Shown here: positions 1 through 64,000 of the stretch, one piece after another
How the letters are laid out: every line of letters begins with the position of its first letter
How positions within the stretch are numbered: the stretch's first letter is position 1
Origin: Candidatus Brocadiia bacterium
GTDB taxonomy: Bacteria; Planctomycetota; PUPC01
NCBI GenBank assembly: GCA_030605345.1
Contig: JAUWIN010000002.1
Span: 1,672-65,671 of the forward strand
Length of the DNA stretch: 64,000 nucleotides
Direction: 5' to 3'
The notes under the pieces: generated by a model
Told to the model about the DNA's origin: nothing
What the model saw: the letters and a program-made list of their open reading frames with translations, nothing else
Databases searched by the model: none
Made by a program: the position numbers and the translations under genes

Positions 1-866
1 GCGGATACGTCGGCCCGCCAAACCCCAACGGCGAAGGTGACATATACGGTATTCGGCAGAAAGTGGTCGAATACGAGGGCGGACATTACGGCGAGGTAAC
101 CTATAACCCGCTCGCTCAATACAGCACAGTAGAACAAATCGAAGCGAACTACACCTGGCCAAACCCCGATTGGTGGAGCTACGACCACCTTCCGGAAGCG
201 GTGGCCGGGGGCGAGCAGCGCCCGATCCGCGCCGGCGGCTCCGAGCCGTTCCTCCTATACAAAATGCTCCGCGGGCAGGAGCAGGCGTTTATGGACCTGG
301 TATTGAACCCCGAGATGGTTCATTACTGCCTGGACAAGCTTTTTGACCTCGCATACGAAGACACCCGCCGGACCTACGAAGCAATCCCGGGCAAGGTGAT
401 AATCACCTACATCGCCGAGGACATGGGGGCGCAGGACTCGCTGATGTTCTCACCGGAGCAGATACGCGAATTCCTCCTGCCGCGAATGAAACGAATGATC
501 GCCCTTGCTCACGACGCAGGGGCGTATGTGTTCCACCACGACGACGGCGCCTGCAAGCGCATCATCCCTGAGATGATCGAGATTGGCATCGACGTGCTCA
601 ACCCGGTCCAATGGCGATGCAAGGGAATGGACCGCGAGGGCCTGAAACGCGACTTCGGCGACAAACTGGTCTTCCACGGTTCGATGGACAATCAGTACAC
701 CCTTGAGTTCGGAACTGTCGAGGAGGTGAAGCAGGAGGTCCTCGACAACCTGCGCATCCTTGGCGAAGGCGGGGGCTACATCATGGCGCCCTGCCACAAC
801 ATCCAGGCTGTCAGCCCGCCCGAAAACATCGTCGCCATGTACGAAACAGGCTACGAAAACGGGTGA
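1..866 (+). CDS. Uroporphyrinogen decarboxylase (URO-D) family methyltransferase, MtaA/CmuA-like; 5' end outside window (reading frame open to position 3; listed ORF starts with GTG at 63)
   Basis: 267-aa ORF translation ending ...MAPCHNIQAVSPPENIVAMYETGYENG resembles the URO-D/MtaA family C-terminus; frame has no stop upstream to the window edge; adjacent to an MttB-family gene. Confidence 0.55.
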   Translation, partial: GYVGPPNPNGEGDIYGIRQKVVEYEGGHYGEVTYNPLAQYSTVEQIEANYTWPNPDWWSYDHLPEAVAGGEQRPIRAGGSEPFLLYKMLRGQEQAFMDLVLNPEMVHYCLDKLFDLAYEDTRRTYEAIPGKVIITYIAEDMGAQDSLMFSPEQIREFLLPRMKRMIALAHDAGAYVFHHDDGACKRIIPEMIEIGIDVLNPVQWRCKGMDREGLKRDFGDKLVFHGSMDNQYTLEFGTVEEVKQEVLDNLRILGEGGGYIMAPCHNIQAVSPPENIVAMYETGYENG

Positions 867-1001
867 GGTGATAGTGCGGAATTCGCGGCACGGGGCGGGC
901 CGGCGGCGACCGCGAGTTCCTCTGGGTCCGGCCTGACGCCTCACCCTCCAGGACACACGGCGGAAAAGCGTTAACCCGACTCTCACTCCGCGAGGTAGCG
1001 A

Positions 1002-2402
1002 ATGCGTTTGGTTGGCATCGGAGCGAACGTCCTCACCGACGAAGAGTTCGACAGGCTTCACAACGGCGCGCTGGATGTCCTCGAAACGGTGGGGCTCCAG
1101 ATAGACACGCCCGCGCTGCTCGACGTCTGCGCCGAGGCCGGAGGCACCGTCGTCGATGCCAACCGGGTGGTTTTCAAGCGGCACGTGGTCGAGCGCTACC
1201 TCGCAAACGTCGTCCCGCCCAAGCCGGGAGCGTGGATCTCCGCCGGGGTTGGCGTGTACGCAGGTTACTACCTTGACCCGTTCACGGACGAGTACCGCGA
1301 GTGGAACATGGCGGACCTGACCGACTACGTGAAGGTCGCGCGTGCGCTGCCGGCAGTGGACGGCGTGGGCATGACCACATCACCCATCCTGGAACACGGG
1401 GCACTGGGGCCTCTGTATGAGCGCCTGCTCGCCTGGAAGCGCGGCATCTCCAGCGGCGGATCGGGCCTGGACACGCGGCTGTGTCCGTACATCCACGAGC
1501 TGCACCAGATGAGGGCCGAGTGGCTCGGGTGCGACATCCAGCAGGCCAGCTCGGTGTGCCTGTTGATGATATCGCCCCTGCGCATCTCGAAGCAGGAGGG
1601 CGACCAGTTGATGTTCTTCCACGAGCGCGGCGTGCGCGCGGCGCTCGGCGCCATGATGACGCTCGGCGTGTCCGCCCCGATCACCATGGCAGGGACCGCG
1701 GCGGTCTGGCTGGCGCAGTCGTTCGCCAGGTACATCATATCCAACGCGCTTTTCGGCGAGCGAGAATTGAGCATCGGTGGCGACGTACACCCCGCCGACC
1801 TGCGCACCCTGATGAACTGCTACGGCCGGCCCGAATCGGCCATGTCACAGGTACTGATGGGTGAACTGGCAAGGCGCTACAGGGCGGGCTTTGCACCTCA
1901 CTCGGGCCACACCGACGCTAAAGTGCCCGGCGTAGAGGCCGGCATGCAGAAGGCACTCACAGCGACGACAACGCTGATAGCCAACGGCATGGCGACGTTC
2001 TCGTGCGGACTGCTGTCAGTGGACGAGGTGTTCTCGCCCGTCCAGATGGTCCTCGACGCCGAACTCGTCGGCGCATTGCGCCACATGATGCGCCAGCGCG
2101 AGGTCTCAGACGAGACCGTGGCGCTGGACGTCATACGCGCGGTCGGCCCGGGGAAGCCCTTCATGGACCGGGAGCACACGGTCAGGCACTACCGCGAGGA
2201 GATATGGGAGCCCTCGTTCTGGACGCGCGACATGGTCCAGCCGTTCCTGGCTTCGGGGAAGGTCTCGGCCGAGGAGCGCGCGCGGCGGAAGGTCCGGGAA
2301 ATCCTCGACGGCCCGGACCACGAGCCGGAGCTGACCGATTCGCAGGAGAAGAAGATACTGGCCGTCATCGACAGAGCCGGGAAGGCCCTGGCATCGAACT
2401 GA
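1002..2402 (+). CDS. MttB-superfamily (trimethylamine/glycine-betaine type) substrate:corrinoid methyltransferase, non-Pyl member
   Basis: 466 aa; N-terminus MRLVGIGANVLTDEEFDRLHNGALDVLETVGLQIDTP and overall size fit COG5598/MttB family; TAG stop 6 nt upstream in frame fixes start at 1002; GAGG-like RBS 7 nt upstream. Confidence 0.6.
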   Translation: MRLVGIGANVLTDEEFDRLHNGALDVLETVGLQIDTPALLDVCAEAGGTVVDANRVVFKRHVVERYLANVVPPKPGAWISAGVGVYAGYYLDPFTDEYREWNMADLTDYVKVARALPAVDGVGMTTSPILEHGALGPLYERLLAWKRGISSGGSGLDTRLCPYIHELHQMRAEWLGCDIQQASSVCLLMISPLRISKQEGDQLMFFHERGVRAALGAMMTLGVSAPITMAGTAAVWLAQSFARYIISNALFGERELSIGGDVHPADLRTLMNCYGRPESAMSQVLMGELARRYRAGFAPHSGHTDAKVPGVEAGMQKALTATTTLIANGMATFSCGLLSVDEVFSPVQMVLDAELVGALRHMMRQREVSDETVALDVIRAVGPGKPFMDREHTVRHYREEIWEPSFWTRDMVQPFLASGKVSAEERARRKVREILDGPDHEPELTDSQEKKILAVIDRAGKALASN

Positions 2403-2477
2403 CGCGCTGCCGGACCACGAGGCGCTCCAGAAAATGCGGTGGCTGACGTTGCGGGGGTTCTACGGACGGTTTTCCTG

Positions 2478-3377
2478 CTAAAGACGAAGCGGATTGGCCC
2501 AGGCCTGCTTGCCAGCGGCGTCAGTAACGACTGCGCGGACGAAGGGCCAATCGGGCACGTCGATGTTGAAACTTCGGATAGTTTTGCCGGCCGGGGCGAC
2601 GCGACGACGCCTCTGATCGGGGCCGGCCTTGAAGTCTATCCACGCGGCCATCGAGCAACTGAGCTTCACCTTGCCATCGGCGACGCGGAAGTCGTGAATC
2701 GTCGGGCCGGCGGACGCATAGCAGGCGCCGGTCCGAATCGCCTTCAAGACGTTAGCAACAGTCAGCGACCGCATCTTCAGCCAGGGCCATCCGGCATAGG
2801 CTTCCCGCAAGCCGTGGCGCGGTGCCCAGTGCACGTCGTCCGAGCCGATGGCGGATAGGAACACACCGTGCTCCATCGCCTCGGCCCACTCGCGCTCACT
2901 GCTGCCGCAGTTGCCGTCCCCCTCGCTCAGCGCTGTCCAGACCTCGCTCCCCGGCAGATGTTTGAGCCCGCCGAACTCCGAGATATCCATCGAGAGCTCC
3001 CTCGGGTGGGCAAGGATGCTCAGGCCGCCGACCCGAGCCACTTGGTCGAGGCAGCTTTGTACGTCTTGCTGGCTGCGGCGGCTGATGGGAAAGCTGTGTG
3101 GCAGGTTCAGCACGGCCAGATGATAGTTGCCCCTTCGTTCCGGGAAGGGTGGGTGCGCTTCCATCCCGTTGATGACCAGGGTTTTGTCATCCGACAGGCC
3201 GCGAATGTCGTTGGTGTGCTCGTGGTCCGTCAGGGCGATAATGTCGAACCCGTGCTCTCGGTAGCATTGCACGACCTCCTGTGGCCAGAGGGCCCCGTCG
3301 GAAGTTCTGGTGTGCGCGTGGAAGTTCCCCTTATACCATTTTCCCGGCAACTCGAACGGGTTGACAAATCGGGGCAT
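2478..3377 (-). CDS. PHP-domain metal-dependent phosphoesterase
   Basis: HAHTRTSDG ... ALTDHEH ... motifs typical of PHP (polymerase/histidinol phosphatase) domain. Confidence 0.6.
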   Translation of the reverse strand: MPRFVNPFELPGKWYKGNFHAHTRTSDGALWPQEVVQCYREHGFDIIALTDHEHTNDIRGLSDDKTLVINGMEAHPPFPERRGNYHLAVLNLPHSFPISRRSQQDVQSCLDQVARVGGLSILAHPRELSMDISEFGGLKHLPGSEVWTALSEGDGNCGSSEREWAEAMEHGVFLSAIGSDDVHWAPRHGLREAYAGWPWLKMRSLTVANVLKAIRTGACYASAGPTIHDFRVADGKVKLSCSMAAWIDFKAGPDQRRRRVAPAGKTIRSFNIDVPDWPFVRAVVTDAAGKQAWANPLRL

Positions 3378-3579
3378 AACTTATTCATCCTTCCGTGTAA
3401 TGTGACCCACCAAAATACCTGCCGACCGCCTTCGCGACTGGCGAGCGTAAACTTTACCATATCGAACAGTCACAGGGAAGGTGGCGCTGGCAAATGGGTG
3501 GAAATGGGCGAGTTATGCTCGAGGCTTGAGGCTCTCTCCCGTTTCCACGAACAAGCATCCAAGACGCCGCGAGCGCTTA

Positions 3580-4239
3580 TCACACTAACTGCGGCCGCAG
3601 ACGCGCAAACCTCGCCGCCACGAATCCTGCGCCTGTGACTATTCCTGCACGTATTGACGAGGTCCCAATCGGTTCACCGGGCGGAGTGAACAGGCAGCTT
3701 CGCGCGCCGTCAAAGGTGAGGCCGGCATCTGCGGCGAGCTTGACGACTTGGTCGCATGTGTAGAACTTGGCGGCGGAATAGAATCGATGCCCTTCACGTG
3801 CTTTTCGAGCGTAGAGTTCTCCCCATGCACTATCCGCAGGCACAAGGCCGAGAATCAGGCGGCCGTCATCTTGCAGGACGCGTCGGCATTCTTTGAGCGC
3901 CTTCAGCGGATCGGCGAGGAAGCAAATAGTCACCACCATGAGCACACCGTCAAGGCTGTCGTCGGGGTATGGCAAATCTTCGCCGCGGCCCAGTTGCGTC
4001 CGGATGCCGCGCCCCGCCGCTATCTCGAGCACGGCCTTGGAAGGATCAATGCCTTCGTTGATGCACAGCGCTCGGGCGAACCGGCCTGTCCCCACGCCGA
4101 CTTCGACCCATCGGCCTTCGACGCTGCCGATAATTTCTCGCAAGCAGGCCACTTCTTGCGCGAAAATCAGGCCGCCTTGGGAAGAATCAAACCATTCATC
4201 GTATTGTTTTGCGAAAAGGTCAAACGGAGTATCGGCCAT
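3580..4239 (-). CDS. Class I SAM-dependent methyltransferase (Methyltransf_11-like)
   Basis: VEVGVGTGRFA motif I, DGVLMVVTICFLADP motif, ~219 aa. Confidence 0.65.
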   Translation of the reverse strand: MADTPFDLFAKQYDEWFDSSQGGLIFAQEVACLREIIGSVEGRWVEVGVGTGRFARALCINEGIDPSKAVLEIAAGRGIRTQLGRGEDLPYPDDSLDGVLMVVTICFLADPLKALKECRRVLQDDGRLILGLVPADSAWGELYARKAREGHRFYSAAKFYTCDQVVKLAADAGLTFDGARSCLFTPPGEPIGTSSIRAGIVTGAGFVAARFARLRPQLV

Positions 4240-4327
4240 CTCTGTATCTCATTTATCGCCCGACCTTACCGGAACGCGCCACTGCCATTACCGACAACGA
4301 ACTGTCTATTTTTATATGGGCGCTGCA

Positions 4328-5992
4328 TCATTTGCCGGCCATCATGGCCTCGATATCCGCATCAACCGTATCGATTGGCTTGATATCGAATTTATCCACC
4401 AGGACTTTGGCCACGTTCGGGGACAGGAACGCGGGGAGAGTAGGCCCGAGCCGAATCCCCGTGACGCCCAGATGCAAAAGTGCGAGCAGAACCGTCACGG
4501 CCTTCTGCTCGTACCAGGCGATGTCGTAGGATATTGGGAGTTCGTTGATGTCGTCCAGCCCGAAGGCCTCCTTCAATTTCAAGGCAATCACCGCAAGTGA
4601 ATAGCAGTCGTTACACTGCCCGGCATCGAGCACCCGCGGGATACCGCCGATATTCCCAAGATCGAGTTTGTTGTAACGGTATTTGGCGCAGCCGGCCGTG
4701 AGAATTACCGTGTCCTTCGGCAGTTTTTCAGCCATTTCCGTGTAGTAATTTCTGGTTTTGTGCCTGCCGTCGCATCCGGCCATGACCACGAAACGTTTGA
4801 TGGCTCCGGACTTCACTGCCTCCACTACTTTGTCCGCCAGGGCGAGGACTTGGTTACGTGCGAATCCGGCGGTGATTTTGCCGGTTTCGATTTCCACGGG
4901 CGGCTCGCACGTTTTTGCCAGTTCAATGATTTCAGAAAAATCCTTGGCTCCGCCCTGGGGTCTGTCAGGAATATGTTTCGCATCTGGATATCCCGTCATG
5001 CCCGTGGTAAAGAGTCTGTCCTGATAGGTGTTATTCTTTTTGAGTGGGACCAGACAGTTCGTGGTCATCAGGATCGGCCCGTTGAAGGACTCGAATTCCT
5101 GGTTCTGGTGCCACCAGGAGCCGCCGTAATTGCCTACGAAATGCTCGTATTTCTTGAACGCCGGGTAGCAATTAGCGGGCAACATCTCGCCGTGAGTATA
5201 GACATCAACGCCGGCCCCCTCGGTCTGCGTGAGGAGTTCTTCCATGTCTTTCAAGTCGTGCCCACTTATCAGGATGCCGGGGCGACTGCGAACGCCGATG
5301 TTCACCTCGGACATCTCCTGGTGCCCGTAGGCGGAGGTGTTTGCTTTGTCCAGCAGAGCCATCGTGTTCACTGCAACTTCTCCGGACTTCAGGACCAGAT
5401 CGATCATCTCATTCACCGAGAGGTCTCTGGTGGTGGAAACCAGCGCGGTCATAATGAAATCGTAGATGTCATCCTGTTCGAGCCCGAGGATGGCCGCGTG
5501 GTCTGCATAGGCCGCAGTGCCTTTCAGGCCGATGGTCAGCAGCTCCCGCAGAGAACGCACATCTTCATCTTCGGTTGTGAGGATGCCAACGGTCTTCGCC
5601 CTTTCGTGAAACTCTGCGGGGGCATCGGATGTCCACGTTGCCGCGTCGTGCAACGCTTCGTCAAAATCCTTCCCGTGTTTCTCTTTGTAGGCGGCGGTGA
5701 ACTTGTCTTTGAGTGCCTCCCGGCGTTTCAACGCCTCTCTGACCATGCTGATGAACCGCTCATTATCCCAATTGACATTAGTGATGGTCGCAAAAAGCGC
5801 CTGTGCCACGAACTTGCCGGTCTGCCGGTCGGAGATTTCAAGCTCCCTTGCCTTTTCGGCATAGATGCTGATTCCTTTCAGCACGTAGATCAACAGGTCC
5901 TGCAAGTTGGCTGTTTCCTCAGACTTTCCGCAAACGCCCTTGACCGTACAACCCGTATTCTTGGCGGTCTCCTGACACTGAAAACAAAACAT
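4328..5992 (-). CDS. hcp: Hydroxylamine reductase / hybrid cluster protein Hcp
   Basis: N-terminal [16 protein letters not shown]ys cluster and length (~555 aa) typical of Hcp; ATG at 5992 preceded by AAGGAGGG RBS; the ORF-track start at 6070 adds 26 non-conserved residues. Confidence 0.85.
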
Positions 5993-6299
5993 ACTCACCC
6001 TCCTTTTTCTGAAGGTATCAACGTTCCCCGCCTCACCCGCACCATACCTGTGCCGGGGCAGCGGATTCACCGGATTACATACTATAACATTCCCTTAGGC
6101 GGTATCCAGATCGATCGCGTGAGAAATTCATCAACTGGTGATTGGCGGACAGATGCACCAGCGGTTTGGCAGCTGTCGCCCGCGCCGACGCCCGGCATCG
6201 CTGTTTACTTGCCCGGCGGAAGTTCGAAATGTCGGGCTGGGGTGCGATAGCGACCACGTGTCGGCTTCTCAGATTACCGATATATTCTCAACAAAATGG

Positions 6300-6327
6300 T
6301 TGACATCTCTTGGCGATTTGGTAAAAT
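6300..6327 (+). promoter_or_regulatory. sigma70-like promoter TTGACA-16-TAAAAT upstream of arsR-family gene (divergent from hcp)
   Basis: Read directly: ttgacatctcttggcgatttggtaaaat. Confidence 0.4.
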
Positions 6328-6356
6328 AGTAAAGGATAATGAAGAAAGGACCAGCC

Positions 6357-6677
6357 ATGGACCCGAAGATCAAGGCGAAGTACGAGGCTCGGGCGCGGAT
6401 CATCAAGGCTATGTCGCATCCGACACGGCTGTTCATGGTGGATGTGCTTTCCAAGGGCGAGCGGTGCGTCTGCGAGTTGACCGAAATGGTCGGTGACGAT
6501 ATCTCCACAATCTCCAAGCATCTCTCGGTCCTCAAGACCGCCGGCATCGTCGCAGACGAGAAGCGCGGCACGCAGGTCTTCTATACTCTTCGCGGCCCTT
6601 GCGTGCTCAACTTCTTCTCCTGCGTGGAATCGGTCCTCAAGACTAAGGCGAAGGAGCAGGCGGCGCTGGCAAAGTGA
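6357..6677 (+). CDS. ArsR/SmtB family transcriptional regulator
   Basis: HPTRLFMVDVLSKGERCVCEL...ISKHLSVLKTAGIV winged-HTH metal-sensor signature; start placed at second ATG (MDPKIK) which has a GAAAGGA RBS; ORF track starts at 6339. Confidence 0.7.
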   Translation: MDPKIKAKYEARARIIKAMSHPTRLFMVDVLSKGERCVCELTEMVGDDISTISKHLSVLKTAGIVADEKRGTQVFYTLRGPCVLNFFSCVESVLKTKAKEQAALAK

Positions 6678-6721
6678 TAGCGCTCTCTTTTAGGGTCATC
6701 CTTGGCGGTTTCGCCAAATAG

Positions 6722-8053
6722 ATGCAGGGCAGTGACCGAATGAAGTGGAAAGACGAATGGAAGAAGCTGGCGATCCTCGCGATTGCGTTCCTCGCTTGCT
6801 TCTACCTGCCAGTGGAATATCTCCAGGGATGGGCGCGGCTGAAGAACGCAGTCTGGGAATCGCTCTACCTCGTGCGCTGGTACGCGCAGGAGCACGTGCT
6901 CCTGTGCTTGGTGCCCGCGTTCTTCATCGCCGGTGCCATCGCCGTCTTCGTGCGCCCGGCGTCGGTGATTAGGTACCTCGGAGCCAAGGCAAACAAGGTG
7001 CTCGCCTACGGCGTGGCCTCAGTGTCGGGGACTATCCTTGCGGTCTGCTCCTGCACGGTGCTGCCACTCTTCGCGGGCATCTACCGCATGGGCGCGGGGT
7101 TGGGACCGGCCTGCTCGTTCCTCTACTCGGGACCTGCCATCAACGTGCTGGCAATCATCTTGACCGCGCGTGTCTTGGGGCTGGAGCTTGGCATCGCTCG
7201 CGCGGTTGGGGCCATCGTCTTCTCGATTGTCATCGGCCTTGCCATGCACTTCATTTTCCGAAAGGAGGAGATACAGAAGGCAAACGCTCAGGCGGACATG
7301 CCCGAATCGGAGGAGGCCCGTCCGCTCTGGAAGAACGCCCTTTTCTTCACTGCCATGGTCGGCGTCCTCGTCTTCGCCAACCTGGGCAAGCCAGACGGGG
7401 CCACTGGTCTCTGGCACGCGGTCCACGCCGCCAAGTGGATCATCACGGGCGTCTTTGCCTTGGCGATTGCACTCATCCTGGTGTTCTGGCTCAAGGTGGC
7501 ATGGCTGAAGGTCGCACTGACAGCTATTCCGACCGCCATTCTGGCATTCATCTTCCATGACGAGCCGATGATTGCGTTCGCCGCCGCCGTGGTTGGGCTT
7601 TCCTGGGCGACGAGCACGGATCAGGGCGAAGGGGGTGAATGGTTCGCCCAGTCATGGAGCTTCGCCAAGCAGATTATGCCGCTCCTTCTGGCCGGGGTAC
7701 TTGTGGCGGGCCTGCTGCTCGGGCGTCCCGGGCACGAGGGGGTGATCCCACCAGAATGGGTGACAGGGGCCGTCGGCGGCAACTCGCTTTTCGCCAATTT
7801 CTTCGCATCGCTGGCTGGTGCATTCATGTATTTCGCCACACTCACCGAGGTGCCGATCTTGCAAGGGTTGATCGGCGCGGGGATGGGCAAGGGGCCGGCG
7901 TTGGCGTTGCTCTTAGCGGGCCCTGCGCTGTCTTTGCCCAACATGCTCGTCATCCGCAGCGTGATGGGAACGAAAAAGACCATGGTGTTCGTGGCGCTCG
8001 TAGTCGTCATGGCCACGGTCACTGGGATGGTCTACGGGACAATTTTCGGATAG
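6722..8053 (+). CDS. COG0701-type permease (ArsP-like putative organoarsenical/thiol permease)
   Basis: Multi-TM protein with CSCTVLPLFAGIY...GPACSFLYSGPAINVLAI motifs characteristic of the two-repeat COG0701 permease family; genomic context ArsR + thioredoxin-fold protein is the canonical neighbourhood. Confidence 0.6.
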   Translation: MQGSDRMKWKDEWKKLAILAIAFLACFYLPVEYLQGWARLKNAVWESLYLVRWYAQEHVLLCLVPAFFIAGAIAVFVRPASVIRYLGAKANKVLAYGVASVSGTILAVCSCTVLPLFAGIYRMGAGLGPACSFLYSGPAINVLAIILTARVLGLELGIARAVGAIVFSIVIGLAMHFIFRKEEIQKANAQADMPESEEARPLWKNALFFTAMVGVLVFANLGKPDGATGLWHAVHAAKWIITGVFALAIALILVFWLKVAWLKVALTAIPTAILAFIFHDEPMIAFAAAVVGLSWATSTDQGEGGEWFAQSWSFAKQIMPLLLAGVLVAGLLLGRPGHEGVIPPEWVTGAVGGNSLFANFFASLAGAFMYFATLTEVPILQGLIGAGMGKGPALALLLAGPALSLPNMLVIRSVMGTKKTMVFVALVVVMATVTGMVYGTIFG

Positions 8054-8062
8054 GAGGTCAAG

Positions 8063-8296
8063 ATGAAGAAGATACAAATCCTGGGCACCGGTTGCCCGAA
8101 ATGCAAGAAACTCACAGAGAACGCCGAAGCAGCGGCCAAGGAACTCGGCATCGAGTGCGAGATCGAGAAGGTCACGGACATCAACGAGATAATGAAGTTC
8201 GGCGTCATGATAACGCCCGCGCTCGCCGTGGACGGCGACGTGAAGTCGGCGGGAAAGGTCCTGTCGGTCGACGATATCAAGGAAGCTCTTAGATAG
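8063..8296 (+). CDS. Thioredoxin-family small protein (redox-active disulfide protein 2 type)
   Basis: 77 aa, GTGCPKCKK CxxC motif at N-terminus; typical partner of COG0701 permeases. Confidence 0.65.
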   Translation: MKKIQILGTGCPKCKKLTENAEAAAKELGIECEIEKVTDINEIMKFGVMITPALAVDGDVKSAGKVLSVDDIKEALR

Positions 8297-8310
8297 AAAG
8301 GAAACATATC

Positions 8311-8694
8311 ATGCCAAACGAATGCGCTTGTAATGCAACGCCCAGGCTGATCTTCGCGTGCTCGGGAGCGGCCGATGTGGGAGCCATCGCCGACCAGGCA
8401 GCGCGCAAGCTCGCGAAGGAAGGCGTCGACAAGATGTTCTGCCTGGCGGGAGTGGGCGGACGGGTTTCCGGCATCATGAAGACCACGGAGGTCGCGAACA
8501 AGATACTCGCCATCGATGGCTGCCCGCTCGATTGCGCCAAGAACTGCCTGGAGCAGGCCGGGTTCACCAAGTTCGAGCACCTGCAGCTCGCCGAGATGGG
8601 GCTTGAAAAAGGCAAGTCGCCCGTCAGCGACGACGCCGTCGAAAAGGTGGCGGCCAAGGGAAAACAGATGCTTGCCGGAGGTTGCCACGCATGA
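8311..8694 (+). CDS. DGC-domain protein (putative Zn-binding, Cys-rich)
   Basis: AIDGCPLDCAKNC plus N-terminal CACN...CSGAAD cysteines match DGC domain pattern. Confidence 0.5.
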   Translation: MPNECACNATPRLIFACSGAADVGAIADQAARKLAKEGVDKMFCLAGVGGRVSGIMKTTEVANKILAIDGCPLDCAKNCLEQAGFTKFEHLQLAEMGLEKGKSPVSDDAVEKVAAKGKQMLAGGCHA

Positions 8695-9806
8695 AACCCA
8701 AGACCATCATCACTGCCACGCTGCTCCTGTTTGTCGCCGCCAGCGTCGTCTACCTGGTGGTCAAGGAGACGGGCGGGAGACGGGCGCAGAACGCGACCCG
8801 GCCTGAAACGCCCTCCCCTCAAACCGGGCAGGAGCACGGCACGCCGCCCCCCGCCTCTTCTGAGAACGCGACGGCGATTGCCGAGGCGGCCCCGCCGCCC
8901 GCGAGTTCATCACCGGCCTCGGACACGGCTGCGAAGTCTCCCGCGACGTTGCCTGCCGTGCGGGGCGACGCGGATGACCCGACGGTGGGCAAGGAATACC
9001 CCCAACTGGCCTCGGCGGCCCTTGTCCACGCCAAGCTGGCAGAACTGCCCGACGGTGTGCTTCTCCGCGCCGAGGACACTGCAATAACGCAGAAGGACAT
9101 CGACGCGGAGGTCACCAAGGCGCCGCAGGAGCTTCGCGAGCAGTTCCGCAAGAACGCTTTTCCCCTTCTGGAGCAGATGGCCACGCGGAAGATTTTGGTG
9201 CTGGAGGCCCGGCGACACGTAAGCGGCGCGAGCGGCGACGAACGAGCGTTGCTCCAGTCATACTTCGGCAAACTTGTCGAGGATGCCCAGGTCAGCGACC
9301 GGGAGATCGCGGAGTTCTATGAAAAGAACCGCGAGATGGTCGGCGACGCGACGCTGGAGCAGGTCAAACCCCAGATCCGGCAGCACCTGCTTCAGCAGAA
9401 AAAGCAGGAGATCGTGGACCGCCATATCCAGACCATCGGGCAGCGCTCGGCGATTGCGGTGTCCGCCGGTTGGGTCAAGCAGCAGGCGGAACTGGCAAAA
9501 GATAACCCTGTGGACAAGGCTCGCGCCAGCGGAAAGCCCACCTTCGTCAACTTCGGGGCCAAAGGTTGCCGGCCGTGTGACATGATGGAACCCATCCGGC
9601 AAGCCATCAAGAAGAAGTACGCCGGCAAACTGAACGTCGTGTTCGTTCATGTCCGCAATGAGCAGATACTTGCCGCCCGATATGGCGTCCAGGCGATTCC
9701 GCTGCTTGTTTTTTTCGACAAGAACGGAAAGGAAGTGTTCCGACACACCGGTTTCATGCCCCGGGATCAATTAGAGAAGAATCTGGCGGAGATGGGAGTC
9801 CGCTAA
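8691..9806 (+). CDS. Membrane-anchored thioredoxin-domain protein with Pro/Ala-rich linker
   Basis: N-terminal TM helix, low-complexity P/A/S linker, C-terminal FVNFGAKGCRPCDMMEP thioredoxin CxxC fold; start moved to ATG overlapping upstream stop (ATGA). Confidence 0.5.
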   Translation: MKPKTIITATLLLFVAASVVYLVVKETGGRRAQNATRPETPSPQTGQEHGTPPPASSENATAIAEAAPPPASSSPASDTAAKSPATLPAVRGDADDPTVGKEYPQLASAALVHAKLAELPDGVLLRAEDTAITQKDIDAEVTKAPQELREQFRKNAFPLLEQMATRKILVLEARRHVSGASGDERALLQSYFGKLVEDAQVSDREIAEFYEKNREMVGDATLEQVKPQIRQHLLQQKKQEIVDRHIQTIGQRSAIAVSAGWVKQQAELAKDNPVDKARASGKPTFVNFGAKGCRPCDMMEPIRQAIKKKYAGKLNVVFVHVRNEQILAARYGVQAIPLLVFFDKNGKEVFRHTGFMPRDQLEKNLAEMGVR

Positions 9807-9855
9807 TGCCCTGGTGTTTTTGGAGTCTGGTTGAAAGAGGCTGGGAGTTCGTCCC

Positions 9856-10338
9856 ATGAAAGCAGAAAAAATCATCCGTAGCCTTCTGCTCGGTTTTGTG
9901 CTGATCAGCGTTGGCTTCTTCCTCGGTAAGGAAGCTGCTCTTCGTAAGGCCGGGCAGAGCGGCGAGGAAACCGCAGCAGCGAACCCCCAGGTGGCTTCAG
10001 GCGACAAAGTGCTTGTCTATTCCATGCACATGACGTTCCGCTGCTGGGAATGCAACCAGATCGAGTGGTTGACGAAGGAACTGCTGGAAAAAGAATTCGC
10101 CGAAGAAATCGCGGCCGGTCGGATCGAACACAAGGCGGTTGACTACATGAAAAACGAGAGTCTTGCCAAGCGGTACAACATCGCCTCCAGCACAGTCGTG
10201 GTTGTCCAGATTCGTAACGGGAAGGAAACACGTTTTGAGAGGCTTGACGAAGTCTGGACGAAATCCAGGAACAAGAAAGCGTTCTTTGCGTATGTCGGAG
10301 GCGCGATCCGGTCGTGCCTGAACGGGGGTAAGTCATGA
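9856..10338 (+). CDS. Small membrane-anchored CxxC protein (thioredoxin-like?), function unknown
   Basis: N-terminal TM helix then FRCWECNQIEWL motif; GGGAG RBS; translationally coupled to ccdA-like gene. Confidence 0.4.
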   Translation: MKAEKIIRSLLLGFVLISVGFFLGKEAALRKAGQSGEETAAANPQVASGDKVLVYSMHMTFRCWECNQIEWLTKELLEKEFAEEIAAGRIEHKAVDYMKNESLAKRYNIASSTVVVVQIRNGKETRFERLDEVWTKSRNKKAFFAYVGGAIRSCLNGGKS

Positions 10339-11024
10339 TGTCCCGGCTGGTAATCGCCTCTGCCCTGTGGCTGGGAATCCTGACCTCCATCAGCCCATGC
10401 CCGCTGGCAACTAATATCGCCGCGGTCTCCTTCATCAGCCGAAGGGTCAGCAGCACGCGCCAAGTCCTCCTTTCAGGCCTGCTCTATACGGTGGGAAGAA
10501 CCGTTACCTACGTGACATTGGGCGTTGTCGTGATAGCCGGCCTGATGGCCAGTGGGGATATCGCCCGGTTCCTCCAGAAGTACCTCAATCAGGTCCTTGG
10601 CCCCGCGCTAATCCTGGTTGGCATGCTGCTGCTGGGGCTTCTCGGATTCACCGGCTCGCTTAGCCTGGCGGGTTCCGGTGTGCAGAAACGGGCCTCCCAG
10701 GGAGGCATCTGGTGGGCGGCCTTTTTGGGCATCCTGTTCCCCCTGTCTTTCTGCCCGGTTTCGGCGGGACTGTTTTTCGGGGGTTTGATCCCGCTGTCCG
10801 CGTCGAACAGATCGAGATTCCTGCTTCCAATGCTCTATGGGATAGGTACGGCACTGCCGGTCATTGTGTTTGCATTCCTGATGGCGTTCGCATCGCAGTA
10901 TGTAGGCCAGGCGTTCAACCGCCTGACCCAGATCGAACGTTGGATACGTGTGATTACCGGCGTCATTTTCATCCTCGTAGGTACCTACTACTGCCTGGCC
11001 CACATCTTCGTCGTGTTCTCGTAG
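10335..11024 (+). CDS. Cytochrome c biogenesis CcdA / DsbD transmembrane-domain family protein
   Basis: ISPCPLATNI first-Cys motif in TM1, 6-TM topology, ~229 aa. Confidence 0.65.
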   Translation: MMSRLVIASALWLGILTSISPCPLATNIAAVSFISRRVSSTRQVLLSGLLYTVGRTVTYVTLGVVVIAGLMASGDIARFLQKYLNQVLGPALILVGMLLLGLLGFTGSLSLAGSGVQKRASQGGIWWAAFLGILFPLSFCPVSAGLFFGGLIPLSASNRSRFLLPMLYGIGTALPVIVFAFLMAFASQYVGQAFNRLTQIERWIRVITGVIFILVGTYYCLAHIFVVFS

Positions 11025-11243
11025 TTCGTGACGGTTGCTTTCGGGGTGCGGTGCGGAAAGACCTGCAGCGCCTGTGGGAACTCATCCGTGGCGAGAAGGA
11101 TGCCTTTCTGAAATATGTGAAGGACGAGACCACGGGCTACCTGCACGCGGCAGGCAAATGACCGAGCTTCTACTTGTCGCAGCATCGCCGTTCTGGTTGG
11201 CAATTCGGTGATGCCTATGACAAGCTCGTTCCCTTCCAGAAGG

Positions 11244-12773
11244 TTATTCGTCAAGCATCTTTTTGGCTTTCCTCAGCTTCTCACTGAACGGGCCTTTTTT
11301 GAACGCTTTGCGCCACTTTCTCACGATGAAATAACCCATCGAGCCGAGCACGTCGTTGCGCCAGTGCCGGTACCAATTGCGCCAGCGGGTGCGGAGGTGC
11401 ACCAACGGCATCATGGCCAGCGGGAAGCGTAGAATCCGCAACACCAGCCCGGACATGCGGCTCAGACGGTAGAAACCGCCCATCAGCGACAGCATCGATT
11501 TCTGCATTTCCTCCGGCGTCAGCGGCGGGTCGGGCACAATGACCGGGAAGTTCCCGTCGTAATACTCCCAGCCGATCTCGCTGTTGGGCAGGACGCGGCC
11601 GGCCTTCTCGAGCCGATCGCGCAATGCGGTCCCGGGTATAGGCACGGGCAGGAGGGCCTGCACGGTGTCCAAGTGGGCTTCGCGGAAGAAGGCACGGAAG
11701 CGTTTGACCCGCTCGGCATTGCTCATGTGGAATTCCACACCGGGGCGCATGGGATATCCGAAGATGAACATACCATGGACAAGGAAGTCATGCCGGTGAT
11801 AGATCCTGGCCAGTTCCGCCATGTCGTCGGCCTTCAGCCGCTTGCCCATGGCGCGGAGTTCCTCGTCGATGGGCGACTCGATCCCGATGGCTACGCACTT
11901 GATGCGACACTCGCGCATAGCGGTCAACAATTCTTCATCGTGAGCGCAGTCCAACCTTATCTGCACGGTAAGGAAGAAACGCAGGCCCATGCTGCTCTGG
12001 TAGTCGCGGAGCATCCGGCAGAAACGCAGTGTCTCGTTGCGGTCCTGGCCGAATTGGTCATCGACTATAAAAAACTCCCGCGCGTGGTGGCTCTCGGCCA
12101 GGTAGCTTACCTGGGCCATCAGGCGTTCCGGTTTGGCGCAGCGTGCCCGGCCCTTCACCGCGCAAAATTCGCAGTTCATCCCGCAGCCGCGGATGCGGCT
12201 TATGGGAAAGAGCTTGAGCTTGGCGAACCGCAGCAGGCCGAAGTCGGGCAGTGGGAGCATATCGAAGTCCTCCAGCGGCGGGCGCGTCGCTGTGCGGAGC
12301 GGGGAACCGTTGTTCATGAATGTTATGCCCGGCACATCCTCCAGGGCGCCCCCCGAGTCCCGCGTATCCAGCAACTCCCGCACGGTTAGCTCGCCCTCGC
12401 CATTGACCACCACGTCCAGCCCGCTGCGCAGCGCATCCTCGGGCAGAGCGTCGAGGTGGTAGCCGCCGCCAATGGTGAAAACGCCGGCTTCCTTGTAGAA
12501 AGAGGCCACGGCGAACAGGCGGGGCACGGTGCAGGAAAGTCCCCCGTAGAACCCCACAACGTCAGCCGGGCGCATCTTCTGGAGTGCCTCGTGGTCCGGT
12601 ATGCCCTCCTCATCCACCGGCGCGGGGAAGCGGTAGTTATTTTCGTCGATGATTTCCACGTCCCAACCGGGCATCTTGCTCACGGAGGTGGCGACGCAGA
12701 TCGGCCCGAGTGCGGTGGTCTTCTTGGCTATGTGGCTGTACACGTTGAAGGCCGGATACTTGGGAATGACCAT
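11244..12773 (-). CDS. B12-binding domain radical SAM protein (class B radical SAM)
   Basis: CGMNCEFCAV CxxxCxxC motif, N-terminal Rossmann-like B12-binding region, ~510 aa; ORF-track start at 12887 (TTG) adds a low-complexity 38-aa extension, so start taken at MVIPKYPAFN. Confidence 0.65.
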   Translation of the reverse strand: MVIPKYPAFNVYSHIAKKTTALGPICVATSVSKMPGWDVEIIDENNYRFPAPVDEEGIPDHEALQKMRPADVVGFYGGLSCTVPRLFAVASFYKEAGVFTIGGGYHLDALPEDALRSGLDVVVNGEGELTVRELLDTRDSGGALEDVPGITFMNNGSPLRTATRPPLEDFDMLPLPDFGLLRFAKLKLFPISRIRGCGMNCEFCAVKGRARCAKPERLMAQVSYLAESHHAREFFIVDDQFGQDRNETLRFCRMLRDYQSSMGLRFFLTVQIRLDCAHDEELLTAMRECRIKCVAIGIESPIDEELRAMGKRLKADDMAELARIYHRHDFLVHGMFIFGYPMRPGVEFHMSNAERVKRFRAFFREAHLDTVQALLPVPIPGTALRDRLEKAGRVLPNSEIGWEYYDGNFPVIVPDPPLTPEEMQKSMLSLMGGFYRLSRMSGLVLRILRFPLAMMPLVHLRTRWRNWYRHWRNDVLGSMGYFIVRKWRKAFKKGPFSEKLRKAKKMLDE

Positions 12774-13634
12774 GCGGAAAATGCGCCGCCTGCTGGCCTC
12801 AGTGATACCGGCCTCAGAATTGCGCCGGCCTTCTCTGGACCCGGATTGAGTTTCATTCATCATCTTGCCTTCCATATCTGAACACAACCGGTAGTTATCA
12901 GCCCTCGCCTTGGTCCTTCATCGTTTCGACTGCCTCCCATCTTATCGCTTCAGCGTCTCAAGTGCAATTCCGCAGAAAGTTGCTTCCGGAACTGCGATGT
13001 GAACGGTGCTGTTGGCCCAAGGCGCACTGCTCGGGAAGGCGCAAGGAAGACCACGCCGAGCTGTTCGACACGACTGGCGAGGCATCCGCAATTCTTGGCG
13101 GCACGTTCTGGGTCCCGCGCAGCAGGTGAACCCTGGGGTTGCCACCTACAACATCTGCAGTCGAGCCGAATTTGTCGCATCACTTCATTCGGAACGGAGC
13201 TGTTAGGCACAGGCACCGGCTGTGTCATCTCAGACCTCGCGGCGTCCTGTAGCGGCGTGATTGGCGCCTTTCCCCTCTGAGCTACGTCATCAGCCGAGCC
13301 GCGTTGAGCTGGCTCAGCGTGATGATTTCCTTCGGGTGGGTGGCCCTCCCACGCTTCCTTTTTATCAGCCATGCCTTTGTCCCAGAGAAAAGGGGCCTTA
13401 CCGGTTGCTACCCCGGACGAGGGCCTGCGACGGCCGGACGCGAGGGTTCACTGGCAGGCGCCTCATGGAAGGAGCATGCCGGGCTATTGCCCCCGTGCCC
13501 TCCGTACGGTCGGACTCTTCGGCAGCGACCAACGCCCAGTCAGGCGAAACTCGGTTGTCGGATACTATGACAGTCTCCCCTTCACATAATGGCAACAAGC
13601 AGTCTTTCTCAGAACTACTGGGCGGCTTGGGGTT

Positions 13635-13663
13635 TTGACACATGTCTCTTTCGCGCGTATCAT
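13635..13663 (+). promoter_or_regulatory. sigma70-like promoter TTGACA-17-TATCAT ~145 nt upstream of TIR gene
   Basis: Read directly: ttgacacatgtctctttcgcgcgtatcat. Confidence 0.4.
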
Positions 13664-13806
13664 GCCCGACAGTTGCATTGCACAACACGTGCATAGAGGA
13701 GAAGAATATCGGCCAAGGGGACAGATGGTCAGTACCAAGACAAGCAGACGCTTCAAAGTGGGCCCCTTATTCCCTGGTGAGCGCCCCCAATTAGAGGGCA
13801 CAAATC

Positions 13807-14745
13807 TTGTCTGACTGTGTACCAAGCGCCGTGACTCAGAAGTGGGATGTCTTCATTTCCCACGCGTCTGAAGACAAGGAGAGCTTTGTACGCCCCTTGG
13901 CTATCGCGCTGCGAAGACTCGACGTTTCGGTGTGGTATGACGAGTTCTCATTGCGGGTGGGCGACAGCATTTCCGGCGCCATCGACAAGGGGCTTGCGGA
14001 GTCCGCGTACGGTCTTGTTGTGATCAGCCGAGCGTTCATTGAGAAGCCTTGGCCCAAGCGCGAACTCCGTGGTCTTGTCACGAGGGAAGTTGGAGGCCGC
14101 AAGGTCATCTTGCCAATATGGCATGGCCTCACGCACAGGGAAGTCATGAAGTTCAGCCCGCCGCTCGCCGACGCGCTGGCAATCGACACTGCCAAGGTAA
14201 GCCCTCAAGATGCAGCAATTCAGATCCTGCAAGTTGTTCGGCCAGACCTCTATAATGGGCACCCACGCTCTCAGCTTGAGAAGTTGGCTACTGGTGAAGC
14301 CATCACAGACCTACAGCGAGAGGTCGAACGAGCCCGCGCAGAACAAGAAGCCTTGCGTGAAGAGCTATCTGAATATCAATGCCCCTACTGTGAAGCGCCG
14401 CTAGCTATCAGGGTCGATGCGCCAGTTGACGAGGAACAGAAGCACTGGGACATGCGCGAGGCCTACGAGTGCGGCTACCAGTGTTTTGGCGGCTCCATGG
14501 AGAGGCCGTGCCCAGCCGACCCGAAGTCCCCGAAGTTCGAAGATTACGAGTTGCGGTTCACCGAGGACCCCGAGGAGCCGAAGTGGTGCTGCCACGCAGT
14601 GCCCAAAACGTATATGGCCCGACTTTTGTGGCTATCATCGGGTTACGGCGCCACAAGGAAGGAAGCGGAACGCTCTGTGCGGGATCAATACAACGCATGT
14701 GCCCGAAGAGCGCGCAAGCAGCCGGGCAACGGTGGAACGCAATAA
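13807..14745 (+). CDS. TIR-domain protein with C-terminal coiled-coil and Cys-rich (zinc-ribbon-like) extension; ThsB-like
   Basis: WDVFISHASEDKESFVRPLAIALRRLDVSVWYDE ... SRAFIEKPWPKRELRGL: canonical bacterial TIR motifs including conserved Glu; TTG start with AGAGGG RBS; C-terminal CPYCEAP...YECGYQCFGG...CPADP...WCCH. Confidence 0.8.
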   Translation: MSDCVPSAVTQKWDVFISHASEDKESFVRPLAIALRRLDVSVWYDEFSLRVGDSISGAIDKGLAESAYGLVVISRAFIEKPWPKRELRGLVTREVGGRKVILPIWHGLTHREVMKFSPPLADALAIDTAKVSPQDAAIQILQVVRPDLYNGHPRSQLEKLATGEAITDLQREVERARAEQEALREELSEYQCPYCEAPLAIRVDAPVDEEQKHWDMREAYECGYQCFGGSMERPCPADPKSPKFEDYELRFTEDPEEPKWCCHAVPKTYMARLLWLSSGYGATRKEAERSVRDQYNACARRARKQPGNGGTQ

Positions 14746-14781
14746 TCTGACGACGGGACCGCAGGTCAGGAGAGAAACGGC

Positions 14782-15948
14782 ATGGTTGCGAGCAAAGCGG
14801 AAAGAGACCTGGTGCTATTCCTCGGTGCAGGCTTTTCGCGCGATGCTGGCCTACCTATCATGAGCGAGTTCGGAGCGAGTTCGAGAAGAGCCTACAGGCG
14901 CTGCAGAATGAAGCAGGACAGACGCGAAATGGGGCCTATTTACGTCAAAGCTGGCGCGGTATTCAGAAAGTTTCAGCAGTTCTGCAGCCGTGGGGGTTCC
15001 GTGCTGAGCATCGACCACGACAATATGGAGGTCGTCTTCTGTGTGGCAGAGGCCCTGCGCCAAACGTTGGGTTCATCAGCGAAGATCCTGCGGTCATACG
15101 GCAGGGATTACACTGCCGCTGAGGTGTATGAACAGATCCAAGTGTGGCTGTGGAAGATGTACCAAGTTAATCCCTTGCCCAGGGATTGGCGGCAGAGCCG
15201 CTACACAACATTCGTGAAAGCGCTGAAGAACGCGAAAGCACCAGAGAAAGTTGCGGTTATAACTACCAACTACGACCTGGTCTTCGAATCATTCGCTTGG
15301 AGAGTGGGGCTGCCGTGCGAGTATGCTGTAGCCAATTCTCGGCGCATATCTGGAGGAGGACGCACTGAATCGTATTTGGCCAGCGGGCCCGGACCCCGCC
15401 CTTTGCTCGTGTGCAAGCTTCACGGCAGCATCAATTATTTCACCGATTCAGGAGAAGACGAACAGCTCTTCATCTGCGACGACGTCCTCAAGAGCGGCGA
15501 CTACGTCACCGAGGATGGTAGAGTCAGGCATGGAGGCACAGAGCGGCCTTGGGTTCTCTCCTTTGACGCGGTAACCCGGCTGCGCAGGAAATACAAGGGG
15601 GATTTCGTGCCCGCCCTCATTCCCCCTACCTACGGTAAGCTGGAGCAATTCGATTGGCTGAGACGCATCTGGAGAAGTGCATTTGATGCACTCAGGTCTG
15701 CCAAGAAGCTTGTATTCATTGGATATAGCATGGCTGAGAGCGATGGTCATTTGCGCGCCATGATACAATCGGCCATGTCCAAGCGCACGCTGGCTAGTCC
15801 GCCCGAGGTCTACGTTTTTGACCCGTCACCTGAAGCGCTGGTGCGGTATCGTCAGTTCTTTGCTCCTCTGAAGTTAGCCTCGGCCCAACACCTCTGGGGT
15901 ATGGATTTCGCAACCACCTGCGACACAAAGCTTCCGGACGTGCTGTAG
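14782..15948 (+). CDS. SIR2-like (SIR2_2 family) NAD-dependent effector-type protein, no SLOG domain
   Basis: LFLGAGFS...GLP N-terminal motif, ITTNYD, CKLHGS (His), VFIGYSMAESD motifs all match SIR2_2/ThsA-N-terminal family; AGGAGAG RBS; 36 bp downstream of TIR gene. Confidence 0.75.
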   Translation: MVASKAERDLVLFLGAGFSRDAGLPIMSEFGASSRRAYRRCRMKQDRREMGPIYVKAGAVFRKFQQFCSRGGSVLSIDHDNMEVVFCVAEALRQTLGSSAKILRSYGRDYTAAEVYEQIQVWLWKMYQVNPLPRDWRQSRYTTFVKALKNAKAPEKVAVITTNYDLVFESFAWRVGLPCEYAVANSRRISGGGRTESYLASGPGPRPLLVCKLHGSINYFTDSGEDEQLFICDDVLKSGDYVTEDGRVRHGGTERPWVLSFDAVTRLRRKYKGDFVPALIPPTYGKLEQFDWLRRIWRSAFDALRSAKKLVFIGYSMAESDGHLRAMIQSAMSKRTLASPPEVYVFDPSPEALVRYRQFFAPLKLASAQHLWGMDFATTCDTKLPDVL

Positions 15949-16235
15949 GGTCGAAATCTTGCGCTGCCGCGAGCGATGTTATTATGGGCAGTGGGACGGG
16001 CGCAGAGCTGCCAAATTCGTCGTTGCTCGCGCCAGTCGGACATGGCCGCGATGTGGCGCAGCTCTTTTTCGGTGACGGGGTCGTGACCGTTGAGGCTCTT
16101 GGGAAGGAAGAGCATGTCTTCCTGGATGTCGGGGGCTAGGAGAAGCAGGTTCATGATTTGCGTTAGTCGTGCGCGGGAGACGTGGCTGAGGCGCGCGAGG
16201 TCGGCGTACTCGCGGCCTTTGCCACACCACCCCAT
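15949..16235 (-). other. Possible remnant ORF carrying a ParB-type helix-turn-helix (LARLSHVSRARLTQIMNLLLLAPDIQEDMLFLP)
   Basis: HTH pattern resembles ParB/Spo0J SRSHVANLLRLLKLP..VQ; ORF is short, lacks the rest of a ParB nuclease domain and overlaps the SIR2 3' end, so likely a degraded mobile/plasmid gene. Confidence 0.2.
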
Positions 16236-16446
16236 TCCAACCAGGGTTGTTAACCGGAACGCTCTCGCCGGGTGAGAGTCCGAGAGCCTTCGGCTTTTCG
16301 GCCAGACGTGGCGGGATTCCGGTTAACTGAAAGAGAGAATCGCGGCGCGCCATACAGTAGAAGTCGTTCTGGCGACTTCACTGTATGTTGACGCCATCAG
16401 GTGAAGCAAGTGGCGCGAGCTTCTACTTTGGGAAGGGGAGAGGCGG

Positions 16447-16713
16447 TCAATCGGGCTGGCCTGATGCGTTGAAGAACTCCCGCAGCATGAGCTTCAGAGC
16501 TCTCTTGCCCGCGGTCTTCTTGAAGTATTTCTCGCGACGTTCCGCATCTTTGCGATTGCTAAATGCCTCGTAGAAGATCAGCCTGACGGGCCTTCGGCCC
16601 TTCGTGGACGCGACCTGCCCTTTCCTGTGACGCTCCACCCGTTTCTTCAAATCGGAGGTGTAGCCGGTGTAGAGCTTCCCATCGCCACAAAGAAGCACAT
16701 AGACATAATACAC
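16447..16713 (-). CDS. GIY-YIG nuclease family small protein
   Basis: MYYVYVLLCGDGKLYTGYTSDLKKRVERHRKG...: GIY-YIG catalytic motif and conserved Arg/His, 88 aa. Confidence 0.7.
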   Translation of the reverse strand: MYYVYVLLCGDGKLYTGYTSDLKKRVERHRKGQVASTKGRRPVRLIFYEAFSNRKDAERREKYFKKTAGKRALKLMLREFFNASGQPD

Positions 16714-16831
16714 AGGGAAGGCACCAGCCGGTTTTGGAGGATACGCAGGCCCCCCTGTAGTGGAAACTCGCTACGCTCGGTTCACTGCAGGGCATCGCCA
16801 TACAGTGAAGCCGCCCGCGGCATCTACTGTA

Positions 16832-16918
16832 TGGCTCCTCGGGTAGGACTCGAACCTACAGCCTAGCGGTTAATCCGCCTCCGGCGGACCGCTCTACCAA
16901 TTAAGCTATCGAGGAAAC
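16832..16918 (-). tRNA. tRNA gene, class II (long variable arm); anticodon tentatively GGA (Ser) with encoded CCA
   Basis: Minus-strand cloverleaf readable: U8, D-loop A14/G18G19/A21, anticodon stem GTCCG/CGGAT, T-arm GTAGG-TTCGAGT-CCTAC, 7-bp acceptor with one mismatch, G73, CCA; anticodon loop CCGGAGG is atypical (C33). Confidence 0.6.
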
Positions 16919-17052
16919 TGGCACACCATGGAATATACGGAACGCGGCGGGTTGTGTCAGCCTCGCGCGCGGTCCGACATCGTGGACGGTGCCGCTTGAA
17001 CCGTCCGGTTCGTCGGCGGTATAATCTTCACACCGAAGAAGGACTTGCAGGG

Positions 17053-17532
17053 ATGATGCAGAAACTCCAAACGTTGATCTGCTATGCCATCGTTCTGGTG
17101 GTGCTTGTTGTTCTCTATTATATTGCCACGAGTTTCGCCGTGGCGATTGTGGACGAAAAGTTCACCCGCATGGAGCCGACGCTCGAATCAGGGGGCACGT
17201 ATTTCCTCGACCGGCGCAGTTCGACAGTAACGTCACTGAGCCGGGATGATTTGATTGCTTACAAAATAATGCATAAGCAAAAAACCAAGCGTATGTTCGG
17301 CCGGGTGCTTGCGCTGCCGGGAGCAACGGTGCGGGTCAGTGACAAAAAACTCCTGGTGAACGGCGATGAAACGGCGAACGCTCCCCGCAGCATCAGCACG
17401 CTGAAGACGGGACTGCTTGTGCCCAGGGATACGGTACTGGTCGGTTTCGACTCACAAAAACGCGGCAGAATCTCCCTGTCGCAGCGGCTCGTGCCTTATC
17501 GCAGTATCATCGGGCGGGTGATAGGCAAATGA
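17053..17532 (+). CDS. lepB: Signal peptidase I (S26 family)
   Basis: TM anchor then FTRMEPTL (catalytic Ser box) and later boxes; start moved to MMQKL, ORF-track N-terminal 33 aa are Arg-rich non-conserved. Confidence 0.65.
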   Translation: MMQKLQTLICYAIVLVVLVVLYYIATSFAVAIVDEKFTRMEPTLESGGTYFLDRRSSTVTSLSRDDLIAYKIMHKQKTKRMFGRVLALPGATVRVSDKKLLVNGDETANAPRSISTLKTGLLVPRDTVLVGFDSQKRGRISLSQRLVPYRSIIGRVIGK

Positions 17533-19289
17533 CAACTGAGCAGTACCGGGGGCTCGTTATCGGCCAGATTGCCGCGGCGTGTGCGCTCGGCGCGGCGGTG
17601 GCGGTAATCCTTGTCTGCGCCGTGCCGCAGTGCCGCAGCAGATATCACCTGGCAAAGGCCACCGAACATTACCTTGTGGGGATGGAGGCGGGCCTCCGTC
17701 AGGCGGTGGAGGAGTTGGACCGGGCGCTGGCCAACGAGCCCGGACTGCCGGCGGCGCTGGGACTGCGCGGCCGGATTGCGCTCCAACAGGGCGACGCCGC
17801 CACCGCTCGCGACACATACAAGGACCTGGAGCGGGCACTTCTGGAAGAAGGGCTGTCCGACGTCCCGGCACTGAACGGGATCGGATGCACCCTCCTGCTC
17901 GAAGCCACGCGACACGGGGCGAACGACCGCAAACGAATAGAAGAAGCCTACGCAGAGTTCGCATCCGCCGTCAACAGGGACGGGACAAACGGAGACCCCC
18001 ACGTGCACGCGGCGATATGCAGCCTGTACATGGGAGACGTGGTCAAGGCTGCTTCGCACCTGGCGAGCGCACGCGAGACTAGGGACCTAAGCTACGAATC
18101 GGCGGTCACATATTACGCTGCCGTCGCCTCAATGCTTGCGTTGGCCTCAGGCAAAGGGGACAAGACCGCATCCGCAGTAGCCAATGAGTTCGGCGATCCA
18201 GCCCCCAGACTGCGGAAAACCGGCCAGATGCTGTTCCGCGCGGCCGACGAGCTCGACAAGGCGATTGAATTGGCACGGGACGCGAAGACCGCGGCCAGGC
18301 TCCGGGCCAGTGCCGCACTGCTGAAGGCGAAACTGCTTGCCTGGGCGCCACTTGAGAGCGCGCGTGCCATCCGATACCGACAGGTTGTCTACCAGGCCTT
18401 GTCAGAGCAAGAAGCTCTCTTCACCTCATCGCAACGCCAACTTTTGCGTCTGGTGTTGGGGGTATCCCACCACAGGTTCGGAGAAATTGACCACGCCCTG
18501 CGGTGGGTACGCCGGGCGGCGACAACGGGTAAGCTCAGCCCTGAAACAAACTTTTATGTCGGAGCGGCCATGTTGGCGCTGGCGGAGTCGAAGAACGGAC
18601 CGGCCAACCGCGCAGAGCTTGAGAGTGAAGCCGCGAAGCACCTCCGGGCAGCGCTGGCGAAGCCCGGCCTGCCCGGCCGGATGAGATTCCGCTCGCTGAG
18701 CGACCTCGCCACAGCCCGGTGGCACGCAAACGATCCTTCCGGCGCCCTCGAGCAGATGGACGAGGCGGGAAAGATACTGGCCAAACTCGAGGGGCATCCG
18801 GGAGCGCCAGCCGGGGAAGAAAGGAGCACGTATTACCGGAACCTGGGAATCATGCTGTATAAGACCGGAAGGCCGGATGCTGCGGCGGGACCCCTCAGAA
18901 AAACGCTCGAAATCGACAACAACCAGAACGCTGTCCGACACCTCCTGGCCAGGATAACGCACGAGCCGGTAATCAGAGACATCAAGATAATCGTGACAAA
19001 GCAGCATCCGCCCAGCATGCCGATTATTATGGTCGAGGTGAGCAGCGGGGGTGCTGTGCCTTTACGGAAGCAGGAGATTTCGGTCAAAATCGACGGTGAG
19101 CGTGTCGCATTTATCGTCGGCCCGAACAACCGGATATATGCCCTGCCCCGGAACGCACTGGCGGAAGGAAGACACACCGCAACCCCACCCATCGCCACAG
19201 CGGGCGGGCAAAAGGCGCAGAGACAGGAAAAGTTCCGTGTCAGTTATGGCAGGTTTCGCCCAGCAGCGGCCGAAGGCGGAGGTCACTAA
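17529..19289 (+). CDS. Membrane-anchored TPR-repeat protein
   Basis: N-terminal TM helix, repeated A/L-rich helical TPR-like units across ~580 aa. Confidence 0.45.
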   Translation: MTTEQYRGLVIGQIAAACALGAAVAVILVCAVPQCRSRYHLAKATEHYLVGMEAGLRQAVEELDRALANEPGLPAALGLRGRIALQQGDAATARDTYKDLERALLEEGLSDVPALNGIGCTLLLEATRHGANDRKRIEEAYAEFASAVNRDGTNGDPHVHAAICSLYMGDVVKAASHLASARETRDLSYESAVTYYAAVASMLALASGKGDKTASAVANEFGDPAPRLRKTGQMLFRAADELDKAIELARDAKTAARLRASAALLKAKLLAWAPLESARAIRYRQVVYQALSEQEALFTSSQRQLLRLVLGVSHHRFGEIDHALRWVRRAATTGKLSPETNFYVGAAMLALAESKNGPANRAELESEAAKHLRAALAKPGLPGRMRFRSLSDLATARWHANDPSGALEQMDEAGKILAKLEGHPGAPAGEERSTYYRNLGIMLYKTGRPDAAAGPLRKTLEIDNNQNAVRHLLARITHEPVIRDIKIIVTKQHPPSMPIIMVEVSSGGAVPLRKQEISVKIDGERVAFIVGPNNRIYALPRNALAEGRHTATPPIATAGGQKAQRQEKFRVSYGRFRPAAAEGGGH

Positions 19290-19292
19290 GCT

Positions 19293-19865
19293 ATGTTGTG
19301 CCCGAAGTGTAACACCGAGAACAAGATGGGCTCGATCTACTGCGCCGGCTGCGGGGCGAAGCTCGAGATCACCGAGGAGCAAGCGCACACCGAAGCCGCC
19401 GAGGATCTACGCCACAGCAAGTGGCAGAAAGCATACCTGGCGTTGAACCGGGTGCTGTTCCTGTCCCTGCTGGTATTCATTGCCTCGCTCTTGTTCCGCG
19501 GATATGCCACGCGAAAGGTCCTCGCGGATTTCAGCGCCAGTGCGCCGCTCCCGCCGGCGCCTACGCTGGCACTTACCGGCTCGTTCATCAAGCAGCCCAG
19601 ACTCCGCGTCCCGCAGACGCGCCAGCCGGGCGTGCTGCGGCCTGAGAAGGGCAGTGAGGACGAGATTCTCGCCGACCTCGCACAGACCGCGCGCCGCCGC
19701 CTTGACTGTACCGTATCCCTGAAGACCGGAGAGGCGGTCAAAGGCTGGCTGCTCTTCCGCACGAAGGACGAGTTACGCGTCATAACACGCTGGGCGCCGG
19801 TGCCCGCAGTTCGCGTCATCAAGGCTGGCAATATTGATTTTGGGCAAAGCCAGCTGCCCGAATAA
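19293..19865 (+). CDS. Zinc-ribbon domain membrane protein
   Basis: MLCPKCNTENKMGSIYCAGCGAKL zinc ribbon, followed by a TM helix. Confidence 0.45.
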   Translation: MLCPKCNTENKMGSIYCAGCGAKLEITEEQAHTEAAEDLRHSKWQKAYLALNRVLFLSLLVFIASLLFRGYATRKVLADFSASAPLPPAPTLALTGSFIKQPRLRVPQTRQPGVLRPEKGSEDEILADLAQTARRRLDCTVSLKTGEAVKGWLLFRTKDELRVITRWAPVPAVRVIKAGNIDFGQSQLPE

Positions 19866-19973
19866 GGCCCCTCCACCTCTCCAGGACAATTCTTTACTTT
19901 CGCCGGTTTCGTCGGAGTTGACCCGAACGCTGGGCGCAGGTGGAAGAAACTTCAAATTTTTGGCCGCGGCTAC

Positions 19974-20001
19974 TTGCATGCTAATCGAAGGCGGCTATAA
20001 T
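19974..20001 (+). promoter_or_regulatory. sigma70-like promoter TTGCAT-16-TATAAT ~200 nt upstream of cooC (start of Wood-Ljungdahl operon)
   Basis: Read directly: ttgcatgctaatcgaaggcggctataat. Confidence 0.4.
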
Positions 20002-20201
20002 GCCAGCGGAGCTAAACACCAAGGCTGTTTATGTTGCTGGCCCAGGGAAGCTCAGCGCAAAGCCGCTCTGTTTTCCTGCGAGTTGTCGGATGCAGCGAGA
20101 CGTTAATAGACAGGTTCCGGTGTAGATTCGCTGGTCAAGCCCATCAACGAAAGCCACGATAGGTCCCGAAAAGGAAACTACGGCCGCCAAGGCGGGGAAA
20201 C

Positions 20202-20987
20202 ATGAAGGTCGCTATTACAGGCAAGGGCGGGGTCGGCAAGACCACTATCACAGCGCTTGCTGCTCGTCGGCTGGCGGAGCAGGGCCGCAAGGTATTGGCA
20301 GTGGATGCCGACCCGGACACCAATCTGGCGGCGGCTCTCGACTTCCCATCCCCAGAGGAAATTGTGCCCATCGTAGAGATGAAGCAGATGATCGCCGAAC
20401 GTATGGGCACTCGGCCGGGTTCTGTGGGGACGTACTTTAAACTCAATCCGAACGTAGATGACCTGCCGGCGAAGCATTGCATAGAGCATCAGGGCGTCAG
20501 GCTTATCGTGATGGGGATGGTAAAAAGAGGCGGAGCGGGGTGCGCCTGCCCTGAAAACGCCTTCCTCAAGGTCCTGCTTAGCCACGTCCTTCTCCGCCAG
20601 AATGAGGACGTGCTGGTGGACATGGAAGCCGGACTGGAGCATCTCGGTCGGGCCACTGCTTCTGCGGTGGACGGGCTTCTGGTCGTGGTCGAGCCCGGGC
20701 TGCGCAGCCTTGAGACGCTCGAGCGCATCCGCACGCTTGCCTCTGATATTGGTTTGAAGCGGTGTTGGGCCGTCGCAAACAAGGTCACATCTGACGACGA
20801 GCGAGCTTTCCTGTCAGACCACGCGCCGGACGGTGGCTTCGTTGGCTCGCTCCCGTCCAGCAAGAACGTCGTGAGCGCAAGCCGGGGACAAGGCTCGTTG
20901 AGGGACGTAGAGCCCGAAGTATGGCAGGAGATTGATTCGGTCCTGCAAGCAATAAACAGCAATCAAGCAGTCGAAAGGACAGGTTGA
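20202..20987 (+). CDS. cooC: CO dehydrogenase maturation ATPase CooC (Ni-insertion, MinD/ParA fold)
   Basis: MKVAITGKGGVGKTT deviant Walker A, ~261 aa, immediately upstream (ATGA overlap) of cooS. Confidence 0.8.
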   Translation: MKVAITGKGGVGKTTITALAARRLAEQGRKVLAVDADPDTNLAAALDFPSPEEIVPIVEMKQMIAERMGTRPGSVGTYFKLNPNVDDLPAKHCIEHQGVRLIVMGMVKRGGAGCACPENAFLKVLLSHVLLRQNEDVLVDMEAGLEHLGRATASAVDGLLVVVEPGLRSLETLERIRTLASDIGLKRCWAVANKVTSDDERAFLSDHAPDGGFVGSLPSSKNVVSASRGQGSLRDVEPEVWQEIDSVLQAINSNQAVERTG

Positions 20988-22920
20988 TGAGCAAGGGAAA
21001 AAGTGCTTCACGCTCGATAGACCCGGCGTCTCAGGAAATGCTGGAAAGGGCAGAGGCAGCGGACATCTCGACGGCCTGGGACCGGTTGGAAGAGATGGAG
21101 CCGCAGTGCGGATTCGGACGGCTGGGCATTTGCTGCCGCAACTGCTCGATGGGGCCATGCCGCATCGACCCGTTCGGCGAAGGCCCGCAGGCCGGTGTAT
21201 GCGGCGCGAACGCCGACACCATCGCCGCAAGGAACCTGCTTCGCATGGTGGCTGGCGGCGCCGCAGCCCATTCCGACCACGGCCGCGACATCGCTCACAC
21301 GCTCAAAATGGTGGTAGACGCCAAGGCCGCCGACTACACCATCAAGGACGGACAGAAGCTCCGGCAAGTGGCCGCGAGATACGGCGTCGAGACCGGGGAA
21401 AAGGACGACAAAGCGATTGCCGCTGAACTTTCCGAGGTTGTGCTCGCCGAATTTGGGAAGCAGGAAGGTTCCCTCACCAGTGCGTCCGCTTACGCTCCGC
21501 CAGCCAGGGTGGAGCTGTGGGAGCGCCTCGGCATCATGCCGCGTTCTATCGACCGTGAGATCGTCGAATCGATGCACCGCACACACATTGGGGTGGACTG
21601 CGACTACAGAAATCTGGTAAAGCACGCCCTGCGCCTGAGCCTTTCCGATGGCTGGGGCGGGTCGCTCGTCGCTACGGAGCTCTCCGACATCCTGTTCCAG
21701 GGCCCCGAACCCATTCGCTTCGGCGCCAACCTGGGGGCGCTGGAAGAAGACAAGGTAAACGTGGTGGTGCACGGGCACGAACCTACGCTCTCCGACATCA
21801 TCGTTGCCGTCTCCGGCGAAGAGGAACTCCAGAAACTGGCCGAGGAAAAGGGGGCGAAAGGAATAAATATCGTGGGGATGTGCTGTACAGGGAACGAAAT
21901 ACTAATGCGCCATGGCATCCCGGTCGCCGGCAATTTCCTTCAGCAGGAACTGGCGGTGATACCGGCAGCGTCGAACTGATGGTGGTTGACGTCCAGTGCA
22001 TAATGCCCGCCCTCAGCTCCCTGTGCAATTGCTTTCACACCAAACTCATCCCCACCTCGCCCAAGTGCAAGATGGAAGGCGTCGAGCACGTCGAGTTCCA
22101 CGAAGAGGCGGCGATGGAAATCGCGCGAAAAATCATCAAAACCGCGGTCGAGAACTTCCCCAACCGCGGCAGCGACGTACACATACCTGACCACAAAGAG
22201 CAGGCCATCGGCGGATTCACCACCGAAAACATCTTTCACATACTCGGTGGGTTCTACAGGAGCACATATCGGCCCCTCAACAACGCAATAATAGAAGGGC
22301 GCGTGCGCGGCGCCGCCGGGGTCGTCGGGTGCAACAACCCGAAAGGCCGGCACGATTACGGCCATATCACCATGATGAAGGAACTTATCAAGAACGATGT
22401 TCTGGTGGTCGCGACAGGATGCGGTGCCATCGCCGCGGCAAAGGAAGGCCTGATGCGGCCCGAGGCGGCGGACCTTTGCGGAAAGGGCCTGGCTGAGGTC
22501 TGTAGGGCGGTCGGGATACCGCCCGTGCTCCACGTTGGCTCGTGTGTGGACAACAGCCGAATCCTGACAATCCTCGCAAACGTGGTCGCTGAGGGCGGCC
22601 TGGGCGAGGACATATCCGACTTGCCGGTGGCCGGGGCGGCGCCGGAGTGGATGTCCGAGAAGGCCGTCTCCATCGGGATGTATTTCGTCGCTTCCGGCGT
22701 CTATACCGTGCTCTGCCAGCCGCTGCCGGTGCTGGGCAGCGAGAAGTTGACGCGACTGCTCACGGAAGAACTCGAGGACCAGGTCGGCGGCATGTGGGGA
22801 TGGGACCCGGACCCAGTCAAGGCGGCGCACTTGATGATTGATCACATCAACAAGAAGCGCAAGGCACTGAAATTGCGGCCGATGATGTACCAGACAGCGC
22901 CGGTGGGCGCCAGCGGATAA
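20984..22920 (+). CDS. cooS: Anaerobic Ni-CO dehydrogenase catalytic subunit CooS/AcsA; interrupted by an apparent -1 frameshift near 21960-21975
   Basis: N-terminal CGFGRLGICCRNCSMGPCRIDPFGEG (B/D-cluster cysteines) in frame 2 (20984..21979); C-terminal half MVVDVQCIMP...HVGSCVDNSRIL in frame 1 (from ~21964); expected ...ELAVITGSVELMVVD is split as ELAVIP / GDTGSVELMVVD, consistent with a missing A in gtgata(a)ccggc. Confidence 0.8.
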
Positions 22921-22942
22921 CAGTGCTGACAAAGGTGATAAC

Positions 22943-23437
22943 ATGCGAAAAATCATGGTGGACCTCCAACTGTGCATGGGCTGCAACAGTTGCGAGATTG
23001 CCTGCGCAGTTCAGCACTCGCAAAGCGGTGATCTCTTCGAAGCGTTGAAAGAGCCTGTCCTGCCCGGATACCGCCTGCGAGTGAGGGCAAGCTACGGGAT
23101 GCCGTTCCCGCTGCGCTGCGAGCAGTGCGAGGACGCACCCTGCATCGATGCCTGCAAGAGTGGTGCAATGGCCCGCGACCCGGAGACCGCCTCGGTGCAG
23201 ATCGATGAAGACAAATGTGTGGGGGGCTGGATGTGCGTGATGGTCTGTCCATTTGGAGCGGTTTTCCCTGATATGGAAAGGGGCAAGGCGGTCAAGTGCG
23301 ACCTTTGCCGCGGGCACGAACGGCCCGCCTGCGTGGACGCCTGTCCCACCAAAGCCCTGAGCTACGTCGAGCCGGACGAGTTCGCCGCCCGGTACATGCG
23401 CGCCGAAGCCGCAAAGACCTCAACGGAGGCTGAGTGA
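22943..23437 (+). CDS. cooF: CooF-like 4Fe-4S ferredoxin-type electron transfer protein
   Basis: CMGCNSCEIAC, CEQCEDAPCIDAC, CVGGWMCVMVCP, CDLC...CVDACP cluster motifs; follows cooS. Confidence 0.75.
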   Translation: MRKIMVDLQLCMGCNSCEIACAVQHSQSGDLFEALKEPVLPGYRLRVRASYGMPFPLRCEQCEDAPCIDACKSGAMARDPETASVQIDEDKCVGGWMCVMVCPFGAVFPDMERGKAVKCDLCRGHERPACVDACPTKALSYVEPDEFAARYMRAEAAKTSTEAE

Positions 23438-24733
23438 ATGCGATATCTCATTATCGGAAACAGCGCCGCCGGGCTCAACGGCGCCGAAGCCATTCGTGAG
23501 CTCGACACCGACGGAGAAGTGACCATCGTCTCGGAAGAAGATTATCCTCCCTACTCCCGCTGTCTAATCCCCTACTTCATGGAGGGCAAGGTCAGCGAAG
23601 ATGACATGCTGTATCGCCCTTCCGACTACTACCAAGCCCACAGCTTCCGCATTATGCTCGGTCGGCGGGTGGTCAAGGTGGACACCTCGAAAATGGAAGC
23701 CCAGCTCGAAGACGGCGAACGGCTGATGTATGACCGGCTCCTGTTGGCGACAGGCGGCTCGCCGAAGATCCCTGATACCACGGGCATGGACAAGGAGGGT
23801 GTGCTTGGCTTTCGCACCACCAGGGACCTCCACGCAATTCTGAGGGCGCTGAAAGATACCCGCAACGCTGCGGTGCTCGGCGGCGGCTGCATCGGCCTGA
23901 TGGCGGCGTGTGGTCTCAGGGCCAAAGGGGCGGAAGTGCTGGTCGTAATCCGGTCGCCTCATCTCCTTTCACAAGTCGCCGACGCCGAAGCCGGTGAGAT
24001 GTTCCGCCGACGCTTCGAGGAAAACGGTGTGCGAGTGATCTCCGGCGCCTCAGTGGATGAGGTCCGTGGTGACGCCCGGGTTGCGCAGATTCACCTTGAT
24101 AACGGCGAACAATTGGAATGCCAACTCATCGTTGTTGGGAAGGGAGTCGCTCCTAATGTCACATTTCTGGAAGGCAGTGGCGTCGCTGTGAACCGTGGTG
24201 TGGTAGTGGACGAAAATCTCCAGACCAATATCCCTGAGATTTATGCGGCCGGGGATGTAGCCGAAACAACCGACGTTGTGACGGGCGAGAAGGCGGTCAA
24301 CGCGATATGGCCGTGCGCCGCTGAACAGGGCCGAATCGCCGGCGCTAACATGGCCGGCCAGGCGCGGACCTATGTCGGCTCCATGCGGATGAACTCCGCC
24401 GAGTTCTTTGGCTTGCCCCTCATCTCAATCGGGGTGACCAAGCCGCCGAGCGACGAATACCAAGTGCTCAGCCGGCGCCAAGAAACCCGAAACACCTACC
24501 GCAAGGTGGTCCTCAAGCAGAACAAGATTGTCGGGCTTGTGATGGTCGGCGAGATCGAGAACGCCGGAGTCTATCGTGCGCTGATACAAAAAAAAGCAGA
24601 TATTTCCTCAGTCAAGGACAGACTGCTTGACCGGAACTTTGGCTACCCGGACATATTGCCCCTGGTGGCCGGTGACCGACAAAGGTTTTCTGAACCTGAG
24701 TGGCGACACAGCCTGATTAGCTACCGTCGCTAA
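23438..24733 (+). CDS. FAD-dependent pyridine nucleotide-disulfide oxidoreductase (CooS-associated NAD(P)H oxidoreductase)
   Basis: MRYLIIGNSAAGLNGA dinucleotide-binding N-terminus, second GGGCIGLMAA Rossmann motif, ~431 aa; cooS-cooF-FNOR arrangement known in clostridia. Confidence 0.7.
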   Translation: MRYLIIGNSAAGLNGAEAIRELDTDGEVTIVSEEDYPPYSRCLIPYFMEGKVSEDDMLYRPSDYYQAHSFRIMLGRRVVKVDTSKMEAQLEDGERLMYDRLLLATGGSPKIPDTTGMDKEGVLGFRTTRDLHAILRALKDTRNAAVLGGGCIGLMAACGLRAKGAEVLVVIRSPHLLSQVADAEAGEMFRRRFEENGVRVISGASVDEVRGDARVAQIHLDNGEQLECQLIVVGKGVAPNVTFLEGSGVAVNRGVVVDENLQTNIPEIYAAGDVAETTDVVTGEKAVNAIWPCAAEQGRIAGANMAGQARTYVGSMRMNSAEFFGLPLISIGVTKPPSDEYQVLSRRQETRNTYRKVVLKQNKIVGLVMVGEIENAGVYRALIQKKADISSVKDRLLDRNFGYPDILPLVAGDRQRFSEPEWRHSLISYRR

Positions 24734-24759
24734 ATGCCAAATAATGGGAGGCAGGTCCA

Positions 24760-26976
24760 ATGTCCAAGATTATTGCAACTGCTGCTATACGTGGTGCCCA
24801 CAGGATGGTTGAAAGGGCTGAAGAAGCCCTCGCCAAGGCGATCGAAGAGAAAGGCAAGGACGCCAAGGCCGAATACCCGAACACGGCGTACTATCTTCCC
24901 ATCATGCTGCTTTTCCTCGGCCAGAAGGTGGAAAAACTCGGCGACCTCGAAGAGTCGCTCCAGGAGGCGCGCAAACTTCTTGGGAAGGTCCCTACCGACG
25001 AGGTGTGGCTGCCGTACCTGGGCGAAACGCTGGACTCTGGCGTTGCGACGTTGATTGCCGAGGAGACCATCGAGGCACTGAAATTCGTTGACGGCGCCAA
25101 CCCAGCCGAAGGAATCTGGCTGAGCTTCACCGACGATTCGATCCTGCGGATGCAGGGGATCAAACTGGTGGACGGCCGGATGCCGGGGTTTGCCGCCGTT
25201 GTCGGCTGCGCGCCGACTAACCAGGAGGCGGTGCAACTGGTTCGGGGCCTCCAGGAGCGGAATATCCCGGTGTTTATGGCCGGCCACGCAAATGGCCGGG
25301 CCATTGCCGAGCAACTGGCCGAGGAACGGATTGACATGAACTGGGATACGTTCCTGGTGCCATACGGCAAGGAGATTACAGCGGCGGTTCACGCCGCCAA
25401 CTTCGCCGCAAGGGCCGCCATGACATTCGGCGGCATCGAACCTAAAGGCCTGAAAGAGGCGCGCGAAATCCTGCTGTATAACAAAGAGCGGGTGTACGCC
25501 TTTGTGCTCGCCCTGGGCGCCGACTCGGACGCCCCGGAGGACCAGGTCATCACCGACGAGAAATACGCCACCGCGGCGGGAGTAATCAATTTCGGGTTCC
25601 CCGTCATCTCCGACGTGAACATCCCTGAAATCCTCCCCACCGGCATATGCCAATACGAGCACGTAGTGGCCAACGTAAACCTCTCCGACATCATCTCCCG
25701 GGCCATCGAGGTGCGGGGCCTGACCATCAAGGTGGAGAAGCTGCCGATCCCGGTGCCCTACGGCGCAGGGTTCGAGGGCGAGCGCGTCAGAAAAGAAGAT
25801 ATGTACGTCCAATTCGGCAGTAAGTACACCGATGCCTTCGAACTGCTCAAGATGAAGCAGATGGACGAGGTGACGGACGGGACGATCGAGGTCATCGGCC
25901 CTGAAATCGACGACATGACCGAGGGCGAGGCGTATCCCCTCGGCATCGTGGTCGAGGTGGCGGGGCGAAACTTCCAGGAAGACTTCGAGTCAGTAGCGGA
26001 GCGCAGAATCCACGAGTACATCTCCTGCGCCAATGGCATTTTTCACATGGGGCAGCGCGCCATTGTGTGGGCGCGCATCAGCAAGAACGCCCACGAGAAG
26101 GGGTTCAAGATGAAGCACCTCGGAGAAATTATAGTGGCGAAGATGCACAGCAACTTCTCCGCCATTATTGACCGGGTACAGGTAAAAGTTTATACCGACG
26201 GGGACAAAATCAAGCCGCTGCTCGAAGAAGCACGCGGCATTTACCGCGAACGTGACGACCGCATCAGCGGCATGACGGATGACGACGTGGACGAGTTCTA
26301 TTCGTGCACCCTGTGCCAGTCTTACGCCCCCAACCACGTGTGCATTGTCACACCGCAGCGCCTCGGCCTGTGCGGAGCCTACACCTGGCTCGACTGCAAA
26401 GCCTCACACCGGATCGACCCACATGGGCCGAACGAACCTGTAGCCAAGGGGAAGTGCCTGGACCACACCCTGGGCCAGTGGCAAAAGGTTAACGATTACG
26501 TAGCGGTCAAGTCGAACGGAAACCTGATGAAGTTCAGCGCCTATTCGATGCTGGTGGACCCGATGACGTCGTGCGGCTGCTTTGAGTGTGTCGTGGGCAT
26601 CGTCCCCGAGGCGAACGGGGTGATGATTGTGGACCGCGACCACCAGGGAATGACGCCGGTCGGGATGAAGTTCTCGACACTGGCCGGGCAGATCGGCGGC
26701 GGGATCCAGACGCCCGGCTTCATCGGCATCGGGAAATTATACATATCCAGCCCCAAGTTCATCTCTGCCGAGGGCGGAACCGAAAGAATAGTATGGATGC
26801 CGAAGGCTCTCAAGGAAGAAGTCAGCGACAGGGTCAACGCTCGGCTCAGGGATATCGGCAAAGAAGACTTCTACGACAAAATCGCCACCGAGGACGACGC
26901 AGAATCGCCCGACCAACTCGTCGAGTTCCTCACCAAAGTCGAGCATCCGGCCCTGAACATGGACCCGATGATGTGA
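24760..26976 (+). CDS. acsB: Acetyl-CoA synthase catalytic subunit AcsB (CODH/ACS beta)
   Basis: 738 aa; N-terminus MSKIIATAAIRGAH... and C-terminal Cys-rich A-cluster region (CTLCQSYAPNHVCIVTPQRLGLCGA) typical of bacterial AcsB. Confidence 0.85.
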   Translation: MSKIIATAAIRGAHRMVERAEEALAKAIEEKGKDAKAEYPNTAYYLPIMLLFLGQKVEKLGDLEESLQEARKLLGKVPTDEVWLPYLGETLDSGVATLIAEETIEALKFVDGANPAEGIWLSFTDDSILRMQGIKLVDGRMPGFAAVVGCAPTNQEAVQLVRGLQERNIPVFMAGHANGRAIAEQLAEERIDMNWDTFLVPYGKEITAAVHAANFAARAAMTFGGIEPKGLKEAREILLYNKERVYAFVLALGADSDAPEDQVITDEKYATAAGVINFGFPVISDVNIPEILPTGICQYEHVVANVNLSDIISRAIEVRGLTIKVEKLPIPVPYGAGFEGERVRKEDMYVQFGSKYTDAFELLKMKQMDEVTDGTIEVIGPEIDDMTEGEAYPLGIVVEVAGRNFQEDFESVAERRIHEYISCANGIFHMGQRAIVWARISKNAHEKGFKMKHLGEIIVAKMHSNFSAIIDRVQVKVYTDGDKIKPLLEEARGIYRERDDRISGMTDDDVDEFYSCTLCQSYAPNHVCIVTPQRLGLCGAYTWLDCKASHRIDPHGPNEPVAKGKCLDHTLGQWQKVNDYVAVKSNGNLMKFSAYSMLVDPMTSCGCFECVVGIVPEANGVMIVDRDHQGMTPVGMKFSTLAGQIGGGIQTPGFIGIGKLYISSPKFISAEGGTERIVWMPKALKEEVSDRVNARLRDIGKEDFYDKIATEDDAESPDQLVEFLTKVEHPALNMDPMM

Positions 26977-27000
26977 GCTGATAACAAGGAGGAAACGGTT

Positions 27001-28344
27001 ATGGCTCTGACGGCAATGGAGGTGTACAAAAACCTGCCCAAAACAAATTGCAAGGACTGCGGTCTGCCCACTTGCATGGCGTTCGCTATGCAGGTGGCGG
27101 CGAAGCAAAAAGCACTCACCGACTGCCCGCACCTCTCCGACGAAGCCAAGGAGAAGTTCGCCGAGTCCTCAGCCCCGCCAATGAAGCTGATACATATCGG
27201 GCCGGAAGGAGAAAAGGGGGTGGAACTCGGCCAGGAAACGGTGATGTTCCGCCACGAGGAAAAGTTCTACAAGCCGCCCGCGCTGGCGGTCAAAATCCCA
27301 TCCTCGCTCTCGGACGAAGATGCCGCCGCCAGACTGAACCAGATCAACGACGCCGTGTTCACCCGCGTGGGCGACGAAGTGGCCGTGCGTATGGCCGCCG
27401 TCGAGATCGACGGCCTCTCGGCTGACGCCGCAGCAGCACGGGTCAAGGCGCTCTCCGAAAACAGCCGGGTGCCGTTCGTCATCATGGGCCAGGACCCCGA
27501 AGCCATGGCGGCTGCCGCCGGCGCGGTGGCGGCGCACAAGCCCCTGATCTACAAGGCCACCGAAGAGAACGCAGAAGCGTTCGTCAAGATCGCCGTAGAG
27601 AACAAATGCCCGCGGGCCGTAGGCGCCGAAACACTCGAAAAACTGGCCGACCTCACGAACATGGCGAAGGAACAGGGAGCCGAAGACCTCATACTTGCGT
27701 TCGACGGCCGCAAGACAGTTCGGACCATCCGCGACATTACTATGGCACGAAGGGCCGCTCTCAACAAAAACTTCAGGCCGCTCGGCTTTCCGGCCATGGT
27801 GGATGTTTCCCTCGACGCCAGCACCAAGGAGACTGTGCTTGCCGGGACATTCGTCGCCAAGTACGCCGGCATCATTATCATCAATGGGGTGGACGGCGCA
27901 GAGCTCCTGCCAATCATGACGGCGATACAAAACATCTACACCGACCCCCAGGTCCCGAACACCGTCGAGGCCAAACTCTACGAGGTGGGAGAGGTGAACG
28001 AGAACTCGCCAGTCCTGTTCACCACAAACTTCTCGCTCACCTATTTCTGCGTCGAGGCCGAGGTCGAGCGGAGCAAGGTGCCCTCCTACATTTCGGTGGC
28101 GGACACAGAGGGGCTGGGCGTGCTGAACGCCTACGCCGGCGACAAACTTTCAGCGGAAGACGTAGTCAAAACCCTCGCGGAGCAAAAAGTTGCGGAGAAA
28201 GTCAACCACCACAAGCTCATCATACCCGGCCTTCTCCCGTCGTTCCGAGCAGAAATTGAGGATACCTCGGAGTGGAAAGAAGTCCTCATCGGCCCTGAGA
28301 ATGCCACTGGAATACCGACGTTCCTTGCGGAAAACTGGAAGTGA
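27001..28344 (+). CDS. acsC: Corrinoid iron-sulfur protein large subunit AcsC
   Basis: N-terminal CKDCGLPTCMAFAMQV [4Fe-4S] motif, TIM-barrel middle and B12-binding C-terminal, 447 aa. Confidence 0.85.
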   Translation: MALTAMEVYKNLPKTNCKDCGLPTCMAFAMQVAAKQKALTDCPHLSDEAKEKFAESSAPPMKLIHIGPEGEKGVELGQETVMFRHEEKFYKPPALAVKIPSSLSDEDAAARLNQINDAVFTRVGDEVAVRMAAVEIDGLSADAAAARVKALSENSRVPFVIMGQDPEAMAAAAGAVAAHKPLIYKATEENAEAFVKIAVENKCPRAVGAETLEKLADLTNMAKEQGAEDLILAFDGRKTVRTIRDITMARRAALNKNFRPLGFPAMVDVSLDASTKETVLAGTFVAKYAGIIIINGVDGAELLPIMTAIQNIYTDPQVPNTVEAKLYEVGEVNENSPVLFTTNFSLTYFCVEAEVERSKVPSYISVADTEGLGVLNAYAGDKLSAEDVVKTLAEQKVAEKVNHHKLIIPGLLPSFRAEIEDTSEWKEVLIGPENATGIPTFLAENWK

Positions 28345-30272
28345 GGAGCCTGATGCCACAGTATAAAGTCCTCTTTATGCCATTCAACAAGACCGTCTCT
28401 GTGGGGGCCGGGACGACACTTCTCCAGGCGGCAGCAGCCGCCCACATCACCATAGACAGTGTGTGCGGCGGTGAGGGGATATGCGGCCGCTGTAAGATGA
28501 TTGTCAAACAAGGCGAAGTGGGCGGCGCCCCTACGATGCTGCTCACTCGCGAAGAGATACAGCGCGGCGTGGTCCTTGGCTGCCAAAGCTACCCGGAAAG
28601 CGACCTGGTCGTCAACATCCCGAAGGAAACGCGGGCTACGGAGAAAATAAGCATCGATAAAGATGCCCAGCGCTTCCGCGCCGCCGCGCCGGAGACCGCC
28701 GCCAGAACCTTTACCAAGGAACCCCTGGTCACGAAAGTTCCCCTGAAACTGGACCGCCCCACGCTGGCGAATAATCTCTCCGATTGCGAGCGCATCAAGG
28801 TCAAAATCCGCAAACTAACGGGCATCACCTCGATCCAGGCCGGACTCAAGGTCATCCGGCGCCTGCCGGAAATCCTCCGGCAAAGCGATTTCACAGTGAC
28901 GGCCGTGCTTGGCAGGCGCAGCGGCATTGCCGAAATGATGGACCTCGAGACCGGCGACACTTCCGCCCAGAACTATCTGGCCGTGGTGGACGTTGGCACG
29001 TCCACCATCGTCGCGCACCTGGTGGACGCGGTGAGCGCAGTCACCGTGGACACCCAGGCGTGCTTCAACTCGCAGTCAGTGTACGGGGCGGAAGTGACAG
29101 CCCGAATGATCACCGCCGAAAAAAAAGGGCCCGAAGAGCTTCGGGCCGCGGTAGTGGACGACATAAACGGCCTGATCGAATCAATCGCGGCGAGAAACCA
29201 CGTGAACCTGAAACACATCACCGCCGTAGTGTGCGCAGGCAACACCGCAATGATGCACTTTCTGCTGCGGCTGCCCGTCTATAACATTCGGCGCGACCCC
29301 TTCGTGGCCGCCTCGACCGGGCCCCCGCCCTTTCGGGCTGCGGAAGCCGGGCTCAAAATCAATCCCCGGGGCCTGCTCTTCTTCGTGCCCGGTTTCAGCG
29401 GCTGGGCTGGCGGCGACCTGACCGCCGGTGTCCTCGCCACCGGACTCGCCGAGATGGACCAGGTCGGAATGCTCATCGACATCGGCACGAACGGCGAAAT
29501 TATCCTCGGAAATAAGGACTGGCTGGTCGCCTGTTCCGCGTCAACCGGCCCGGCACTGGAGGCCGCCAGTATCGCATGCGGGATGATGGCGACGGAGGGA
29601 GCAATCGAAAAAGCCTTCATCCAGGACGGCGAAATCCGCTACAAGGTCATCGGCGACGTTCCGCCCAAAGGTATCTGCGGATCGGGCGTTATCGACCTCA
29701 TCGCCGTCTTGCTGGCGCAGGGCATCATCGACCGCGGCGGCAAATTTGTCGAGGGGAGCCGCCCGAATGTGCAATTCAAGAAAGGCACCGGAAGATTCGT
29801 CATCGCCCGGGCCAAGGCGGGCACCACAAGTCGGGAGGTCTATGTTGCACAGGACGACATCGATAACGTAATCACGGCGAAGGCGGCGGTTTTCGCGGCG
29901 ACAAAAATCCTCCTCGACCGCCTCAAGTTCCCCCTCTCCGAAATCAAAAAACTGTTCATCGCCGGAGGATTCGGCAACTACATCAACCTGGAGAACGCCG
30001 TTGCCATCGGCCTTCTGCCGGACCTGCCGGCGGACCGCCTGCAATACGTGGGAAACACCTCGATCCGCGGTGCGAAACTTGCCGCACTCTCCTGCGAGGC
30101 ATACGAGGAACTGCACCGGATTGCGAAAAAAACCACCTATTACGACCTGATGGGAAGCCCGGATTACGTGGAACAGTTCCAGCAGGCGATGTTCCTGCCG
30201 CACACCAACATTGAGCTCTTCCCTTCGCTTCTGCAAAAGGCCAAAAAACAGGTGGCAGGAAAGAACCGTTGA
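28341..30272 (+). CDS. acsV: Corrinoid activation (RACo-type) protein AcsV: 2Fe-2S ferredoxin + ASKHA ATPase
   Basis: N-terminal DSVCGGEGICGRCKM plant-type ferredoxin motif, long ASKHA-like C-terminal domain, ~640 aa, located between acsC and acsD. Confidence 0.7.
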   Translation: MRSLMPQYKVLFMPFNKTVSVGAGTTLLQAAAAAHITIDSVCGGEGICGRCKMIVKQGEVGGAPTMLLTREEIQRGVVLGCQSYPESDLVVNIPKETRATEKISIDKDAQRFRAAAPETAARTFTKEPLVTKVPLKLDRPTLANNLSDCERIKVKIRKLTGITSIQAGLKVIRRLPEILRQSDFTVTAVLGRRSGIAEMMDLETGDTSAQNYLAVVDVGTSTIVAHLVDAVSAVTVDTQACFNSQSVYGAEVTARMITAEKKGPEELRAAVVDDINGLIESIAARNHVNLKHITAVVCAGNTAMMHFLLRLPVYNIRRDPFVAASTGPPPFRAAEAGLKINPRGLLFFVPGFSGWAGGDLTAGVLATGLAEMDQVGMLIDIGTNGEIILGNKDWLVACSASTGPALEAASIACGMMATEGAIEKAFIQDGEIRYKVIGDVPPKGICGSGVIDLIAVLLAQGIIDRGGKFVEGSRPNVQFKKGTGRFVIARAKAGTTSREVYVAQDDIDNVITAKAAVFAATKILLDRLKFPLSEIKKLFIAGGFGNYINLENAVAIGLLPDLPADRLQYVGNTSIRGAKLAALSCEAYEELHRIAKKTTYYDLMGSPDYVEQFQQAMFLPHTNIELFPSLLQKAKKQVAGKNR

Positions 30273-30273
30273 C

Positions 30274-31026
30274 ATGGGTAAGCTGATCGCGGTGACCGGC
30301 AAAGGTGGAGTAGGAAAAACCGTCGTGGCAGCACTGATGATAAGACACCTCAGGGAACACGCATCGGGACCTATTCTCGCCATCGACGCCGACCCGGACG
30401 CCAACCTCGGAACCGTCCTCGGCGTTTCCATCCCCACCACTCTGGGCGACGTCCGGGAAGACACGCTGAAACAAGTCTCGAAACTCCCGGCGGGAATGGA
30501 CAAGGCGGCATACATCGAGGCGGGCCTGCACGAAACAATCGTCGAAACCCCAAAAATTGACTTCCTGGCCATGGGCCGTTCCGAAGGACCTGGATGTTAC
30601 TGCTACGTCAACAACCTCCTCCGCAAGTTCGCCGACGACCTGTTCCCCTCTTACCAGTGGCTGGTGATGGACAGCGAAGCAGGTATGGAACACCTGAGCA
30701 GAAGGACCGCATCGAAGGTGGACCACCTTGTCGTGGTGGTGAACGAGAGCCCGCTTTCCATCGACTGCGCCAGAAGAATTGGCGAGGTCATATCTTCCGT
30801 GAAGAATGAACCACGACACAAATACATCCTGCTCAACGGGGTCACGGAAGACAGAATTGAAGCAGTCCGTGAAAAGGCCGACTGCCTTGACGGGGCCTAT
30901 CTGGGCTATATCCCCCGCGACGAAGCAGTTGAGGAAAAGATATTCAGAGGCGAGTCCCTGTATGGACTTGACGACAGCGGTGCCGCGCTGAAAATGAAAC
31001 AGGTGATGAAAAAACTGGGAGCGTAA
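30274..31026 (+). CDS. acsF: Second CooC/AcsF-type Ni-insertion ATPase
   Basis: MGKLIAVTGKGGVGKTV Walker A, CYCYVN motif; start taken at ATG overlapping acsV stop. Confidence 0.8.
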   Translation: MGKLIAVTGKGGVGKTVVAALMIRHLREHASGPILAIDADPDANLGTVLGVSIPTTLGDVREDTLKQVSKLPAGMDKAAYIEAGLHETIVETPKIDFLAMGRSEGPGCYCYVNNLLRKFADDLFPSYQWLVMDSEAGMEHLSRRTASKVDHLVVVVNESPLSIDCARRIGEVISSVKNEPRHKYILLNGVTEDRIEAVREKADCLDGAYLGYIPRDEAVEEKIFRGESLYGLDDSGAALKMKQVMKKLGA

Positions 31027-31028
31027 AA

Positions 31029-31994
31029 ATGCAAATCGCCGACGTCAAAGAAAAGTGGACGAATCAGATCAACACAGTCACCATCGGCGCCACAAAAGAG
31101 CAGGGCGGAACGCGAGGGAGCACCATAACCGTAGGCGGACAGACAACCCTCCCGTTCCTCACCTTCGAAGGCGAGCTACCCAACCGCCCAGTAGTGGCAG
31201 GGGTGGTGACGGATGTCCCCCCTGAAGACTGGCCCGAAGTGCTGAAACAGTCAATCGGGGACGAGATTAACTCCCCCGCCGAATGGGCACAGAAGTGCGT
31301 GGAAAAGTTCAAGGTTGATGCGATCAGTCTGAAACTTCTGGGGCCCGACCCGTCGGGCAAGAACCTTTCTGCCTCAGAGGCAGCGGACGCCGTCAAGGCA
31401 GTCCTGGAGGCGGTTGATGTCCCCCTCATCATGTGGGGCTGCGGCGACGAGGAAAAAGACAACGAGGTCCTTCCGGAGTGTTCCCAGGCCGCCAAGGGCG
31501 AAAACTGCCTCATCGGCTCGGCCACCGAGTCAAACTACAGAACACTCGGCGCTATCGGCAAGGCGGACAAGCACAAACTCATCGCCGAGGCACCCGTTGA
31601 CATCAACATCGCCAAGCAGGTCAATATCCTGCTCGATGACATCGGTTTCGGCTTGGAAGACGTGGTCATGTGCCAGAGCACTGCCGCTCTGGGGTATGGC
31701 TTCGACTACGTCTATACCATCTTTGAACGGGTCAGGACAGCGGGCCTCAGGGGCGACAAGCTGATGGCGCTCCCCCAGATCGCAAACGTAGGCTGGGAGG
31801 TGTGGAAAGTGAAAGAAGCGCAGGCCGACGAGGACATCCTGCCCCGGTGGGGCAAACTGGAAAAGCGCGGGCCGCTGTGGGAAGCCACCACCGCCGCCGG
31901 TTACCTCCAGGCCGGCGCCGACATCCTGACACTGGCGCATCCGGAGGCAATCGCAATTACACGAGAAACCATCAACGAACTGATGACTGAATAG
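31029..31994 (+). CDS. acsD: Corrinoid iron-sulfur protein small subunit AcsD
   Basis: 321 aa, TIM-barrel CFeSP delta-subunit-like sequence, position between cooC2 and acsE. Confidence 0.8.
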   Translation: MQIADVKEKWTNQINTVTIGATKEQGGTRGSTITVGGQTTLPFLTFEGELPNRPVVAGVVTDVPPEDWPEVLKQSIGDEINSPAEWAQKCVEKFKVDAISLKLLGPDPSGKNLSASEAADAVKAVLEAVDVPLIMWGCGDEEKDNEVLPECSQAAKGENCLIGSATESNYRTLGAIGKADKHKLIAEAPVDINIAKQVNILLDDIGFGLEDVVMCQSTAALGYGFDYVYTIFERVRTAGLRGDKLMALPQIANVGWEVWKVKEAQADEDILPRWGKLEKRGPLWEATTAAGYLQAGADILTLAHPEAIAITRETINELMTE

Positions 31995-32014
31995 CCCACG
32001 AAGGGAGACCCAGG

Positions 32015-32788
32015 ATGATATTCATCGGCGAAAGAATCAATACCGGATTCAAAACTATCAAGCAGGCCGTGCTCGACAAGGACCCCGAGCCTATCCGGAA
32101 ATTGGAAAAGAACCAGCCGAACGCCGGAGCAAACTATCTCGACGTCAACCTGGGCGCAGTATCGGGCAAGCCCCAGGACATGTGCTGGATGATCGAGTCG
32201 GTGCAGGAAGCGGTCGAGACGCCCATCTGCATCGACACCAACAAGCCCAAGATACTGGCCGAGGCTATCAAGGCCTGCAAAAAGCCCCCGCTCATCAACT
32301 CGACCACGGCCGCGAACGACAAACTGGACGCTGTCCTGCCGCTGGCCGCCGAGCACAATGCATCCGTAATTGGCGTGGTCATGGACGAAACCGGCACCCC
32401 CAACAGCGCCGACAAGCGCGTGGAAAACGCAGGCACTATCCTCGCCAGGGCAATGGAACTTGGCATGCCGCCGCAGAACATCTTCCTCGACCCCATTGTG
32501 ATGCCCCTGAAGTTCACGCAGGACCAGGCGAAGGAAATCCTCCAGGCCACCCGCCAGTTCACCTTATTCTCGGACCCGCCCCCGCACATCGTCTGCGGCC
32601 TTTCCAACATCTCGAACGATGCCTTGCACAAAAAACTCATCAACCGCATCTTCCTTACCATGGCAATCGCCAACGGTATGGATGCTGCCATCTGCGACGT
32701 GACGGACAGGGAACTTGTCGGCGCCGCCCTCACCGCTGAGCTTATCATGAACAGGGAAATCTACGCGGACTCCTACCTCCGAAAATGA
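32015..32788 (+). CDS. acsE: Methyltetrahydrofolate:corrinoid/iron-sulfur protein methyltransferase AcsE (pterin-binding)
   Basis: 257 aa; MIFIGERINTGFKTI... pterin-binding (DHPS-like) fold signature. Confidence 0.8.
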   Translation: MIFIGERINTGFKTIKQAVLDKDPEPIRKLEKNQPNAGANYLDVNLGAVSGKPQDMCWMIESVQEAVETPICIDTNKPKILAEAIKACKKPPLINSTTAANDKLDAVLPLAAEHNASVIGVVMDETGTPNSADKRVENAGTILARAMELGMPPQNIFLDPIVMPLKFTQDQAKEILQATRQFTLFSDPPPHIVCGLSNISNDALHKKLINRIFLTMAIANGMDAAICDVTDRELVGAALTAELIMNREIYADSYLRK

Positions 32789-33843
32789 AAGTCCTCATCC
32801 TGCGGAGCGAAAAAACCGCCGCCCGCGAAAGCCCGACCCACCCGTACCTCCAGCACTTCAGTAGTTCCTACGCCGAAAAGGTCATCGGCAACCTGACCGG
32901 TGACGACCGTTTCTGTACCGCTTGCGGGCCCGATTGCCTCCACTGCCGGAGAGGATACAACCGCAAGTTCGGCGACGACATCGCAGGGGTCATCGCATTC
33001 CCGGCGGCGCTTCCGCACCTTCTCGAAAACCCAGAGGACCACCTCCCACGCGCCCTGCCGCAACATGACATCATGCTCGCCATCAACATTCACGAGCAGA
33101 TTCTCCTGGAAATCCTCAAGAGGTGCGCTGAAGCGGGGACACGGGGCATCGTGGCGCCGATGGAGGCGCCCGGCTGGGTGAGCGGCTCCGCCCGTACCGA
33201 AGCGAAAACTCTGTGCCGGGAAAACAACATCGAGGTCTCGTTCCCCGAACCTTTCTGTGACTTTGACCCTCCTTCCGGAAGCACGCTCGCCGAGTTCCGG
33301 GAGCGGTTCCACATCGGAAAGCCGGAGGTCGCCCTCGATATACGGCACAACAGGATCAAAGACGCTCGGGTGGAGATCTCAGCACCATGCGGTGCGACCT
33401 ACTATGTGGCGCGATGGCTCCTGGGTAAACACCTCGACGACGACCTGAAGCACGAGGTCGTCTCGAAAAGACTGCACAGTTATCCCTGCACAGCAAGCAT
33501 GAAATGGGACGACGAAATCGGCGACACCCCCCTCCATGTGGCGGCCCTAGCTCACTACGAGATTCTGGCCCAGTTGAAGAAGAAAGCCCAGGAAGACCGG
33601 GGCATGATGATGTCTCCCACCGGTCAAATGATTCCGAGACCTGCGCCGCTTCAGGAAAACCTGAAGAATGTCGAAACAGCCAAGGCCGCGATTTTGGAAA
33701 CTCTCAGCGACGGAAAAGCAGTATCGCTGCATAGCCTGAAGGAAAAGCAGGAAATCACGCCAGCGGCCCTGCATTCGGCACTTCTCATTCTCAAGCAGGA
33801 GGGGAAAATCAGGACAGCGGGAGGAAACATCACCGCGATTTGA
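32785..33843 (+). CDS. Cys-rich hypothetical protein, last gene of acs operon (possibly DUF166-like)
   Basis: CTACGPDCLHCRRGY Cys cluster near N-terminus; translationally coupled (ATGA) to acsE; no confident family assignment from sequence alone. Confidence 0.4.
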   Translation: MKVLILRSEKTAARESPTHPYLQHFSSSYAEKVIGNLTGDDRFCTACGPDCLHCRRGYNRKFGDDIAGVIAFPAALPHLLENPEDHLPRALPQHDIMLAINIHEQILLEILKRCAEAGTRGIVAPMEAPGWVSGSARTEAKTLCRENNIEVSFPEPFCDFDPPSGSTLAEFRERFHIGKPEVALDIRHNRIKDARVEISAPCGATYYVARWLLGKHLDDDLKHEVVSKRLHSYPCTASMKWDDEIGDTPLHVAALAHYEILAQLKKKAQEDRGMMMSPTGQMIPRPAPLQENLKNVETAKAAILETLSDGKAVSLHSLKEKQEITPAALHSALLILKQEGKIRTAGGNITAI

Positions 33844-34026
33844 GCGGTCCTTCCGAGCCGTCGGACTGCCGCGACAGTGTGCCGCCATTGAAGGCGGAAA
33901 GGTCTTTACCTAGGGACACAGGCAAAGTGCTGTTTCGCCTTCTAATGGTTGTACTTCAAACGCGAGGTGCGCTGCACAAGTGTTCCAAGCCCGACCGCAG
34001 CGCTCAAGCAGCCGGGCGTGTTCCGC

Positions 34027-34680
34027 TCAGGCGAACCCGAACTGGCGGAGTCTCTCGAGCGTGATGCCGGCGGCGCGTGACGCGCCGCCAATTTGCCTTG
34101 CCACAATCTTGGCAAGGACGTCGGTCTCAACGTTGACCTTATCGCCGGGTTTTCTAAACCCGAGGGTCGTTTCTTCCAACGTCGTCGGGATGATGGCACA
34201 AGTGAAGAAGTCCTCGCCCACCCCGGCGAGGGTGAGGCTGACGCCGTCCACCGCAACACAGCCCCTGAGGACCATCTGGGATACAAGGACGGTATCGACT
34301 GAAACTCGTATCTCACCGCTTCCACCCGCGGCGGCGGTGGTGATTACGCCGACATCGTCCACGTGCCCCAGGACGAAATGCCCGCCCATCTTGTCTCCGA
34401 CACGAAGTGAGGGTTCAACGTTGACCCTGTCGCCGGCCCGGACGGTTCCAAGTGTGGTGTGGGCAAGGGTTTCGGCGACCACGTCGAACTCGCATACGGT
34501 GCCGCTCTTCGCGGCCACTGTCAGGCAGACGCCGTTTATTGAGATGCTGTCGCCGGCGGCGGCGTCACCGGCGAATGCGCCCAGGTCAACCGCGATGCGG
34601 CCGGCGGCGGACGCAGCGCCCGCAGGCATTGTCGTCGCCTGCATGACCGGCGCCAGCATCCTCACGATTCCGCTGAACAT
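34027..34680 (-). CDS. ribE: Riboflavin synthase alpha chain
   Basis: MFSGIVRMLAPV... duplicated lumazine-binding repeats, ~217 aa; ORF-track start at 34800 adds 40 non-conserved residues. Confidence 0.75.
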   Translation of the reverse strand: MFSGIVRMLAPVMQATTMPAGAASAAGRIAVDLGAFAGDAAAGDSISINGVCLTVAAKSGTVCEFDVVAETLAHTTLGTVRAGDRVNVEPSLRVGDKMGGHFVLGHVDDVGVITTAAAGGSGEIRVSVDTVLVSQMVLRGCVAVDGVSLTLAGVGEDFFTCAIIPTTLEETTLGFRKPGDKVNVETDVLAKIVARQIGGASRAAGITLERLRQFGFA

Positions 34681-34828
34681 CCTGCTCCTCCCATCGCGGG
34701 GATTGTAGCCCGTGGGGTGTGGCAGGTCAACCCGTGCTGCGGATGAAGGAGAAGTCGCATAGTACGTGAGGCTGAGGCACGCGTTCTGCAGGAGAGGCAA
34801 TTTGCCAGGGCTGGCCCGGGTTCCCCGG

Positions 34829-36295
34829 CTATTGAAACGGAGAGGCGCCAGGTTTCCGGATGTCGTCGGCGCCGCTATGGATGTTTTCGAATCCGGCTTC
34901 TTTGAGGCGGCCGACGGCGCACTTGGCCCGCTTGCGGTAGCATTCGGCGTTCATTATCCGCGGGGTAATGAAGATGTATAAACTACTTTTTTCTATCACG
35001 GAATGTTTTGACTTGAACAACCATCCGAGCAGAGGAATGTCGCCGAGGAGTGGGATTTTAGTGGTGCTATCTACTGTCTTTTCGCTGACCAAGCCGCCGA
35101 TGACGAGTGTTTCGCCGTCTCTGAGCCGGACGGTCGTCTCGGCTTTGCGCGAGACGATGACCGGGCGTTCGTCATACTGGCCCTTGTACCCGATGATCTC
35201 GCTGATCTCTGGGGCGACCTTGAGAGTAACTGACTTGCCGCCGTCGTTCACTCGCGGTGTGACGCGGAGTATGGTGCCGGTTTCGACGTCCTCAAAGCCG
35301 GTGACGGTGGACACCCCTGTCTCGAGGTTGGTGGTGTACGTTGGCACGGGGACAGTCGTACCGAGGTTAATTTTGGCTTCCCGGTTGTTGAGTGTTGTGA
35401 TTTCCGGGTTACCTATGAGGTTGGTGCCGCCGTCGGTTTTCAGGGCTTGGAGAACGGCCTTGAGGCCACTGGCGTCGAGCGTGCCGAAGGTGAAATCATC
35501 AGTGCTGGGATAGGGGAACGAATCGTCAACGGAGAACTCGTCGTCGTCTCCATCGCCCGGGTTATTTGACGGCACGAAGTCGCTGTGGCTCTTGCCTTTA
35601 CTGAATGGGAACGTAATCGGTCTGGCGGCGCCGGACGCCGCGAGTCGCGTCTCCCAGTCGATTCCGAGTGTTTCGTCCACGTCGATGGACGCCTCTATGA
35701 TCTCCGCACTAATCGTGACCTGCGGCTCGGGGCGGTCTATCCTTTCGACCACCTTGGCAACGCAGGCCATATTGTCGGGCACGTCGTAGACAATCAAAAT
35801 GTTCCGATTGGTATCTGCTTCAATCTTGCCCACTTTCTCGCTGAGGAACGGCCTGAGGAGCGCCTTCGTCTTCTCGGCGCTGGCGTATTTGAGTTCGAAC
35901 GTCTCGATGGTAGGCCGCTCGACTGCCGGGCCTTTACCGGGCGGGGACGTATAGACTTCGATGACCGAGCCTTTAGTCCGGTACGAAAAACCGTTTATGG
36001 TAACTAGCGAGTGAAGCGCCTCTTTGAGGGACACTTCATTGAAACGGGCAGTGACCGAAGTGGTGACGTCCTTGGCCGTGATGATGCTGAGGCCGAATTG
36101 TTTGGAAAGAATTCTGAGGGCGTCGTCGAGCGGGACATCCTGTAGGTCGAGCGTGACCTTTGCGGTGGAACTGTCGAGCACCTCTGCGGCGCTGACGGAT
36201 TCGGTGTCCGGCGGTTCGGCCGCCCCGGCCGCAGCGCCGCCAAGGGCAAGCGCCACGGCAGACGCCAAACTGAGAAGTGCTTTCATCTGTTTCAC
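34829..36295 (-). CDS. pilQ: Type IV pilus secretin PilQ (GspD/secretin family)
   Basis: Signal peptide, N-domains, C-terminal secretin domain ...GETLVIGGLVSEKTVDSTTKIPLLGDIPLLGWLFKSKHSVIEKSSLYIFITPRIM. Confidence 0.8.
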   Translation of the reverse strand: MKQMKALLSLASAVALALGGAAAGAAEPPDTESVSAAEVLDSSTAKVTLDLQDVPLDDALRILSKQFGLSIITAKDVTTSVTARFNEVSLKEALHSLVTINGFSYRTKGSVIEVYTSPPGKGPAVERPTIETFELKYASAEKTKALLRPFLSEKVGKIEADTNRNILIVYDVPDNMACVAKVVERIDRPEPQVTISAEIIEASIDVDETLGIDWETRLAASGAARPITFPFSKGKSHSDFVPSNNPGDGDDDEFSVDDSFPYPSTDDFTFGTLDASGLKAVLQALKTDGGTNLIGNPEITTLNNREAKINLGTTVPVPTYTTNLETGVSTVTGFEDVETGTILRVTPRVNDGGKSVTLKVAPEISEIIGYKGQYDERPVIVSRKAETTVRLRDGETLVIGGLVSEKTVDSTTKIPLLGDIPLLGWLFKSKHSVIEKSSLYIFITPRIMNAECYRKRAKCAVGRLKEAGFENIHSGADDIRKPGASPFQ

Positions 36296-37155
36296 TCCTT
36301 GAGTTGCAAGAATATCTCTTGCTTACCGCGCCTGAGCACCACGCCGTTTTTGACGACCTTGGCGACTCTGTATCCGTGTATGTATTCTCCTTCAGCGACG
36401 ACTTCGTCGTTGATAAGGGCGATGCCACTGCCACCGGCTCGCGAGATGCCCCGCAGGGTTAGCTTGACGTCGGTCGCGCCTATCTGCGTCTCGACAGTTT
36501 CCTTGGGAGGAGGTGCTATGGCGAAGACCGGCGAACGGGACTCGCTGCCGAGCTTTCCGCGGTCGGCCGCGACGACGTAGCAGCGGTAGGGGCTGTCCTG
36601 CGGCGCGGGGATGGTGAAGGTCCAGGGGCCGTCGCCGGTCTCGCTCGGCGGCGGCTTACCCTCCGCGCGGTGCTGATCTGGGGATTTGTCGGAGCCATAG
36701 TAAAGGACGGCCGAACGGATGCCGCTGTTGCCGGTGGGCTTGTCGGAGACCTCGACCTGAAGTTTCATGGTCTTTTCCCCCCTCGGGCTTTCCTGATCGG
36801 CCGGGGTGCTGATTTTGGGGCCTTGTGCGTCGGGGGGTATGAAGGGGTCGCGGCCCCATTGAAGTTGCATCCGTTTGTGCTGCGCGGCGGGGTCAACCGT
36901 GATGGAGACCCCCACAGATGAAGCAGCGGCGGGCACGTTGGCGTGCTTGTCTCTCGGCGTAGCGCTCGGAGGGCGAGACAGCAGCGTGGTCGTGCCCTTG
37001 GCCGCTGCGGAGTCCTGATTCGCGTTCTGTTGGACTTCCTGCTCTGCGCTTCGGCTCCGTCTGGCCTTCCTGGCCTTGGTCTTCTGGATCTGGCTGTAAC
37101 CGTAGGCCACGACCACCAGGAGGATGGGGCCCAGTACGCACAGCAGTTTCACCAT
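36292..37155 (-). CDS. Membrane-anchored Pro-rich protein in pilP position (PilP-like?)
   Basis: Position between pilO-like and pilQ; TM anchor MVKLLCVLGPILLVVVAY; start moved to internal ATG to reduce overlap with upstream gene; no family motif recognised. Confidence 0.35.
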   Translation of the reverse strand: MVKLLCVLGPILLVVVAYGYSQIQKTKARKARRSRSAEQEVQQNANQDSAAAKGTTTLLSRPPSATPRDKHANVPAAASSVGVSITVDPAAQHKRMQLQWGRDPFIPPDAQGPKISTPADQESPRGEKTMKLQVEVSDKPTGNSGIRSAVLYYGSDKSPDQHRAEGKPPPSETGDGPWTFTIPAPQDSPYRCYVVAADRGKLGSESRSPVFAIAPPPKETVETQIGATDVKLTLRGISRAGGSGIALINDEVVAEGEYIHGYRVAKVVKNGVVLRRGKQEIFLQLKE

Positions 37156-37162
37156 CTTTTTG

Positions 37163-37744
37163 TCACGCTCGGTCAACGGTGTTTCCTCGGGTGGTGGGTC
37201 GCGCTCGCAGGACAAATGTCCCAAGCTTTATCTCTGCTGAGACCGTGCCGCATTTCTGGTCGCGCCTCACGGCCAAGTCTTCGACGACCACTACAAACGA
37301 TAGTTTGTTCAGCGACTGGAGGAAGGCTTGGAGGTCCTTGCCAGAGCACCGGACGGTGACGGCCTTTTGGAGCCACTTGAGCTCGGCGGCCGGTGGCTTC
37401 TTGCGCCCCTCGCTCCAGTCGGTGGCGGACCGCAGCTCGACGTCGTGTGCAGCCATGACGGCCGCTATGCGTGCGGAGAGCCAACTTAGGCGCGATTCCG
37501 GCGGCATTCGATTTTCCAGCCGCCGGATTTCCGCCTTGGCCAGCGCCATTTCGGCGTCCGGGTTTGGGTTCTCCTCCAGCAACTTGCAGAGACCTGCCTG
37601 CCGTTGTGACAACTGGGCTATCCTCTCCTCAGTGTCTCGAATTGCTGCGACGCTGGGCCGGTAGGCAAATAATCCCACCAGCGTCAGCGCCAGAAGTTGA
37701 ACGACAATGAGGAAGGCCAGTCGGCCCTTATGTCCTATCTTCAT
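37163..37744 (-). CDS. Type IV pilus assembly protein PilO-like (GspM fold)
   Basis: Single N-terminal TM, coiled-coil, 193 aa, located between pilM/N and pilP-position genes. Confidence 0.5.
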   Translation of the reverse strand: MKIGHKGRLAFLIVVQLLALTLVGLFAYRPSVAAIRDTEERIAQLSQRQAGLCKLLEENPNPDAEMALAKAEIRRLENRMPPESRLSWLSARIAAVMAAHDVELRSATDWSEGRKKPPAAELKWLQKAVTVRCSGKDLQAFLQSLNKLSFVVVVEDLAVRRDQKCGTVSAEIKLGTFVLRARPTTRGNTVDRA

Positions 37745-37748
37745 CGGG

Positions 37749-39620
37749 TCAATCTCCCGGGGACCCTAGTACCTGGCAGGTTAGATCGAGCGATTCGTCG
37801 GGCGACCCTGCCTGTCGCCGACCGTCGGTCCGCGACGGTTCAAAGCTCACGTTCGTGAAAAACGGGGAGTTCTCTATCGAGGCTATGAGCTGGCGCTTGA
37901 GGCGAACGGCACTGGCGGTGGGCACTGAGTAGATCTCCACGTTGAGCCGCATCTTACGGGGGCCGTCGGCTTTGACAAACGAGAGCGACCTGAGGTAGGT
38001 GCCTTCGGGCATGATGTTACTGAGTTCGTTGAGTATAGCCGCGTGGATGGGGTTCCCGGCGCCGAGAGACCTGAGAATCCCCCTCCGCCTGGCCAGCTCT
38101 CGCTGGTATTTCTGTGCCGCAGCAATTTTGTCTGCCGCCCGTTCCATCGGTGTGGCGGTCTGCCGCTTCAGGAGCAGGACATGCTCGAGCTCTGAGTTCT
38201 CCTTCTTGGCGGTGAGGGAAAGGGCGATCAATGTGAAAATGCTGGCGGCGGTCGCCACCAGCGAGGCGGTGCGTATCGCCAGGACGATTCGCCTGGACTT
38301 GATCCGCGCCGGCAGGAGATTGACCTTTGAACTGTTGTGTATTGCGGCGCCGGTGGCAACGGCGAACAGGGCCGGGTCCGATTTGATACCGGGAGCGACC
38401 TCGAACCCCAGCATCCGCCAGGGGTCGAGCGGGGCGGTAGGGATTCGCATTTGGCCGGTGAGATACTCCGCCAGTCCGCCCAGCGTGGCGCTCCCCCCGC
38501 AGATGAAGAGGCTTTCGACCCTGGCGAGGCCGTGACTCTGGGCGCAAAATTGAAGTGACCGGACGACCTCCGAAGCCATCCGTTCGAGAACCGGCCGGAT
38601 GGCGCCCAGAATCCTGTTGGCCGGCAGGGTTATCCCGCTGACTTCAACCGAGCCGGTCTGGCCGATGGTATATCTCCTCTTGACCTCGTCGGCTGCCCGA
38701 CGGCTGACCTCCACGGTGTCGTTACCGAAAGATATTTTCCCCGACAGGGCCGCGGTAACAGTGTCGCCGCCCACGGGTATCTGGCGGGTGAACTCCAGGC
38801 CGTGCTCGCCGACGACTGAGAGGTTTGACGACGCGGTGCCGATGTCGAGCACGGCGACTGGCCCCCGCTCCTGGGCGTGATAGGCGGCCATCACAATGTT
38901 TTCGGCCGCGATGGGCCCGGAGACCACAACCGAAAGCCTCGGCCGGTCCGCGGGGAACAGGACATCCATCCTGCCGATGTCCTGGGGCACTGCGGCGACA
39001 ACCACGTCCACGCTATCCGACTTCCTCTCTGCATTCAGGACGTAATGCCCGACGGCCGCACGTTCTACATCGACCGAGCCAGCGTCGGCTACCTTCCACC
39101 GCACGGCCCGTGCGAGGTCTTTTTCGCTCATTTTCGGCATCGAACAACAGACCGTTGCCACTCCGTCGCCAGACATGGCGCAGCAGGCGGCTCGGGGGCG
39201 CGGCTTTGCTCCGGCCACAAATTTTTTGACAGATTTAGAAACCACCTCGAAGCGGTCAGGGTCGGACTTGGGCGGCAGTTCTGTGACCTCGGCGCCTACC
39301 AGTCGGATTCCGCTGCCGCTCGTCTGGAGATGGACAAGTTTCAGCGTCCGCTCCCCCACGTCCACCCCAATGACAGACCGGCCGCCGTGGATGGACGCAT
39401 TGCTCAACTCGCTGTGTGGCTCATTTACCTCCGTGGCGCCGGGTGAACGCTGGCCGTCGAGACGAAGAGCGGGCTCTGCGCCTCCGGCGGACGGGTCCGC
39501 CGTCTCGCGGACCGCGGCGTTTTCTTTAACCGTACGGAGCATGGCTTCGGGAGTCTGCTGTTGCTTGGCCCCGTTCAGGATGTGAGTTTTGTTCTCGGTT
39601 TCGTCGCTCAAACTGGTCAC
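37749..39620 (-). CDS. pilM: PilM-PilN fusion protein (actin-like ATPase PilM fused to PilN TM/periplasmic domain), N-terminal ~100-aa extension
   Basis: Central ASKHA/actin-like PilM region (IGVDVGERTLKLVHL...), then TM segment IKSRRIVLAIRTASLVATAASIFTLIAL and PilN-like C-terminus. Confidence 0.65.
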   Translation of the reverse strand: MTSLSDETENKTHILNGAKQQQTPEAMLRTVKENAAVRETADPSAGGAEPALRLDGQRSPGATEVNEPHSELSNASIHGGRSVIGVDVGERTLKLVHLQTSGSGIRLVGAEVTELPPKSDPDRFEVVSKSVKKFVAGAKPRPRAACCAMSGDGVATVCCSMPKMSEKDLARAVRWKVADAGSVDVERAAVGHYVLNAERKSDSVDVVVAAVPQDIGRMDVLFPADRPRLSVVVSGPIAAENIVMAAYHAQERGPVAVLDIGTASSNLSVVGEHGLEFTRQIPVGGDTVTAALSGKISFGNDTVEVSRRAADEVKRRYTIGQTGSVEVSGITLPANRILGAIRPVLERMASEVVRSLQFCAQSHGLARVESLFICGGSATLGGLAEYLTGQMRIPTAPLDPWRMLGFEVAPGIKSDPALFAVATGAAIHNSSKVNLLPARIKSRRIVLAIRTASLVATAASIFTLIALSLTAKKENSELEHVLLLKRQTATPMERAADKIAAAQKYQRELARRRGILRSLGAGNPIHAAILNELSNIMPEGTYLRSLSFVKADGPRKMRLNVEIYSVPTASAVRLKRQLIASIENSPFFTNVSFEPSRTDGRRQAGSPDESLDLTCQVLGSPGD

Positions 39621-39856
39621 CTGGTTTCGGCCGGATGGGCTGCGGTCGGGCTATGAGAACCGATGAACAATGTGTCCCTGGCGGCCCGAACCAGCTGCCA
39701 TTCCAGCACTGGGCGCATGCATGTCTCGTCCTCCGGGTGAAGTATCGGCACCGGCGAATGGGGTATTAGTCTTTTTTGGGCTTAGGCGGACGACGGCCGA
39801 TACGCTAATTTGGTGCGAGGCCGGGGCTTACGTGCCTGAGCTGGGCTGGTTCTGTG

Positions 39857-41644
39857 TCATCTGGCTTCTATGGGCTCCAAGGCTCTGTTGATGCGCCGTT
39901 TGAGGCCCTCGGACGGCGAGCAGTTCTCCAGACAGAACCTCAATTGCCGCCGCGCCTCCTGCAATTTCCCGGCCTCTCGGCACGCCTCCGCAAGCCAGCC
40001 GCGCCAGCGCGCCGAATACTTCTCAAGGGCGCAAGCCCGACGCAGGCGGTCCAGTCCGATATTATCTTCCCCGCAATTGGGCGCCCGTTCCGTGCTTTTA
40101 TGCAGCAGCCAGCCGAGGTAAGCATGGTATTTCGCCGTGCGGGGGCTGAGGCGAACCGCCCGGCGATAGGACCCAGCCGCCGCTTCCGGGGCCAGGGCCT
40201 CTTGCATCCGGCCGAGGTAGCACCAGTAATTGGCCGATAATGGACAGATTTTGACGGCCAGTGGCGCATTGAAGAGAGTCGTTTGGAGGAGCCGCTGAGC
40301 GGCGAGCGGCCTGCCGGCAAAAACCGCCGCTGCCGTGCCCGCTGCGAGAACGACAGTTGAGAAAAAACGCCGCAGGCCCGCGGCACCGGGCGCCAAGACC
40401 ACCCGGCCGGCCCCCGCCAGCCGGGAGTGTGCCGCGGCGATAATTGCCAGGCAAAGGAAAATCAGAAGCGCAGTCGCCGGAACATACAAATTAAAATCAA
40501 CCAGGCTATGCAGCAACGCAGCGCCAGCCCCGGCACAACACCCCGCCACCAACGCGCCGTCGGCGGTGTCGCCTGCTTCACCAAGCACCTGGCGCGCCAT
40601 TCGACCAACTCTCCATAGCAACCACGACAGCGCCAGAAGACCCAGAGGCCCCAGTTCCACCAGAATCTGAAGGTAATCGTTGTGAGCAAACCACTGCCGC
40701 GTTCCCGCCAGCGACGCATGCTGGTGCGCCGCATAATCGATGTGGTAGGTGTCCAAGCCGATCCCGAGCGGCCAGCCCTCCGCCGCCATCTCTAAACCGC
40801 TGCCCCAGTACCAGGTCCTTTCCACGAACGTCGCAGCCGTATAAGGTTGCGCCACGGAGGCCAGGCGCTCACGAAGTCCCTCCGATAAGCTGACCACGGC
40901 AACCACCGCGGCCAGCCCGACGGCAGCGGCCGGCCAAACCTTCAGCCTGAGCAGCTTCAACCGCCTGAGCTGCCAGGCCAGAAACCGCATCCCCGCCGCA
41001 CCCGCCAGCCAGCCACCGCGCGACTGTGAAAGAATAAGTGCCTCGAAAAGGAAAACCGCCGAGAGCCACAGCGCTACGCGGTATAGCCCCCTGCCAGCTG
41101 TCGCGGCAAGGGACACGGTCAGCGGAATGGCTATAATCAGGAACCCTGCAAAGGTGTTGGGCGTGACAAAGACCGAGTGCGCCCGCGCTCCCACGGCAGT
41201 AGGGAACAGGCCGCTTCGGGTTGACGCCTGCCACAGCCCCAGCCCGCTCAGCGCACACGCCAGGATAACTACCGCCGTGCACAGAATGCGCGCCTGCCGG
41301 GCGCTGCGAAACTCATGCAGGACGAGCAGAAAGACCACCGTGCACGCGAAAATGCGCGCCACACCGGTCAGCGAAACGAAGCGGTCGATGGACCAAAGCA
41401 CAGACGCGGCGGCGACGGCGAGAAATAAAATCAGCGGCAACACCGCCGGCGAACGCACGGCGACCGTCGGGGACGACGGGTCAAGGAGCCGCCGCAGAAG
41501 TACCGTACCCAGGATGACGGCGGTTACCGTGACTGCGGTCAGGGGGAGAAGGTCGCGTCCGGCGCCCTCGTCGAACGGCGCCATGAACAGAACAAACAAC
41601 AGGCCAACGAACAACAGACGGGCGCGATAATTGCTGGCGGACAT
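39857..41644 (-). CDS. O-antigen ligase-like (Wzy_C) polytopic membrane protein with C-terminal TPR region; candidate pilin O-oligosaccharyltransferase
   Basis: ~12 predicted TM helices with a large periplasmic loop typical of Wzy_C/PglL/TfpO proteins, followed by TPR-like helical repeats; directly downstream of the pilin gene. Confidence 0.55.
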   Translation of the reverse strand: MSASNYRARLLFVGLLFVLFMAPFDEGAGRDLLPLTAVTVTAVILGTVLLRRLLDPSSPTVAVRSPAVLPLILFLAVAAASVLWSIDRFVSLTGVARIFACTVVFLLVLHEFRSARQARILCTAVVILACALSGLGLWQASTRSGLFPTAVGARAHSVFVTPNTFAGFLIIAIPLTVSLAATAGRGLYRVALWLSAVFLFEALILSQSRGGWLAGAAGMRFLAWQLRRLKLLRLKVWPAAAVGLAAVVAVVSLSEGLRERLASVAQPYTAATFVERTWYWGSGLEMAAEGWPLGIGLDTYHIDYAAHQHASLAGTRQWFAHNDYLQILVELGPLGLLALSWLLWRVGRMARQVLGEAGDTADGALVAGCCAGAGAALLHSLVDFNLYVPATALLIFLCLAIIAAAHSRLAGAGRVVLAPGAAGLRRFFSTVVLAAGTAAAVFAGRPLAAQRLLQTTLFNAPLAVKICPLSANYWCYLGRMQEALAPEAAAGSYRRAVRLSPRTAKYHAYLGWLLHKSTERAPNCGEDNIGLDRLRRACALEKYSARWRGWLAEACREAGKLQEARRQLRFCLENCSPSEGLKRRINRALEPIEAR

Positions 41645-41731
41645 TTATTCTCTGCCAGCCGCAATGAAAAACGGAGAAGCCCGGCGGAAAAGAGCCTCGG
41701 GGGTGCGCCGGACTGTGTGCGACGGGAGCGA

Positions 41732-42070
41732 CTATTCACCATGTACGGAGCAGGTGACTTTGCCCGTGGTCGAGTTGTAGGTGTAGGTGCCGCCGGCCGG
41801 GCAACTCGGCACGCTGCCGTCGGCGTAGAGGTTGGTATCCGTGTAGGTGGTCGGGTAGGACGGCGTCTCGCCGGCAGCGGCGGTCGAGGCGTAGTAAAGC
41901 GAACAGGCAGAGGCAATTGCGCCCCGGTTGGCCTTGCAGGCCGCCTCCTCGGCCTTGTCACTCAGGTCGACATACTTCGGGATTGCGACCGCGGCAAGGA
42001 TGCCGAGAATAACAAGGACCACCACCAGCTCGATCAACGTAAAGCCGCTCCGTCTCTTCGCCAAGATCAT
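41732..42070 (-). CDS. pilA: Type IV pilin (prepilin with class III leader)
   Basis: MILAKRRSG|FTLIELVVVLVILGILAAVAIPKY prepilin cleavage/methylation motif; two C-terminal Cys pairs; ATG at 42070 preceded by AAGGAGGGG RBS. Confidence 0.8.
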   Translation of the reverse strand: MILAKRRSGFTLIELVVVLVILGILAAVAIPKYVDLSDKAEEAACKANRGAIASACSLYYASTAAAGETPSYPTTYTDTNLYADGSVPSCPAGGTYTYNSTTGKVTCSVHGE

Positions 42071-42204
42071 TATTCCCCTCCTTGCTGACTGTAAATCCAA
42101 TTCAGGCACACTATAACACTACTCTTTATTATCGACATGACAGCGGGAAACTTTAGCACAAATTTACCGGCCTGTGGGACCGGCGGGGACGTTGCCACAA
42201 TCAA

Positions 42205-43413
42205 TCACTGCCCCATGACCTGCATCATGTCCCACATGGGCAGGAACACGGCCAGCGCCATGAACAGCAGGCCAGCCCCAAGAACAAGTGTGATGAGCGG
42301 CTCCACCGCCTGGGTCAGTTGCTCGATGGCGGCTTTTGTTTCCCGGTCATAATGGTCGCCCACCGCTTCCATCATTTCGGACATCGCCCCGGTCTTCTCG
42401 CCCACGGCAAACATGTGCTTGACCAGCGGCGGGAATTCGGTCCCTTTTTCCAGCGCACCTGCGAGGTTGCTGCCCTCCTGAACCGCCCCCCGGACGGCGG
42501 TGACCTGCTGAGCAATCCGCCGGTTGCCGACCGTCCGCGCAATGACCTCCAGTTCCTTCAGAATAGGAAGGCCGCTGTCGCTGAGAGTGCCGAACATGTG
42601 CGCGAGCCGCGCCATGGTCCCCTTGGTTATGATTGACCCAATCAGGGGGGCCTTCAACAGGAACGCGTCCAGCTTCAGCCGCCCACTGGGTGTCCGGAGG
42701 TACAGGATGACGCCGGTAACCGCCGCGGCCACCGCCACTAAGGCGACGTGCCAGTAATCCTGGCGAACAGTGTTTATGCCCACCAGGACTCTGGTGGGCA
42801 GCGGCAGGTCCTCCCCGAACCGCGCGAACAGTTTGGAAAATGTGGGTATCACAAAAGTAACAATCACAAAAAACGCAGCAACCATCGCACCCACAACTGT
42901 GAGCGGATACCTCAAGGCTGATTTCATCATCCGCCGCGTCTCCATCTCGTTCTCCAGCAGGAACACCAGGCGGTTCATCACCTGGTCTAACACCCCGCCT
43001 GTCTCTCCGGCCAGGACCGTCGAGACGTAAACCTCGGAAAAGACCTTCGGGTGCTTGGAGAGCGCCTTTGACAGCGTGGCGCCGGCCTCCACGTCCGTCC
43101 GGATCTCGGAGACGACCCGCTTGAGGGCGGGATTGCTGGTCTGCGCCTTGATGGCATCAAGGCTGGACAGAAACGGCAGCCCGGCCTTATACAAGGTGAG
43201 CAACTGCCGGGTGAACATGATAACGTCGGTGGTCTTGATACGCTCGAATACAGCTCCGGCCGAGTCGGGTGCGCCGGACTCTTCGCGAATGTCGATCGGG
43301 ATGAGGTCCATGGCCCCGAGGCGCTTGGCCACGGCGACGGACGAATCTGCCTCTACACTCTCTCTGACCAGTTCCCCCGACGGCTTCCGCGCCCTATACT
43401 TGAAATGCGGCAT
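42205..43413 (-). CDS. pilC: Type IV pilus platform protein PilC (GspF family)
   Basis: 402 aa, duplicated T2SSF domains with 3 TM helices. Confidence 0.8.
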   Translation of the reverse strand: MPHFKYRARKPSGELVRESVEADSSVAVAKRLGAMDLIPIDIREESGAPDSAGAVFERIKTTDVIMFTRQLLTLYKAGLPFLSSLDAIKAQTSNPALKRVVSEIRTDVEAGATLSKALSKHPKVFSEVYVSTVLAGETGGVLDQVMNRLVFLLENEMETRRMMKSALRYPLTVVGAMVAAFFVIVTFVIPTFSKLFARFGEDLPLPTRVLVGINTVRQDYWHVALVAVAAAVTGVILYLRTPSGRLKLDAFLLKAPLIGSIITKGTMARLAHMFGTLSDSGLPILKELEVIARTVGNRRIAQQVTAVRGAVQEGSNLAGALEKGTEFPPLVKHMFAVGEKTGAMSEMMEAVGDHYDRETKAAIEQLTQAVEPLITLVLGAGLLFMALAVFLPMWDMMQVMGQ

Positions 43414-43429
43414 GGCCGCTGCCCCGAGC

Positions 43430-45136
43430 TCAGTCTGCCTGCGTTACCCTTGTCAGCTCTTCCAGCGTGGTCAGACCGTTCACCACTTTTTCTATGCCGT
43501 CCTGCCGCAAGGTGCGGAGCCCCGCTTCACCGGCCAGCGCCTTCAGCTCCCCCGCACTCAGCCTGCCGAGCATCGCTTCGCGCATGTCTTCACTGACCGC
43601 CATTAGTTCGAAGATACCAACCCGACCGTGATACCCCGTCTGGTTGCAGGCGGGGCACCCTCGGCCCCTGTAAAACGTGATTTCGTCCTTCCTCTCGGCC
43701 AGGCCGGCCTGTTGCAGCAGCCCGCTGGGCGGATCGTAGGGCTCCTTGCACCTGTCACAAACCACCCGGACTAACCGCTGGGCCATCACACCTGCCAACG
43801 AGGCCGAGACCAGGAACGGCTCGATGCCCATGTCGATCATCCGGCTGATGGCGCCGGGCGCGTCGTTCGTATGCAGGGTTGAAAAGACCAGGTGACCTGT
43901 GAGTGAGGCGTGGACAGCGGTCCGCGCCGTCTCGGCATCCCGGATCTCGCCGACCATCACCACGTCGGGGTCGTGACGCAGGATGGCGCGCAGCCCGCTG
44001 GCAAACGTCAGGCCCGCCCGCCGGTTGACCTGTATCTGCCGGATGGAATCGAGCCAGAACTCGACCGGGTCTTCAACCGTGATGATGTGCTTCTCGTTGG
44101 AGTTGATGGCGCGCAGGGCGGCGTAAAGGGACACCGTCTTGCCGGAGCCGGTCGGGCCGGTCACCAAGATGATGCCGTGCGGCCGGCGGATGAGGCGGTG
44201 GAACGTGTCGGCATCGTGCTCGCCCAGCCCCAGCTCGGTCAGATCCCGCAGGATTGTCCGGCAGTCGAGAACGCGCATCACCACGTTCTCGCCGCGGACG
44301 GTGGGTATGATTGAAACCCGGATATCCACCAGCCGCCCCTCCACGCGGAGCCTGAACCGGCCATCCTGTGGGTTTCGGCTCTCGGAGATGTCCATCTCGG
44401 ACAGCACCTTGATTCGTGCCACGATGCCCTGATGGTAAGACTTGGGCGGCGCCGGCACATCGTGCAGCATTCCGTCGATCCTGAACCGGATGCGCAGCCG
44501 GGCCTCCTCAGGCGAGATGTGGATGTCGCTGGCCCCTTCCTGGACCGCCTGGAGGACGATGGTGTTGACCAGCCTGATAATGGGCGCCCGGTCAACAGTG
44601 GTCAGCGACTCCGAAGCGCTCGGCTCGGCGTCCATCGGGACGGGCGAGACGACCTCCTCGGGATTGAGGTCCTCCAGCACCTGGCGCATCGAGCCTGACT
44701 GGCCGTAATGCTGGTCAAGCGCCGCGCGCACGCCGGAGCGGCTGCTGACCATGCAATCGACCTCCATCCCTGACTCACGTCGGATGGCGTCGGTCACCAT
44801 TACGTTTGCCGGGTCCACCATGGCGATGGTCAGGGTGCTGCCGAGCTTGAAGAGCGGGACGAATTCGTAGGTGCGGGCGAGGGTCTCGCTCACCGACGCG
44901 ATTACCTGGTCGTCCACCGTGTAGGTCTCGAGGTCGATATAAGGCAGGTCGAGGAACTCGGCATAACAGAGCGCCACGTCGCGTTCGGAAACCAGGCGGA
45001 GGCGGGTGAGGGTCTCTCGAAGAGACTCGTCTCGGAGTTGCGCCTCCTGCAGCGCTTCGTCCATTTGTTCGGGCGTCGCAAGACCGTGCTCGATAATGAT
45101 TGCCTGGAGCGACCGCTTCCCGGTCTGCTGTGTCAT
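43430..45136 (-). CDS. pilB: Type IV pilus assembly ATPase PilB (GspE family)
   Basis: N-terminal T2SE_N domain, Walker A LVTGPTGSGKT, Asp/His boxes, tetracysteine CDRC...CPAC motif. Confidence 0.85.
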   Translation of the reverse strand: MTQQTGKRSLQAIIIEHGLATPEQMDEALQEAQLRDESLRETLTRLRLVSERDVALCYAEFLDLPYIDLETYTVDDQVIASVSETLARTYEFVPLFKLGSTLTIAMVDPANVMVTDAIRRESGMEVDCMVSSRSGVRAALDQHYGQSGSMRQVLEDLNPEEVVSPVPMDAEPSASESLTTVDRAPIIRLVNTIVLQAVQEGASDIHISPEEARLRIRFRIDGMLHDVPAPPKSYHQGIVARIKVLSEMDISESRNPQDGRFRLRVEGRLVDIRVSIIPTVRGENVVMRVLDCRTILRDLTELGLGEHDADTFHRLIRRPHGIILVTGPTGSGKTVSLYAALRAINSNEKHIITVEDPVEFWLDSIRQIQVNRRAGLTFASGLRAILRHDPDVVMVGEIRDAETARTAVHASLTGHLVFSTLHTNDAPGAISRMIDMGIEPFLVSASLAGVMAQRLVRVVCDRCKEPYDPPSGLLQQAGLAERKDEITFYRGRGCPACNQTGYHGRVGIFELMAVSEDMREAMLGRLSAGELKALAGEAGLRTLRQDGIEKVVNGLTTLEELTRVTQAD

Positions 45137-45555
45137 GATAATTCAGCCCCTCCGTTTTTCGGTGCCGACTGGTTCGGGCCGGCAGCGGCCGCTTCAAGAA
45201 AGCCTCTTATCTTCTCCAGCAGGGCGTCGCTGTCGAACGGCTTGGTCATGTAGCATTCTGCTCCGGTCTCGCGGCCGAGGGTGATGTCCTCCTGTTGGCT
45301 GCGGGCGCTCAAAATGATGATGGGTATCTGCTTGTAGCGCTGGTCGAACTTCAGCAGGCGGCAGACCTTGAAGCCATCCATCTTCGGCAGCATCAAGTCT
45401 AGTACGATGAGGTCAGGGTTTTCGGTTTGCGCCCGCCGCAGTCCCTCCACGCCGTCCTCGGCGCAGATCGCCTCGTAGCCGGCAGCCGTCAGCCTGCGGC
45501 CGAGTCCGAACGCAATGTCCTCTTCGTCGTCCACGATGAGAATTTTCTTTGCCAT
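45133..45555 (-). CDS. Stand-alone response-regulator receiver (CheY-like)
   Basis: ILIVDDEEDIA...DLIVLDLMLPKMDG...ILSARS receiver motifs, 140 aa, no output domain. Confidence 0.75.
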   Translation of the reverse strand: MAKKILIVDDEEDIAFGLGRRLTAAGYEAICAEDGVEGLRRAQTENPDLIVLDLMLPKMDGFKVCRLLKFDQRYKQIPIIILSARSQQEDITLGRETGAECYMTKPFDSDALLEKIRGFLEAAAAGPNQSAPKNGGAELS

Positions 45556-45588
45556 TCTTCCGCCCTTTCGACGCCGGAAAGACCTGTC

Positions 45589-48240
45589 CTAACACACCTT
45601 GTTTTTCCCGCTGTCCTTTGCCCTGCCCAGCGCCGCCGCAGAGCGGCGTATGAGGCTGGTCGGAGCCAGGTCCTCCTCGCGGAACGAGCCGAGCCCGACG
45701 CTGACGGTGGTCTTGATTGCTTTATCTTTCACCAGGAACTTGTGCTCCTCCACCAAGCTTCGCAGCCGTTCGGCGAACGCCCTGGCGCCCTCCTCGTCGG
45801 TTTCGGGCGCGATGATGAGGAGTTCATCGCCGCCGAACCGTCCGACCACGTCGGTCTCACGTATCCTTTCCTTCAGAAATTTTTTCACTTCCTCCTTTAC
45901 CAGCTCCTCAAGTTGAAGAAGAGTAGTGTCGCCGTTCTCGTAGCCGTACTTCTGGTTGAGGACAGTGAAGTCGTCGATGTCGGGCATCAGGACGGAGAAC
46001 CTGACACCGTACCGTCTGGAGCGTCTGATTTCGCGCTCCATTGCCGCGTAGAGTTGTGGCTTGTCGTGCTCGCGGCAGTCCACCGGCAGTTCGAAGGAGA
46101 ATGCGGCGCCCTCGTCGGGCGTGTTGTCCGCCCATATTCGCCCGCCGTGCTTGGTGATAATCTCCTCGCATATGGGCAGCCCAAGCCCCGTTCCGCCTGT
46201 CCTCCGCGTCATTGAGTGATCAACCTGGTAGAACTTGTCGAAAACGTGCTCCAAGTCCTGCTCTGGGATGCCGGGGCCGGTGTCGGTCACGCTGACGAGG
46301 ACGTATCCTTCGCCGGAGACCGGGGAGCGCTCGCCCGGCGCTCCGACTTGCTGGGCGGGGTCAGGCGGTCGGCGCTTTGCCTCGACCGTAATGTAGCCAC
46401 CTTCCGGGGTGAACTTCAGCGCGTTCCCCAGCAGATTCGTCAAGACCCGTTCGATCAGATCAGGGTCCGCCCAGAGCACGGGCAGGTGGTCCGGCACCCG
46501 CAGGTTGATTTCGACCCGCCTCGGGCGGGCCACGGGGACAAAGACCTGAACCGCCGAGTCCAGCATCTGGCGGAGGTCGAGCGGTGCAAGTTTCATCTCC
46601 ATCTTGCCCGCTTCCAGTTTCGACAAGTCCAGCAGGTCGTTGATCAGCCGTGAAAGCCGGTCGAGGTTGTTCATCATTCTGGTCAGGGTCTCGCGCTGCC
46701 CCTCTGTCAGTTCTCCCTCCACCCCGTCGAGCAGGTTGCTGGAGAACATCTTAACGGAGGCGAGGGGCGTGCGGAGTTCGTGTGAGACCACGGCAACGAA
46801 GTCCGACTTCATCCGGTCGAGTTCGCGCTCGCGGGTAACGTCCCGTATGATGCCCAGCCGCCCGAGGTGCTCGCCCCTGGCGTTCTTGACCGGGCTCACT
46901 GCCACGGCAAGTGCCCTCGGAGTAGGTTCGCCGTCGGCGCTGAATTCCCTGACCGCGCCGGTGCCCTCCATCGGCTCCGCCAGGAACAAACCGATTTCTC
47001 TCCACATCACCGACTTTAAGAAGCTCTCGGTAGTGAACTCCTCGCTGGCTGCCAGGCCGAGCATTGACCTCGCTGCGCGGTTGAGCACACCCAGTTCATC
47101 GTTGGCGTCAAACATCACCACGCCCTCGGACATGCTCGCCACCATCGACTGCATCTTGTCCTGCTCGCCCCGGATGGTATTCTGCAAGCGTTCGACCGTC
47201 TGCCCCATCTTCCGAACGATCGTATGGAGCAGGGCAGTGTCGTCCGCCGAGAACGCGTTTTGGCGCCGGCTGGTGAGGCAGATCATCCCCATCGCCTGGC
47301 TGCCCACCTCCAGGGGCACGGCAACAATGGACTGCGGGGAAGGCCCGTCGGCCGGCGGCAGCCCCCGGCGGAGGGTCTCTAACCTTTCAGACACAGCCGC
47401 TCCGTGTGGCCGCGCCGCCAGGCAGTCCACCAGGCACCGTTTCACCTCGACCACATAGCCCTCGGGCACGTCGTGAAGGACCCGAGTTTCGAAGTCCTCC
47501 CTGCCCCTCAAAATGAGCAGCGAGCAAAACACGTCATAATCCAGAAGTTTCTCCAGCGACGACCCCAGCAGTTTGATGAGGTGCTGATAGCCCAAGCCAT
47601 ACCGCAGCGAACTGGATACCTGGTAGAGGATGTTTGACTCGAACGCGCTGCGCTTGAGTTGCTCCTTCTCGCGGCTCAGTTCAGAGACCAACCGCGAGTT
47701 CTGAATCGCGATGGCCGCCTGGTTCGCCAGCGCCGTGAGGAGGGCAAGATCGTTCTCCGAAAAGGAGATGTCGTCCGAGCGGTTGGTGAGATTGATCACG
47801 CCGAGCACGTCGTCCTTGTGCATCAGCGGAACGATAGCGAAGGAGCCGGTTCGATACTGGCTCTTGCTTTTTCGCTGGAAGCGCGGGTCGCCCTCCAAGT
47901 CGCTGACGACCAGCGGTTCGCCGGACAGGGCGACCTTTCCAGACAACCCTTCACCCGGCACCACCCGGGTGTCAGCCACTACCTGGTCAGGAACATTGCG
48001 CGCCGCTCGAATCCTCATCTCGTTGGTGTCTTCGTCAATCAGCATCAGCGAGACTTTCTCCGCCTGGAAAATGCGGTAGGCACCATCGATGATGCGGTCG
48101 AGGCACTGATCGATATCAAGCGTCGAATTGACGTGCTCGGCCACCTCGTAGAGCAGGGTTAGCCGGGACGTATCTCCTGAGGAACTCCTTTGACCGGTTA
48201 CCTTCCCGCCGGTCTGCGCGCTGACCTGATTCGAAGGCAT
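45589..48240 (-). CDS. Hybrid sensor: tandem GAF domains - histidine kinase (HisKA/HATPase) - C-terminal GGDEF-like domain (GGDEL variant)
   Basis: H-box VSHELRTPLASV, N/G boxes GGTGLGLPICEEIITKHGG, then RFGGDELLIIAP (GG[DE]EF position) near C-terminus. Confidence 0.7.
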   Translation of the reverse strand: MPSNQVSAQTGGKVTGQRSSSGDTSRLTLLYEVAEHVNSTLDIDQCLDRIIDGAYRIFQAEKVSLMLIDEDTNEMRIRAARNVPDQVVADTRVVPGEGLSGKVALSGEPLVVSDLEGDPRFQRKSKSQYRTGSFAIVPLMHKDDVLGVINLTNRSDDISFSENDLALLTALANQAAIAIQNSRLVSELSREKEQLKRSAFESNILYQVSSSLRYGLGYQHLIKLLGSSLEKLLDYDVFCSLLILRGREDFETRVLHDVPEGYVVEVKRCLVDCLAARPHGAAVSERLETLRRGLPPADGPSPQSIVAVPLEVGSQAMGMICLTSRRQNAFSADDTALLHTIVRKMGQTVERLQNTIRGEQDKMQSMVASMSEGVVMFDANDELGVLNRAARSMLGLAASEEFTTESFLKSVMWREIGLFLAEPMEGTGAVREFSADGEPTPRALAVAVSPVKNARGEHLGRLGIIRDVTRERELDRMKSDFVAVVSHELRTPLASVKMFSSNLLDGVEGELTEGQRETLTRMMNNLDRLSRLINDLLDLSKLEAGKMEMKLAPLDLRQMLDSAVQVFVPVARPRRVEINLRVPDHLPVLWADPDLIERVLTNLLGNALKFTPEGGYITVEAKRRPPDPAQQVGAPGERSPVSGEGYVLVSVTDTGPGIPEQDLEHVFDKFYQVDHSMTRRTGGTGLGLPICEEIITKHGGRIWADNTPDEGAAFSFELPVDCREHDKPQLYAAMEREIRRSRRYGVRFSVLMPDIDDFTVLNQKYGYENGDTTLLQLEELVKEEVKKFLKERIRETDVVGRFGGDELLIIAPETDEEGARAFAERLRSLVEEHKFLVKDKAIKTTVSVGLGSFREEDLAPTSLIRRSAAALGRAKDSGKNKVC

Positions 48241-48533
48241 CTAGGGTCCACCCTCCGCAAAAATCATACGAGGCAAACACACCGACCACAGCCGACGGAA
48301 ACGTGCAACGGCGCACAAATCCCGGCCATTCCAGTATCGGCAGGGGCACGGGTAGTATTAAGCTGAATTTTGCCAGATCAACGCGTTGGCCATAAGGTCA
48401 AGCGGCGGCAGCGTTTTCAGAGCTCTGCACCGGAGCGCGGGCATTTGACCTCACACCTCGGCCGGCACCGCCGTAATCGTTCCAAAACCTGTGTAGTGCG
48501 GGGAAAAAGCTAAAGGAGGATGCTCTCCGTTGC

Positions 48534-48800
48534 CGATATGGATAATAGGAGAGTGCAAGAACGGAGGCAATCCGATGAGGATCTGGTCCCGAACTCCGCA
48601 ATCTGGGGTAGAACCGGTCGTATCTGAGCCTCAGAGCCGAAGGGAAGATTTGCCAAGGTCAAAAACATCCCACGGTTCGTGCACTTGGCCGCATATCTTT
48701 GGGAAGACCGCCCTGACTGCGACCTAAGAGCTGTATGCTGAACCGACTGGGGTAGGGGGGCTTCACGCTCAGAAAAATATCACACGATCTTTGCAACGGT
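48534..48800. repeat. Copy A of a ~250 nt non-coding repeat element (core 48669..48799 ~90% identical to 54457..54587)
   Basis: Direct comparison of the two intergenic regions: shared cccacggttcg..ccgcatatctttggga..gactgcgacctaagagc..tgctgaacc..ggtaggggggcttcacgct.agaaaaatatcacacgatcttt; weaker similarity extends ~130 nt upstream. Confidence 0.55.
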
Positions 48801-48818
48801 TACCAGATTGGTTTTGGC

Positions 48819-48847
48819 TTGACGCACATACAACGCATCAGCATAAT
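48819..48847 (+). promoter_or_regulatory. sigma70-like promoter TTGACG-17-CATAAT upstream of purF, immediately after repeat copy A
   Basis: Read directly: ttgacgcacatacaacgcatcagcataat. Confidence 0.4.
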
Positions 48848-49034
48848 ATGCAAACTTCAGTCACCGGACCACCCGAGAGACTCGTGATCGGCAAGAAACA
48901 AAACGAGGTGCCGGGTGCTTCTTTCCTGCCGCAGCCGACGATTGCATAAAGCCCGGCCGACCGGTCGAGAGACGCACAACCTTTCCAGCGACGCTTCCGA
49001 CATCTGTGAACTCAGAAAGGCACGGTAACCCGGA

Positions 49035-50435
49035 ATGGCAGGTCCACGCGAGTACTGCGGCGTCTTCGGCATCTTCGGCGACAATTGCGCCGCCGACCGG
49101 GCATATTTCGGCCTCTACGCCCTGCAACATCGGGGCCAGGAGAGCGCCGGCATCGTGACATCGGACGGCAAAGCCCTGCACGTGCGCCGCGGCATGGGGC
49201 TGGTCCCGCAGGTGTTCAGTCCGGGTGACTTTGAATCGACCCGCGTCGGCAGCGCCGCCATCGGGCACAATCGCTACTCGACGACAGGCACGTCCGACAT
49301 CGTCAACGCGCAGCCCATCGTCGTGCAGTTCAAGAGCGGCTGGATCGCAGCGGCGCACAACGGCAACCTCACGAATGCCGCCGAGCTGCGCCGAATGATG
49401 GAAGAGGACGGCTCGATCTTTCACGCCACCAGCGACACCGCAGTCGTCGTGCACCTGATTGCGCGGTCGAAAGAGAAAAGAATCGAAGACATGGTCTTCG
49501 ACGCGCTCAGCCAGTACGAGGGCGCCTTCAGCTTCGTCTTCCTGACGCCCACGCAGCTCATCGCCGCGCGCGACCCACGCGGGGTCCGCCCGCTCTGCCT
49601 CGGCAAGCTCGACGGCGCGGCAGTTGTCGCATCGGAATCTTGCGCTCTCGATATCATGAAAGCCGAGTACGTCCGGGACATCGAGCCGGGCGAGGTGCTC
49701 GTCATCGACAAGGACGCTCAGAGATCGCTCCGACTGCCGGAGGCCCCGCGTCTGGCGAAGTGTATTTTCGAGTTCATCTACTTCTCTCGTCCGGACAGCG
49801 TGATCTTCGGCGAGAACGTGGACAAGATCCGGCGCCGCCTGGGGCACCTCCTTGCGGAGGCCCCGGCCGATGCGGACATCGTGATCGCCGTGCCCGACTC
49901 CGCCAACACGGCCGCCTTGGGATACGCGGAGTAATCGGGCATCCCTTTCGAGATTGGCCTCATCCGAAACCACTACATCGGGCGGACGTTCATCTCGCCG
50001 CGGCAGGACGAGCGCGACCGCGACGTACGCGTGAAGTTCAACCCCGTCGCCAGCGTCTTGAGGGACAAGCGTGTGGTGCTGGTCGAGGACTCGATTGTGC
50101 GCGGCACGACACTGCGGAATCTCGTTCGGCTGGTCCGCAGCGGAGGCGCGGCCAAGGTCCACGTGCGCGTCAGCTCGCCGCCCATCATCGCACCGTGCTT
50201 CTACGGAATCGACATACCGACCAAGGCCGAGCTGATCGCCGCGAACAAGTCACTCGACGAAATCCGCGAGTTCGTCGGCGCCGACTCGCTCGAGTACCTC
50301 TCACCCGACAGCTTGCGGAAGGCGGTCGACAATCCGGAGAACTTCTGCATGGGCTGCTTCACCGACAGCTATCCCGCACCCCTGCCGAAAGAGTTCGACA
50401 AGAAAATGTTTGGAGCAGGAACAAGTGACCAGTGA
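49035..50435 (+). CDS. purF: Amidophosphoribosyltransferase PurF, interrupted by in-frame TAA at 49932..49934
   Basis: N-terminal Ntn-glutaminase domain ([10 protein letters not shown] with propeptide) in ORF 49035..49934 and PRTase domain in ORF 50031..50435 are in the same frame; sequence reads ...[24 protein letters not shown] where PurF proteins have ...YAEESGIP... Confidence 0.8.
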
Positions 50436-50737
50436 TAAGTAACTTGCGACATGCCAAAGACTATCGAGATTTGCTTGCCTACCGGAAGGCGGCTCATGTG
50501 ACATATTCCATCTTTGAATTGATGCGAAGCCTTCCAAAGGCTGAAACGTACTGCCTGACCGATCAAGTGCGGCGTTCATCTCGCTCCGTCGGCGCACAGA
50601 TCGCCGCCGGATACACGCTCGACGACATACAGAACGGCATCACGCCCGTCTACGAGTCCGTCGACACGTGCGCGGCCGAGTTCACAGCATTCACCCCTTA
50701 CTACTATTCGAGCTATGAAAAAGAAACCGGAGCCTGA
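50432..50737 (+). CDS. Four-helix-bundle protein (23S rRNA intervening-sequence protein family)
   Basis: ~100 aa helical ORF with ...[10 protein letters not shown]...[10 protein letters not shown]... resembling the S23-ribosomal/IVS four-helix-bundle family; overlaps purF stop and annotated guaA start. Confidence 0.45.
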
Positions 50738-52319
50738 TCCCCACCGCGCGCGGGCAAATAAGAACAACGAGGCCGACGGGCCGAAAGAGCTTGTGGCAAT
50801 TCTTGATTTCGGCTCGCAGTACACGCAACTCATAGCGCGGAGCGTGCGCGAGCTTGGCGAATACTCGGAAATCGTACGCCACGACATCCGAGCGGCGAAG
50901 TTGGCCGCTCGCAAGCCGAAGGCCATCATCCTCTCCGGCGGGCCGGCGAGCGTCCCGGCCAAGAGCAGCCCGCGCTGCGACAAGGCCATCTTCGAGCTCG
51001 GCGCGCCCGTCCTCGGCATCTGCTACGGCATGGAGCTCATAGCCCACATGCTCGGCGGGGTCGTCGTCGGCTCCGACGAACGCGAATACGGCCACGCGTT
51101 GCTCAACGTTACAAAAAGCTGCGCTCTGTTCAAGGGGCTCGGCAAGAAGTTCTCCGTCTGGATGAGCCACGGTGACCGTGTCGAGAAACTCCCACGCGGA
51201 TTCGACGTCATCGGCCAAAGCTACAGTTCGCCGGTCGCGGCGATGCGTCACCGTTCGCAAAAGCTTTACGGCGTCCAGTTCCATCCAGAAGTAGTCCACA
51301 CACCCAACGGCACGAAGATTCTGCGGAACTTTCTCTTCAACGTGGCGAAGTGTCATGGCAAGTGGAGCATGGCCTCGTTCGCCGAGACGACCATCGCTGA
51401 AATCCGCGAGCACGTCGGCTCCGACCGCGTCCTGTGCGGGATAAGCGGCGGCGTGGATTCTTCCGTGCTCGCCTGCCTGCTTCACCGCGCCATCGGCGAC
51501 CAACTTCAGTGCGTACTTGTCAACAACGGCCTCTTGCGGAAGAACGAACACCGCGAGGTGGTCGACACGTTCAAAAAATCCATCGGCCTGGACGTGAAAT
51601 ACGTGAACGCATCGAGTGAGTTTCTCAAGCGGCTCCGAGGCGTGGCCAGCCCGGAGCGGAAACGGCACATCATCGGCAACGCGTTCGTCCGCGTTTTCGA
51701 GCGGACGGTGAAGGAACTTGGCCAGTTCAAGTACCTCGCGCAGGGCACGCTCTATCCCGACGTAGTAGAGAGCAACTCCGCGTTCGGCGGGCCGTCGGCC
51801 GTGATCAAGACGCACCACAACGTCGGCGGGCTGCCCGAGCGGATGACGTTCAAGCTGATCGAGCCGTTCCGGTACCTGTTCAAGGACGAAGTCCGGCAGC
51901 TGGGGAGAGAGATCAAGGTCCCGGAGAAGACGATCTGGCGGCATCCGTTCCCCGGGCCCGGCCTGGCCGTTCGCATCATCGGCCCCATCACTCGCGGCAA
52001 GTTGCGGGTGCTGCGTGACGCCGACGCGATCTTCATCGAGGAATTGCGAGCTAACAAGCTCTACGGCAAAATCTGGCAGGCGGTCGCCGTGTTGCTCTCG
52101 GGCAAGGCGGTCGGCGTGATGGGCGACGAACGGACCTACGCAAACGTAATCGGGCTGCGCGCGGTCACCAGCCGCGACGGGATGACGGCCGACTGGGCCC
52201 GAATTCCGCAGAAGGTGCTGGCGCACATCGCCAACCGAATCATCAACGAGGTGAAGGGCGTCAACCGGGTCGTGTACGACGTCAGCTCGAAGCCACCGAG
52301 CACGATCGAATGGGAATAG
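50715..52319 (+). CDS. guaA: GMP synthase (glutamine-hydrolysing) GuaA
   Basis: [20 protein letters not shown]ase N-terminus, [10 protein letters not shown]-loop, C-terminal dimerisation domain; true start may be GTG at 50793. Confidence 0.85.
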
Positions 52320-52380
52320 AAGAACCCCGAGTCCGGGTGCCTCGAACTCGGAACTCGAAACTAAACAGATTGGAGAGGCC

Positions 52381-53976
52381 ATGGCAAAGTACGTGTTTGT
52401 GACAGGCGGCGTGGTCTCGTCGTTGGGCAAGGGCATCACGGCGGCATCGATCGGCTGCATGCTCAAATCGTATGGCCTGCGCGTGAACATGCTCAAGATC
52501 GACCCATACCTCAACGTCGACCCCGGCACAATGGGCCCCTACCAGCACGGCGAAGTATACGTGACCGACGACGGGGCCGAGACCGACCTCGACCTCGGCA
52601 ACTACGAGCGCTACCTCGACAAGAACATGGGCCGGAAGAACAACATCACCACCGGCTCGGTCTACGAGACGATTCTGAAGAAGGAACGGCGCGGCGACTT
52701 CCTCGGCGGCACGGTCCAAGTGATACCGCACGTCGTCAATGAGATCAAGTCGCGTATCCGCGCGCTCGGGCCGGGCAGCGACGTGGTCATCATCGAGGTC
52801 GGCGGGACCACCGGCGACATCGAAGGGCTGCCGTTCCTCGAGGCCATTCGGCAGTTCCCCTTCGACGTCGGCCACGGAAACGTGTGCTACGTTCACGTCA
52901 CTCTTATCCCCTACATCCGCGCGGCCCAGGAGATGAAGACGAAGCCGACGCAGCAGAGCGTCGCCAAGCTCCGCGAGATCGGCGTCCAGCCCGACGCTAT
53001 CATCTGCCGCACCGAACGCCCGCTCACCAAGGGAATGAAGGAGAAAATTTCCCTCTTCTGCAACGTACCCGTCCACGCCGTAATCGAGGAACTCGACGTA
53101 CAGACCTCGATCTACGAAGTGCCCAGCGAACTCGAGCGGCTCGGCCTCGGCAAGATCCTGCTCAGGAATCTCGGCCTCAAGAAGAAGCACCGGCGGAAGA
53201 ACGGGCTGGACAGGTATGTCGACGTCCTGCGGAACGCCGAGCAGACCGTCAGGGTCGGCGTCGCCGGGAAATACACGCACCTCAAGGACGCCTATAAGAG
53301 CATCTGGGACGCCCTTATCCACGCGGGCGTCGCCAACGGCGTCAAGGTGGCCATCAAGTACATCGACGTCGAGAAGCCCGATCTCGAAGACCAGCTCGCG
53401 AAAGCCGACGGCATCCTCATCCCCGGCGGATTCGGCGACCGCGGCAGCGAGGGCAAGATCGACACGGTCCGCTACGCTCGCGAGAACAAAGTCCCGTTCC
53501 TCGGTCTTTGTGTCGGCATGCAGATCGCTGTGATCGAGTTCGCCCGGAACGTGTGCGGCCTGAAGGGAGCCAACAGTACCGAGTTCACGCTCCGCACGAA
53601 ACACCCCATTATTGATCTCCTGCCGGAGCAGCGGAAGATCCGCAACATGGGCGCGACGATGCGGCTCGGCGCCTATCCATGCGTACTCAAGCCGGGCACG
53701 TTCTCGCGCCGGGCCTATGGCAAGGAACTCATCTCAGAGCGCCACCGCCACCGCTACGAACTGAATAATAAGTACCGCCGCACGCTCGAGAAGCACGGAA
53801 TGGTGATCGCGGGCGAGCATAAGAAGAAGCAGCTTGGCGAAATCGTCGAGATTCCAGATCATCCGTGGTTCGTGGCAACGCAGTTCCATCCCGAGTTCAA
53901 AAGCCGTCCCCTCCGGCCGCACCCTCTCTTCCGTGAATTCATCAAGGCCGCGAAGAAGAACAGCTGCAAGAGGTGA
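52381..53976 (+). CDS. pyrG: CTP synthase PyrG
   Basis: MAKYVFVTGGVVSSLGKGITAASIG N-terminus, GATase C-terminal domain (GLCVGMQ), 531 aa. Confidence 0.9.
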   Translation: MAKYVFVTGGVVSSLGKGITAASIGCMLKSYGLRVNMLKIDPYLNVDPGTMGPYQHGEVYVTDDGAETDLDLGNYERYLDKNMGRKNNITTGSVYETILKKERRGDFLGGTVQVIPHVVNEIKSRIRALGPGSDVVIIEVGGTTGDIEGLPFLEAIRQFPFDVGHGNVCYVHVTLIPYIRAAQEMKTKPTQQSVAKLREIGVQPDAIICRTERPLTKGMKEKISLFCNVPVHAVIEELDVQTSIYEVPSELERLGLGKILLRNLGLKKKHRRKNGLDRYVDVLRNAEQTVRVGVAGKYTHLKDAYKSIWDALIHAGVANGVKVAIKYIDVEKPDLEDQLAKADGILIPGGFGDRGSEGKIDTVRYARENKVPFLGLCVGMQIAVIEFARNVCGLKGANSTEFTLRTKHPIIDLLPEQRKIRNMGATMRLGAYPCVLKPGTFSRRAYGKELISERHRHRYELNNKYRRTLEKHGMVIAGEHKKKQLGEIVEIPDHPWFVATQFHPEFKSRPLRPHPLFREFIKAAKKNSCKR

Positions 53977-54013
53977 GAGAGGGTCAGGGGTTATTGAAGC
54001 TCATATTGACAAT

Positions 54014-54050
54014 GGGACCCCAAGAAACAGCAGAGGTCCCTCGTTTCGCT
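54014..54050 (+). terminator. Possible weak terminator hairpin after pyrG (GGGACC-15nt-GGTCCC followed by T-rich tract)
   Basis: Read directly; loop is long so confidence is low. Confidence 0.25.
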
Positions 54051-54351
54051 CAGGATGACGGCAACTGCTTCGCAACTGTGCTGCGTGAACAAAACGCGTC
54101 ATTCTGAGCGCCACCGAAGAATCTCATGGCTTCGTCCTGCGATTCCATTACCAACATGGGCTCAATGGTCTCGCCAGCTTGTTATGTCATCTTCCGTGCC
54201 GTCTTCTCCGTCAAGCCCGACGGGGACACTTTGTGCATTGTCTTGTCCTGTCCCAGTGCCGATCACAAATTGCGGCTCGTTGTCCGGGTCCTAGTAATGG
54301 CCAAACTAACGCGTAATCGGGGTAGGACCGGCAAGAGGAAAACGACGGCCA

Positions 54352-54590
54352 CGATGATAATGAGGCCAAAGAGAATGCACCGGCCTGGCCAGAACAACCA
54401 CCGAACCGAAAGCGCCTGCCGGAATGTTCTTGCAGGAATTCGTCAACAACGGACAGCCCACGGTTCGGGCAGTTGACCGCATATCTTTGGGAAAACCGCC
54501 ATGACTGCGACCTAAGAGCCGTGTGCTGAACCGGCTGCGGTAGGGGGGGCTTCACGCTGAGAAAAATATCACACGATCTTTGGAAGGATT
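54352..54590. repeat. Copy B of the ~250 nt non-coding repeat element (core 54457..54587)
   Basis: See copy A; lies 20 nt upstream of a consensus promoter. Confidence 0.55.
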
Positions 54591-54607
54591 ACGCATCGCC
54601 AGCTCGG

Positions 54608-54636
54608 TTGACAATTCCACCTCCCTATCGTATTAT
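54608..54636 (+). promoter_or_regulatory. Near-consensus sigma70 promoter TTGACA-17-TATTAT; predicted TSS only a few nt before the CAP-gene ATG (leaderless or very short leader)
   Basis: Read directly: ttgacaattccacctccctatcgtattat then gtagtgagtaATG. Confidence 0.45.
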
Positions 54637-54646
54637 GTAGTGAGTA

Positions 54647-55549
54647 ATGGACGAGCAATCAGAATCCGGAGCTGAACAGAGCGAACCCCCTGGACGGTCT
54701 CAATTCCTGCCCCCGGCGGTACGTTCCTTTCTTCTGGCCAGCCTAATCCTCGCGACACTTCTGCCCGTTGTCCACGCCGGTGAGCCTCCCTGCGCGGCGC
54801 TGGAGAAGAAGATGTTCGCGCTGGCGAACAAGGACCGGAAGAAACGCAAAAAAAAACCGTTGAAGTATGATGAGCGGCTGGCCTGTATCGCCCGGGCACA
54901 CAGTGCCGACATGGTGCGGAATAAGTTTTTCGCCCACAAGTCGCCCACCACTGGGAAGGTAGGCGACCGGCTTTTCACCGCAAAGGTGAAGGTGACCAGC
55001 TGCGGCGAGAACATCGCCATGAATACTTCCGTCGAGCGGGCACACATAGAACTGATGAATAGCCCCGGGCACCGAAAGAATATTCTCCGCCGCACGTTCA
55101 CACGCTGCGGCATCGGGATCATCCGGGCAGACAATGGCCTCCTGTATGCGACACAAGTGTTCGCCGAACCCGCGCCGGAGGTGGACCTGGAAAAGCTCAG
55201 AGCCGACATCGTCGCGAAGCTGAACAAGACAAGGAGCAAGCTCGGCAGGCCCGCGTTGGAGGTAAGCCCGGTGCTGTGTCGCCTCGCGGCGAGGCAGGCT
55301 GAAGCCATGGCCAAGGCGGGCGAGCCGATTGCGCTGGATGCCGGGGCTATGGCAAAACAGGCAGGACTCAACCGCAAACGATTGCACGTGGGACACATTG
55401 TCACCTGGAACCCGGAAGACCTCGCGGGAATGTCCCCGCTGCTTAAGCCGCAGGTTGGGCAATTGGGCTTGGGCTTCGCGGAAAACACCGAGCACAAGGA
55501 ACTGGGTTATGGAATCATCTGTGCAGTGGTATTGTTCACAAATGACTGA
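54647..55549 (+). CDS. Secreted CAP-domain (SCP/PR-1-like) protein, apparently two CAP repeats
   Basis: Signal-peptide-like segment then FFAHKSPTTGKVGDRL...GENIAMN and a second diverged repeat; CAP/SCP signature. Confidence 0.6.
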   Translation: MDEQSESGAEQSEPPGRSQFLPPAVRSFLLASLILATLLPVVHAGEPPCAALEKKMFALANKDRKKRKKKPLKYDERLACIARAHSADMVRNKFFAHKSPTTGKVGDRLFTAKVKVTSCGENIAMNTSVERAHIELMNSPGHRKNILRRTFTRCGIGIIRADNGLLYATQVFAEPAPEVDLEKLRADIVAKLNKTRSKLGRPALEVSPVLCRLAARQAEAMAKAGEPIALDAGAMAKQAGLNRKRLHVGHIVTWNPEDLAGMSPLLKPQVGQLGLGFAENTEHKELGYGIICAVVLFTND

Positions 55550-55591
55550 ACCTCTGCCGCCACAATTCACCGGGGACTCGCCACAGGCCGT

Positions 55592-56845
55592 ATGATTATC
55601 TTTCACCAGTTGCTGGCCATGGCCGTGCTTCTCGGCCTGTCGGGCTTTTTCTCCGCGTCTGAGACGGCGCTGTTCTCGCTGTCGCGGCGCGACTTACGCC
55701 AGCTCGAGCGTGCGCCCGGCCTCGCCCACGGGCTGATCCTCAAACTCCGCAGTGACCCGCAGGGCCTGCTGACCACCGTGCTGTTTGGGAATAACCTTGT
55801 CAACGTCCTGTATTACTGCCTGGCCACGGCGGCCGCGGTGAACACTGCCAAGGCAGGTATGGACGCCGCCGCGTACCTGCTCGGCATTGGCTCACTGGTC
55901 TTGCTCGTCATCTGCGGCGAGGGGCTGCCCAAGGCGGTCGCAGTTGCCGCACCGCTGAGGTCGGCCCGGCTCGCCGCCATTCCGCTATCGTTCTTCCAGA
56001 AAGCCATATATCCGGTCAAGAAGGTGCTGGGGGGCATCACCAAAATCTCCGCCACCCTCACGAGCGGGCAGGAACGGACGGCTTATGTGACCCCTGAAGA
56101 ACTTCAACTCCTGGTCCGTGCAACCGGCGAGCGGGGCCTGATTGCCCTCACCGAGCGCGACATGATGCACGAAATAATCGAGTTCGGCGACATCCGCGTG
56201 CGCGAGGTGATGGTGCCACGAGTGGACGTCATCGCCTTCGAGATCAACGGCGACCTGAGTGAGTTCCGCGAACTGGTCAAAAAGACCAGCATCACAAAGG
56301 TGCCGATCTACGAGGGCCAGATAGATAACGTCGTCGGCATTGCATACGCACGGGAGGTGCTGCTGTCGGAGGCGGAAGGTATCCGCGCCTCTCTCCGACC
56401 CATCCCGTTGTTCGTCCCCGAGGCCGCCCTGATTGAGCCCGTGCTGCACCAGTTCCGCCAGCAGCGGTGCCAATTCGCGGTGGTGGTAGATGAATACGGC
56501 GGTTGGGCGGGGATTGTCACACTGGAAGATATTGTCGAGGAGATCGTCGGCGACATCAGCGACGAGTTCGACACCCACGTGGAGCCGGTGAGGCAACTGG
56601 GCCCGGACAAGTACCTGCTGTCAGGAAGCGTCGGGATTCGCGACTGGAGCGAACTTTTCGGAATCAACGTGGACCTGGCAGAGGTGGAGACGCTAGGGGG
56701 TTTTATCGTCCACCGACTCGGGCGCCTGCCCCGCGAGGGCGACACCGTCTACCTTGGTAACCTGGTGTTCACCGTCCGTAAAGTTACCCAACGGCGCATC
56801 GCAGAGGTGCTGGTCGAAAGGTTCAACCGGGAGGATGTGCAGTGA
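55592..56845 (+). CDS. CNNM/HlyC-CorC family transporter (DUF21-CBS pair-CorC_HlyC)
   Basis: DUF21 N-terminal TM domain (SGFFSASETALFSL), tandem CBS, C-terminal transporter-associated domain. Confidence 0.8.
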   Translation: MIIFHQLLAMAVLLGLSGFFSASETALFSLSRRDLRQLERAPGLAHGLILKLRSDPQGLLTTVLFGNNLVNVLYYCLATAAAVNTAKAGMDAAAYLLGIGSLVLLVICGEGLPKAVAVAAPLRSARLAAIPLSFFQKAIYPVKKVLGGITKISATLTSGQERTAYVTPEELQLLVRATGERGLIALTERDMMHEIIEFGDIRVREVMVPRVDVIAFEINGDLSEFRELVKKTSITKVPIYEGQIDNVVGIAYAREVLLSEAEGIRASLRPIPLFVPEAALIEPVLHQFRQQRCQFAVVVDEYGGWAGIVTLEDIVEEIVGDISDEFDTHVEPVRQLGPDKYLLSGSVGIRDWSELFGINVDLAEVETLGGFIVHRLGRLPREGDTVYLGNLVFTVRKVTQRRIAEVLVERFNREDVQ

Positions 56846-57801
56846 TTTGGGTCATCTCCGCCTTTGCGGTATACGTCCTTCTATCCGGGCTTTTCTCCGG
56901 CTCCGAAATCGCCCTCTATTCCGTCAACCGGCTGCGTCTTCGGTCTCGGGTGGAGGCCGGTTGGCGCGGGGCGCACGTTCTGCATGGTCTGTTGGAGAAG
57001 CCCGACACTACCGTTATGGCAATACTCATCGGCAACAACATAACCATTTATGCCGTGTCGGCGCTGGCAACCGAACTCCTCGGCGCACACCAACACGCCG
57101 AGCTGCTGGCCGCGCTCCTGGTCACGCCGATCATCTTCACGTTCGGCGAAATGCTCCCAAAAGACTTCTTTCGCCGCAAGGCCGACGCGGTGATGTATTC
57201 TCTCGCCGGCCCGCTGGACGCACTGAGGTTCCTGTTCCTGCCTGTGGTTGTGGTGCTGCGGGCGCTGGCATCGCTGGTTACGAGGTTCCTCCCCGCCGAG
57301 CAGCGCGGAACCGTTTTTTCGCGGGCGGCACTTCGCGAGTGGCTCGCCGAAGGTCATCGCGAGGGGGCCCTGTCAGGCTACCAGCACACTCTAGCCGCTA
57401 ACGTAATGGGCCTGCTCAAGACCGCGGTTTCGTCCGCCATGGTCCCGCTCAATGCCACCACCACCCTCAGGGCAGAACTGGCCGGCGATGACCTTAATAA
57501 CGCGGTGAAGCAGGCGAGCCACTCCCGCCTGCCGGTTTTCAGCGGGCCGGAAAAAAGAATTGTGGGAATCCTGCACACCCTGGACTATATTTGTCTCGCC
57601 GAACAGAACCCCTCCGCCGGTGAACTCGTGCGCGAGGCCGTGAAGGTGAAACACACCGACGGAATTACGGCAGTGCTGTTCACCCTCCAGCGCGAACGCC
57701 AGCAGATGGCCATCGTCATCAACGACGAAGATGAACCGATCGGAATCGTAACCGTCAAGGACCTGGTCGAAGAAATCGTCGGAGAACTGAAGGACTTTTA
57801 G
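56842..57801 (+). CDS. CNNM family protein (DUF21-CBS pair, short C-terminus)
   Basis: SGLFSGSEIALYSV DUF21 signature; paralog of preceding gene, translationally coupled. Confidence 0.7.
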   Translation: MIWVISAFAVYVLLSGLFSGSEIALYSVNRLRLRSRVEAGWRGAHVLHGLLEKPDTTVMAILIGNNITIYAVSALATELLGAHQHAELLAALLVTPIIFTFGEMLPKDFFRRKADAVMYSLAGPLDALRFLFLPVVVVLRALASLVTRFLPAEQRGTVFSRAALREWLAEGHREGALSGYQHTLAANVMGLLKTAVSSAMVPLNATTTLRAELAGDDLNNAVKQASHSRLPVFSGPEKRIVGILHTLDYICLAEQNPSAGELVREAVKVKHTDGITAVLFTLQRERQQMAIVINDEDEPIGIVTVKDLVEEIVGELKDF

Positions 57802-57816
57802 GACCGGGAGACACTC

Positions 57817-58671
57817 TTGCCAGCCGACCTGCACGTCCACACCACCTGTTCAGACAGCATCCTCACGCCCCGCGAGGTAATCAACGAGTGCCTGTGGCAC
57901 GGTATCGACGCCGTCGCCATCACCGACCACGACCCCCTCGAAGGCATACCCTCGGCGGCCGAGGCGGGCGAACAAGTCGGCGTGCGGGTCATCCCCGGCG
58001 TCGAACTGACGGCCTACGACGGGCCGCTGGAGCTGCACGTCATCGGACTGTTCCTGAATCCGGACCCCCCGGCACTGAACAAGGTCTTGCAGCGCAGCAG
58101 GGACGCCCGCCGTCTGCGGGTGTTTGAAATCGTGCACCGGCTGGAGAAAATTGGCGTCGAACTCTCGACGGAGGAGGTGTTTCGGATTGCCAACGGTGGG
58201 GCGCCCGGACGCCCCCACGTCGCAAAGGCACTCGTGAACCGGGGACACGTCGCCACCGTTTCGGACGCCTTCGACTATTACATCGGCAACGGCGGGCCGG
58301 CATACGTCCCCAAGTACAACCTAACCACAGCACAAGCCGCAGGAGCCATCCACGCCGGCGGCGGAGTATCCGTCATCGCCCACCCGGGGAACGGCCTACC
58401 GGACGAAAGTGTGCGACAGGTGGTCCGCGACGGAATCGACGCCATCGAAGTATACCATCCCGTGCACTCCTACGAGGAGCAGCAAAAATACCTCCAGATG
58501 GCCGAAGAACTCGGGGCGCTCGTCTCCGGCGGGTCCGACAGCCACGGAGCCACATTCGGATCCGCCAGAATAGGAGTCATCAAGCTCGAGCCTCAACTGG
58601 TTGAGAACCTCGAAAAGAGGGCCCTCAGGCGCCGCGAACAAGGCCGATTGACCGCGGGAGAAGTCGAGTGA
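57817..58671 (+). CDS. PHP-domain phosphoesterase (TrpH/YciV-like)
   Basis: DLHVHTTCSDS...AITDHD...GVE motifs. Confidence 0.7.
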   Translation: MPADLHVHTTCSDSILTPREVINECLWHGIDAVAITDHDPLEGIPSAAEAGEQVGVRVIPGVELTAYDGPLELHVIGLFLNPDPPALNKVLQRSRDARRLRVFEIVHRLEKIGVELSTEEVFRIANGGAPGRPHVAKALVNRGHVATVSDAFDYYIGNGGPAYVPKYNLTTAQAAGAIHAGGGVSVIAHPGNGLPDESVRQVVRDGIDAIEVYHPVHSYEEQQKYLQMAEELGALVSGGSDSHGATFGSARIGVIKLEPQLVENLEKRALRRREQGRLTAGEVE

Positions 58672-59609
58672 AACTGTTCGACAAACTGACCTCTACCACC
58701 GAGGGCATCAAACGCGGCCTCGCCAAGACCCACAACAAACTGACCAAGGGCCTGGGCAGCATCTTTGCATTCGCACGTAAACTCGACGACGAAGTCTGCG
58801 AGGAACTGGAAGAAATCATGATAGGGGCCGACATGGGCGTGCGAGCGACCACCGAAATCATACAAGACATCCGCCGCGCCCACAAAGAAGGCAAAATAAA
58901 AGACACAACGAACCTCAAGGAGTATCTGAAGGCTGAACTGAAACGGACGCTGGGCGAAAGCAACACCGCCATCCGCATGGCTGAGCCCGACACCGGCGAA
59001 CCCACCGTTATCCTCGTCGCAGGCGTCAACGGCACCGGCAAGCCCACCTCCATCGCCAAACTCGCCAAGTATTTCCGCGACAACGACAAGAAAGTCGTGC
59101 TCGCCGCGAGTGATACCTTCCGCGCCGCAGCGGTGGAGCAACTGCACATCTGGAGCGACCGCCTCGGCGTTGACATCGTCAAGCACCAGACCGGCGCCGA
59201 CCCCGCAGCGGTAACCTACGATGCCCTTGACGCCGCCATAGCGCGCAAGGCCGACGTCCTCATCCTCGACACCGCAGGGCGGCTCCACACCAGAAAAACC
59301 CTGATGGCCGAACTGGCAAAAATCCGACGAGTCATCAACAAGCGCCTGCCGCAGGCACCACACGAGGTCATCCTGGTCCTCGACGCCACCACCGGCCAGA
59401 ACGCCGTCCAGCAGGCGAAACTATTCAAGGAAGCCATCGGCGTGACGGGCATATTCCTGGCCAAACTCGACGGCACGGCGAAGGGTGGAATTATTGTCGC
59501 CATCAACAGAGAAATCGACATCCCCGTCAAGTTCATCGGCGTTGGCGAACAACCCGAAGACATTGAGCCGTTCGACCCGGACAAGTTCGTGGAGGCGTTG
59601 TTCGATTGA
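58668..59609 (+). CDS. ftsY: Signal recognition particle receptor FtsY
   Basis: NG domain GVNGTGKPTSIAKLA, DTAGR, GVTGIFLAKLDGTAKGG motifs. Confidence 0.85.
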   Translation: MKLFDKLTSTTEGIKRGLAKTHNKLTKGLGSIFAFARKLDDEVCEELEEIMIGADMGVRATTEIIQDIRRAHKEGKIKDTTNLKEYLKAELKRTLGESNTAIRMAEPDTGEPTVILVAGVNGTGKPTSIAKLAKYFRDNDKKVVLAASDTFRAAAVEQLHIWSDRLGVDIVKHQTGADPAAVTYDALDAAIARKADVLILDTAGRLHTRKTLMAELAKIRRVINKRLPQAPHEVILVLDATTGQNAVQQAKLFKEAIGVTGIFLAKLDGTAKGGIIVAINREIDIPVKFIGVGEQPEDIEPFDPDKFVEALFD

Positions 59610-60094
59610 AGCAAGCTTCCAGCGCCGATAAGATGGCCGAGTGGGTGGTGACGTTATGCGGCCGCGGGCGCCTCCCCGTCGCCCCCGGCACGTGGGGGAC
59701 ACTGGGCGCGGCGGCCATCCACGCGCTGGTCGCCGGGCTGCTGGGGACGCGGGCCAACCCGGTGCTCCTGCCGGCCCTTTGCCTGCTGTTCACCCTCGCC
59801 TGCGTGGTTTATTGCCCCTGGGCCGAGCGGTTCTATCGTAAGAAGGACCCGCCGTCGTTCGTCATCGACGAAGCTGCCGGCTACTTGCTCGCCGTATCGT
59901 TCTTCTCGTGGGCGCCCCAGCTCTGGACAGGCATACTCGTCTTCTTCCTGTGCAGGCTCTTCGACATCACCAAGCCGGTCCCGTGCAGGCGGGTGGAAAA
60001 GTTGCCCAGCGGCCTCGGTATTGTTCTTGACGACCTTATTGCCGGGCTATACGCCGCGCTCTTCACCTGGCTGGCGGTATGGCTCTTTTTTTGA
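59606..60094 (+). CDS. pgpA: Phosphatidylglycerophosphatase A
   Basis: GTWGTLGAAAIHAL...FDITKP PgpA family motifs, 162 aa. Confidence 0.75.
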   Translation: MKQASSADKMAEWVVTLCGRGRLPVAPGTWGTLGAAAIHALVAGLLGTRANPVLLPALCLLFTLACVVYCPWAERFYRKKDPPSFVIDEAAGYLLAVSFFSWAPQLWTGILVFFLCRLFDITKPVPCRRVEKLPSGLGIVLDDLIAGLYAALFTWLAVWLFF

Positions 60095-60176
60095 CAGGTG
60101 AGGGCAGTCTCCGGAGCACCGCGGCCGTGCGGGCCGGCTCAAATCCGCCCGTCCCAGCACCACCGAAAGCCCGGAA

Positions 60177-60605
60177 CTATTCTTTCTGTTCGGGGAGTTT
60201 TTTGATCATGGTGACCTGGTTGCCCTTATCGTTGAACCGAATCTCGTCGCAGAGGTTGCGCATGAGAAAAATCCCCCGGCCGGCTTCCTCGAGGATGTTT
60301 TGAGGCAGTGTGGGGTCGGGAACACTGTCGGGGTTGAATCCAGGGCCTTCGTCGCCCACCACAACCGTGATCCTGCCGTCGGCAACCTCGCAACTTACGT
60401 GAACCTGTTTCCCCCGGTCGTAGCCGTTCCCGTGCTCCGCCGCGTTCACCACCGCTTCCTGGACGGCGAGATTGATATCGAAGCTCCCCTCCTCCGGCAG
60501 GCTCAGTTTGTCGAAGAAGCCGGACAGCATGCCGGTAGCCCTCTTGACGCTGTCCGGGGTGCTCTGTAAGTCGAACGTAATCTTCTTATCCGGATTCGAT
60601 TGCAT
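60177..60605 (-). CDS. RsbW-like anti-sigma factor / Ser-protein kinase (HATPase_c_2)
   Basis: QEAVVNAAEHGN...DEGPGF...GRGIFLM GHKL-ATPase motifs; start moved to MQSNPDKK, ORF-track N-terminal 50 aa non-conserved. Confidence 0.55.
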   Translation of the reverse strand: MQSNPDKKITFDLQSTPDSVKRATGMLSGFFDKLSLPEEGSFDINLAVQEAVVNAAEHGNGYDRGKQVHVSCEVADGRITVVVGDEGPGFNPDSVPDPTLPQNILEEAGRGIFLMRNLCDEIRFNDKGNQVTMIKKLPEQKE

Positions 60606-60935
60606 TGGACCTCGCCGCGCAGGCGATGCCTCAGTCCGAACCCACCGCCTCTTCCTGGAAAAAAACAGGCGCCAGCAGACCTCGCTTGACACGCACTGCT
60701 CCGTGCCGACAAAGTTCCCGGCAGCAAAAACGTCTGATGCAAACAGTTTCGTCAATTCCTACCCGGCGGTCAACCATTTTCATCGCCTCCCGCCGGGCAG
60801 AACTCCGCACAGGGCGCACTTTGGCCGGTCGACCCCGGGTTTCCCCGCACCGGTGACGGACAAATTCAGCTAAAGTCTGACCCAAATTGTGACGATATAA
60901 AACCAGTTACCGTTCAATCCGGAGAGGAAGGAACA

Positions 60936-61136
60936 ATGGCCTCGACCGACCGGGAACAAGCCCCGCTTTCGGACGCCGAGCAGCAGGCTCGCGAATGGGA
61001 GCAAAGCTTCCGCAGGGCGGAAAGACTGCTGGAACAAGCGCAAGAAACCATGCGGCGCCGGCACCGCAGCCCTGAGCAACCGGTGTATTCTGCACGCTCC
61101 AGTGGGGAGAGAAACAACGACACGCAATCGGTCTGA
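60936..61136 (+). CDS. Small hypothetical protein (66 aa, helical, acidic/basic)
   Basis: GGAGAGGAAGGAAC RBS 5 nt upstream of ATG; no homolog recognised. Confidence 0.3.
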   Translation: MASTDREQAPLSDAEQQAREWEQSFRRAERLLEQAQETMRRRHRSPEQPVYSARSSGERNNDTQSV

Positions 61137-61286
61137 ATGACGGCTGCCGGCCGACAAACGCCGGACCCGCCCAGCACACACAAACCCAGGCACCTCACGC
61201 CCCGGCTAATTTCTGCCTCTTTTCGGGTATAATCTCATCCCGCAGCGACATCATTACCCGGGTCTCATATCGAAGGAACTGTCTGA

Positions 61287-62198
61287 ATGATCTCTTTGTC
61301 CACCGCGTGGACCCCAGAGAAACTGAGGCGGCGGCCGGCCAAAATATTTGCCGCCGGCAAAAAAATGGGCTTCAACGCCTTCGAGCTCGGAATATCACCG
61401 GCGCGGTTCGACCTGAGAGCGGTGACAAGCGCAATTGAGCGCCGCGGCATCGAAATATCGAGCGTTCACGCCGTGTGCAGCCAGCGCCAAGTCCCCCCGC
61501 CCACCTGCCGGGGCGACTGGGTGGCGGAACCAGATGAAACCCTTCGGCGCCAGGGCGTGGACCTGGTGAAAGAGACGCTGGACATCGCCCGCCGCGTGGG
61601 CGCACCAGCCGTGGTTCTCCACGGCGGCACCCTGCCGATGGCTGATGCCGCCGACCTGCAGGCCCGGCTGTTTTACCTCGAATCGCTGGGCTCCGAGGCG
61701 CCGCAGCGGCCGCCGGACCTGGCCAAGTTCACCAGGCAGCGCGCCGAAATCGCAGAACCCTATCTTGCCGCCCTCGAAGCCAGCCTGAGAGAACTGTGTG
61801 AATACGCGCCGGACATCACCCTGGCGCTGGAGAACCGCTACCACATCAGCGACCTGCCGCACGGAGACGAGTTCCAAAGGATTTTCGACCGGGTGGCCGC
61901 GCCGAACCTCCGCTACTGGCACGACGGCGGCCACGCATGCGTCCTCGACCGCATCGGGTTCCTCGACCACCTCGGGCTGCTCGACAAATATGCCCCCCGC
62001 CTCGCAGGAATGCACCTTCACGATATTCTCGGCTTCGAAGACCACCGCCCGCCGGGAACCGGCGACTTCAACTTCGGGGCAATCGCCGACTACCTCCGAC
62101 CAGACGTCATCCGCGTGATAGAAGTATCATCCGTGCATTCTGCGAAAGCCGTCGAGCGCGGCAGGAAACATCTCGCCGAGGCATACGGCATCAAATGA
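61287..62198 (+). CDS. Sugar phosphate isomerase/epimerase (xylose isomerase-like TIM barrel)
   Basis: ~300 aa with AP-endonuclease-2/TIM-barrel-like pattern (VVLHGG..., HDGGH, HLHD metal-ligand positions). Confidence 0.6.
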   Translation: MISLSTAWTPEKLRRRPAKIFAAGKKMGFNAFELGISPARFDLRAVTSAIERRGIEISSVHAVCSQRQVPPPTCRGDWVAEPDETLRRQGVDLVKETLDIARRVGAPAVVLHGGTLPMADAADLQARLFYLESLGSEAPQRPPDLAKFTRQRAEIAEPYLAALEASLRELCEYAPDITLALENRYHISDLPHGDEFQRIFDRVAAPNLRYWHDGGHACVLDRIGFLDHLGLLDKYAPRLAGMHLHDILGFEDHRPPGTGDFNFGAIADYLRPDVIRVIEVSSVHSAKAVERGRKHLAEAYGIK

Positions 62199-62211
62199 TG
62201 AGCATCGAGTA

Positions 62212-62793
62212 ATGAAGCACACGGTCATACTGGCATCCGCGTCACCACGACGGGCGGAACTCCTGGCGGAAATGGGCTATCACTTTGACGTGCTGCCGCC
62301 CGAGCTCGACGAGCAGCTCGACCACCGGGCCGACCCGGCGGAAGAAGCCATACGCCTCGCCGCCGCCAAGGCGAAGGAAGTCGCCGCAAGAACCCCGCCC
62401 TCTATTATCGTCGCCGCCGACACGGTCGTCGCTCTCAGGGGCAGGATCATCGGCAAGCCACTCGACCACGCCCACGCAAGGGAGATACTGCGGCGGCTCA
62501 GCGGCTCGCGACATCACGTCATTACGGGCCTTTGCGTGTTCGACAGCGGGACGGGCAAAACCGTAACCGAGAGCGTCTCGACCGCTGTCACGATGAAGCC
62601 GATAACCGAAGAACAAATCCGCGAATACGTCCACAGCGGCGAGGCCAACGGAAAGGCCGGCGCCTACGCCATACAAGAGACCGCCGACCAATACGTCCTC
62701 CGCGTCGAGGGCAGCTTCACCAACGTGGTCGGCCTGCCTACCGAGCGGCTGGGGGAGATACTGGAGAGTTTCGGCGCCGAACGTTCACCCTAA
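62212..62793 (+). CDS. maf: Maf-like nucleoside triphosphate pyrophosphatase
   Basis: ILASASPRRAELL N-terminus and KAGAYAIQ motif. Confidence 0.8.
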   Translation: MKHTVILASASPRRAELLAEMGYHFDVLPPELDEQLDHRADPAEEAIRLAAAKAKEVAARTPPSIIVAADTVVALRGRIIGKPLDHAHAREILRRLSGSRHHVITGLCVFDSGTGKTVTESVSTAVTMKPITEEQIREYVHSGEANGKAGAYAIQETADQYVLRVEGSFTNVVGLPTERLGEILESFGAERSP

Positions 62794-63668
62794 CCCGACC
62801 GCCCGTCACAGCCAGCCTGGTGCCCGGCGACGAATCTCGTGTAAGCCTCCGCCAGCAAACCGGTCGTCGGGCCGGGTGAACTTGAAACTTCCTCCCCATC
62901 GATCGAACGCACGGGCATGACTTCCATAAGCGAATTTGTGAGGAATACCTCGTCGGCAGACCGCAGGTCGGCGAGACCAAAACGCACCTCGATTACTTCC
63001 AAGCCGTTCTGCCGCGCCAGCTTGATGACGCTCCGGCGCGTAATGCCGGGCAGAATGTTCATCTCCCGCGGCGGCGTGAACAGCCTGCCGTCCCGGACAC
63101 AGAAGACATTGCTGGTGGCGCCTTCGGCGACGTCGCCAGCGTGGTCGAGCCGCACCGCCTCGTCCGCGTCGCGTTTCTTCGCCTCCCGCGTTGCCAGGAT
63201 GCTAGTGAGGTAACTCGTGGTCTTGTGGCGCCGGATGGGCGAAGAACTGTCGTGCCTCAAGGACGACACGATGACCTCGGCTCCACGCTCGTACATCTCC
63301 CGAGGATACGGATGCAGTGGGCGTGCCTCGACGACCAGCCCCGGCTCGGGCGGTTCGTCAGGAGCCAGCACACCGGCGTGGATACCGCGCGACAGCGTAA
63401 TCCGCACGTAAGCTTCGGTGAGTTTGTTACGCTTGATAAGTTCCGCAACGACGCCGGCGATTTCATCCGGCTCGGGCATCCGGATTCCGAGTTCGCTCGC
63501 CGAGTCCGCCATACGCTCGAGGTGCTCCGTCAGCATAAACGGCGTGCCGCCATAGGCGCGAACAGTCTCGAACAGCCCGTCGCCATAGAGGAAACTTCGG
63601 TCGAACGCGCTGACCGTCGCTGCCATACGCCTCACAATCTGGCCGTTCGCATAGACGAAGCCCGCCAT
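62790..63668 (-). CDS. Class IV aminotransferase (branched-chain/D-amino-acid aminotransferase or aminodeoxychorismate lyase)
   Basis: DRSFLYGDGLFET N-terminal motif, E...VF..N motifs, 292 aa. Confidence 0.7.
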   Translation of the reverse strand: MAGFVYANGQIVRRMAATVSAFDRSFLYGDGLFETVRAYGGTPFMLTEHLERMADSASELGIRMPEPDEIAGVVAELIKRNKLTEAYVRITLSRGIHAGVLAPDEPPEPGLVVEARPLHPYPREMYERGAEVIVSSLRHDSSSPIRRHKTTSYLTSILATREAKKRDADEAVRLDHAGDVAEGATSNVFCVRDGRLFTPPREMNILPGITRRSVIKLARQNGLEVIEVRFGLADLRSADEVFLTNSLMEVMPVRSIDGEEVSSSPGPTTGLLAEAYTRFVAGHQAGCDGRSG

Positions 63669-63798
63669 TATTCATCTCCTCAGCGTCCACCCTTCACGCC
63701 ACTATTATGCTATCATAACGTCCTCCCCGGCGCTTGCAATCACCGCGCTTGACGATACCATTACGCGCAAAGGCCGACCGAATACACAGGAGGAAAAA

Positions 63799-64000
63799 GT
63801 GAGCGACACGGTAAAAACACTGCTATCGACGAGCACGCACCGACCGCCGAAGACGGCGGTACTCGACGCGGCCTGCACCGAACTGAACGAGAAAACCAAT
63901 TGCGAGGTGTATGCCTCGTCTATCGTTCCCTCGGATGGGCGACTCTACTTCATGACCCGCAGGCCGCATAAGCAGCTCGGTGTTGCCTGGCTGGAACTGG
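63799..64000 (+). CDS. Hypothetical protein, 3' end outside window
   Basis: GTG start 7 nt after AGGAGGAAAAA RBS; open to window end; no family recognised from 67 aa. Confidence 0.3.
   Translation, partial: MSDTVKTLLSTSTHRPPKTAVLDAACTELNEKTNCEVYASSIVPSDGRLYFMTRRPHKQLGVAWLEL

Follow-up and report, generated by a model that had tools for sequence, protein, structure and literature searches.

The window, by which we mean the whole 64,000-nucleotide stretch analysed, comes from the chromosome of an uncultured Planctomycete and holds an island remnant of approximately 3-4 kb. The following features were located, with positions counted from the first letter of the window:

11244-12887, minus strand: radical SAM/B12 gene (open reading frame list and Pfam)
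12888-13806: non-coding spacer separating the radical SAM and TIR genes (no codon periodicity)
somewhere in 12888-13806: distal (left) boundary of the island
13635-13663, plus strand: candidate sigma-70-like promoter TTGACA-17-TATCAT, 11/12 (consensus scan, pattern match only)
13807-14745, plus strand: TIR-domain protein, 312 aa (Pfam TIR_2, 4.7e-19)
14782-15948, plus strand: stand-alone SIR2-domain protein, 388 aa (Pfam SIR2_2, 5.3e-12)
15958-15973, plus strand: candidate terminator-like hairpin, 10 nt past the end of the SIR2 gene (consensus scan, pattern match only)
15990-16215, minus strand: remnant of an HTH accessory gene, C-terminal ~60% (phrog_14161 and homologues; mechanical ORF 15852-16235)
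16223-16341, minus strand: left-terminal non-coding segment of an element (nhmmer and local alignment)
16349-16427: left arm of an inverted repeat, its outer 38 nt a hairpin (z-score -4.8)
16447-16713, minus strand: stand-alone GIY-YIG nuclease-domain protein, 88 aa (Pfam GIY-YIG, 4e-17)
16759-16835: right arm of the inverted repeat (outer hairpin, z-score -3.6 to -4.0)
16832-16915, minus strand: degenerate gene of the tRNA-Asn(GTT) type, called in error as tRNA-Ser(GGA) (ARAGORN; Rfam tRNA, 43 bits)
16932-16960, minus strand: candidate sigma-70-like promoter CTGACA-17-TATATT (consensus scan, pattern match only)

Every feature named in the initial annotation was recovered in its place by ORF, Pfam, ARAGORN and Rfam checks. 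The ORF-poor stretch described there is real and shows no codon periodicity, but it measures 919 bp (12888-13806) and not ~750 bp. The GC difference between codon phases is at most 0.10 in this spacer, as compared to 0.32-0.44 in the radical SAM gene; its ORFs gave zero Pfam matches, no Rfam family was found in it at E≤1 and it resembles none of the fetched loci.

In the TIR protein, a TIR domain of the NADase type at the N-terminus is followed by a coiled coil and then by a C-terminal domain rich in Cys (CPxC...CG...CP); the model of the protein has a pLDDT of 88.8. PADLOC matches (PDC-S66, 3e-60; ThsB, 1e-34) cover the TIR domain only, and full-length homologues of 285-310 aa are 40-55% identical. 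One of these, at 50% identity, is encoded without a SIR2 neighbour on the Agrobacterium plasmid pAt2, and the presence of such members on Agrobacterium conjugative plasmids shows that the TIR family moves horizontally. The domain is also 45-55% identical to the TIR NADases AbTir, PdTIR and BtpA/TcpB (rmsd mostly 1.4-3 Å). Those proteins carry the TIR domain at the C-terminus, whereas here it is N-terminal and followed by the coiled coil and a four-Cys domain. The candidate promoter precedes the TIR start codon by 144 nt, and the SIR2 gene begins 36 nt after the TIR gene. The SIR2 motifs GAGFS, TNYD and KLHGS are conserved, with motif columns invariant across a family of 329 proteins of ~390 aa, and the model (pLDDT 88.9, pTM 0.89) is a single confident unit that shows no further separate domain. 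Its closest solved fold is the similarly sized SIR2 of SIR2-HerA (Nezha; Foldseek E 1e-8, TM 0.45-0.55), but the two are only 14% identical, and no HerA gene occurs in the island or among the neighbour clusters examined for the SIR2 family.

The initial annotation treated the TIR and SIR2 genes as a defence module. As in type I Thoeris (ThsB TIR with ThsA SIR2-SLOG), a TIR gene stands beside a SIR2 gene, the catalytic motifs are intact in both and the TIR domain matches PADLOC ThsB models. However, the SIR2 protein carries neither the SLOG domain of ThsA nor another sensor domain, and the TIR protein belongs to the AbTir/PdTIR clade and differs from ThsB in its C-terminal domain. None of 86 loci of the SIR2 family has a TIR neighbour, and their contexts are varied, including positions beside restriction-modification methylases. 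Thoeris was rejected because each family occurs alone elsewhere and the SIR2 protein has no SLOG domain; with the two families not found together elsewhere, a module is not demonstrated.

The island has a GC content of 57.5% against 60.3% for the window, a value within the lowest 5.5% of 4-kb windows, and its flanks were measured at 59-61% and not at the 62-65% first estimated. The impression that the TIR and SIR2 genes are AT-richer agrees with their GC3 (0.65 and 0.64; most window genes 0.70-0.86) and with their codon use, where SIR2 ranks first and TIR fourth of 43 genes for atypicality. No part of the window deviates more in tetranucleotide usage than 13.5-17 kb (z -2.2 to -2.9). A compositional shift does exist but is modest; the conserved S26 peptidase gene, third of 43 for atypical codon use, matches it, as does a membrane-protein region (39.5-43 kb) that is a tetranucleotide outlier comparable to the island.

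The fragmentary HTH ORF, 15852-16235 on the minus strand, overlaps the SIR2 3' end as first described, by 97 nt of a read-through tail. Its label as ParB-type was rejected, as it has no Pfam or NCBIfam match; the fragment instead matches phrog_14161 'recombinase' (E 7.4e-12). The family comprises 3369 homologues of ~140 aa at 58-72% identity, with only the C-terminal part aligned, and tblastn of the window to intact copies covers 16262-15978. Gene context was collected from 11 chromosomal or metagenomic loci and 80 IMG/VR loci, ~90 in total. The intact order is small gene, DUF2924, large serine recombinase (LSR) and HTH protein, where the recombinase stop codon lies within the HTH gene. Among the IMG/VR loci an LSR precedes the HTH gene in 76/80 and DUF2924 in 63/80; the misses have contig ends close upstream, and a few loci with ample upstream flank still show no DUF2924 match. 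Genes beside HTH in intact elements include the defence/toxin-antitoxin genes DUF6088 and AbiEii and the prophage regulators LexA-like S24 and ImmA/IrrE M78. Judged by its homologues, the fragment is part of the accessory protein of a DUF2924/LSR integration module, and tblastn at E≤5 detected neither the small gene nor DUF2924 nor LSR anywhere in the window.

Among the closest known systems are DUF2924-LSR-HTH modules on IMG/VR viral contigs and in Planctomycetota/Phycisphaerae MAGs (L083-L093, L188-L267). The C-terminal part of their HTH protein is 58-67% identical, they have the left-terminal non-coding segment in common with the window and they show the same orientation and order, from tRNA-Asn over module to cargo. 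The window, on the other hand, has lost the three module genes that precede HTH as well as the HTH N-terminus, and the presumed cargo spans ~3 kb, as compared to related viral contigs of ~5 to >80 kb.

With nhmmer, the left-terminal segment (16341->16223) matched L256 at 7310-7429 (E 6.9e-8), which is 350-460 nt upstream of the DUF2924 gene of that locus. L263 was matched at E 6.5e-4, and L222 and L218 weakly, the latter directly after its tRNA-Asn. The apparent similarity is therefore one strong match plus weaker ones; in local alignment the segment scored 65 vs 18.6 +/- 2.3 for shuffles. Its two GTTAAC sites form an 11-nt inverted repeat, and GGTTAACAAC is enriched upstream of DUF2924. The deletion junction lies at ~16222-16212. 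A deletion there would join the left-terminal segment (16341->16223, minus strand) to approximately codon 60 of the HTH gene and would remove the small gene, DUF2924, the recombinase and the HTH N-terminus, and with the recombinase module deleted the remnant would no longer be able to excise.

A tRNA gene does bound the island, in that a tRNA-type gene is found at 16832-16915 (minus strand), but it is a degenerate tRNA-Asn and not a normal tRNA. Aligned with 17 tRNA-Asn genes it showed 84-88% identity (score 85-97), as compared to a score of ~23 against tRNA-Ser and tRNA-Leu, and a normal tRNA-Ser(GGA) was rejected. By this alignment it is a tRNA-Asn derivative: GTCCGCCGGAGGCGGA stands in place of AGCGGCTG, which makes up the 5' anticodon stem and some of the loop, and the anticodon arm is longer by a net 8 nt. 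In the Rfam alignment the anticodon loop reads CCGGAGG and lacks U33. With the anticodon arm destroyed, the gene is probably non-functional. The same sequence is present, unchanged, in ENA contig L001. A tRNA-Asn(GTT) stands upstream of the module on the same strand, in the order and orientation of the window, in 18/80 of the related IMG/VR loci; the majority of the element family has no tRNA-Asn beside it. The candidate promoter at 16932-16960 (minus strand) ends 17 nt upstream of the tRNA-like gene and could drive this gene and the GIY-YIG gene together.

The GIY-YIG gene abuts the tRNA-like gene at a distance of 118 nt, as the initial annotation had it, but it is set in a cassette of its own wedged between the tRNA and the left end of the element, and is thus probably a separate insertion and not an element part. 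This 487-bp cassette occupies exactly the interval from the tRNA 3' end to the element left end and is bounded by 79-nt inverted repeats (79/77 nt; alignment score 60 vs 17 +/- 2.2 for shuffles). The outer hairpin of the right arm starts at the final 4 tRNA nucleotides (GCCA), and the inner stems, as read from the sequences, carry compensatory changes between copies (GTCG/CGAC vs GCCG/CGGC). Codon use of the gene is host-typical (z -0.25). The protein has no DNA-binding extension; it has the GIY-YIG catalytic domain in common with homing endonucleases and with small stand-alone GIY-YIG proteins, which we take to be the YhbQ/UPF0213-like class, but unlike homing endonucleases it lacks a DNA-binding domain and an intron or intein context. 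An identical protein in the same arrangement is encoded on L001; this second assembly is 99.7% identical and therefore represents the same population. Apart from the same-population contig (L001/L082), no further cassette copies were found in the window or in 2.8 Mb of fetched loci. Three distant homologues have neither flanking repeats nor a nearby tRNA, and no relatives were found in IMG/VR.

In the best relatives the radical SAM protein is 76% and the S26 protein 61% identical, and none of the nearest relatives is syntenic with the window. The conserved S26-TPR-190aa operon has a different upstream neighbour in every related lineage, and no tRNA stands upstream of it in these lineages.

Taken together, the HTH family, the left-terminal segment, the absent recombinase module and the tRNA-Asn ancestry, compared with intact elements, support an accessory island that, on these alignments, appears to be an integrase-less element remnant beside a tRNA gene. 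This is what the initial annotation proposed, and the match of HTH family and left end to intact serine-recombinase elements bears it out. The ~3-4 kb are probably the stump of a serine-recombinase mobile element adjoining the asparagine tRNA gene, most likely a temperate phage (prophage). The stretch of ~13.6-16.34 kb would once have stood immediately downstream of tRNA-Asn(GTT), and the cassette would most simply be a separate, later insertion. Against this reading, a distal att site or right-end repeat of the element was not found, no relative is close enough to display the stretch as an indel, the compositional signals are modest and TIR and SIR2 were seen as cargo in none of the ~90 intact elements. 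Like other tRNA-adjoining prophage or integrative-element remnants, the island lies 3' of a tRNA-type gene, carries accessory, defence-type genes, is mildly deviant in composition and has decayed mobility genes. In contrast to these it derives from a large serine recombinase with DUF2924 and HTH partners and not from a tyrosine integrase, the tRNA 3' end is not duplicated and the tRNA itself is damaged.

A tyrosine-type integrase leaves a duplicated tRNA 3' end, and this type was implied by the initial annotation. A classical island of this kind, bounded by directly repeated tRNA 3' sequence and with its integrase deleted later, is in agreement with the 3' end of the tRNA-like gene facing the island and with the mildly AT-richer DNA. 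It is nevertheless largely refuted and very improbable: the longest direct match to the tRNA 3' region within 11000-16789 is 9 nt, Rfam finds no partial tRNA copy at E≤1, and the sole integration-module remnant is of the serine-recombinase kind. Quite improbable, too, is that there is no island, the genes being long resident in the chromosome of the lineage with the HTH fragment and odd tRNA incidental. A GC within the overall range of the window, the equally atypical core gene S26, the host-like GIY-YIG codon use and the same arrangement in the second assembly fit this. That assembly is from the same population, however, the HTH stump and left-terminal segment are specific mobile-element parts, the tetranucleotide minimum of the whole window falls at the island and the TIR family is found on plasmids of another phylum.

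The cassette could also have been the active agent, a small mobile nuclease unit whose insertion site was the hairpin downstream of the tRNA, in the att region of the element, and whose cleavage and subsequent repair caused both the loss of the recombinase module and the tRNA lesion. Its exact position, the conserved hairpins in its repeats and the intact catalytic domain speak for this, but we consider it unlikely, given the single copy, homologues lacking repeats or tRNA, the absence of viral relatives and a deletion junction ~130 nt from the cassette, not at its edge. The most serious alternative, which we hold possible at less than an even chance, accepts the serine-recombinase remnant but has TIR and SIR2 arriving at this hotspot independently of the element, one by one or as a pair, as in defence islands that accumulate where elements integrate. 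Neither family is cargo in the ~90 intact elements, IMG/VR holds no SIR2 relatives and, by a single-protein query, no close TIR relative, each family is found alone in unrelated contexts, and the two genes run convergent to the HTH stump with a promoter-like site of their own. Against this, they lie directly beside the stump, where intact elements hold variable cargo including AbiE, and no second set of mobile-element scars surrounds them.

The positions and identities of the remnants, the lack of the recombinase module and the descent of the tRNA from tRNA-Asn are plain from the comparison, while we infer the order of events. TIR and SIR2 may have arrived as cargo of the serine-recombinase element, and their role would be in defence: most likely they are two independent single-gene anti-phage functions, of the abortive-infection-type NADase kind, kept by the host. 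As a whole, the locus is a genomic island of a common kind that shows some unusual details.

The island between the radical SAM gene and the tRNA-like gene (12888-16925) is best read as what is left of an integrative element of the serine-recombinase type, situated next to a degenerate tRNA-Asn. Two NADase genes of the defence type have been kept, and the junction between element and tRNA is occupied by an inserted GIY-YIG cassette. The gene inventory of the initial annotation was correct, and the features it listed were found between the radical SAM gene and the S26 operon:

Features of the island and its flanks
11244-12887, minus strand: B12/radical SAM gene, left flank of the island
12888-13806: stretch of 919 bp without codon periodicity
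13807-14745, plus strand: TIR-domain gene (Pfam TIR_2, 4.7e-19)
14782-15948, plus strand: SIR2-domain gene, 36 nt past the TIR gene (SIR2_2, 5.3e-12)
15852-16235, opposite strand to TIR and SIR2: HTH-containing ORF
16447-16713, minus strand: GIY-YIG gene, 88 aa (4e-17)
16832-16915, minus strand: tRNA-like gene (ARAGORN 'Ser-GGA'; Rfam tRNA, 43 bits)
From 17053: S26 signal-peptidase operon, right flank of the island

The ORF-poor DNA reported there, lacking codon periodicity at 12888-13806, was present and measured 919 bp instead of ~750 bp. It gave no Rfam or Pfam match, and blastn and tblastn linked it to none of the fetched loci. The island's distal boundary falls within this stretch, and its exact place was not found. 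Homology of the radical SAM protein to its relatives begins at about residue 22-36 of the mechanically called ORF (window 12800-12887); judged from this alignment, the true start codon is probably downstream of the TTG at 12887, which would make the non-coding spacer a little longer than 919 bp.

The type of element is indicated by the HTH fragment. It was labelled 'ParB-type' in the initial annotation, a label that found no match in Pfam or NCBIfam, and it matched phrog_14161 'recombinase' (7e-12). The fragment aligns to a family of 3369 unannotated proteins of ~140 aa, many of them from Planctomycetota and Phycisphaerae, over the C-terminal ~60% only (58-72% identity, with the motif YADLARL...TQIMNLL...LAPDIQE); the N-terminal part is missing. 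Genomic contexts of the family were read at 11 chromosomal/metagenomic loci and 80 IMG/VR viral loci. In every readable context the HTH gene directly follows a DUF2924 gene and a gene for a ~516-aa large serine recombinase (LSR; Resolvase, Recombinase and Zn_ribbon_recom domains in intact loci), usually overlapping the LSR stop codon, and variable genes come next. The LSR was detected in 76 and DUF2924 in 63 of the 80 viral loci. All LSR misses and most DUF2924 misses have a contig end near, upstream of the HTH gene, and a few loci with ample upstream flank likewise have no DUF2924 match. The cargo after the HTH gene includes DUF6088 with AbiEii, a LexA-like S24 repressor, an ImmA/IrrE peptidase and many unknown proteins, and by gene content the intact-module loci look like temperate phages or integrative elements. 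When the small protein, DUF2924 and the recombinases of two intact elements were searched against the window, nothing was found (tblastn, E<=5), and the window holds no integrase or recombinase gene or remnant besides the HTH accessory-gene stump. As both LSR and DUF2924 are absent, the window copy is a remnant and not a functional member of the DUF2924-LSR-HTH integrative elements. The initial proposal of a tRNA-targeted element that has lost its integrase holds in substance, with the module being of the serine recombinase type and a repeat of the tRNA 3' end missing.

Of the 80 viral loci, 18 carry a same-strand tRNA-Asn(GTT) gene upstream of DUF2924, at a distance of typically 650-750 nt, and in these the succession is tRNA, small gene, DUF2924, recombinase, HTH gene and cargo. 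The minus strand of the window follows this order, running from the tRNA-like gene through the HTH stump to SIR2 and TIR. The tRNA-like gene aligned to 17 tRNA-Asn genes with 84-88% identity (alignment score 85-97) and reached a global score of only ~23 to tRNA-Ser or tRNA-Leu. The sequence AGCGGCTG, which comprises the 5' anticodon stem and first loop bases, is replaced by GTCCGCCGGAGGCGGA in the window, and this replacement destroys the GUU anticodon. A tRNA-Ser(GGA) would be expected to show U33 and a purine at 37 in a canonical anticodon loop, a Ser-type acceptor/D-arm, and a variable arm that is long and structured. The ARAGORN/Rfam fold has the anticodon loop CCGGAGG, with C33 and no U33, and this loop together with the score of 23 to tRNA-Ser(GGA) vs. 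85-97 to tRNA-Asn rules out the Ser identity. By its sequence, the 'tRNA-Ser(GGA)' is plainly one of the tRNA-Asn genes, and we infer that it is a non-functional derivative. The same tRNA-like sequence is present in an ENA contig (L001) that is 99.7% identical over 1.65 kb. A tRNA gene had been proposed to bound the island; its 3' end does face the island, and the gene is a degenerate tRNA-Asn and not an intact tRNA. Elsewhere in the window ARAGORN calls an 85-nt tRNA-Ile(GAT) at 23233-23317 (plus strand). The gathering score of the Rfam tRNA model is reached nowhere in the window but at 16835-16915, and the tRNA-Ile call is probably false or very aberrant.

The DNA immediately preceding the HTH stump suggests how the module was lost. 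This left-terminal segment (16341 to 16223, minus strand) aligns to non-coding DNA 350-460 nt upstream of DUF2924 in the intact-module locus L256 (nhmmer E 6.9e-8; local score 65 vs. 18.6 +/- 2.3 for shuffles). It also aligns, less strongly, to the loci L263, L222 and L218, in the last of which the match is found 120-250 nt past the locus' own tRNA-Asn. Of the window's four GTTAAC sites, two lie in the segment and together make up the 11-nt inverted repeat TTCCGGTTAAC. A related motif, GGTTAACAAC, was counted 10 times across the 2.8 Mb of fetched loci, with six of the occurrences <=420 nt upstream of DUF2924. The alignment to an element left end and the absence of the module genes point to a deletion, with its junction near 16222-16212, that fused the left end of the element to the HTH gene at roughly its codon 60 and removed the whole recombination module. 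We also considered a full-length HTH gene with a frameshift and an internal deletion, and this was ruled out since the same DNA aligns to the non-coding left end of L256.

An att-like direct repeat of the tRNA 3' end, which the initial annotation proposed to look for, was not found. Direct matches between 11000-16789 and the tRNA with its flanks did not exceed 9 nt (repeat search, blastn-short and k-mer matching), and the Rfam search (E<=1) gave no partial tRNA. Serine recombinases exchange strands at a 2-bp core and do not duplicate the tRNA end, so that the missing repeat fits this type of enzyme. Among the tRNA-Asn-linked loci (L189-L266), 12 of 16 have GTT(T/A)AC 33-37 nt after the discriminator base, past a host-specific hairpin, and we consider this the likely att core of the family. 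A second conserved motif, ATCCCG..CAAAGG.TT.CGGCG, is found ~85-110 nt downstream in these loci, and the two motifs are candidate att and binding sites of the serine-recombinase family. In the window, GTGAAC after the tRNA hairpin was tried as att core and rejected, as the offset is wrong (49 vs. 33-37 nt) and only 5/6 positions match. A different arrangement was seen in the locus L089 (8516-8591) and also in L090 and L091, where a 38-nt tandem duplication abuts the 3' end of tRNA-Asn(GTT). Each copy opens with the last bases of the tRNA, and GTTAAC and the terminal hairpin of the element come next. The element in these three loci is opposite in orientation to the tRNA with the cargo end proximal, which would fit a palindromic crossover core permitting both orientations.

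The GIY-YIG gene is bracketed by imperfect inverted repeats of 79 and 77 nt (16349-16427 and 16759-16835; alignment score 60 vs. 17 +/- 2.2 for shuffles). The outermost 38 nt of each repeat can fold back into a hairpin (16350-16387 and 16797-16835, z -3.6 to -4.8) of the form CCATACAGT...ACTGTATGG. Differences between the two hairpins in the inner stem are compensatory (GTCG/CGAC vs. GCCG/CGGC), which suggests selection on structure and not mere recent duplication. The right repeat opens with the terminal GCCA of the tRNA and the left repeat stops 8 nt short of the left-terminal segment, so the 487-bp unit sits exactly at the tRNA/element junction. Intact loci have nothing but a short hairpin at this junction, and insertion of the unit is the simplest reading. 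Codon use of the GIY-YIG gene is host-like. Three distant homologues from Omnitrophota had no such inverted repeats and no nearby tRNA, and no relatives were found in IMG/VR. GIY-YIG homing endonucleases combine this catalytic domain with a DNA-binding domain, and are located in an intron or free-standing in phage. The window protein has the catalytic domain, its 88 aa leave no room for a DNA-binding one, and the group I intron endonuclease model gave 16 bits, far below its cutoff of 56. It is conceivable, and in our view improbable, that the unit is an undescribed minimal mobile cassette that targets the hairpin/att downstream of tRNA genes and by its insertion inactivated the resident serine-recombinase element.

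Beyond the inserted cassette and the HTH stump, the island encodes the TIR and SIR2 proteins, framed by a predicted sigma-70-like promoter (13635-13663) and a terminator-like hairpin (15958-15973). The TIR protein (AlphaFold model pLDDT 88.8) has a TIR domain 45-55% identical to PdTIR, AbTir and BtpA, with the conserved Glu read from the sequence within KRELRG, then a coiled coil and, C-terminally, a domain in which CPxC...CG...CP is invariant. Its full-length homologues (285-310 aa, 40-55% identity) form a recurrent family. On the Agrobacterium plasmid pAt2, a 50%-identical homologue has genes for DUF6088, an AAA ATPase and an S8 peptidase as neighbours but none for a SIR2 protein, and a copy on a Rhizobium plasmid has no SIR2 neighbour either. 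The model of the SIR2 protein (pLDDT 88.9, pTM 0.89) shows no separate extra domain, and the closest fold was the SIR2 of SIR2-HerA (TM ~0.5, 14% identity). GAGFS, TNYD and KLHGS are invariant across the protein's family of 329 members of ~390 aa, whose neighbours are Mur ligases, GroEL, restriction-modification methylases or DUF5131. The closest homologue (56% identity; comparison loci L102-L107) is translationally coupled, by overlapping stop/start codons, to a DUF5131 gene (phage Gp37/Gp68-like) and to an unknown gene of 126 aa; other family members lack these genes. A TIR neighbour was present in none of 86 SIR2-family loci, 80 of which came from an alignment-based scan. JGI metagenomes searched with SIR2 alone gave no match, and neither the SIR2 nor the TIR family turned up in IMG/VR, where TIR was searched as a single protein, its alignment being too diverse for scanning.

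Side by side, TIR and SIR2 genes resemble type I Thoeris, and the window TIR does match its TIR-domain protein ThsB (PADLOC, 1e-34), over the TIR domain only. The effector of type I Thoeris, ThsA, consists of SIR2 and a SLOG signal-binding domain (bioRxiv 10.64898/2025.12.03.692087). In the window protein only SIR2_2 was detected, and as a SIR2-SLOG effector is absent the pair is not Thoeris; the conserved gene co-occurrence of Thoeris is not shared by the two families either. The HerA ATPase partner of SIR2-HerA (Nezha) has no corresponding ORF in the island, and no HerA was found among the recurrent SIR2-family neighbour clusters examined. That TIR and the SLOG-less SIR2 would make up a new two-gene Thoeris-like system we consider even less probable than the mobile-cassette reading of the GIY-YIG unit. 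On the present sequence evidence we take TIR and SIR2 to be candidates for two separate, single-gene NADase functions of the defence type. Neither was seen in the intact elements, so that their origin as cargo is inferred.

The compositional shift claimed for the island was present and modest in size. GC content is 57.5% in the island, 60.3% in the window and 59-61% in the flanks, which corrects the 62-65% given initially for the surrounding DNA, and places the island within the lowest 5.5% of the window's 4-kb windows. Tetranucleotide usage is the most deviant of the whole window at 13.5-17 kb (z -2.2 to -2.9). Among 43 genes SIR2 ranks first and TIR fourth in atypical synonymous codon use, with a GC3 of 0.64-0.65 vs. 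0.70-0.86 in most window genes. As a control for this signal we used the second tetranucleotide and codon-use outlier, a membrane-protein cluster at 39500-43000 (gene 39857-41644, z -2.0) that encodes an O-antigen-ligase-like Wzy_C protein, a pilin with N-methylation motif and a T2SS-F protein; its deviation is probably a membrane-protein composition effect. This cluster is a similar outlier and the conserved S26 gene has equally atypical codon use; the compositional signal of the island is real but weak.

The relatives found were too distant to show the region as an indel. A GTDB genome scan with the radical SAM protein yielded 80 loci, with the best match in Planctomycetota MAGs (76% identity), and none of the 80 shared neighbours with the window on either side. 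Exact-protein look-ups found nothing for the radical SAM, SIR2 and TPR proteins, and for GIY-YIG and S26 only the 1.6-kb contig L001 from the same population. Relatives of S26 (47-61% identity) keep the S26-TPR-190aa operon, and the upstream gene differs per lineage (aminoacyl-tRNA synthetase, ExbB or short-chain dehydrogenase) with no tRNA. Judged by gene order the site is a recurrent synteny break, and this is not evidence that the island is an insertion. The operon itself (17053-19865; comparison loci L094-L101) encodes an S26 peptidase of 159 aa, a TPR protein of ~585 aa and a zinc-ribbon protein of ~190 aa. Only 10 S26 homologues were found in 5.8 billion proteins, which makes this a narrow, lineage-specific family. 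Further downstream, after cooC, a CO dehydrogenase/prismane gene (20984-22920, plus strand) is split into two overlapping ORFs that cover Pfam Prismane 1-271 (20984-21979) and 271-512 (21880-22920). The split coverage indicates a frameshift in the middle of the gene, which may reflect pseudogenization, an error in sequencing or another cause.

Taken together, the island as such is routine, a decayed mobile element that has left defence-type genes behind, and its use is mostly practical. A gene that annotators would call tRNA-Ser(GGA) is here a broken tRNA-Asn, and the neighbouring TIR-type and SIR2-type NADase genes, which are not Thoeris, warn that adjacent domains are not by themselves enough to call a system. 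For the family, our results tie DUF2924 and an unannotated ~140-aa HTH family of more than 3000 members to LSR integration modules, and the tRNA-Asn-linked subset of these modules with GTT(A/T)AC at a fixed offset gives a lead to att sites for a recombinase family that belongs to poorly studied phyla.

Follow-up and report, generated by a model that had tools for sequence, protein, structure and literature searches.

The window analysed here, a stretch of DNA of 64,000 nucleotides, encodes a 312-aa protein made of three parts: a TIR domain at the N-terminus, an amphipathic helix of 25 residues, and a tail rich in Cys. In AlphaFold2 models, the tail is predicted to be a confidently folded, two-lobed domain of ~115 residues, conserved and previously unnamed, in which a zinc-ribbon-like Cys4 lobe packs against a HicB/dsRBD-like lobe. 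Mobile defence genes probably reuse this domain as a module for control or sensing, and it probably does not belong to a Thoeris system. For the protein as a whole, we put at slightly under an even chance the proposal that it is a self-contained, mobile-element-borne TIR NADase, the assembly of which is gated by the zinc head. The gene and its first domain are located as follows.

13807..14745, + strand: gene for the TIR / helix / Cys4-domain protein, 312 aa, TTG start
13831, + strand: alternative GTG start, 8 codons downstream of the TTG, 304-aa product
13840..14241, + strand: TIR domain of the AbTir/TcpB/PdTIR class, residues 12-145
14062..14064, + strand: codon of E86, counterpart of the catalytic Glu E208 of AbTir in the HMMER alignment

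The 312-aa product is found in identical form in NCBI, while in close relatives the GTG is the annotated start (304 aa); an AGAGGG motif can be read in the sequence 8-13 nt 5' of the TTG. A preliminary description of this DNA had reported a TIR protein with a C-terminal Cys-rich extension at 14290-14745. This extension is real and corresponds to residues 162-312 of the open reading frame 13807-14745 (+), with all the quoted strings present: LQREVERARAEQEALREELSEYQ (residues 168-190), CPYCEAP (192-198), YECGYQCFGG (220-229), CPADP (235-239), and WCCHAVP (260-266).

The assignment of the N-terminal part to the TIR fold was right as well, Pfam TIR_2 matching residues 15-138 with an E-value of 4.7e-19 (69.5 bits, cut-off 28). 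A phmmer search against PDB sequences retrieved AbTir (E 3.9e-43), BtTir (4.9e-40), BtpA/TcpB (about 1e-38), and PdTIR (1.8e-36), and the domain is ~55% identical to AbTir. Superposition with Foldseek gave 45-55% identity, an E-value of 2e-12, and target-normalised TM scores of 0.63-0.79; the top 21 matches were AbTir, BtTir, TcpB/BtpA, or PdTIR without exception, and neither the 50 Foldseek matches listed nor the phmmer matches in PDB included a ThsB. In the HMMER alignment to AbTir that places E86 on the catalytic Glu, W82, K80, and S21 correspond to W204, K202, and S143, respectively, and the BB-loop residues G52-D53-S54-I55 align with G174-L177. The roles of the catalytic Glu, the cyclisation Trp, and the BB loop in AbTir have been described (bioRxiv 10.1101/2022.05.07.491051), and all three are kept in the aligned TIR domain of the window. 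By these features, the domain is predicted to be an NADase-competent TIR of the AbTir class.

The protein was also compared with defence-system models. The best PADLOC match of the TIR protein was PDC-S66 (E 3e-60), a single-gene candidate for which the literature search gave no more than a passing mention, in an unrelated paper; the match is confined to the TIR half of the profile (positions 144-280 of 282). The PADLOC ThsB1 model also matched (E 1e-34) but was outscored by PDC-S66, and the NCBIfam model of Thoeris type III ThcB4 reached 16.9 bits against a cut-off of 220. Judged from its sequence, the TIR of the 312-aa protein does not appear to be ThsB-like. The preliminary description had measured the protein against ThsB, taken to be usually TIR-only; this baseline was wrong, as AbTir-family proteins normally carry a coiled coil.

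Downstream of the TIR domain, the protein continues with the following elements.

14296..14370, + strand: single long helix, candidate coiled-coil stalk, residues 164-188 (full-length AlphaFold2 model)
14371..14526, + strand: zinc-ribbon-like lobe with two beta-hairpins, residues 189-240 (AlphaFold2 and Cys conservation); CPYC knuckle, beta-hairpin 198-206/214-220, 'ECG' motif, mini-hairpin 225-227/230-233, 'RPCP' motif
14380-14382, 14389-14391, 14470-14472, 14509-14511, + strand: codons of C192, C195, C222, and C235, respectively
14527..14706, + strand: HicB/dsRBD-like lobe, beta-beta-beta-alpha, residues 241-300 (AlphaFold2 secondary structure); DPxFPxFEDYEL motif, strands 247-253, 260-266, and 279-281, GxGxTxEEA motif, helix 284-300

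The helix is modelled with a pLDDT of about 89-97 per 10-residue block in the full-length AlphaFold2 model and displays in its sequence an a/d hydrophobic pattern (I165, L168, V172, A175, L182, L186, Y189). A long helix with a heptad a/d pattern is thus predicted from the single chain, as expected of a coiled coil. The coiled coil announced in the preliminary description is one predicted helix of 25 residues with this pattern; in relatives, a helix of 25-100 aa occupies the same place.

The Cys-rich tail is not disordered. Its AlphaFold2 model has a pLDDT of 94.5 and a pTM of 0.79, and the secondary structure is unchanged within the full-length model. Although the region holds 8 Cys and 2 His, near-invariance is limited to four Cys: C192, C195, C222, and C235 are jointly kept in 157 of the 160 relatives that cover all Cys positions. 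C262 is kept in 144 of these 160 and is otherwise replaced by A, S, V, G, or T, while C226, C261, C298, H213, and H263 are not conserved. What had been called Cys/His-rich is consequently better described as a Cys4 domain. All four near-invariant Cys lie at the bases of two consecutive beta-hairpins in the predicted secondary structure. The first knuckle is a canonical CPxCG, and the second pair, C222/C235, consists of single cysteines 13 residues apart around the mini-hairpin. Zinc-ribbon Pfam families matched below threshold in up to 17 of 45 members, the best E-value being 5.8e-5, from a single member matched to Zn_ribbon_3, while the window protein gave 0.0087; neither the 45 members nor the window protein exceeded the curated cut-off of any zinc-ribbon family. 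The earlier term zinc-ribbon-like is reasonable in view of the knuckle, the hairpin bases, and these sub-threshold matches, but the whole is a two-lobed domain of ~115 residues and no bare zinc ribbon. None of the Pfam, NCBIfam, PADLOC, and PHROG models matched the tail as such, PDB sequences searched with a profile of the domain yielded nothing above noise, and a limited literature search found no description of a protein combining TIR, zinc ribbon, and coiled coil.

For the second lobe, Foldseek returned phage proteins labelled 'HicB family' and dsRBDs of RNase III as local matches of ~55 residues, with probabilities up to 0.99 and E-values of at least 0.16; solved dsRBDs appeared with probabilities of 0.6-0.75 and E-values of about 1. 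These model-based fold matches are local and statistically weak. No Pfam match to the HicB or dsrm families was found for the window domain at E-values up to 10, nor are these families among the 25 most often matched by the 45 members.

The combination of a zinc ribbon with a dsRBD-like lobe raises the possibility of a nucleic-acid-binding domain, which would detect phage dsRNA or DNA or would target the TIR domain to NAD-capped RNAs. Both folds are classical nucleic-acid binders, AbTir is able to strip nicotinamide from NAD-capped RNA, and two members carry the JGI automatic label 'RNA-binding Zn-ribbon (DUF1610)'. The GxGxT(K/R)xEA motif of the domain presumably resembles the GxGxSKKxA region of dsRBDs, and local fold matches to dsRBDs were obtained. 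However, acidity is shared by the 45 aligned domains without exception (net charge from -10 to 0, mean -5.2; pI 4.5-6.9, mean 5.2), the consensus TxEEA places Glu where dsRBDs have lysines, dsrm is missing among the Pfam matches even at the permissive threshold, and the HTH-fused members already own a DNA-binding domain. The DNA/RNA-binding role that the preliminary description had offered is disfavoured by this acidity, and we regard it as very unlikely indeed.

Conservation of the tail extends well beyond the window. A word-indexed search found it in 57 proteins, a full HMMER scan of 1.84e9 representatives in 221 clusters, and a survey of 185,579 species genomes at 8 loci; this rarity limits the general importance of the family. 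The conserved core is composed of the motifs RPCPxDPxFPxFEDYEL, K/R-T..A, and GxGxTxEEA, while the first hairpin and the beta5-beta6 loop vary. Among 17 full-length TIR-fused relatives, mean pairwise identity is 52% for the TIR domain and 36% for the C-domain. The core motifs are conserved more strongly than is usual for arms-race protein sensors, which is a point against a gated head; the sensors of CapRel and RAZR are less conserved than any other region of these proteins.

All 163 relatives that contain the domain whole carry it behind a helix, as their C-terminal or nearly C-terminal part. Among these, 37 are TIR fusions and 38 are XRE-HTH fusions, ~20 carry an unknown N-terminal domain of 190 aa, and ~13 have a TM helix followed by a long coiled coil; the remaining N-termini include DUF4365, HNH, Mrr_cat, YhcG PDDEXK, DUF4062, and SMEK_N. 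The extension is thus both kept in homologues and fused to other effector or output modules. No second copy occurs in the 64-kb window and each related locus gave one match only, on which ground a homotypic adaptor (a partner protein with a second copy) was rejected. Searches of 50,697 phage genomes, IMG/VR, and PHROGs did not retrieve the domain. A phage origin was rejected for this reason, and the absence fits an origin in hosts or mobile genetic elements.

This variety of fusion partners could be explained by a domain that serves as the receptor for a small-molecule or nucleotide signal, a functional analogue of CARF, SAVED, STING, or SLOG, since such a role would account for its attachment to TIR, nucleases, TM helices, and HTH alike. 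Cyclic-nucleotide sensor domains have a range of fusion partners that the present domain mirrors. The conserved residues R233, K/R240, K/R267, T268, and R272 could form a phosphate-binding pocket, and a conserved core is more in keeping with a ligand that does not vary than with a phage protein that evolves fast. On the other hand, enzymes that could generate a signal (CD-NTase, Cas10, a second TIR, or similar) do not occur as conserved neighbours, the single copy of the domain in the window speaks against it, the overall acidic charge is unfavourable for anionic ligands, and no fold match to known nucleotide sensors was obtained. We consider this role improbable. A broader proposal, which we rate as rather unlikely, is that the Cys4 zinc / HicB-like module represents a new portable sensor of prokaryotic conflict systems, comparable to CARF, SAVED, or STING, that would recognise one conserved cue, either a small-molecule/nucleotide signal or a conserved invader or host protein. 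Through the coiled-coil stalk, this sensor would feed a TIR NADase, nucleases of four families, helices that disrupt membranes, or XRE proteins that repress mobile elements. If it were true, the AbTir-class, 2'cADPR-forming TIR of the window would be under the control of that cue.

The genomic setting of the TIR gene is defined by a second gene and two candidate signals.

13635..13663, + strand: sigma-70-like promoter candidate (TTGACA, 17 nt, TATCAT; 11/12), ~145 nt upstream of the TIR start
14782..15948, + strand: SIR2_2-only gene, 388 aa, 36 nt downstream of the TIR gene on the same strand
15958..15973, + strand: terminator-like hairpin, just 3' of the SIR2 stop codon (consensus scan only)

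The promoter candidate is a consensus match only, with 2 sites found and 1.5 expected, and is weak evidence of a promoter. The consensus scan found no terminator-like site between the two genes, which are probably co-transcribed. An Rfam scan of the flanks gave a tRNA-Ser as its sole match, by which any other non-coding RNA in the flanks was rejected. The neighbouring protein matches Pfam SIR2_2 (E 5.3e-12), with a sub-threshold match to DUF4917.

This arrangement could suggest a non-canonical two-gene system of the Thoeris type, with the TIR as a ThsB-like signal generator, SIR2 as the effector, and the zinc domain as the infection sensor. The close spacing on one strand, with a promoter-like site upstream and a terminator-like site only after SIR2, agrees with this reading, as do the same gene order in a relative at least 90% identical (L021), the match to the PADLOC ThsB model, and the product of AbTir-class TIRs, 2'cADPR, used as a genuine signal by Thoeris systems of type VI. 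In the SIR2 protein, however, a ligand-sensing domain such as SLOG or Macro is not recognisable, and the protein is matched neither by a ThsA model nor by an NCBIfam model, Thoeris ones included; the best PADLOC match of the TIR, as described above, is a single-gene candidate and not ThsB. Moreover, the pairing is not repeated: among the TIR-class metagenome loci, 45 have an ORF downstream, and in none of these is a relative of this SIR2 the adjacent gene; 1 of 80 metagenome loci has a distantly related SIR2 nearby, on the opposite strand. SIR2 is likewise missing at loci L001-L012 and beside the Agrobacterium plasmid copy, and the relatives of SIR2 itself (56%, 41%, and 38% identity) have no TIR neighbour. 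A conserved SIR2 partner was rejected on these counts, and by these comparisons SIR2 is not a conserved partner of the TIR gene, although the operon-like arrangement may reflect a local functional link in the window. We consider a Thoeris-type system very unlikely, and the Thoeris frame of the preliminary description, already at odds with the ~55% identity to AbTir, is not supported.

Neighbours at related loci were equally inconstant, with no neighbour family recurring in more than 3 of 80 metagenome loci. The domain genes sit alone in defence islands, conjugative plasmids, and integrative elements. Surrounding genes encode PIN, AbiEii, and IS110, toxin-antitoxin pairs, or an integrase with Prim-Pol; the copy at L005 is inside a conjugative T4SS region, and the PLSDB matches are on conjugative plasmids in 5 of 5 cases. 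Cultured hosts of relatives include Agrobacterium tumefaciens Gle002 (plasmid pAt2, WP_174113216.1) and A. vitis, also on plasmids.

From this context, the 312-aa protein may be a self-contained, NAD+-consuming immunity or abortive-infection module. The helix would dimerise the protein, and the zinc-stabilised head at the end of the stalk would be its regulatory part. AbTir-class TIRs need head-to-tail (BE-interface) assembly for catalysis; at rest, the head and stalk would hold the TIR domains out of this assembly, and binding of a trigger would re-arrange or cluster the heads. Since the surface is acidic and the hairpin varies on a conserved scaffold, the trigger would most likely be a (basic) protein of an invading phage or plasmid. 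Once assembled, the TIR domains would cleave NAD+ to nicotinamide and ADPR or 2'cADPR, and the depletion of NAD+ would stop the invader. The probably co-transcribed SIR2 would be a second, independently evolved NADase module that shares a small island next to the tRNA-Ser, and not a dedicated effector of the TIR.

The helix and zinc domain could instead be a constitutive oligomerisation scaffold that senses nothing and holds TIR, nuclease, HTH, or TM modules as dimers or tetramers, in a role like that of the N-terminal coiled coil of AbTir, TcpB, and PdTIR. AbTir needs self-association and has a dimerising CC domain, in agreement with this idea, and the domain core is strongly conserved across unrelated architectures. 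XRE-HTH regulators, represented by the 38 HTH fusions, typically need a dimerisation domain, HicB N-domains oligomerise, and one Foldseek match of the domain is the dimerising dsRBD PACT-D3. Against a scaffold, every architecture already has a coiled coil ahead of the domain, because of which a second, metal-dependent oligomerisation module of 115 residues would be redundant. AbTir expression suppresses growth of E. coli, so an unregulated NADase of this class would be toxic, and variable hairpin surfaces are unexpected for a pure scaffold. We consider the scaffold unlikely, while giving it appreciable weight.

These findings bear on how stand-alone bacterial TIR NADases of the AbTir/TcpB class are kept off and turned on; systematic Thoeris surveys explicitly leave out stand-alone TIRs. 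The present family offers a testable handle, a compact and predicted metal-stabilised head joined to the enzyme by a stalk, with the same head reused on nucleases, membrane anchors, and repressors. If its ligand were found, it would define a new input module for single-gene immunity and could account for the regulation of a class of enzymes whose product, 2'cADPR, is an immune signal in plants and bacteria.

Each part of the protein has a partial counterpart in known systems. The first lobe has the CPxCG knuckle and following beta-hairpin of Zn_ribbon_3, Zn_Ribbon_1, Ogr_Delta, and Cys_rich_CPXG, with sub-threshold matches to these families in 9-17 of the 45 members; unlike in classical zinc ribbons, the second ligand pair is not a CxxC knuckle but is split around an inserted mini-hairpin. 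The second lobe shares with the HicB N-domain and dsRBDs the beta-beta-beta-alpha order and GxGxTxEEA before a long helix, but it is fused to a zinc lobe, is acidic, resembles them over ~55 residues only, and has no HicA-like partner in sight.

Among complete systems, Thoeris ThsB is likewise a TIR protein in a defence-like context with a SIR2-domain gene adjacent, whereas the SIR2 of the window has no SLOG or ThsA signature, the pairing is not conserved, and the TIR is much closer to AbTir. RAZR (PD-T7-4) is, as proposed for the window protein, a single-protein system with a zinc domain and an effector that requires oligomerisation; its zinc-finger domain (ZFD) binds phage triggers and drives activating oligomerisation. 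In RAZR, however, this domain is N-terminal, the effector is a HEPN RNase, and a HicB-like lobe is missing, and no homology was detected. In CapRel SJ46, a C-terminal zinc-finger-like domain is both autoinhibitor and phage-protein sensor. Common to both are a toxic enzyme at the N-terminus, helices as connectors, and, at the C-terminus, a small zinc-finger-like beta domain that varies more than the enzyme does; the enzyme of CapRel is RelA/SpoT-like and not a TIR, and its domain has lost the cysteines, of which the window domain keeps four. No sequence or fold match between the two proteins was detected, the likeness being one of logic. The closest relatives remain AbTir, BtTir, TcpB (BtpA), and PdTIR, which have a homologous TIR in a stand-alone protein with an adjoining coiled-coil-type helix. 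The window protein differs from them in its reversed order, with the TIR N-terminal and the helix after it, and in its ~115-residue Cys4 domain, which is present in none of the solved members of that family.

The segment at 14290-14745 is the 3' half of an open reading frame with an AGAGGG motif 8-13 nt 5' of its TTG start. An identical 312-aa product is on record at NCBI, and near-identical relatives are annotated as 304 aa with a GTG start 8 codons further downstream.

13807-14745 (+): TIR-zinc-domain gene, 312 aa, TTG start
Residues 15-138: TIR domain (Pfam TIR_2, E 4.7e-19)

The preliminary description had read this protein as a ThsB-like TIR followed by a coiled coil and a Cys/His-rich, zinc-ribbon-like extension. 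All the strings it quoted were found (residues 168-190, 192-198, 220-229, 235-239, and 260-266), and the Pfam match bears out the N-terminal TIR. Residues 150-312 gave no above-threshold match in Pfam, PADLOC, NCBIfam, or PHROGs.

Comparison of the TIR with PDB sequences (phmmer) returned the bacterial coiled-coil TIR NADases AbTir (3.9e-43), BtTir (4.9e-40), BtpA/TcpB (~1e-38), and PdTIR (1.8e-36), which also make up the top 21 Foldseek matches of the full-length model at 45-55% identity. An HMMER alignment revealed that E86, W82, K80, and S21 correspond to E208, W204, K202, and S143 in AbTir, respectively, and that G52-D53-S54-I55 aligns with the AbTir BB loop (G174-L177); E208 is catalytic and W204 functions in cyclisation (bioRxiv 10.1101/2022.05.07.491051). 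The best PADLOC match was the single-gene candidate PDC-S66, through its C-terminal TIR half (3e-60), with ThsB1 scoring lower (1e-34). By sequence, we assign the TIR to the AbTir class and not to ThsB, and the earlier ThsB framing is not supported. In the AbTir class a coiled coil at the N-terminus is usual and helps the proteins dimerise, so that a TIR combined with a coiled coil is the norm for that class; their NADase activity requires self-association into a head-to-tail assembly.

Beyond the helical stalk, the tail proved to be conserved. A word-indexed search found four relatives carrying it, a profile of these four recovered 53 more, and 1.84e9 representative proteins, scanned in full with HMMER, gave 221 clusters at E <= 1e-3, including 181 at E <= 1e-10. 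In a 45-sequence alignment, C192, C195, C222, G223, C235, P236, P242, T268, and A287 are invariant, and the four Cys occur jointly in 157 of the 160 relatives covering all positions. Position 262 holds A, S, V, G, or T instead of Cys in 16 of these 160, a pattern that suits a buried small residue and not a ligand. The zinc-ribbon-like character of the extension stands, together with its conservation and fold, but its Cys/His richness does not, as C226, C261, C298, H213, and H263 are not conserved.

AlphaFold2 with the family alignment predicted a confident fold for the isolated ~115-residue head (pLDDT 94.5, pTM 0.79; all five models >= 93.5), the structure prediction that had been proposed as a check, and the full-length model repeats its secondary structure. 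The head comprises two lobes.

Residues 189-240: lobe 1, with a CPYC knuckle, hairpin 198-206/214-220, 'ECG', mini-hairpin 225-227/230-233, and 'RPCP' (AlphaFold2)
Residues 241-300: lobe 2, with the conserved DPxFPxFEDYEL segment, strands 247-253, 260-266, and 279-281, and helix 284-300, which starts with GxGxTxEEA (AlphaFold2)

In lobe 1, the invariant Cys lie <= 2-3 residues from the bases of two consecutive predicted hairpins, a topology that would bring all four together and is consistent with a single Zn(Cys)4 site, whose geometry we infer from the model. Sub-threshold matches of single members were almost exclusively to zinc-ribbon families (Zn_ribbon_3, 17/45; Ogr_Delta, 11/45; Zn_Ribbon_1, 11/45). 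Foldseek found no global match to the head in the PDB, and none at E <= 0.001. Lobe 2 locally resembled the dsRBDs of mL44, MLE, Loqs/Dicer, Rnt1p, and PACT-D3 (~55 residues, probability 0.6-0.75) and, in BFVD, RNase III dsRBDs and two kinds of phage protein, 'HicB family' members and small uncharacterised ones (local, probability <= 0.99, E >= 0.16). Because of these local matches we call lobe 2 HicB/dsRBD-like, a label that refers to its predicted fold alone; sequence profiles gave no support for the likeness. Conservation and the models together indicate a real, conserved, folded domain, and the preliminary observation is confirmed. The family appears undescribed, being absent from Pfam, NCBIfam, PADLOC, PHROGs, and the literature searched.

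The partners of the head were surveyed in 163 relatives containing the complete domain.

37/163: N-terminal TIR
38/163: XRE-type HTH
~20/163: unannotated ~190-aa N-terminal domain with a GWxFNxIES motif
~13/163: single TM helix, then an 80-100 aa coiled coil
Smaller numbers: DUF4365, HNH, Mrr_cat, YhcG PDDEXK, DUF4062, or SMEK_N
35/163: short helical N-terminus only, or truncated

In all of these the domain lies at or near the C-terminus and is preceded by a helix; the head is a mobile module. The ~20 GWxFNxIES clusters (including L009 5419-6348, L012 5428-6345, P0066, P0069, and P0083), whose N-domain has no Pfam match, may carry one more uncharacterised module, an effector or a DNA binder. 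The membrane-anchored forms (P0003, P0129, P0140, P0149, P0158, P0166, P0168, P0175, and P0182), in which the zinc domain comes last, behind a single N-terminal TM helix and a coiled coil of 80-100 aa, suggest that the head can control a membrane-acting output too.

The family is rare and scattered. The 64-kb window holds no second copy, and eight loci among 185,579 species genomes carry the domain (Rhizobiaceae, Nitratireductor, another alphaproteobacterium, Verrucomicrobiota, Acidobacteria, and Myxococcota). PLSDB holds five plasmids with it, all five conjugative (Agrobacterium tumefaciens pAt2, two from A. vitis, one Rhizobium, and one Cupriavidus); it was not found in 50,697 phage genomes or IMG/VR.

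Judged from neighbour genes, the TIR-zinc-domain genes are in mobile-element and defence-island settings: PIN/VapC, AbiEii, and IS110 at one locus; PIN and PhdYeFM at another; and, in a Rhizobiaceae MAG (L005 2946-7575), a conjugative transfer region, between a VirD4/TraG-like type IV coupling protein (with a small RHH-like ORF) and a VirB11-like ATPase. The pAt2 copy has DUF6088 close by, along with a pair formed by an AAA ATPase and an S8 peptidase, and HTH-fused members adjoin an integrase and Prim-Pol, a transposase, or VWA/ARPP-1 and a methyltransferase. In a Nitratireductor-like sub-clade (L007 4571-5485, L070 394-1311, L071, and L072), a conserved 305-aa gene overlaps the start of the TIR-zinc-domain gene, which may be a clade-specific two-gene arrangement. 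In several homologues a frameshift or stop separates the TIR part from what follows (L001 5715-6612, L004 1214-2105, L007 5482-6387, and six metagenome loci, L026, L030, L043, L049, L051, and L089); these splits could be artefacts of assembly, or a toxic gene may have been inactivated repeatedly.

In the window, a SIR2 gene follows after a 36-nt gap.

13635-13663 (+): promoter-like TTGACA-17-TATCAT (consensus scan)
14782-15948 (+): SIR2_2-only gene, 388 aa
15852-16235 (-): ORF overlapping the SIR2 3' end, 127 aa, with the HTH/ParB-like motif 'ARLTQIMNLLLLAPDIQEDML'
15958-15973 (+): terminator-like hairpin, the sole one for the gene pair (consensus scan)
16447-16713 (-): GIY-YIG nuclease ORF, 88 aa (Pfam E 1.3e-16)
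16832-16915 (-): tRNA-Ser(GGA), directly adjoining the GIY-YIG ORF

From these signals the two genes look co-transcribed, and the same arrangement occurs in a relative >= 90% identical. The pairing is not conserved. No SIR2 relative was found by tblastn in the loci L001-L012, and none is annotated beside the Agrobacterium plasmid copy. Among 80 metagenome loci, 54 are TIR-class and 45 of these have a downstream ORF, with a window-type SIR2 adjacent at 0/45; in one of the 80 a distantly related SIR2 lies close by, on the other strand, and no neighbour family recurs in more than three. Conversely, none of the SIR2's own relatives (at 56%, 41%, and 38% identity) has a TIR gene beside it; one of them is flanked by an MmeI-type RM system on one side and Hachiman HamA/HamB on the other (L022).

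A Thoeris reading of the pair is not supported: the SIR2 protein has no SLOG domain, ThsA model match, or NCBIfam Thoeris match, and the pairing is not conserved. On these grounds we conclude that the TIR and SIR2 are two single-gene NAD-targeting modules in one small island. SIR2-only proteins of ~390 aa form a sizeable family (321 matches at E <= 1e-5) whose members occur alone in defence islands; the SIR2 next to the TIR gene is one of them and may be a single-gene NADase defence module by itself. The slightly lower GC of ~12.9 to 16.8 kb, ending in the GIY-YIG ORF beside tRNA-Ser, suggests an island inserted at tRNA-Ser(GGA). The 127-aa ORF, without a Pfam or NCBIfam match, may be a mobile-element gene remnant. 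Further along, ARAGORN reported an unusually long tRNA-Ile(GAT) at 23233-23317 (+), 85 nt with the anticodon at position 38.

A DNA/RNA-binding role for the extension had been proposed. Every one of the 45 aligned heads is acidic (net charge between -10 and 0, mean -5.2, pI 4.5-6.9), and the consensus has Glu at the positions of the dsRBD-type lysines, so direct nucleic-acid binding appears unlikely from composition. The proposed sensor or oligomerisation role is plausible. The effector-stalk-zinc head layout, the range of effectors found with it, and the dependence of AbTir-class TIRs on induced self-association together point to a regulatory or sensor part. Across 17 full-length TIR-fused relatives, mean pairwise identity is 52% for the TIR, 38% for the stalk, and 36% for the head, where the first hairpin (indels) and the beta5-beta6 loop vary and the rest of the core is rigidly conserved. 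Such strong conservation of the core motifs is less in keeping with a protein sensor that evolves fast, and for this reason we retain two alternatives, that the head is a constitutive oligomerisation scaffold or that it is a receptor for an invariant ligand.

The first interpretation is partly supported. We view the protein as a putative immunity protein in which one chain would combine effector and sensor, with an AbTir-class TIR as its base; its family is rare, yet the proposed mechanism is directly testable in Agrobacterium. The proposed sensor head has documented analogues in CapRel SJ46, in which a C-terminal pseudo-zinc-finger autoinhibits and senses capsid protein, and in RAZR, where phage ring proteins are bound by a zinc-finger domain that drives the activating oligomerisation. 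Compared with the AbTir class, the domain order is reversed and a zinc domain is added, and these two features are what is new here.

Follow-up and report, generated by a model that had tools for sequence, protein, structure and literature searches.

A non-coding sequence of 140 bp is present in two direct copies, 5,788 nt apart, in the planctomycete DNA analysed here (a stretch of 64 kb, referred to below as the window), and both copies end exactly 15 nt before the -35 hexamer of a promoter, that of the purF operon in one case and that of the CAP-CNNM operon in the other (Table 1). Relatives without the repeat have kept both promoters, and the repeat is therefore a lineage-specific newcomer on pre-existing promoters. 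We tentatively regard the repeat as a duplicated promoter-upstream module that works at the level of DNA, and rank this explanation before a repeat family, a rearrangement scar, a small RNA and an artefact, which follow in that order of falling probability.

Table 1. Coordinates of the two repeat copies and of the features around them, in window positions.
Feature	Position	Strand	Remarks
GAF-histidine kinase-GGDEF gene	45589..48240	-	divergent from purF; first in a pilus/T2SS-like operon
Candidate GAF-kinase operon promoter, TTGCCT-17-TATTAT (9/12)	48542..48570	-	consensus scan; 95 nt left of copy A
Repeat copy A	48665..48803	+	139 nt; ~-189 to -51 from the inferred purF transcription start
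purF operon promoter, TTGACG-17-CATAAT	48819..48847	+	consensus scan; ancestral, outside the repeat
purF leader	48855..49034	+	CCACCCGAGAG ... ACGAGGU.C.GGGUGC, conserved in relatives; no Rfam match
purF	49035..50437	+	in-frame TAA at 49932-49934
bAvd-like and carB remnants	50435..50698	+	between purF and guaA
guaA (GMP synthase)	50715..52319	+	
pyrG (CTP synthase)	52381..53976	+	homology to relatives stops at its stop codon
Spacer from pyrG to copy B	53977..54452	.	476 nt; no similarity to any fetched locus
Repeat copy B	54453..54592	+	140 nt; ~-190 to -51 from the inferred CAP transcription start
CAP-CNNM operon promoter, TTGACA-17-TATTAT	54608..54636	+	consensus scan; ancestral; -10 ends 10 nt before the ATG at 54647
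CAP-domain protein	54647..55549	+	first gene of the conserved CAP-CNNM-CNNM-PHP-FtsY-PgpA block

The extent of the core repeat was the same by gap-free repeat finder, BLASTN and profile search, with 89% identity over 140 aligned columns, and the alignment of copy A with copy B contains 14 substitutions and one 1-nt indel in a G-run. The match between the copies has a BLASTN E value of 4e-48, and their local alignment score of 203 was reached by none of 500 dinucleotide shuffles (15.6 +/- 2.2). The core of ~130 nt and ~90% identity put forward in the original prediction (48669..48799 and 54457..54587) is accordingly real and withstands realignment against chance. The same prediction had described an element of ~250 nt on account of a weaker similarity over another ~130 nt upstream (from 48534 and 54352), and this part did not hold. 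The upstream alignment has a score of 13, whereas shuffles average 14.9 and 443 of 500 do equally well, the ungapped identity in this region is 23-30%, and the number of shared 7-mers is 13 where 13.6 are expected, so that the element measures ~140 nt and not ~250 nt. The similarity drops from 89% to the random level at either side of the repeat, and in the 60 nt beyond it on the promoter side the copies are identical to a random degree only, the two hexamers excepted. These sharp ends, together with the unrelated flanking genes, show that the copies are not part of a segmental duplication that includes coding sequence. The longest run of identity between the copies is 23 nt, compared to 27.6 nt expected (P = 0.73), and the 15 differences are spread evenly, as in random placement, and thus give no sign of selected sub-motifs in the repeat. 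A third or partial copy was not detected in the 64-kb window by nhmmer, even at E<=10. Outside the repeat, a marginal and post hoc island, AATC(T)GGGGTAGRACCGG, was noticed at 48600-48617 and 54314-54331, its only two occurrences in the window; it is not colinear, since it lies to the left of the repeat by 60 nt in the case of copy A and by 134 nt in that of copy B.

Both copies are non-coding, as had been proposed. Six-frame translation gave no reading frame common to the two copies, the indel shifts the frame, the substitutions between the copies have no 3-nt periodicity, and Pfam returned no match to the repeat at E<=10. The small minus-strand ORFs that adjoin each copy are unrelated to each other, and a spurious ORF of 114 aa across copy B retrieved only low-complexity noise when compared by phmmer with 1.84 billion representative proteins. 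A coding remnant is rejected by these frame, Pfam and phmmer results. A 19-mer of the repeat that matches thymidylate synthase coding sequence (QRSCDIFLG) in AT-rich phage contigs was considered as a possible thyA fragment and attributed to chance, since the match covers ~28 nt only and has no Pfam counterpart.

A consensus sigma70-type promoter had been predicted directly after each copy, and the consensus scan confirmed this at both sites, with the -35 hexamer in the same position relative to the repeat end and a spacer of 17 nt in both promoters. Strong promoter-like sites (at least 10/12) are few in the 64-kb window, with six on the plus strand and nine on both strands together, while about two are expected in shuffles. 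Given this scarcity and the gap of 15 nt in both copies, the shared register can hardly be accidental; the probability of its arising by chance is estimated at ~1e-4 to 1e-3, and an accident is very unlikely. The register would instead reflect function, that is selection, or targeting. A fixed phase to the core promoter, by which an upstream regulatory module can be recognised, is found in both copies, and the repeat contains an A-tract at about -84 to -75. The search for transcription-factor motifs in the repeat gave none that was supported. A CRP-like site, TGAGA-N6-TCACA, is present at 9/10 in copy B only, and was rejected as a binding motif because 1.35 such sites per window are expected by chance.

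The age of the two promoters was judged from the relatives. When pyrG, the CAP protein and the GAF-kinase were used to search a protein collection, the closest named matches came from uncultured Planctomycetota MAGs, and the comparison comprised 23 fetched loci (253 kb), of which 17 (~190 kb) are related planctomycete loci. The repeat was found by nhmmer neither in these 17 loci nor in the complete set of 23. Nucleotide homology to the closest relative, L001, sets in 10 nt beyond the right end of copy A, at 48813, or arguably at 48804, includes the promoter and leader of purF, and goes no further than the stop codon of pyrG (53976). The purF promoter is kept with the same 17-nt spacer and with no repeat in three relative lineages (L001, L003 and L006), as is a T-rich stretch just 5' of its -35 hexamer. 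The CAP promoter is likewise kept without the repeat in L009 and L011, in the form TTGAC[A/T]-17-TATCAT-10 nt-ATG, and the 15 nt that separate the -35 hexamer from copy B (GCATCGCCAGCTCGG) already resemble the sequence upstream of the CAP promoter in L009 at 9 of 15 positions, as aligned by eye. Homology to relatives thus begins ~0-10 nt from the right end of each copy, and this promoter-side flank is the only one that is colinear with relatives. The conservation supports the earlier assignment of the promoters to purF and to the CAP gene, and speaks against the suggestion that the repeat delivers promoters, as both predate it and are kept where it is absent. Judged by this comparison, both promoters are older than the repeat, which was joined to each of them at about -51.

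Two features downstream of the promoters are also conserved. The distance of 10 nt between the CAP -10 box and the ATG in the window (54631-54649) recurs in two distant relatives (L009, ~5985-6003; L011, ~6024-6042), which suggests that the CAP operon mRNA is conserved as a leaderless or near-leaderless transcript in Planctomycetota; the start codon at 54647 is supported by conservation of the N-terminus, MDExxExG. In the purF leader, conservation extends over 48855-48975 of the window and the corresponding parts of L001 (3163-3285), L003 (709-830) and L006 (4132-4250), and a 6-bp stem, CCACCC/GGGUGG, is kept across the planctomycete clade. The leader is a candidate for a riboswitch or other cis-regulatory leader acting on purine and pyrimidine genes.

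Further copies of the repeat were sought beyond the window and its relatives. With two exact seeds each, scans of species-representative genomes and of JGI metagenomes gave nothing real, and distant BLASTN against plasmid and phage collections found no copy. A seed match in Shewanella is confined to the seed itself and was discarded as chance, as were the seed matches in viruses. The count, which had been left open in the original prediction, therefore stands at the two copies in the window, with the ~190 kb of related loci and the public seed scans negative.

The copies lie exactly at either side of the purF-guaA-pyrG block, which differs from its counterparts in several respects. Relatives whose pyrG products are 94, 91, 87, 83 and 82% identical in amino acid sequence carry the order purF-(bAvd)-carA-carB-guaA-pyrG. 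The window has lost carA and most of carB, which all relatives have in this operon; what is left of the bAvd-like gene is its first ~60 aa, and the deletion runs from about codon 60 of bAvd into carB. The in-frame TAA codon of purF corresponds to GAA or GAG (Glu) in L001 and L003 and to GCC (Ala) in L006, and stems either from a nonsense mutation in purF or from an error in the sequencing of the MAG. On the left side of the block, ThuA-GFO of L001 and L006 is replaced in the window by the GAF-kinase pilus operon, and on the right the CAP operon takes the place of the AraC or glycosyltransferase genes of the relatives; in relatives, the upstream neighbours of the CAP-CNNM-CNNM-PHP-FtsY-PgpA block are SpoU and other genes. 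Pfam gave no match for two plus-strand ORFs, 54055-54294 and 54126-54476, of the spacer that separates pyrG from copy B. In L003 (10259-13253), three genes have been inserted directly 3' of pyrG, one for an N6/N4 DNA methylase, one PycTM-like and one unknown, and a PemK toxin pair precedes pyrG. In this clade, accessory genes appear to have a hotspot in the flanks of pyrG.

These comparisons show that a discrete non-coding stretch of 140 bp was duplicated specifically in this planctomycete lineage, and that the copies, with orientation and position identical, adjoin the upstream edges of two different older promoters, of which one drives the purF-guaA-pyrG operon and the other the CAP-CNNM operon. 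In the explanation that we tentatively place first, the duplication would have followed the split from the sequenced relatives, and the repeat would have replaced whatever lay further upstream at each promoter. It would act, if at all, as DNA, in the manner of a portable module from ~-51 to -190, and could offer binding or architectural sites, the A-tract included, and with them a common upstream input for two unrelated operons. This explanation is the only one that makes use of the register. Against it stand the relatives, which run the same promoters without the repeat, and the even spread of the differences, together with the chance level of the CRP-like motif, and we know of no mechanism that copies 140 bp to the same register at two promoters without homology at the junctions. 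Only two copies are known, moreover, so that a regulon-like role would be hypothetical. For the conserved upstream regulatory module named in the original prediction, the part that stands is a promoter-coupled role at the DNA level, favoured by the identical register, while conservation of the module itself is contradicted by the relatives that have both promoters and no repeat. The repeat resembles upstream activating sequences and UP elements in its fixed place upstream of the -35 hexamer, here at two promoters, and in its A-tract. Canonical UP elements are located at -40 to -60, and known activator sites measure 16-22 bp. The repeat differs from both in running from -51 to -190, in being a duplicated block of 140 bp and in having no identified activator site. 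If the register does reflect function or targeting, the two operons would represent regulatory rewiring by the copying of a whole 140-bp block, unlike the point evolution of operators. To our knowledge, transcriptional regulation in Planctomycetota is almost unstudied.

The second explanation, which we consider unlikely, although it heads the rivals, is that the repeat belongs to a small, non-autonomous mobile or dispersed family specific to this lineage, without inverted ends and with more copies elsewhere in the genome, and that its place next to promoters results from a preference in insertion or from survival where insertion is harmless. The length of 140 bp, the non-coding nature and the sharp ends are what such a family would show, the repeat is present here and absent at the same promoters in relatives, and two copies per 64 kb would amount to many per genome if the family were dispersed. 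However, a 6-nt seed search of the copies and their flanks gave no terminal inverted repeats common to both, no hairpin, subterminal ones included, is conserved in both copies, and no target-site duplication is seen in the flanks of copy A (GGTCAAAAAC|...|CAGATTGG) or of copy B (CAACGGACAG|...|GCATCGCC). Pfam identified no transposase, integrase or recombinase among the ~50 largest of the 56 window ORFs of at least 110 aa, and neither the window nor the public seed scans or the plasmid and phage collections yielded another copy, whole or partial. At purF, colinearity with relatives is lost on the left side of copy A, which is at odds with a simple insertion into an intact site. The MITE-like candidate of the original prediction thus survives in so far as the repeat is discrete, small, non-coding and absent from relatives, and fails in that it has neither terminal inverted repeats nor a target-site duplication; the copies found number two.

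Like Correia/NEMIS elements (Neisseria), ERIC/IRU, RUP and BOX, the repeat falls within 100-200 bp and is non-coding, discrete, intergenic and near promoters, and like promoter-proximal MITEs in general it varies in presence and absence between relatives. Correia elements have TA as their target-site duplication. The repeat is unlike promoter-proximal MITEs in lacking terminal inverted repeats, a target-site duplication and hairpin potential, in being known from two copies and in supplying no promoter. A literature search for such repeats in Planctomycetes found only a survey of REP sequences (PMC3733652), which describes them as stem-loops of 20-40 bp tagged by GTAG or CGTC and mobilised by the associated RAYT transposases, and reports them in the PVC superphylum. 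The repeat is intergenic like REP/BIME sequences and also holds a GTAG (48752-48755), but this has no adjoining stem-loop, the unit is 140 bp long, and there is no RAYT/IS200-like gene in the window and no Y1 transposase among the window ORFs scanned. Overall, the repeat fits none of the described families tested, and small intergenic repeats adjacent to promoters are a familiar kind, of which it is a variant; what is unusual in it is the combination of absent transposon hallmarks with an exact register to two older promoters.

Somewhat less probable still is that the copies are a neutral by-product, without function, of the rearrangement that placed purF-guaA-pyrG between the GAF-kinase and CAP operons, either by way of a circular intermediate integrated through recombination within the repeat or by a long target duplication during insertion. 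Such a scar would agree with direct repeats that enclose precisely the block whose flanks differ from all relatives, with the decay of this block (the purF nonsense codon and the carA/carB deletion), and with the evenly spread substitutions, which fit neutral drift. It leaves the same distance of 15 nt to both promoters unexplained, however, and the regions between operons are synteny breakpoints throughout the relatives, so that coincidence with a breakpoint carries little weight. No recombinase is present in the block or in the window ORFs scanned, and a donor with the repeat next to purF was not seen in any relative. An arrangement of attL/attR type was also considered, and no integrase or foreign cargo lies between the copies, just purF, guaA, pyrG and the bAvd/carB remnants. 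In Vibrio cholerae, the repeats that flank integron cassettes (attC) are direct, ~120 bp in length and ~90% alike. The present copies are comparable to such chromosomal attC sites as direct repeats of ~120-140 bp with ~90% identity that bracket a gene block, yet they contain no imperfect palindrome and no RYYYAAC/GTTRRRY core sites, their 3' ends (GGTTACC and GATTACG) misfit GTTRRRY, and intI is missing; in addition, what they enclose is a housekeeping operon of 5.6 kb that has a promoter of its own, where an integron cassette is promoterless. If the repeat is a rearrangement scar, or a selfish repeat of low copy number, it is ordinary.

It is tempting to speculate, with a probability that we consider slight, that the repeat is an upstream cassette of a new kind, mobile or recombination-borne and without inverted ends, which docks on pre-existing promoters ~15 bp upstream of their -35 hexamers. 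Such a cassette would dock at the upstream edge of the RNA-polymerase footprint, replace upstream regions and so rewire operons to a common regulator. If true, it would be a promoter-targeting portable enhancer in Planctomycetota.

A pair of paralogous small RNA genes, or of cis-acting RNA elements, on either strand, was among the candidates of the original prediction and is now highly improbable. The length of ~140 nt and the ~90% identity between intergenic copies recall sRNA paralogues, and a possible extended -10 (TGTGATATT) on the minus strand was seen by eye, although not called by the scan, in the 23-nt identical block. Other observations are unfavourable. At gathering score, the sole Rfam match in the 64-kb window is a tRNA elsewhere in it, and within copy A no match appeared even at E<=10, so that no family was assigned to the repeat. 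The minimum free energies, with z = +0.36 to +0.90 on both strands, are no better than those of shuffles, and RNAalifold detected no compensatory pairs, in a comparison of two sequences that has low statistical power. When copy B was replaced by 300 simulated partners with equal numbers of randomly placed transitions and transversions, 82% (plus strand) and 55% (minus strand) of the partners folded as well or better, and the differences between the real copies avoid paired columns no better than those in the simulated partners. The scan found no promoter-like site before and no terminator-like site after the repeat on either strand, and a plus-strand transcript would enter another promoter directly. 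The known sRNA pairs PrrF1/2 and OmrA/B are similar to the repeat in consisting of two intergenic copies of like length and similarity a few kb apart, whereas the repeat is without a promoter or terminator of its own, a stable fold, structure-preserving substitutions or an Rfam match. An sRNA would have been the most attractive explanation had it held, and it is unsupported whichever of the others is right.

Finally, an assembly artefact or chance similarity, which might come to mind because the source is a metagenome-assembled genome and the contig appears in NCBI only, can be dismissed as extremely improbable in view of the alignment statistics and the identical runs of at most 23 nt, and a repeat-induced misjoin is not plausible since the flanks are unique and gene-consistent and the promoter side is colinear with relatives.

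Some observations concern other parts of the window. Genes with a TIR_2 domain and a SIR2_2 domain lie side by side (13807-15948) and resemble a Thoeris-like defence pair; a tRNA-Ser(gga) gene on the minus strand (16832-16915) adjoins them, and between this tRNA gene and the pair are inverted-repeat arms of 57 nt (16371-16427 and 16759-16815). An 85-nt tRNA-Ile(gat) called by ARAGORN at 23233-23317 was not reported by the Rfam tRNA model at gathering score and may be an atypical tRNA or a false call. The segment 20984-33843 contains a CODH/ACS (Wood-Ljungdahl) cluster with CdhC, CdhD, RACo, pterin-binding methyltransferase and prismane/CooS-like genes, a gene content which suggests an anaerobic metabolism of the acetogenic type in this planctomycete.
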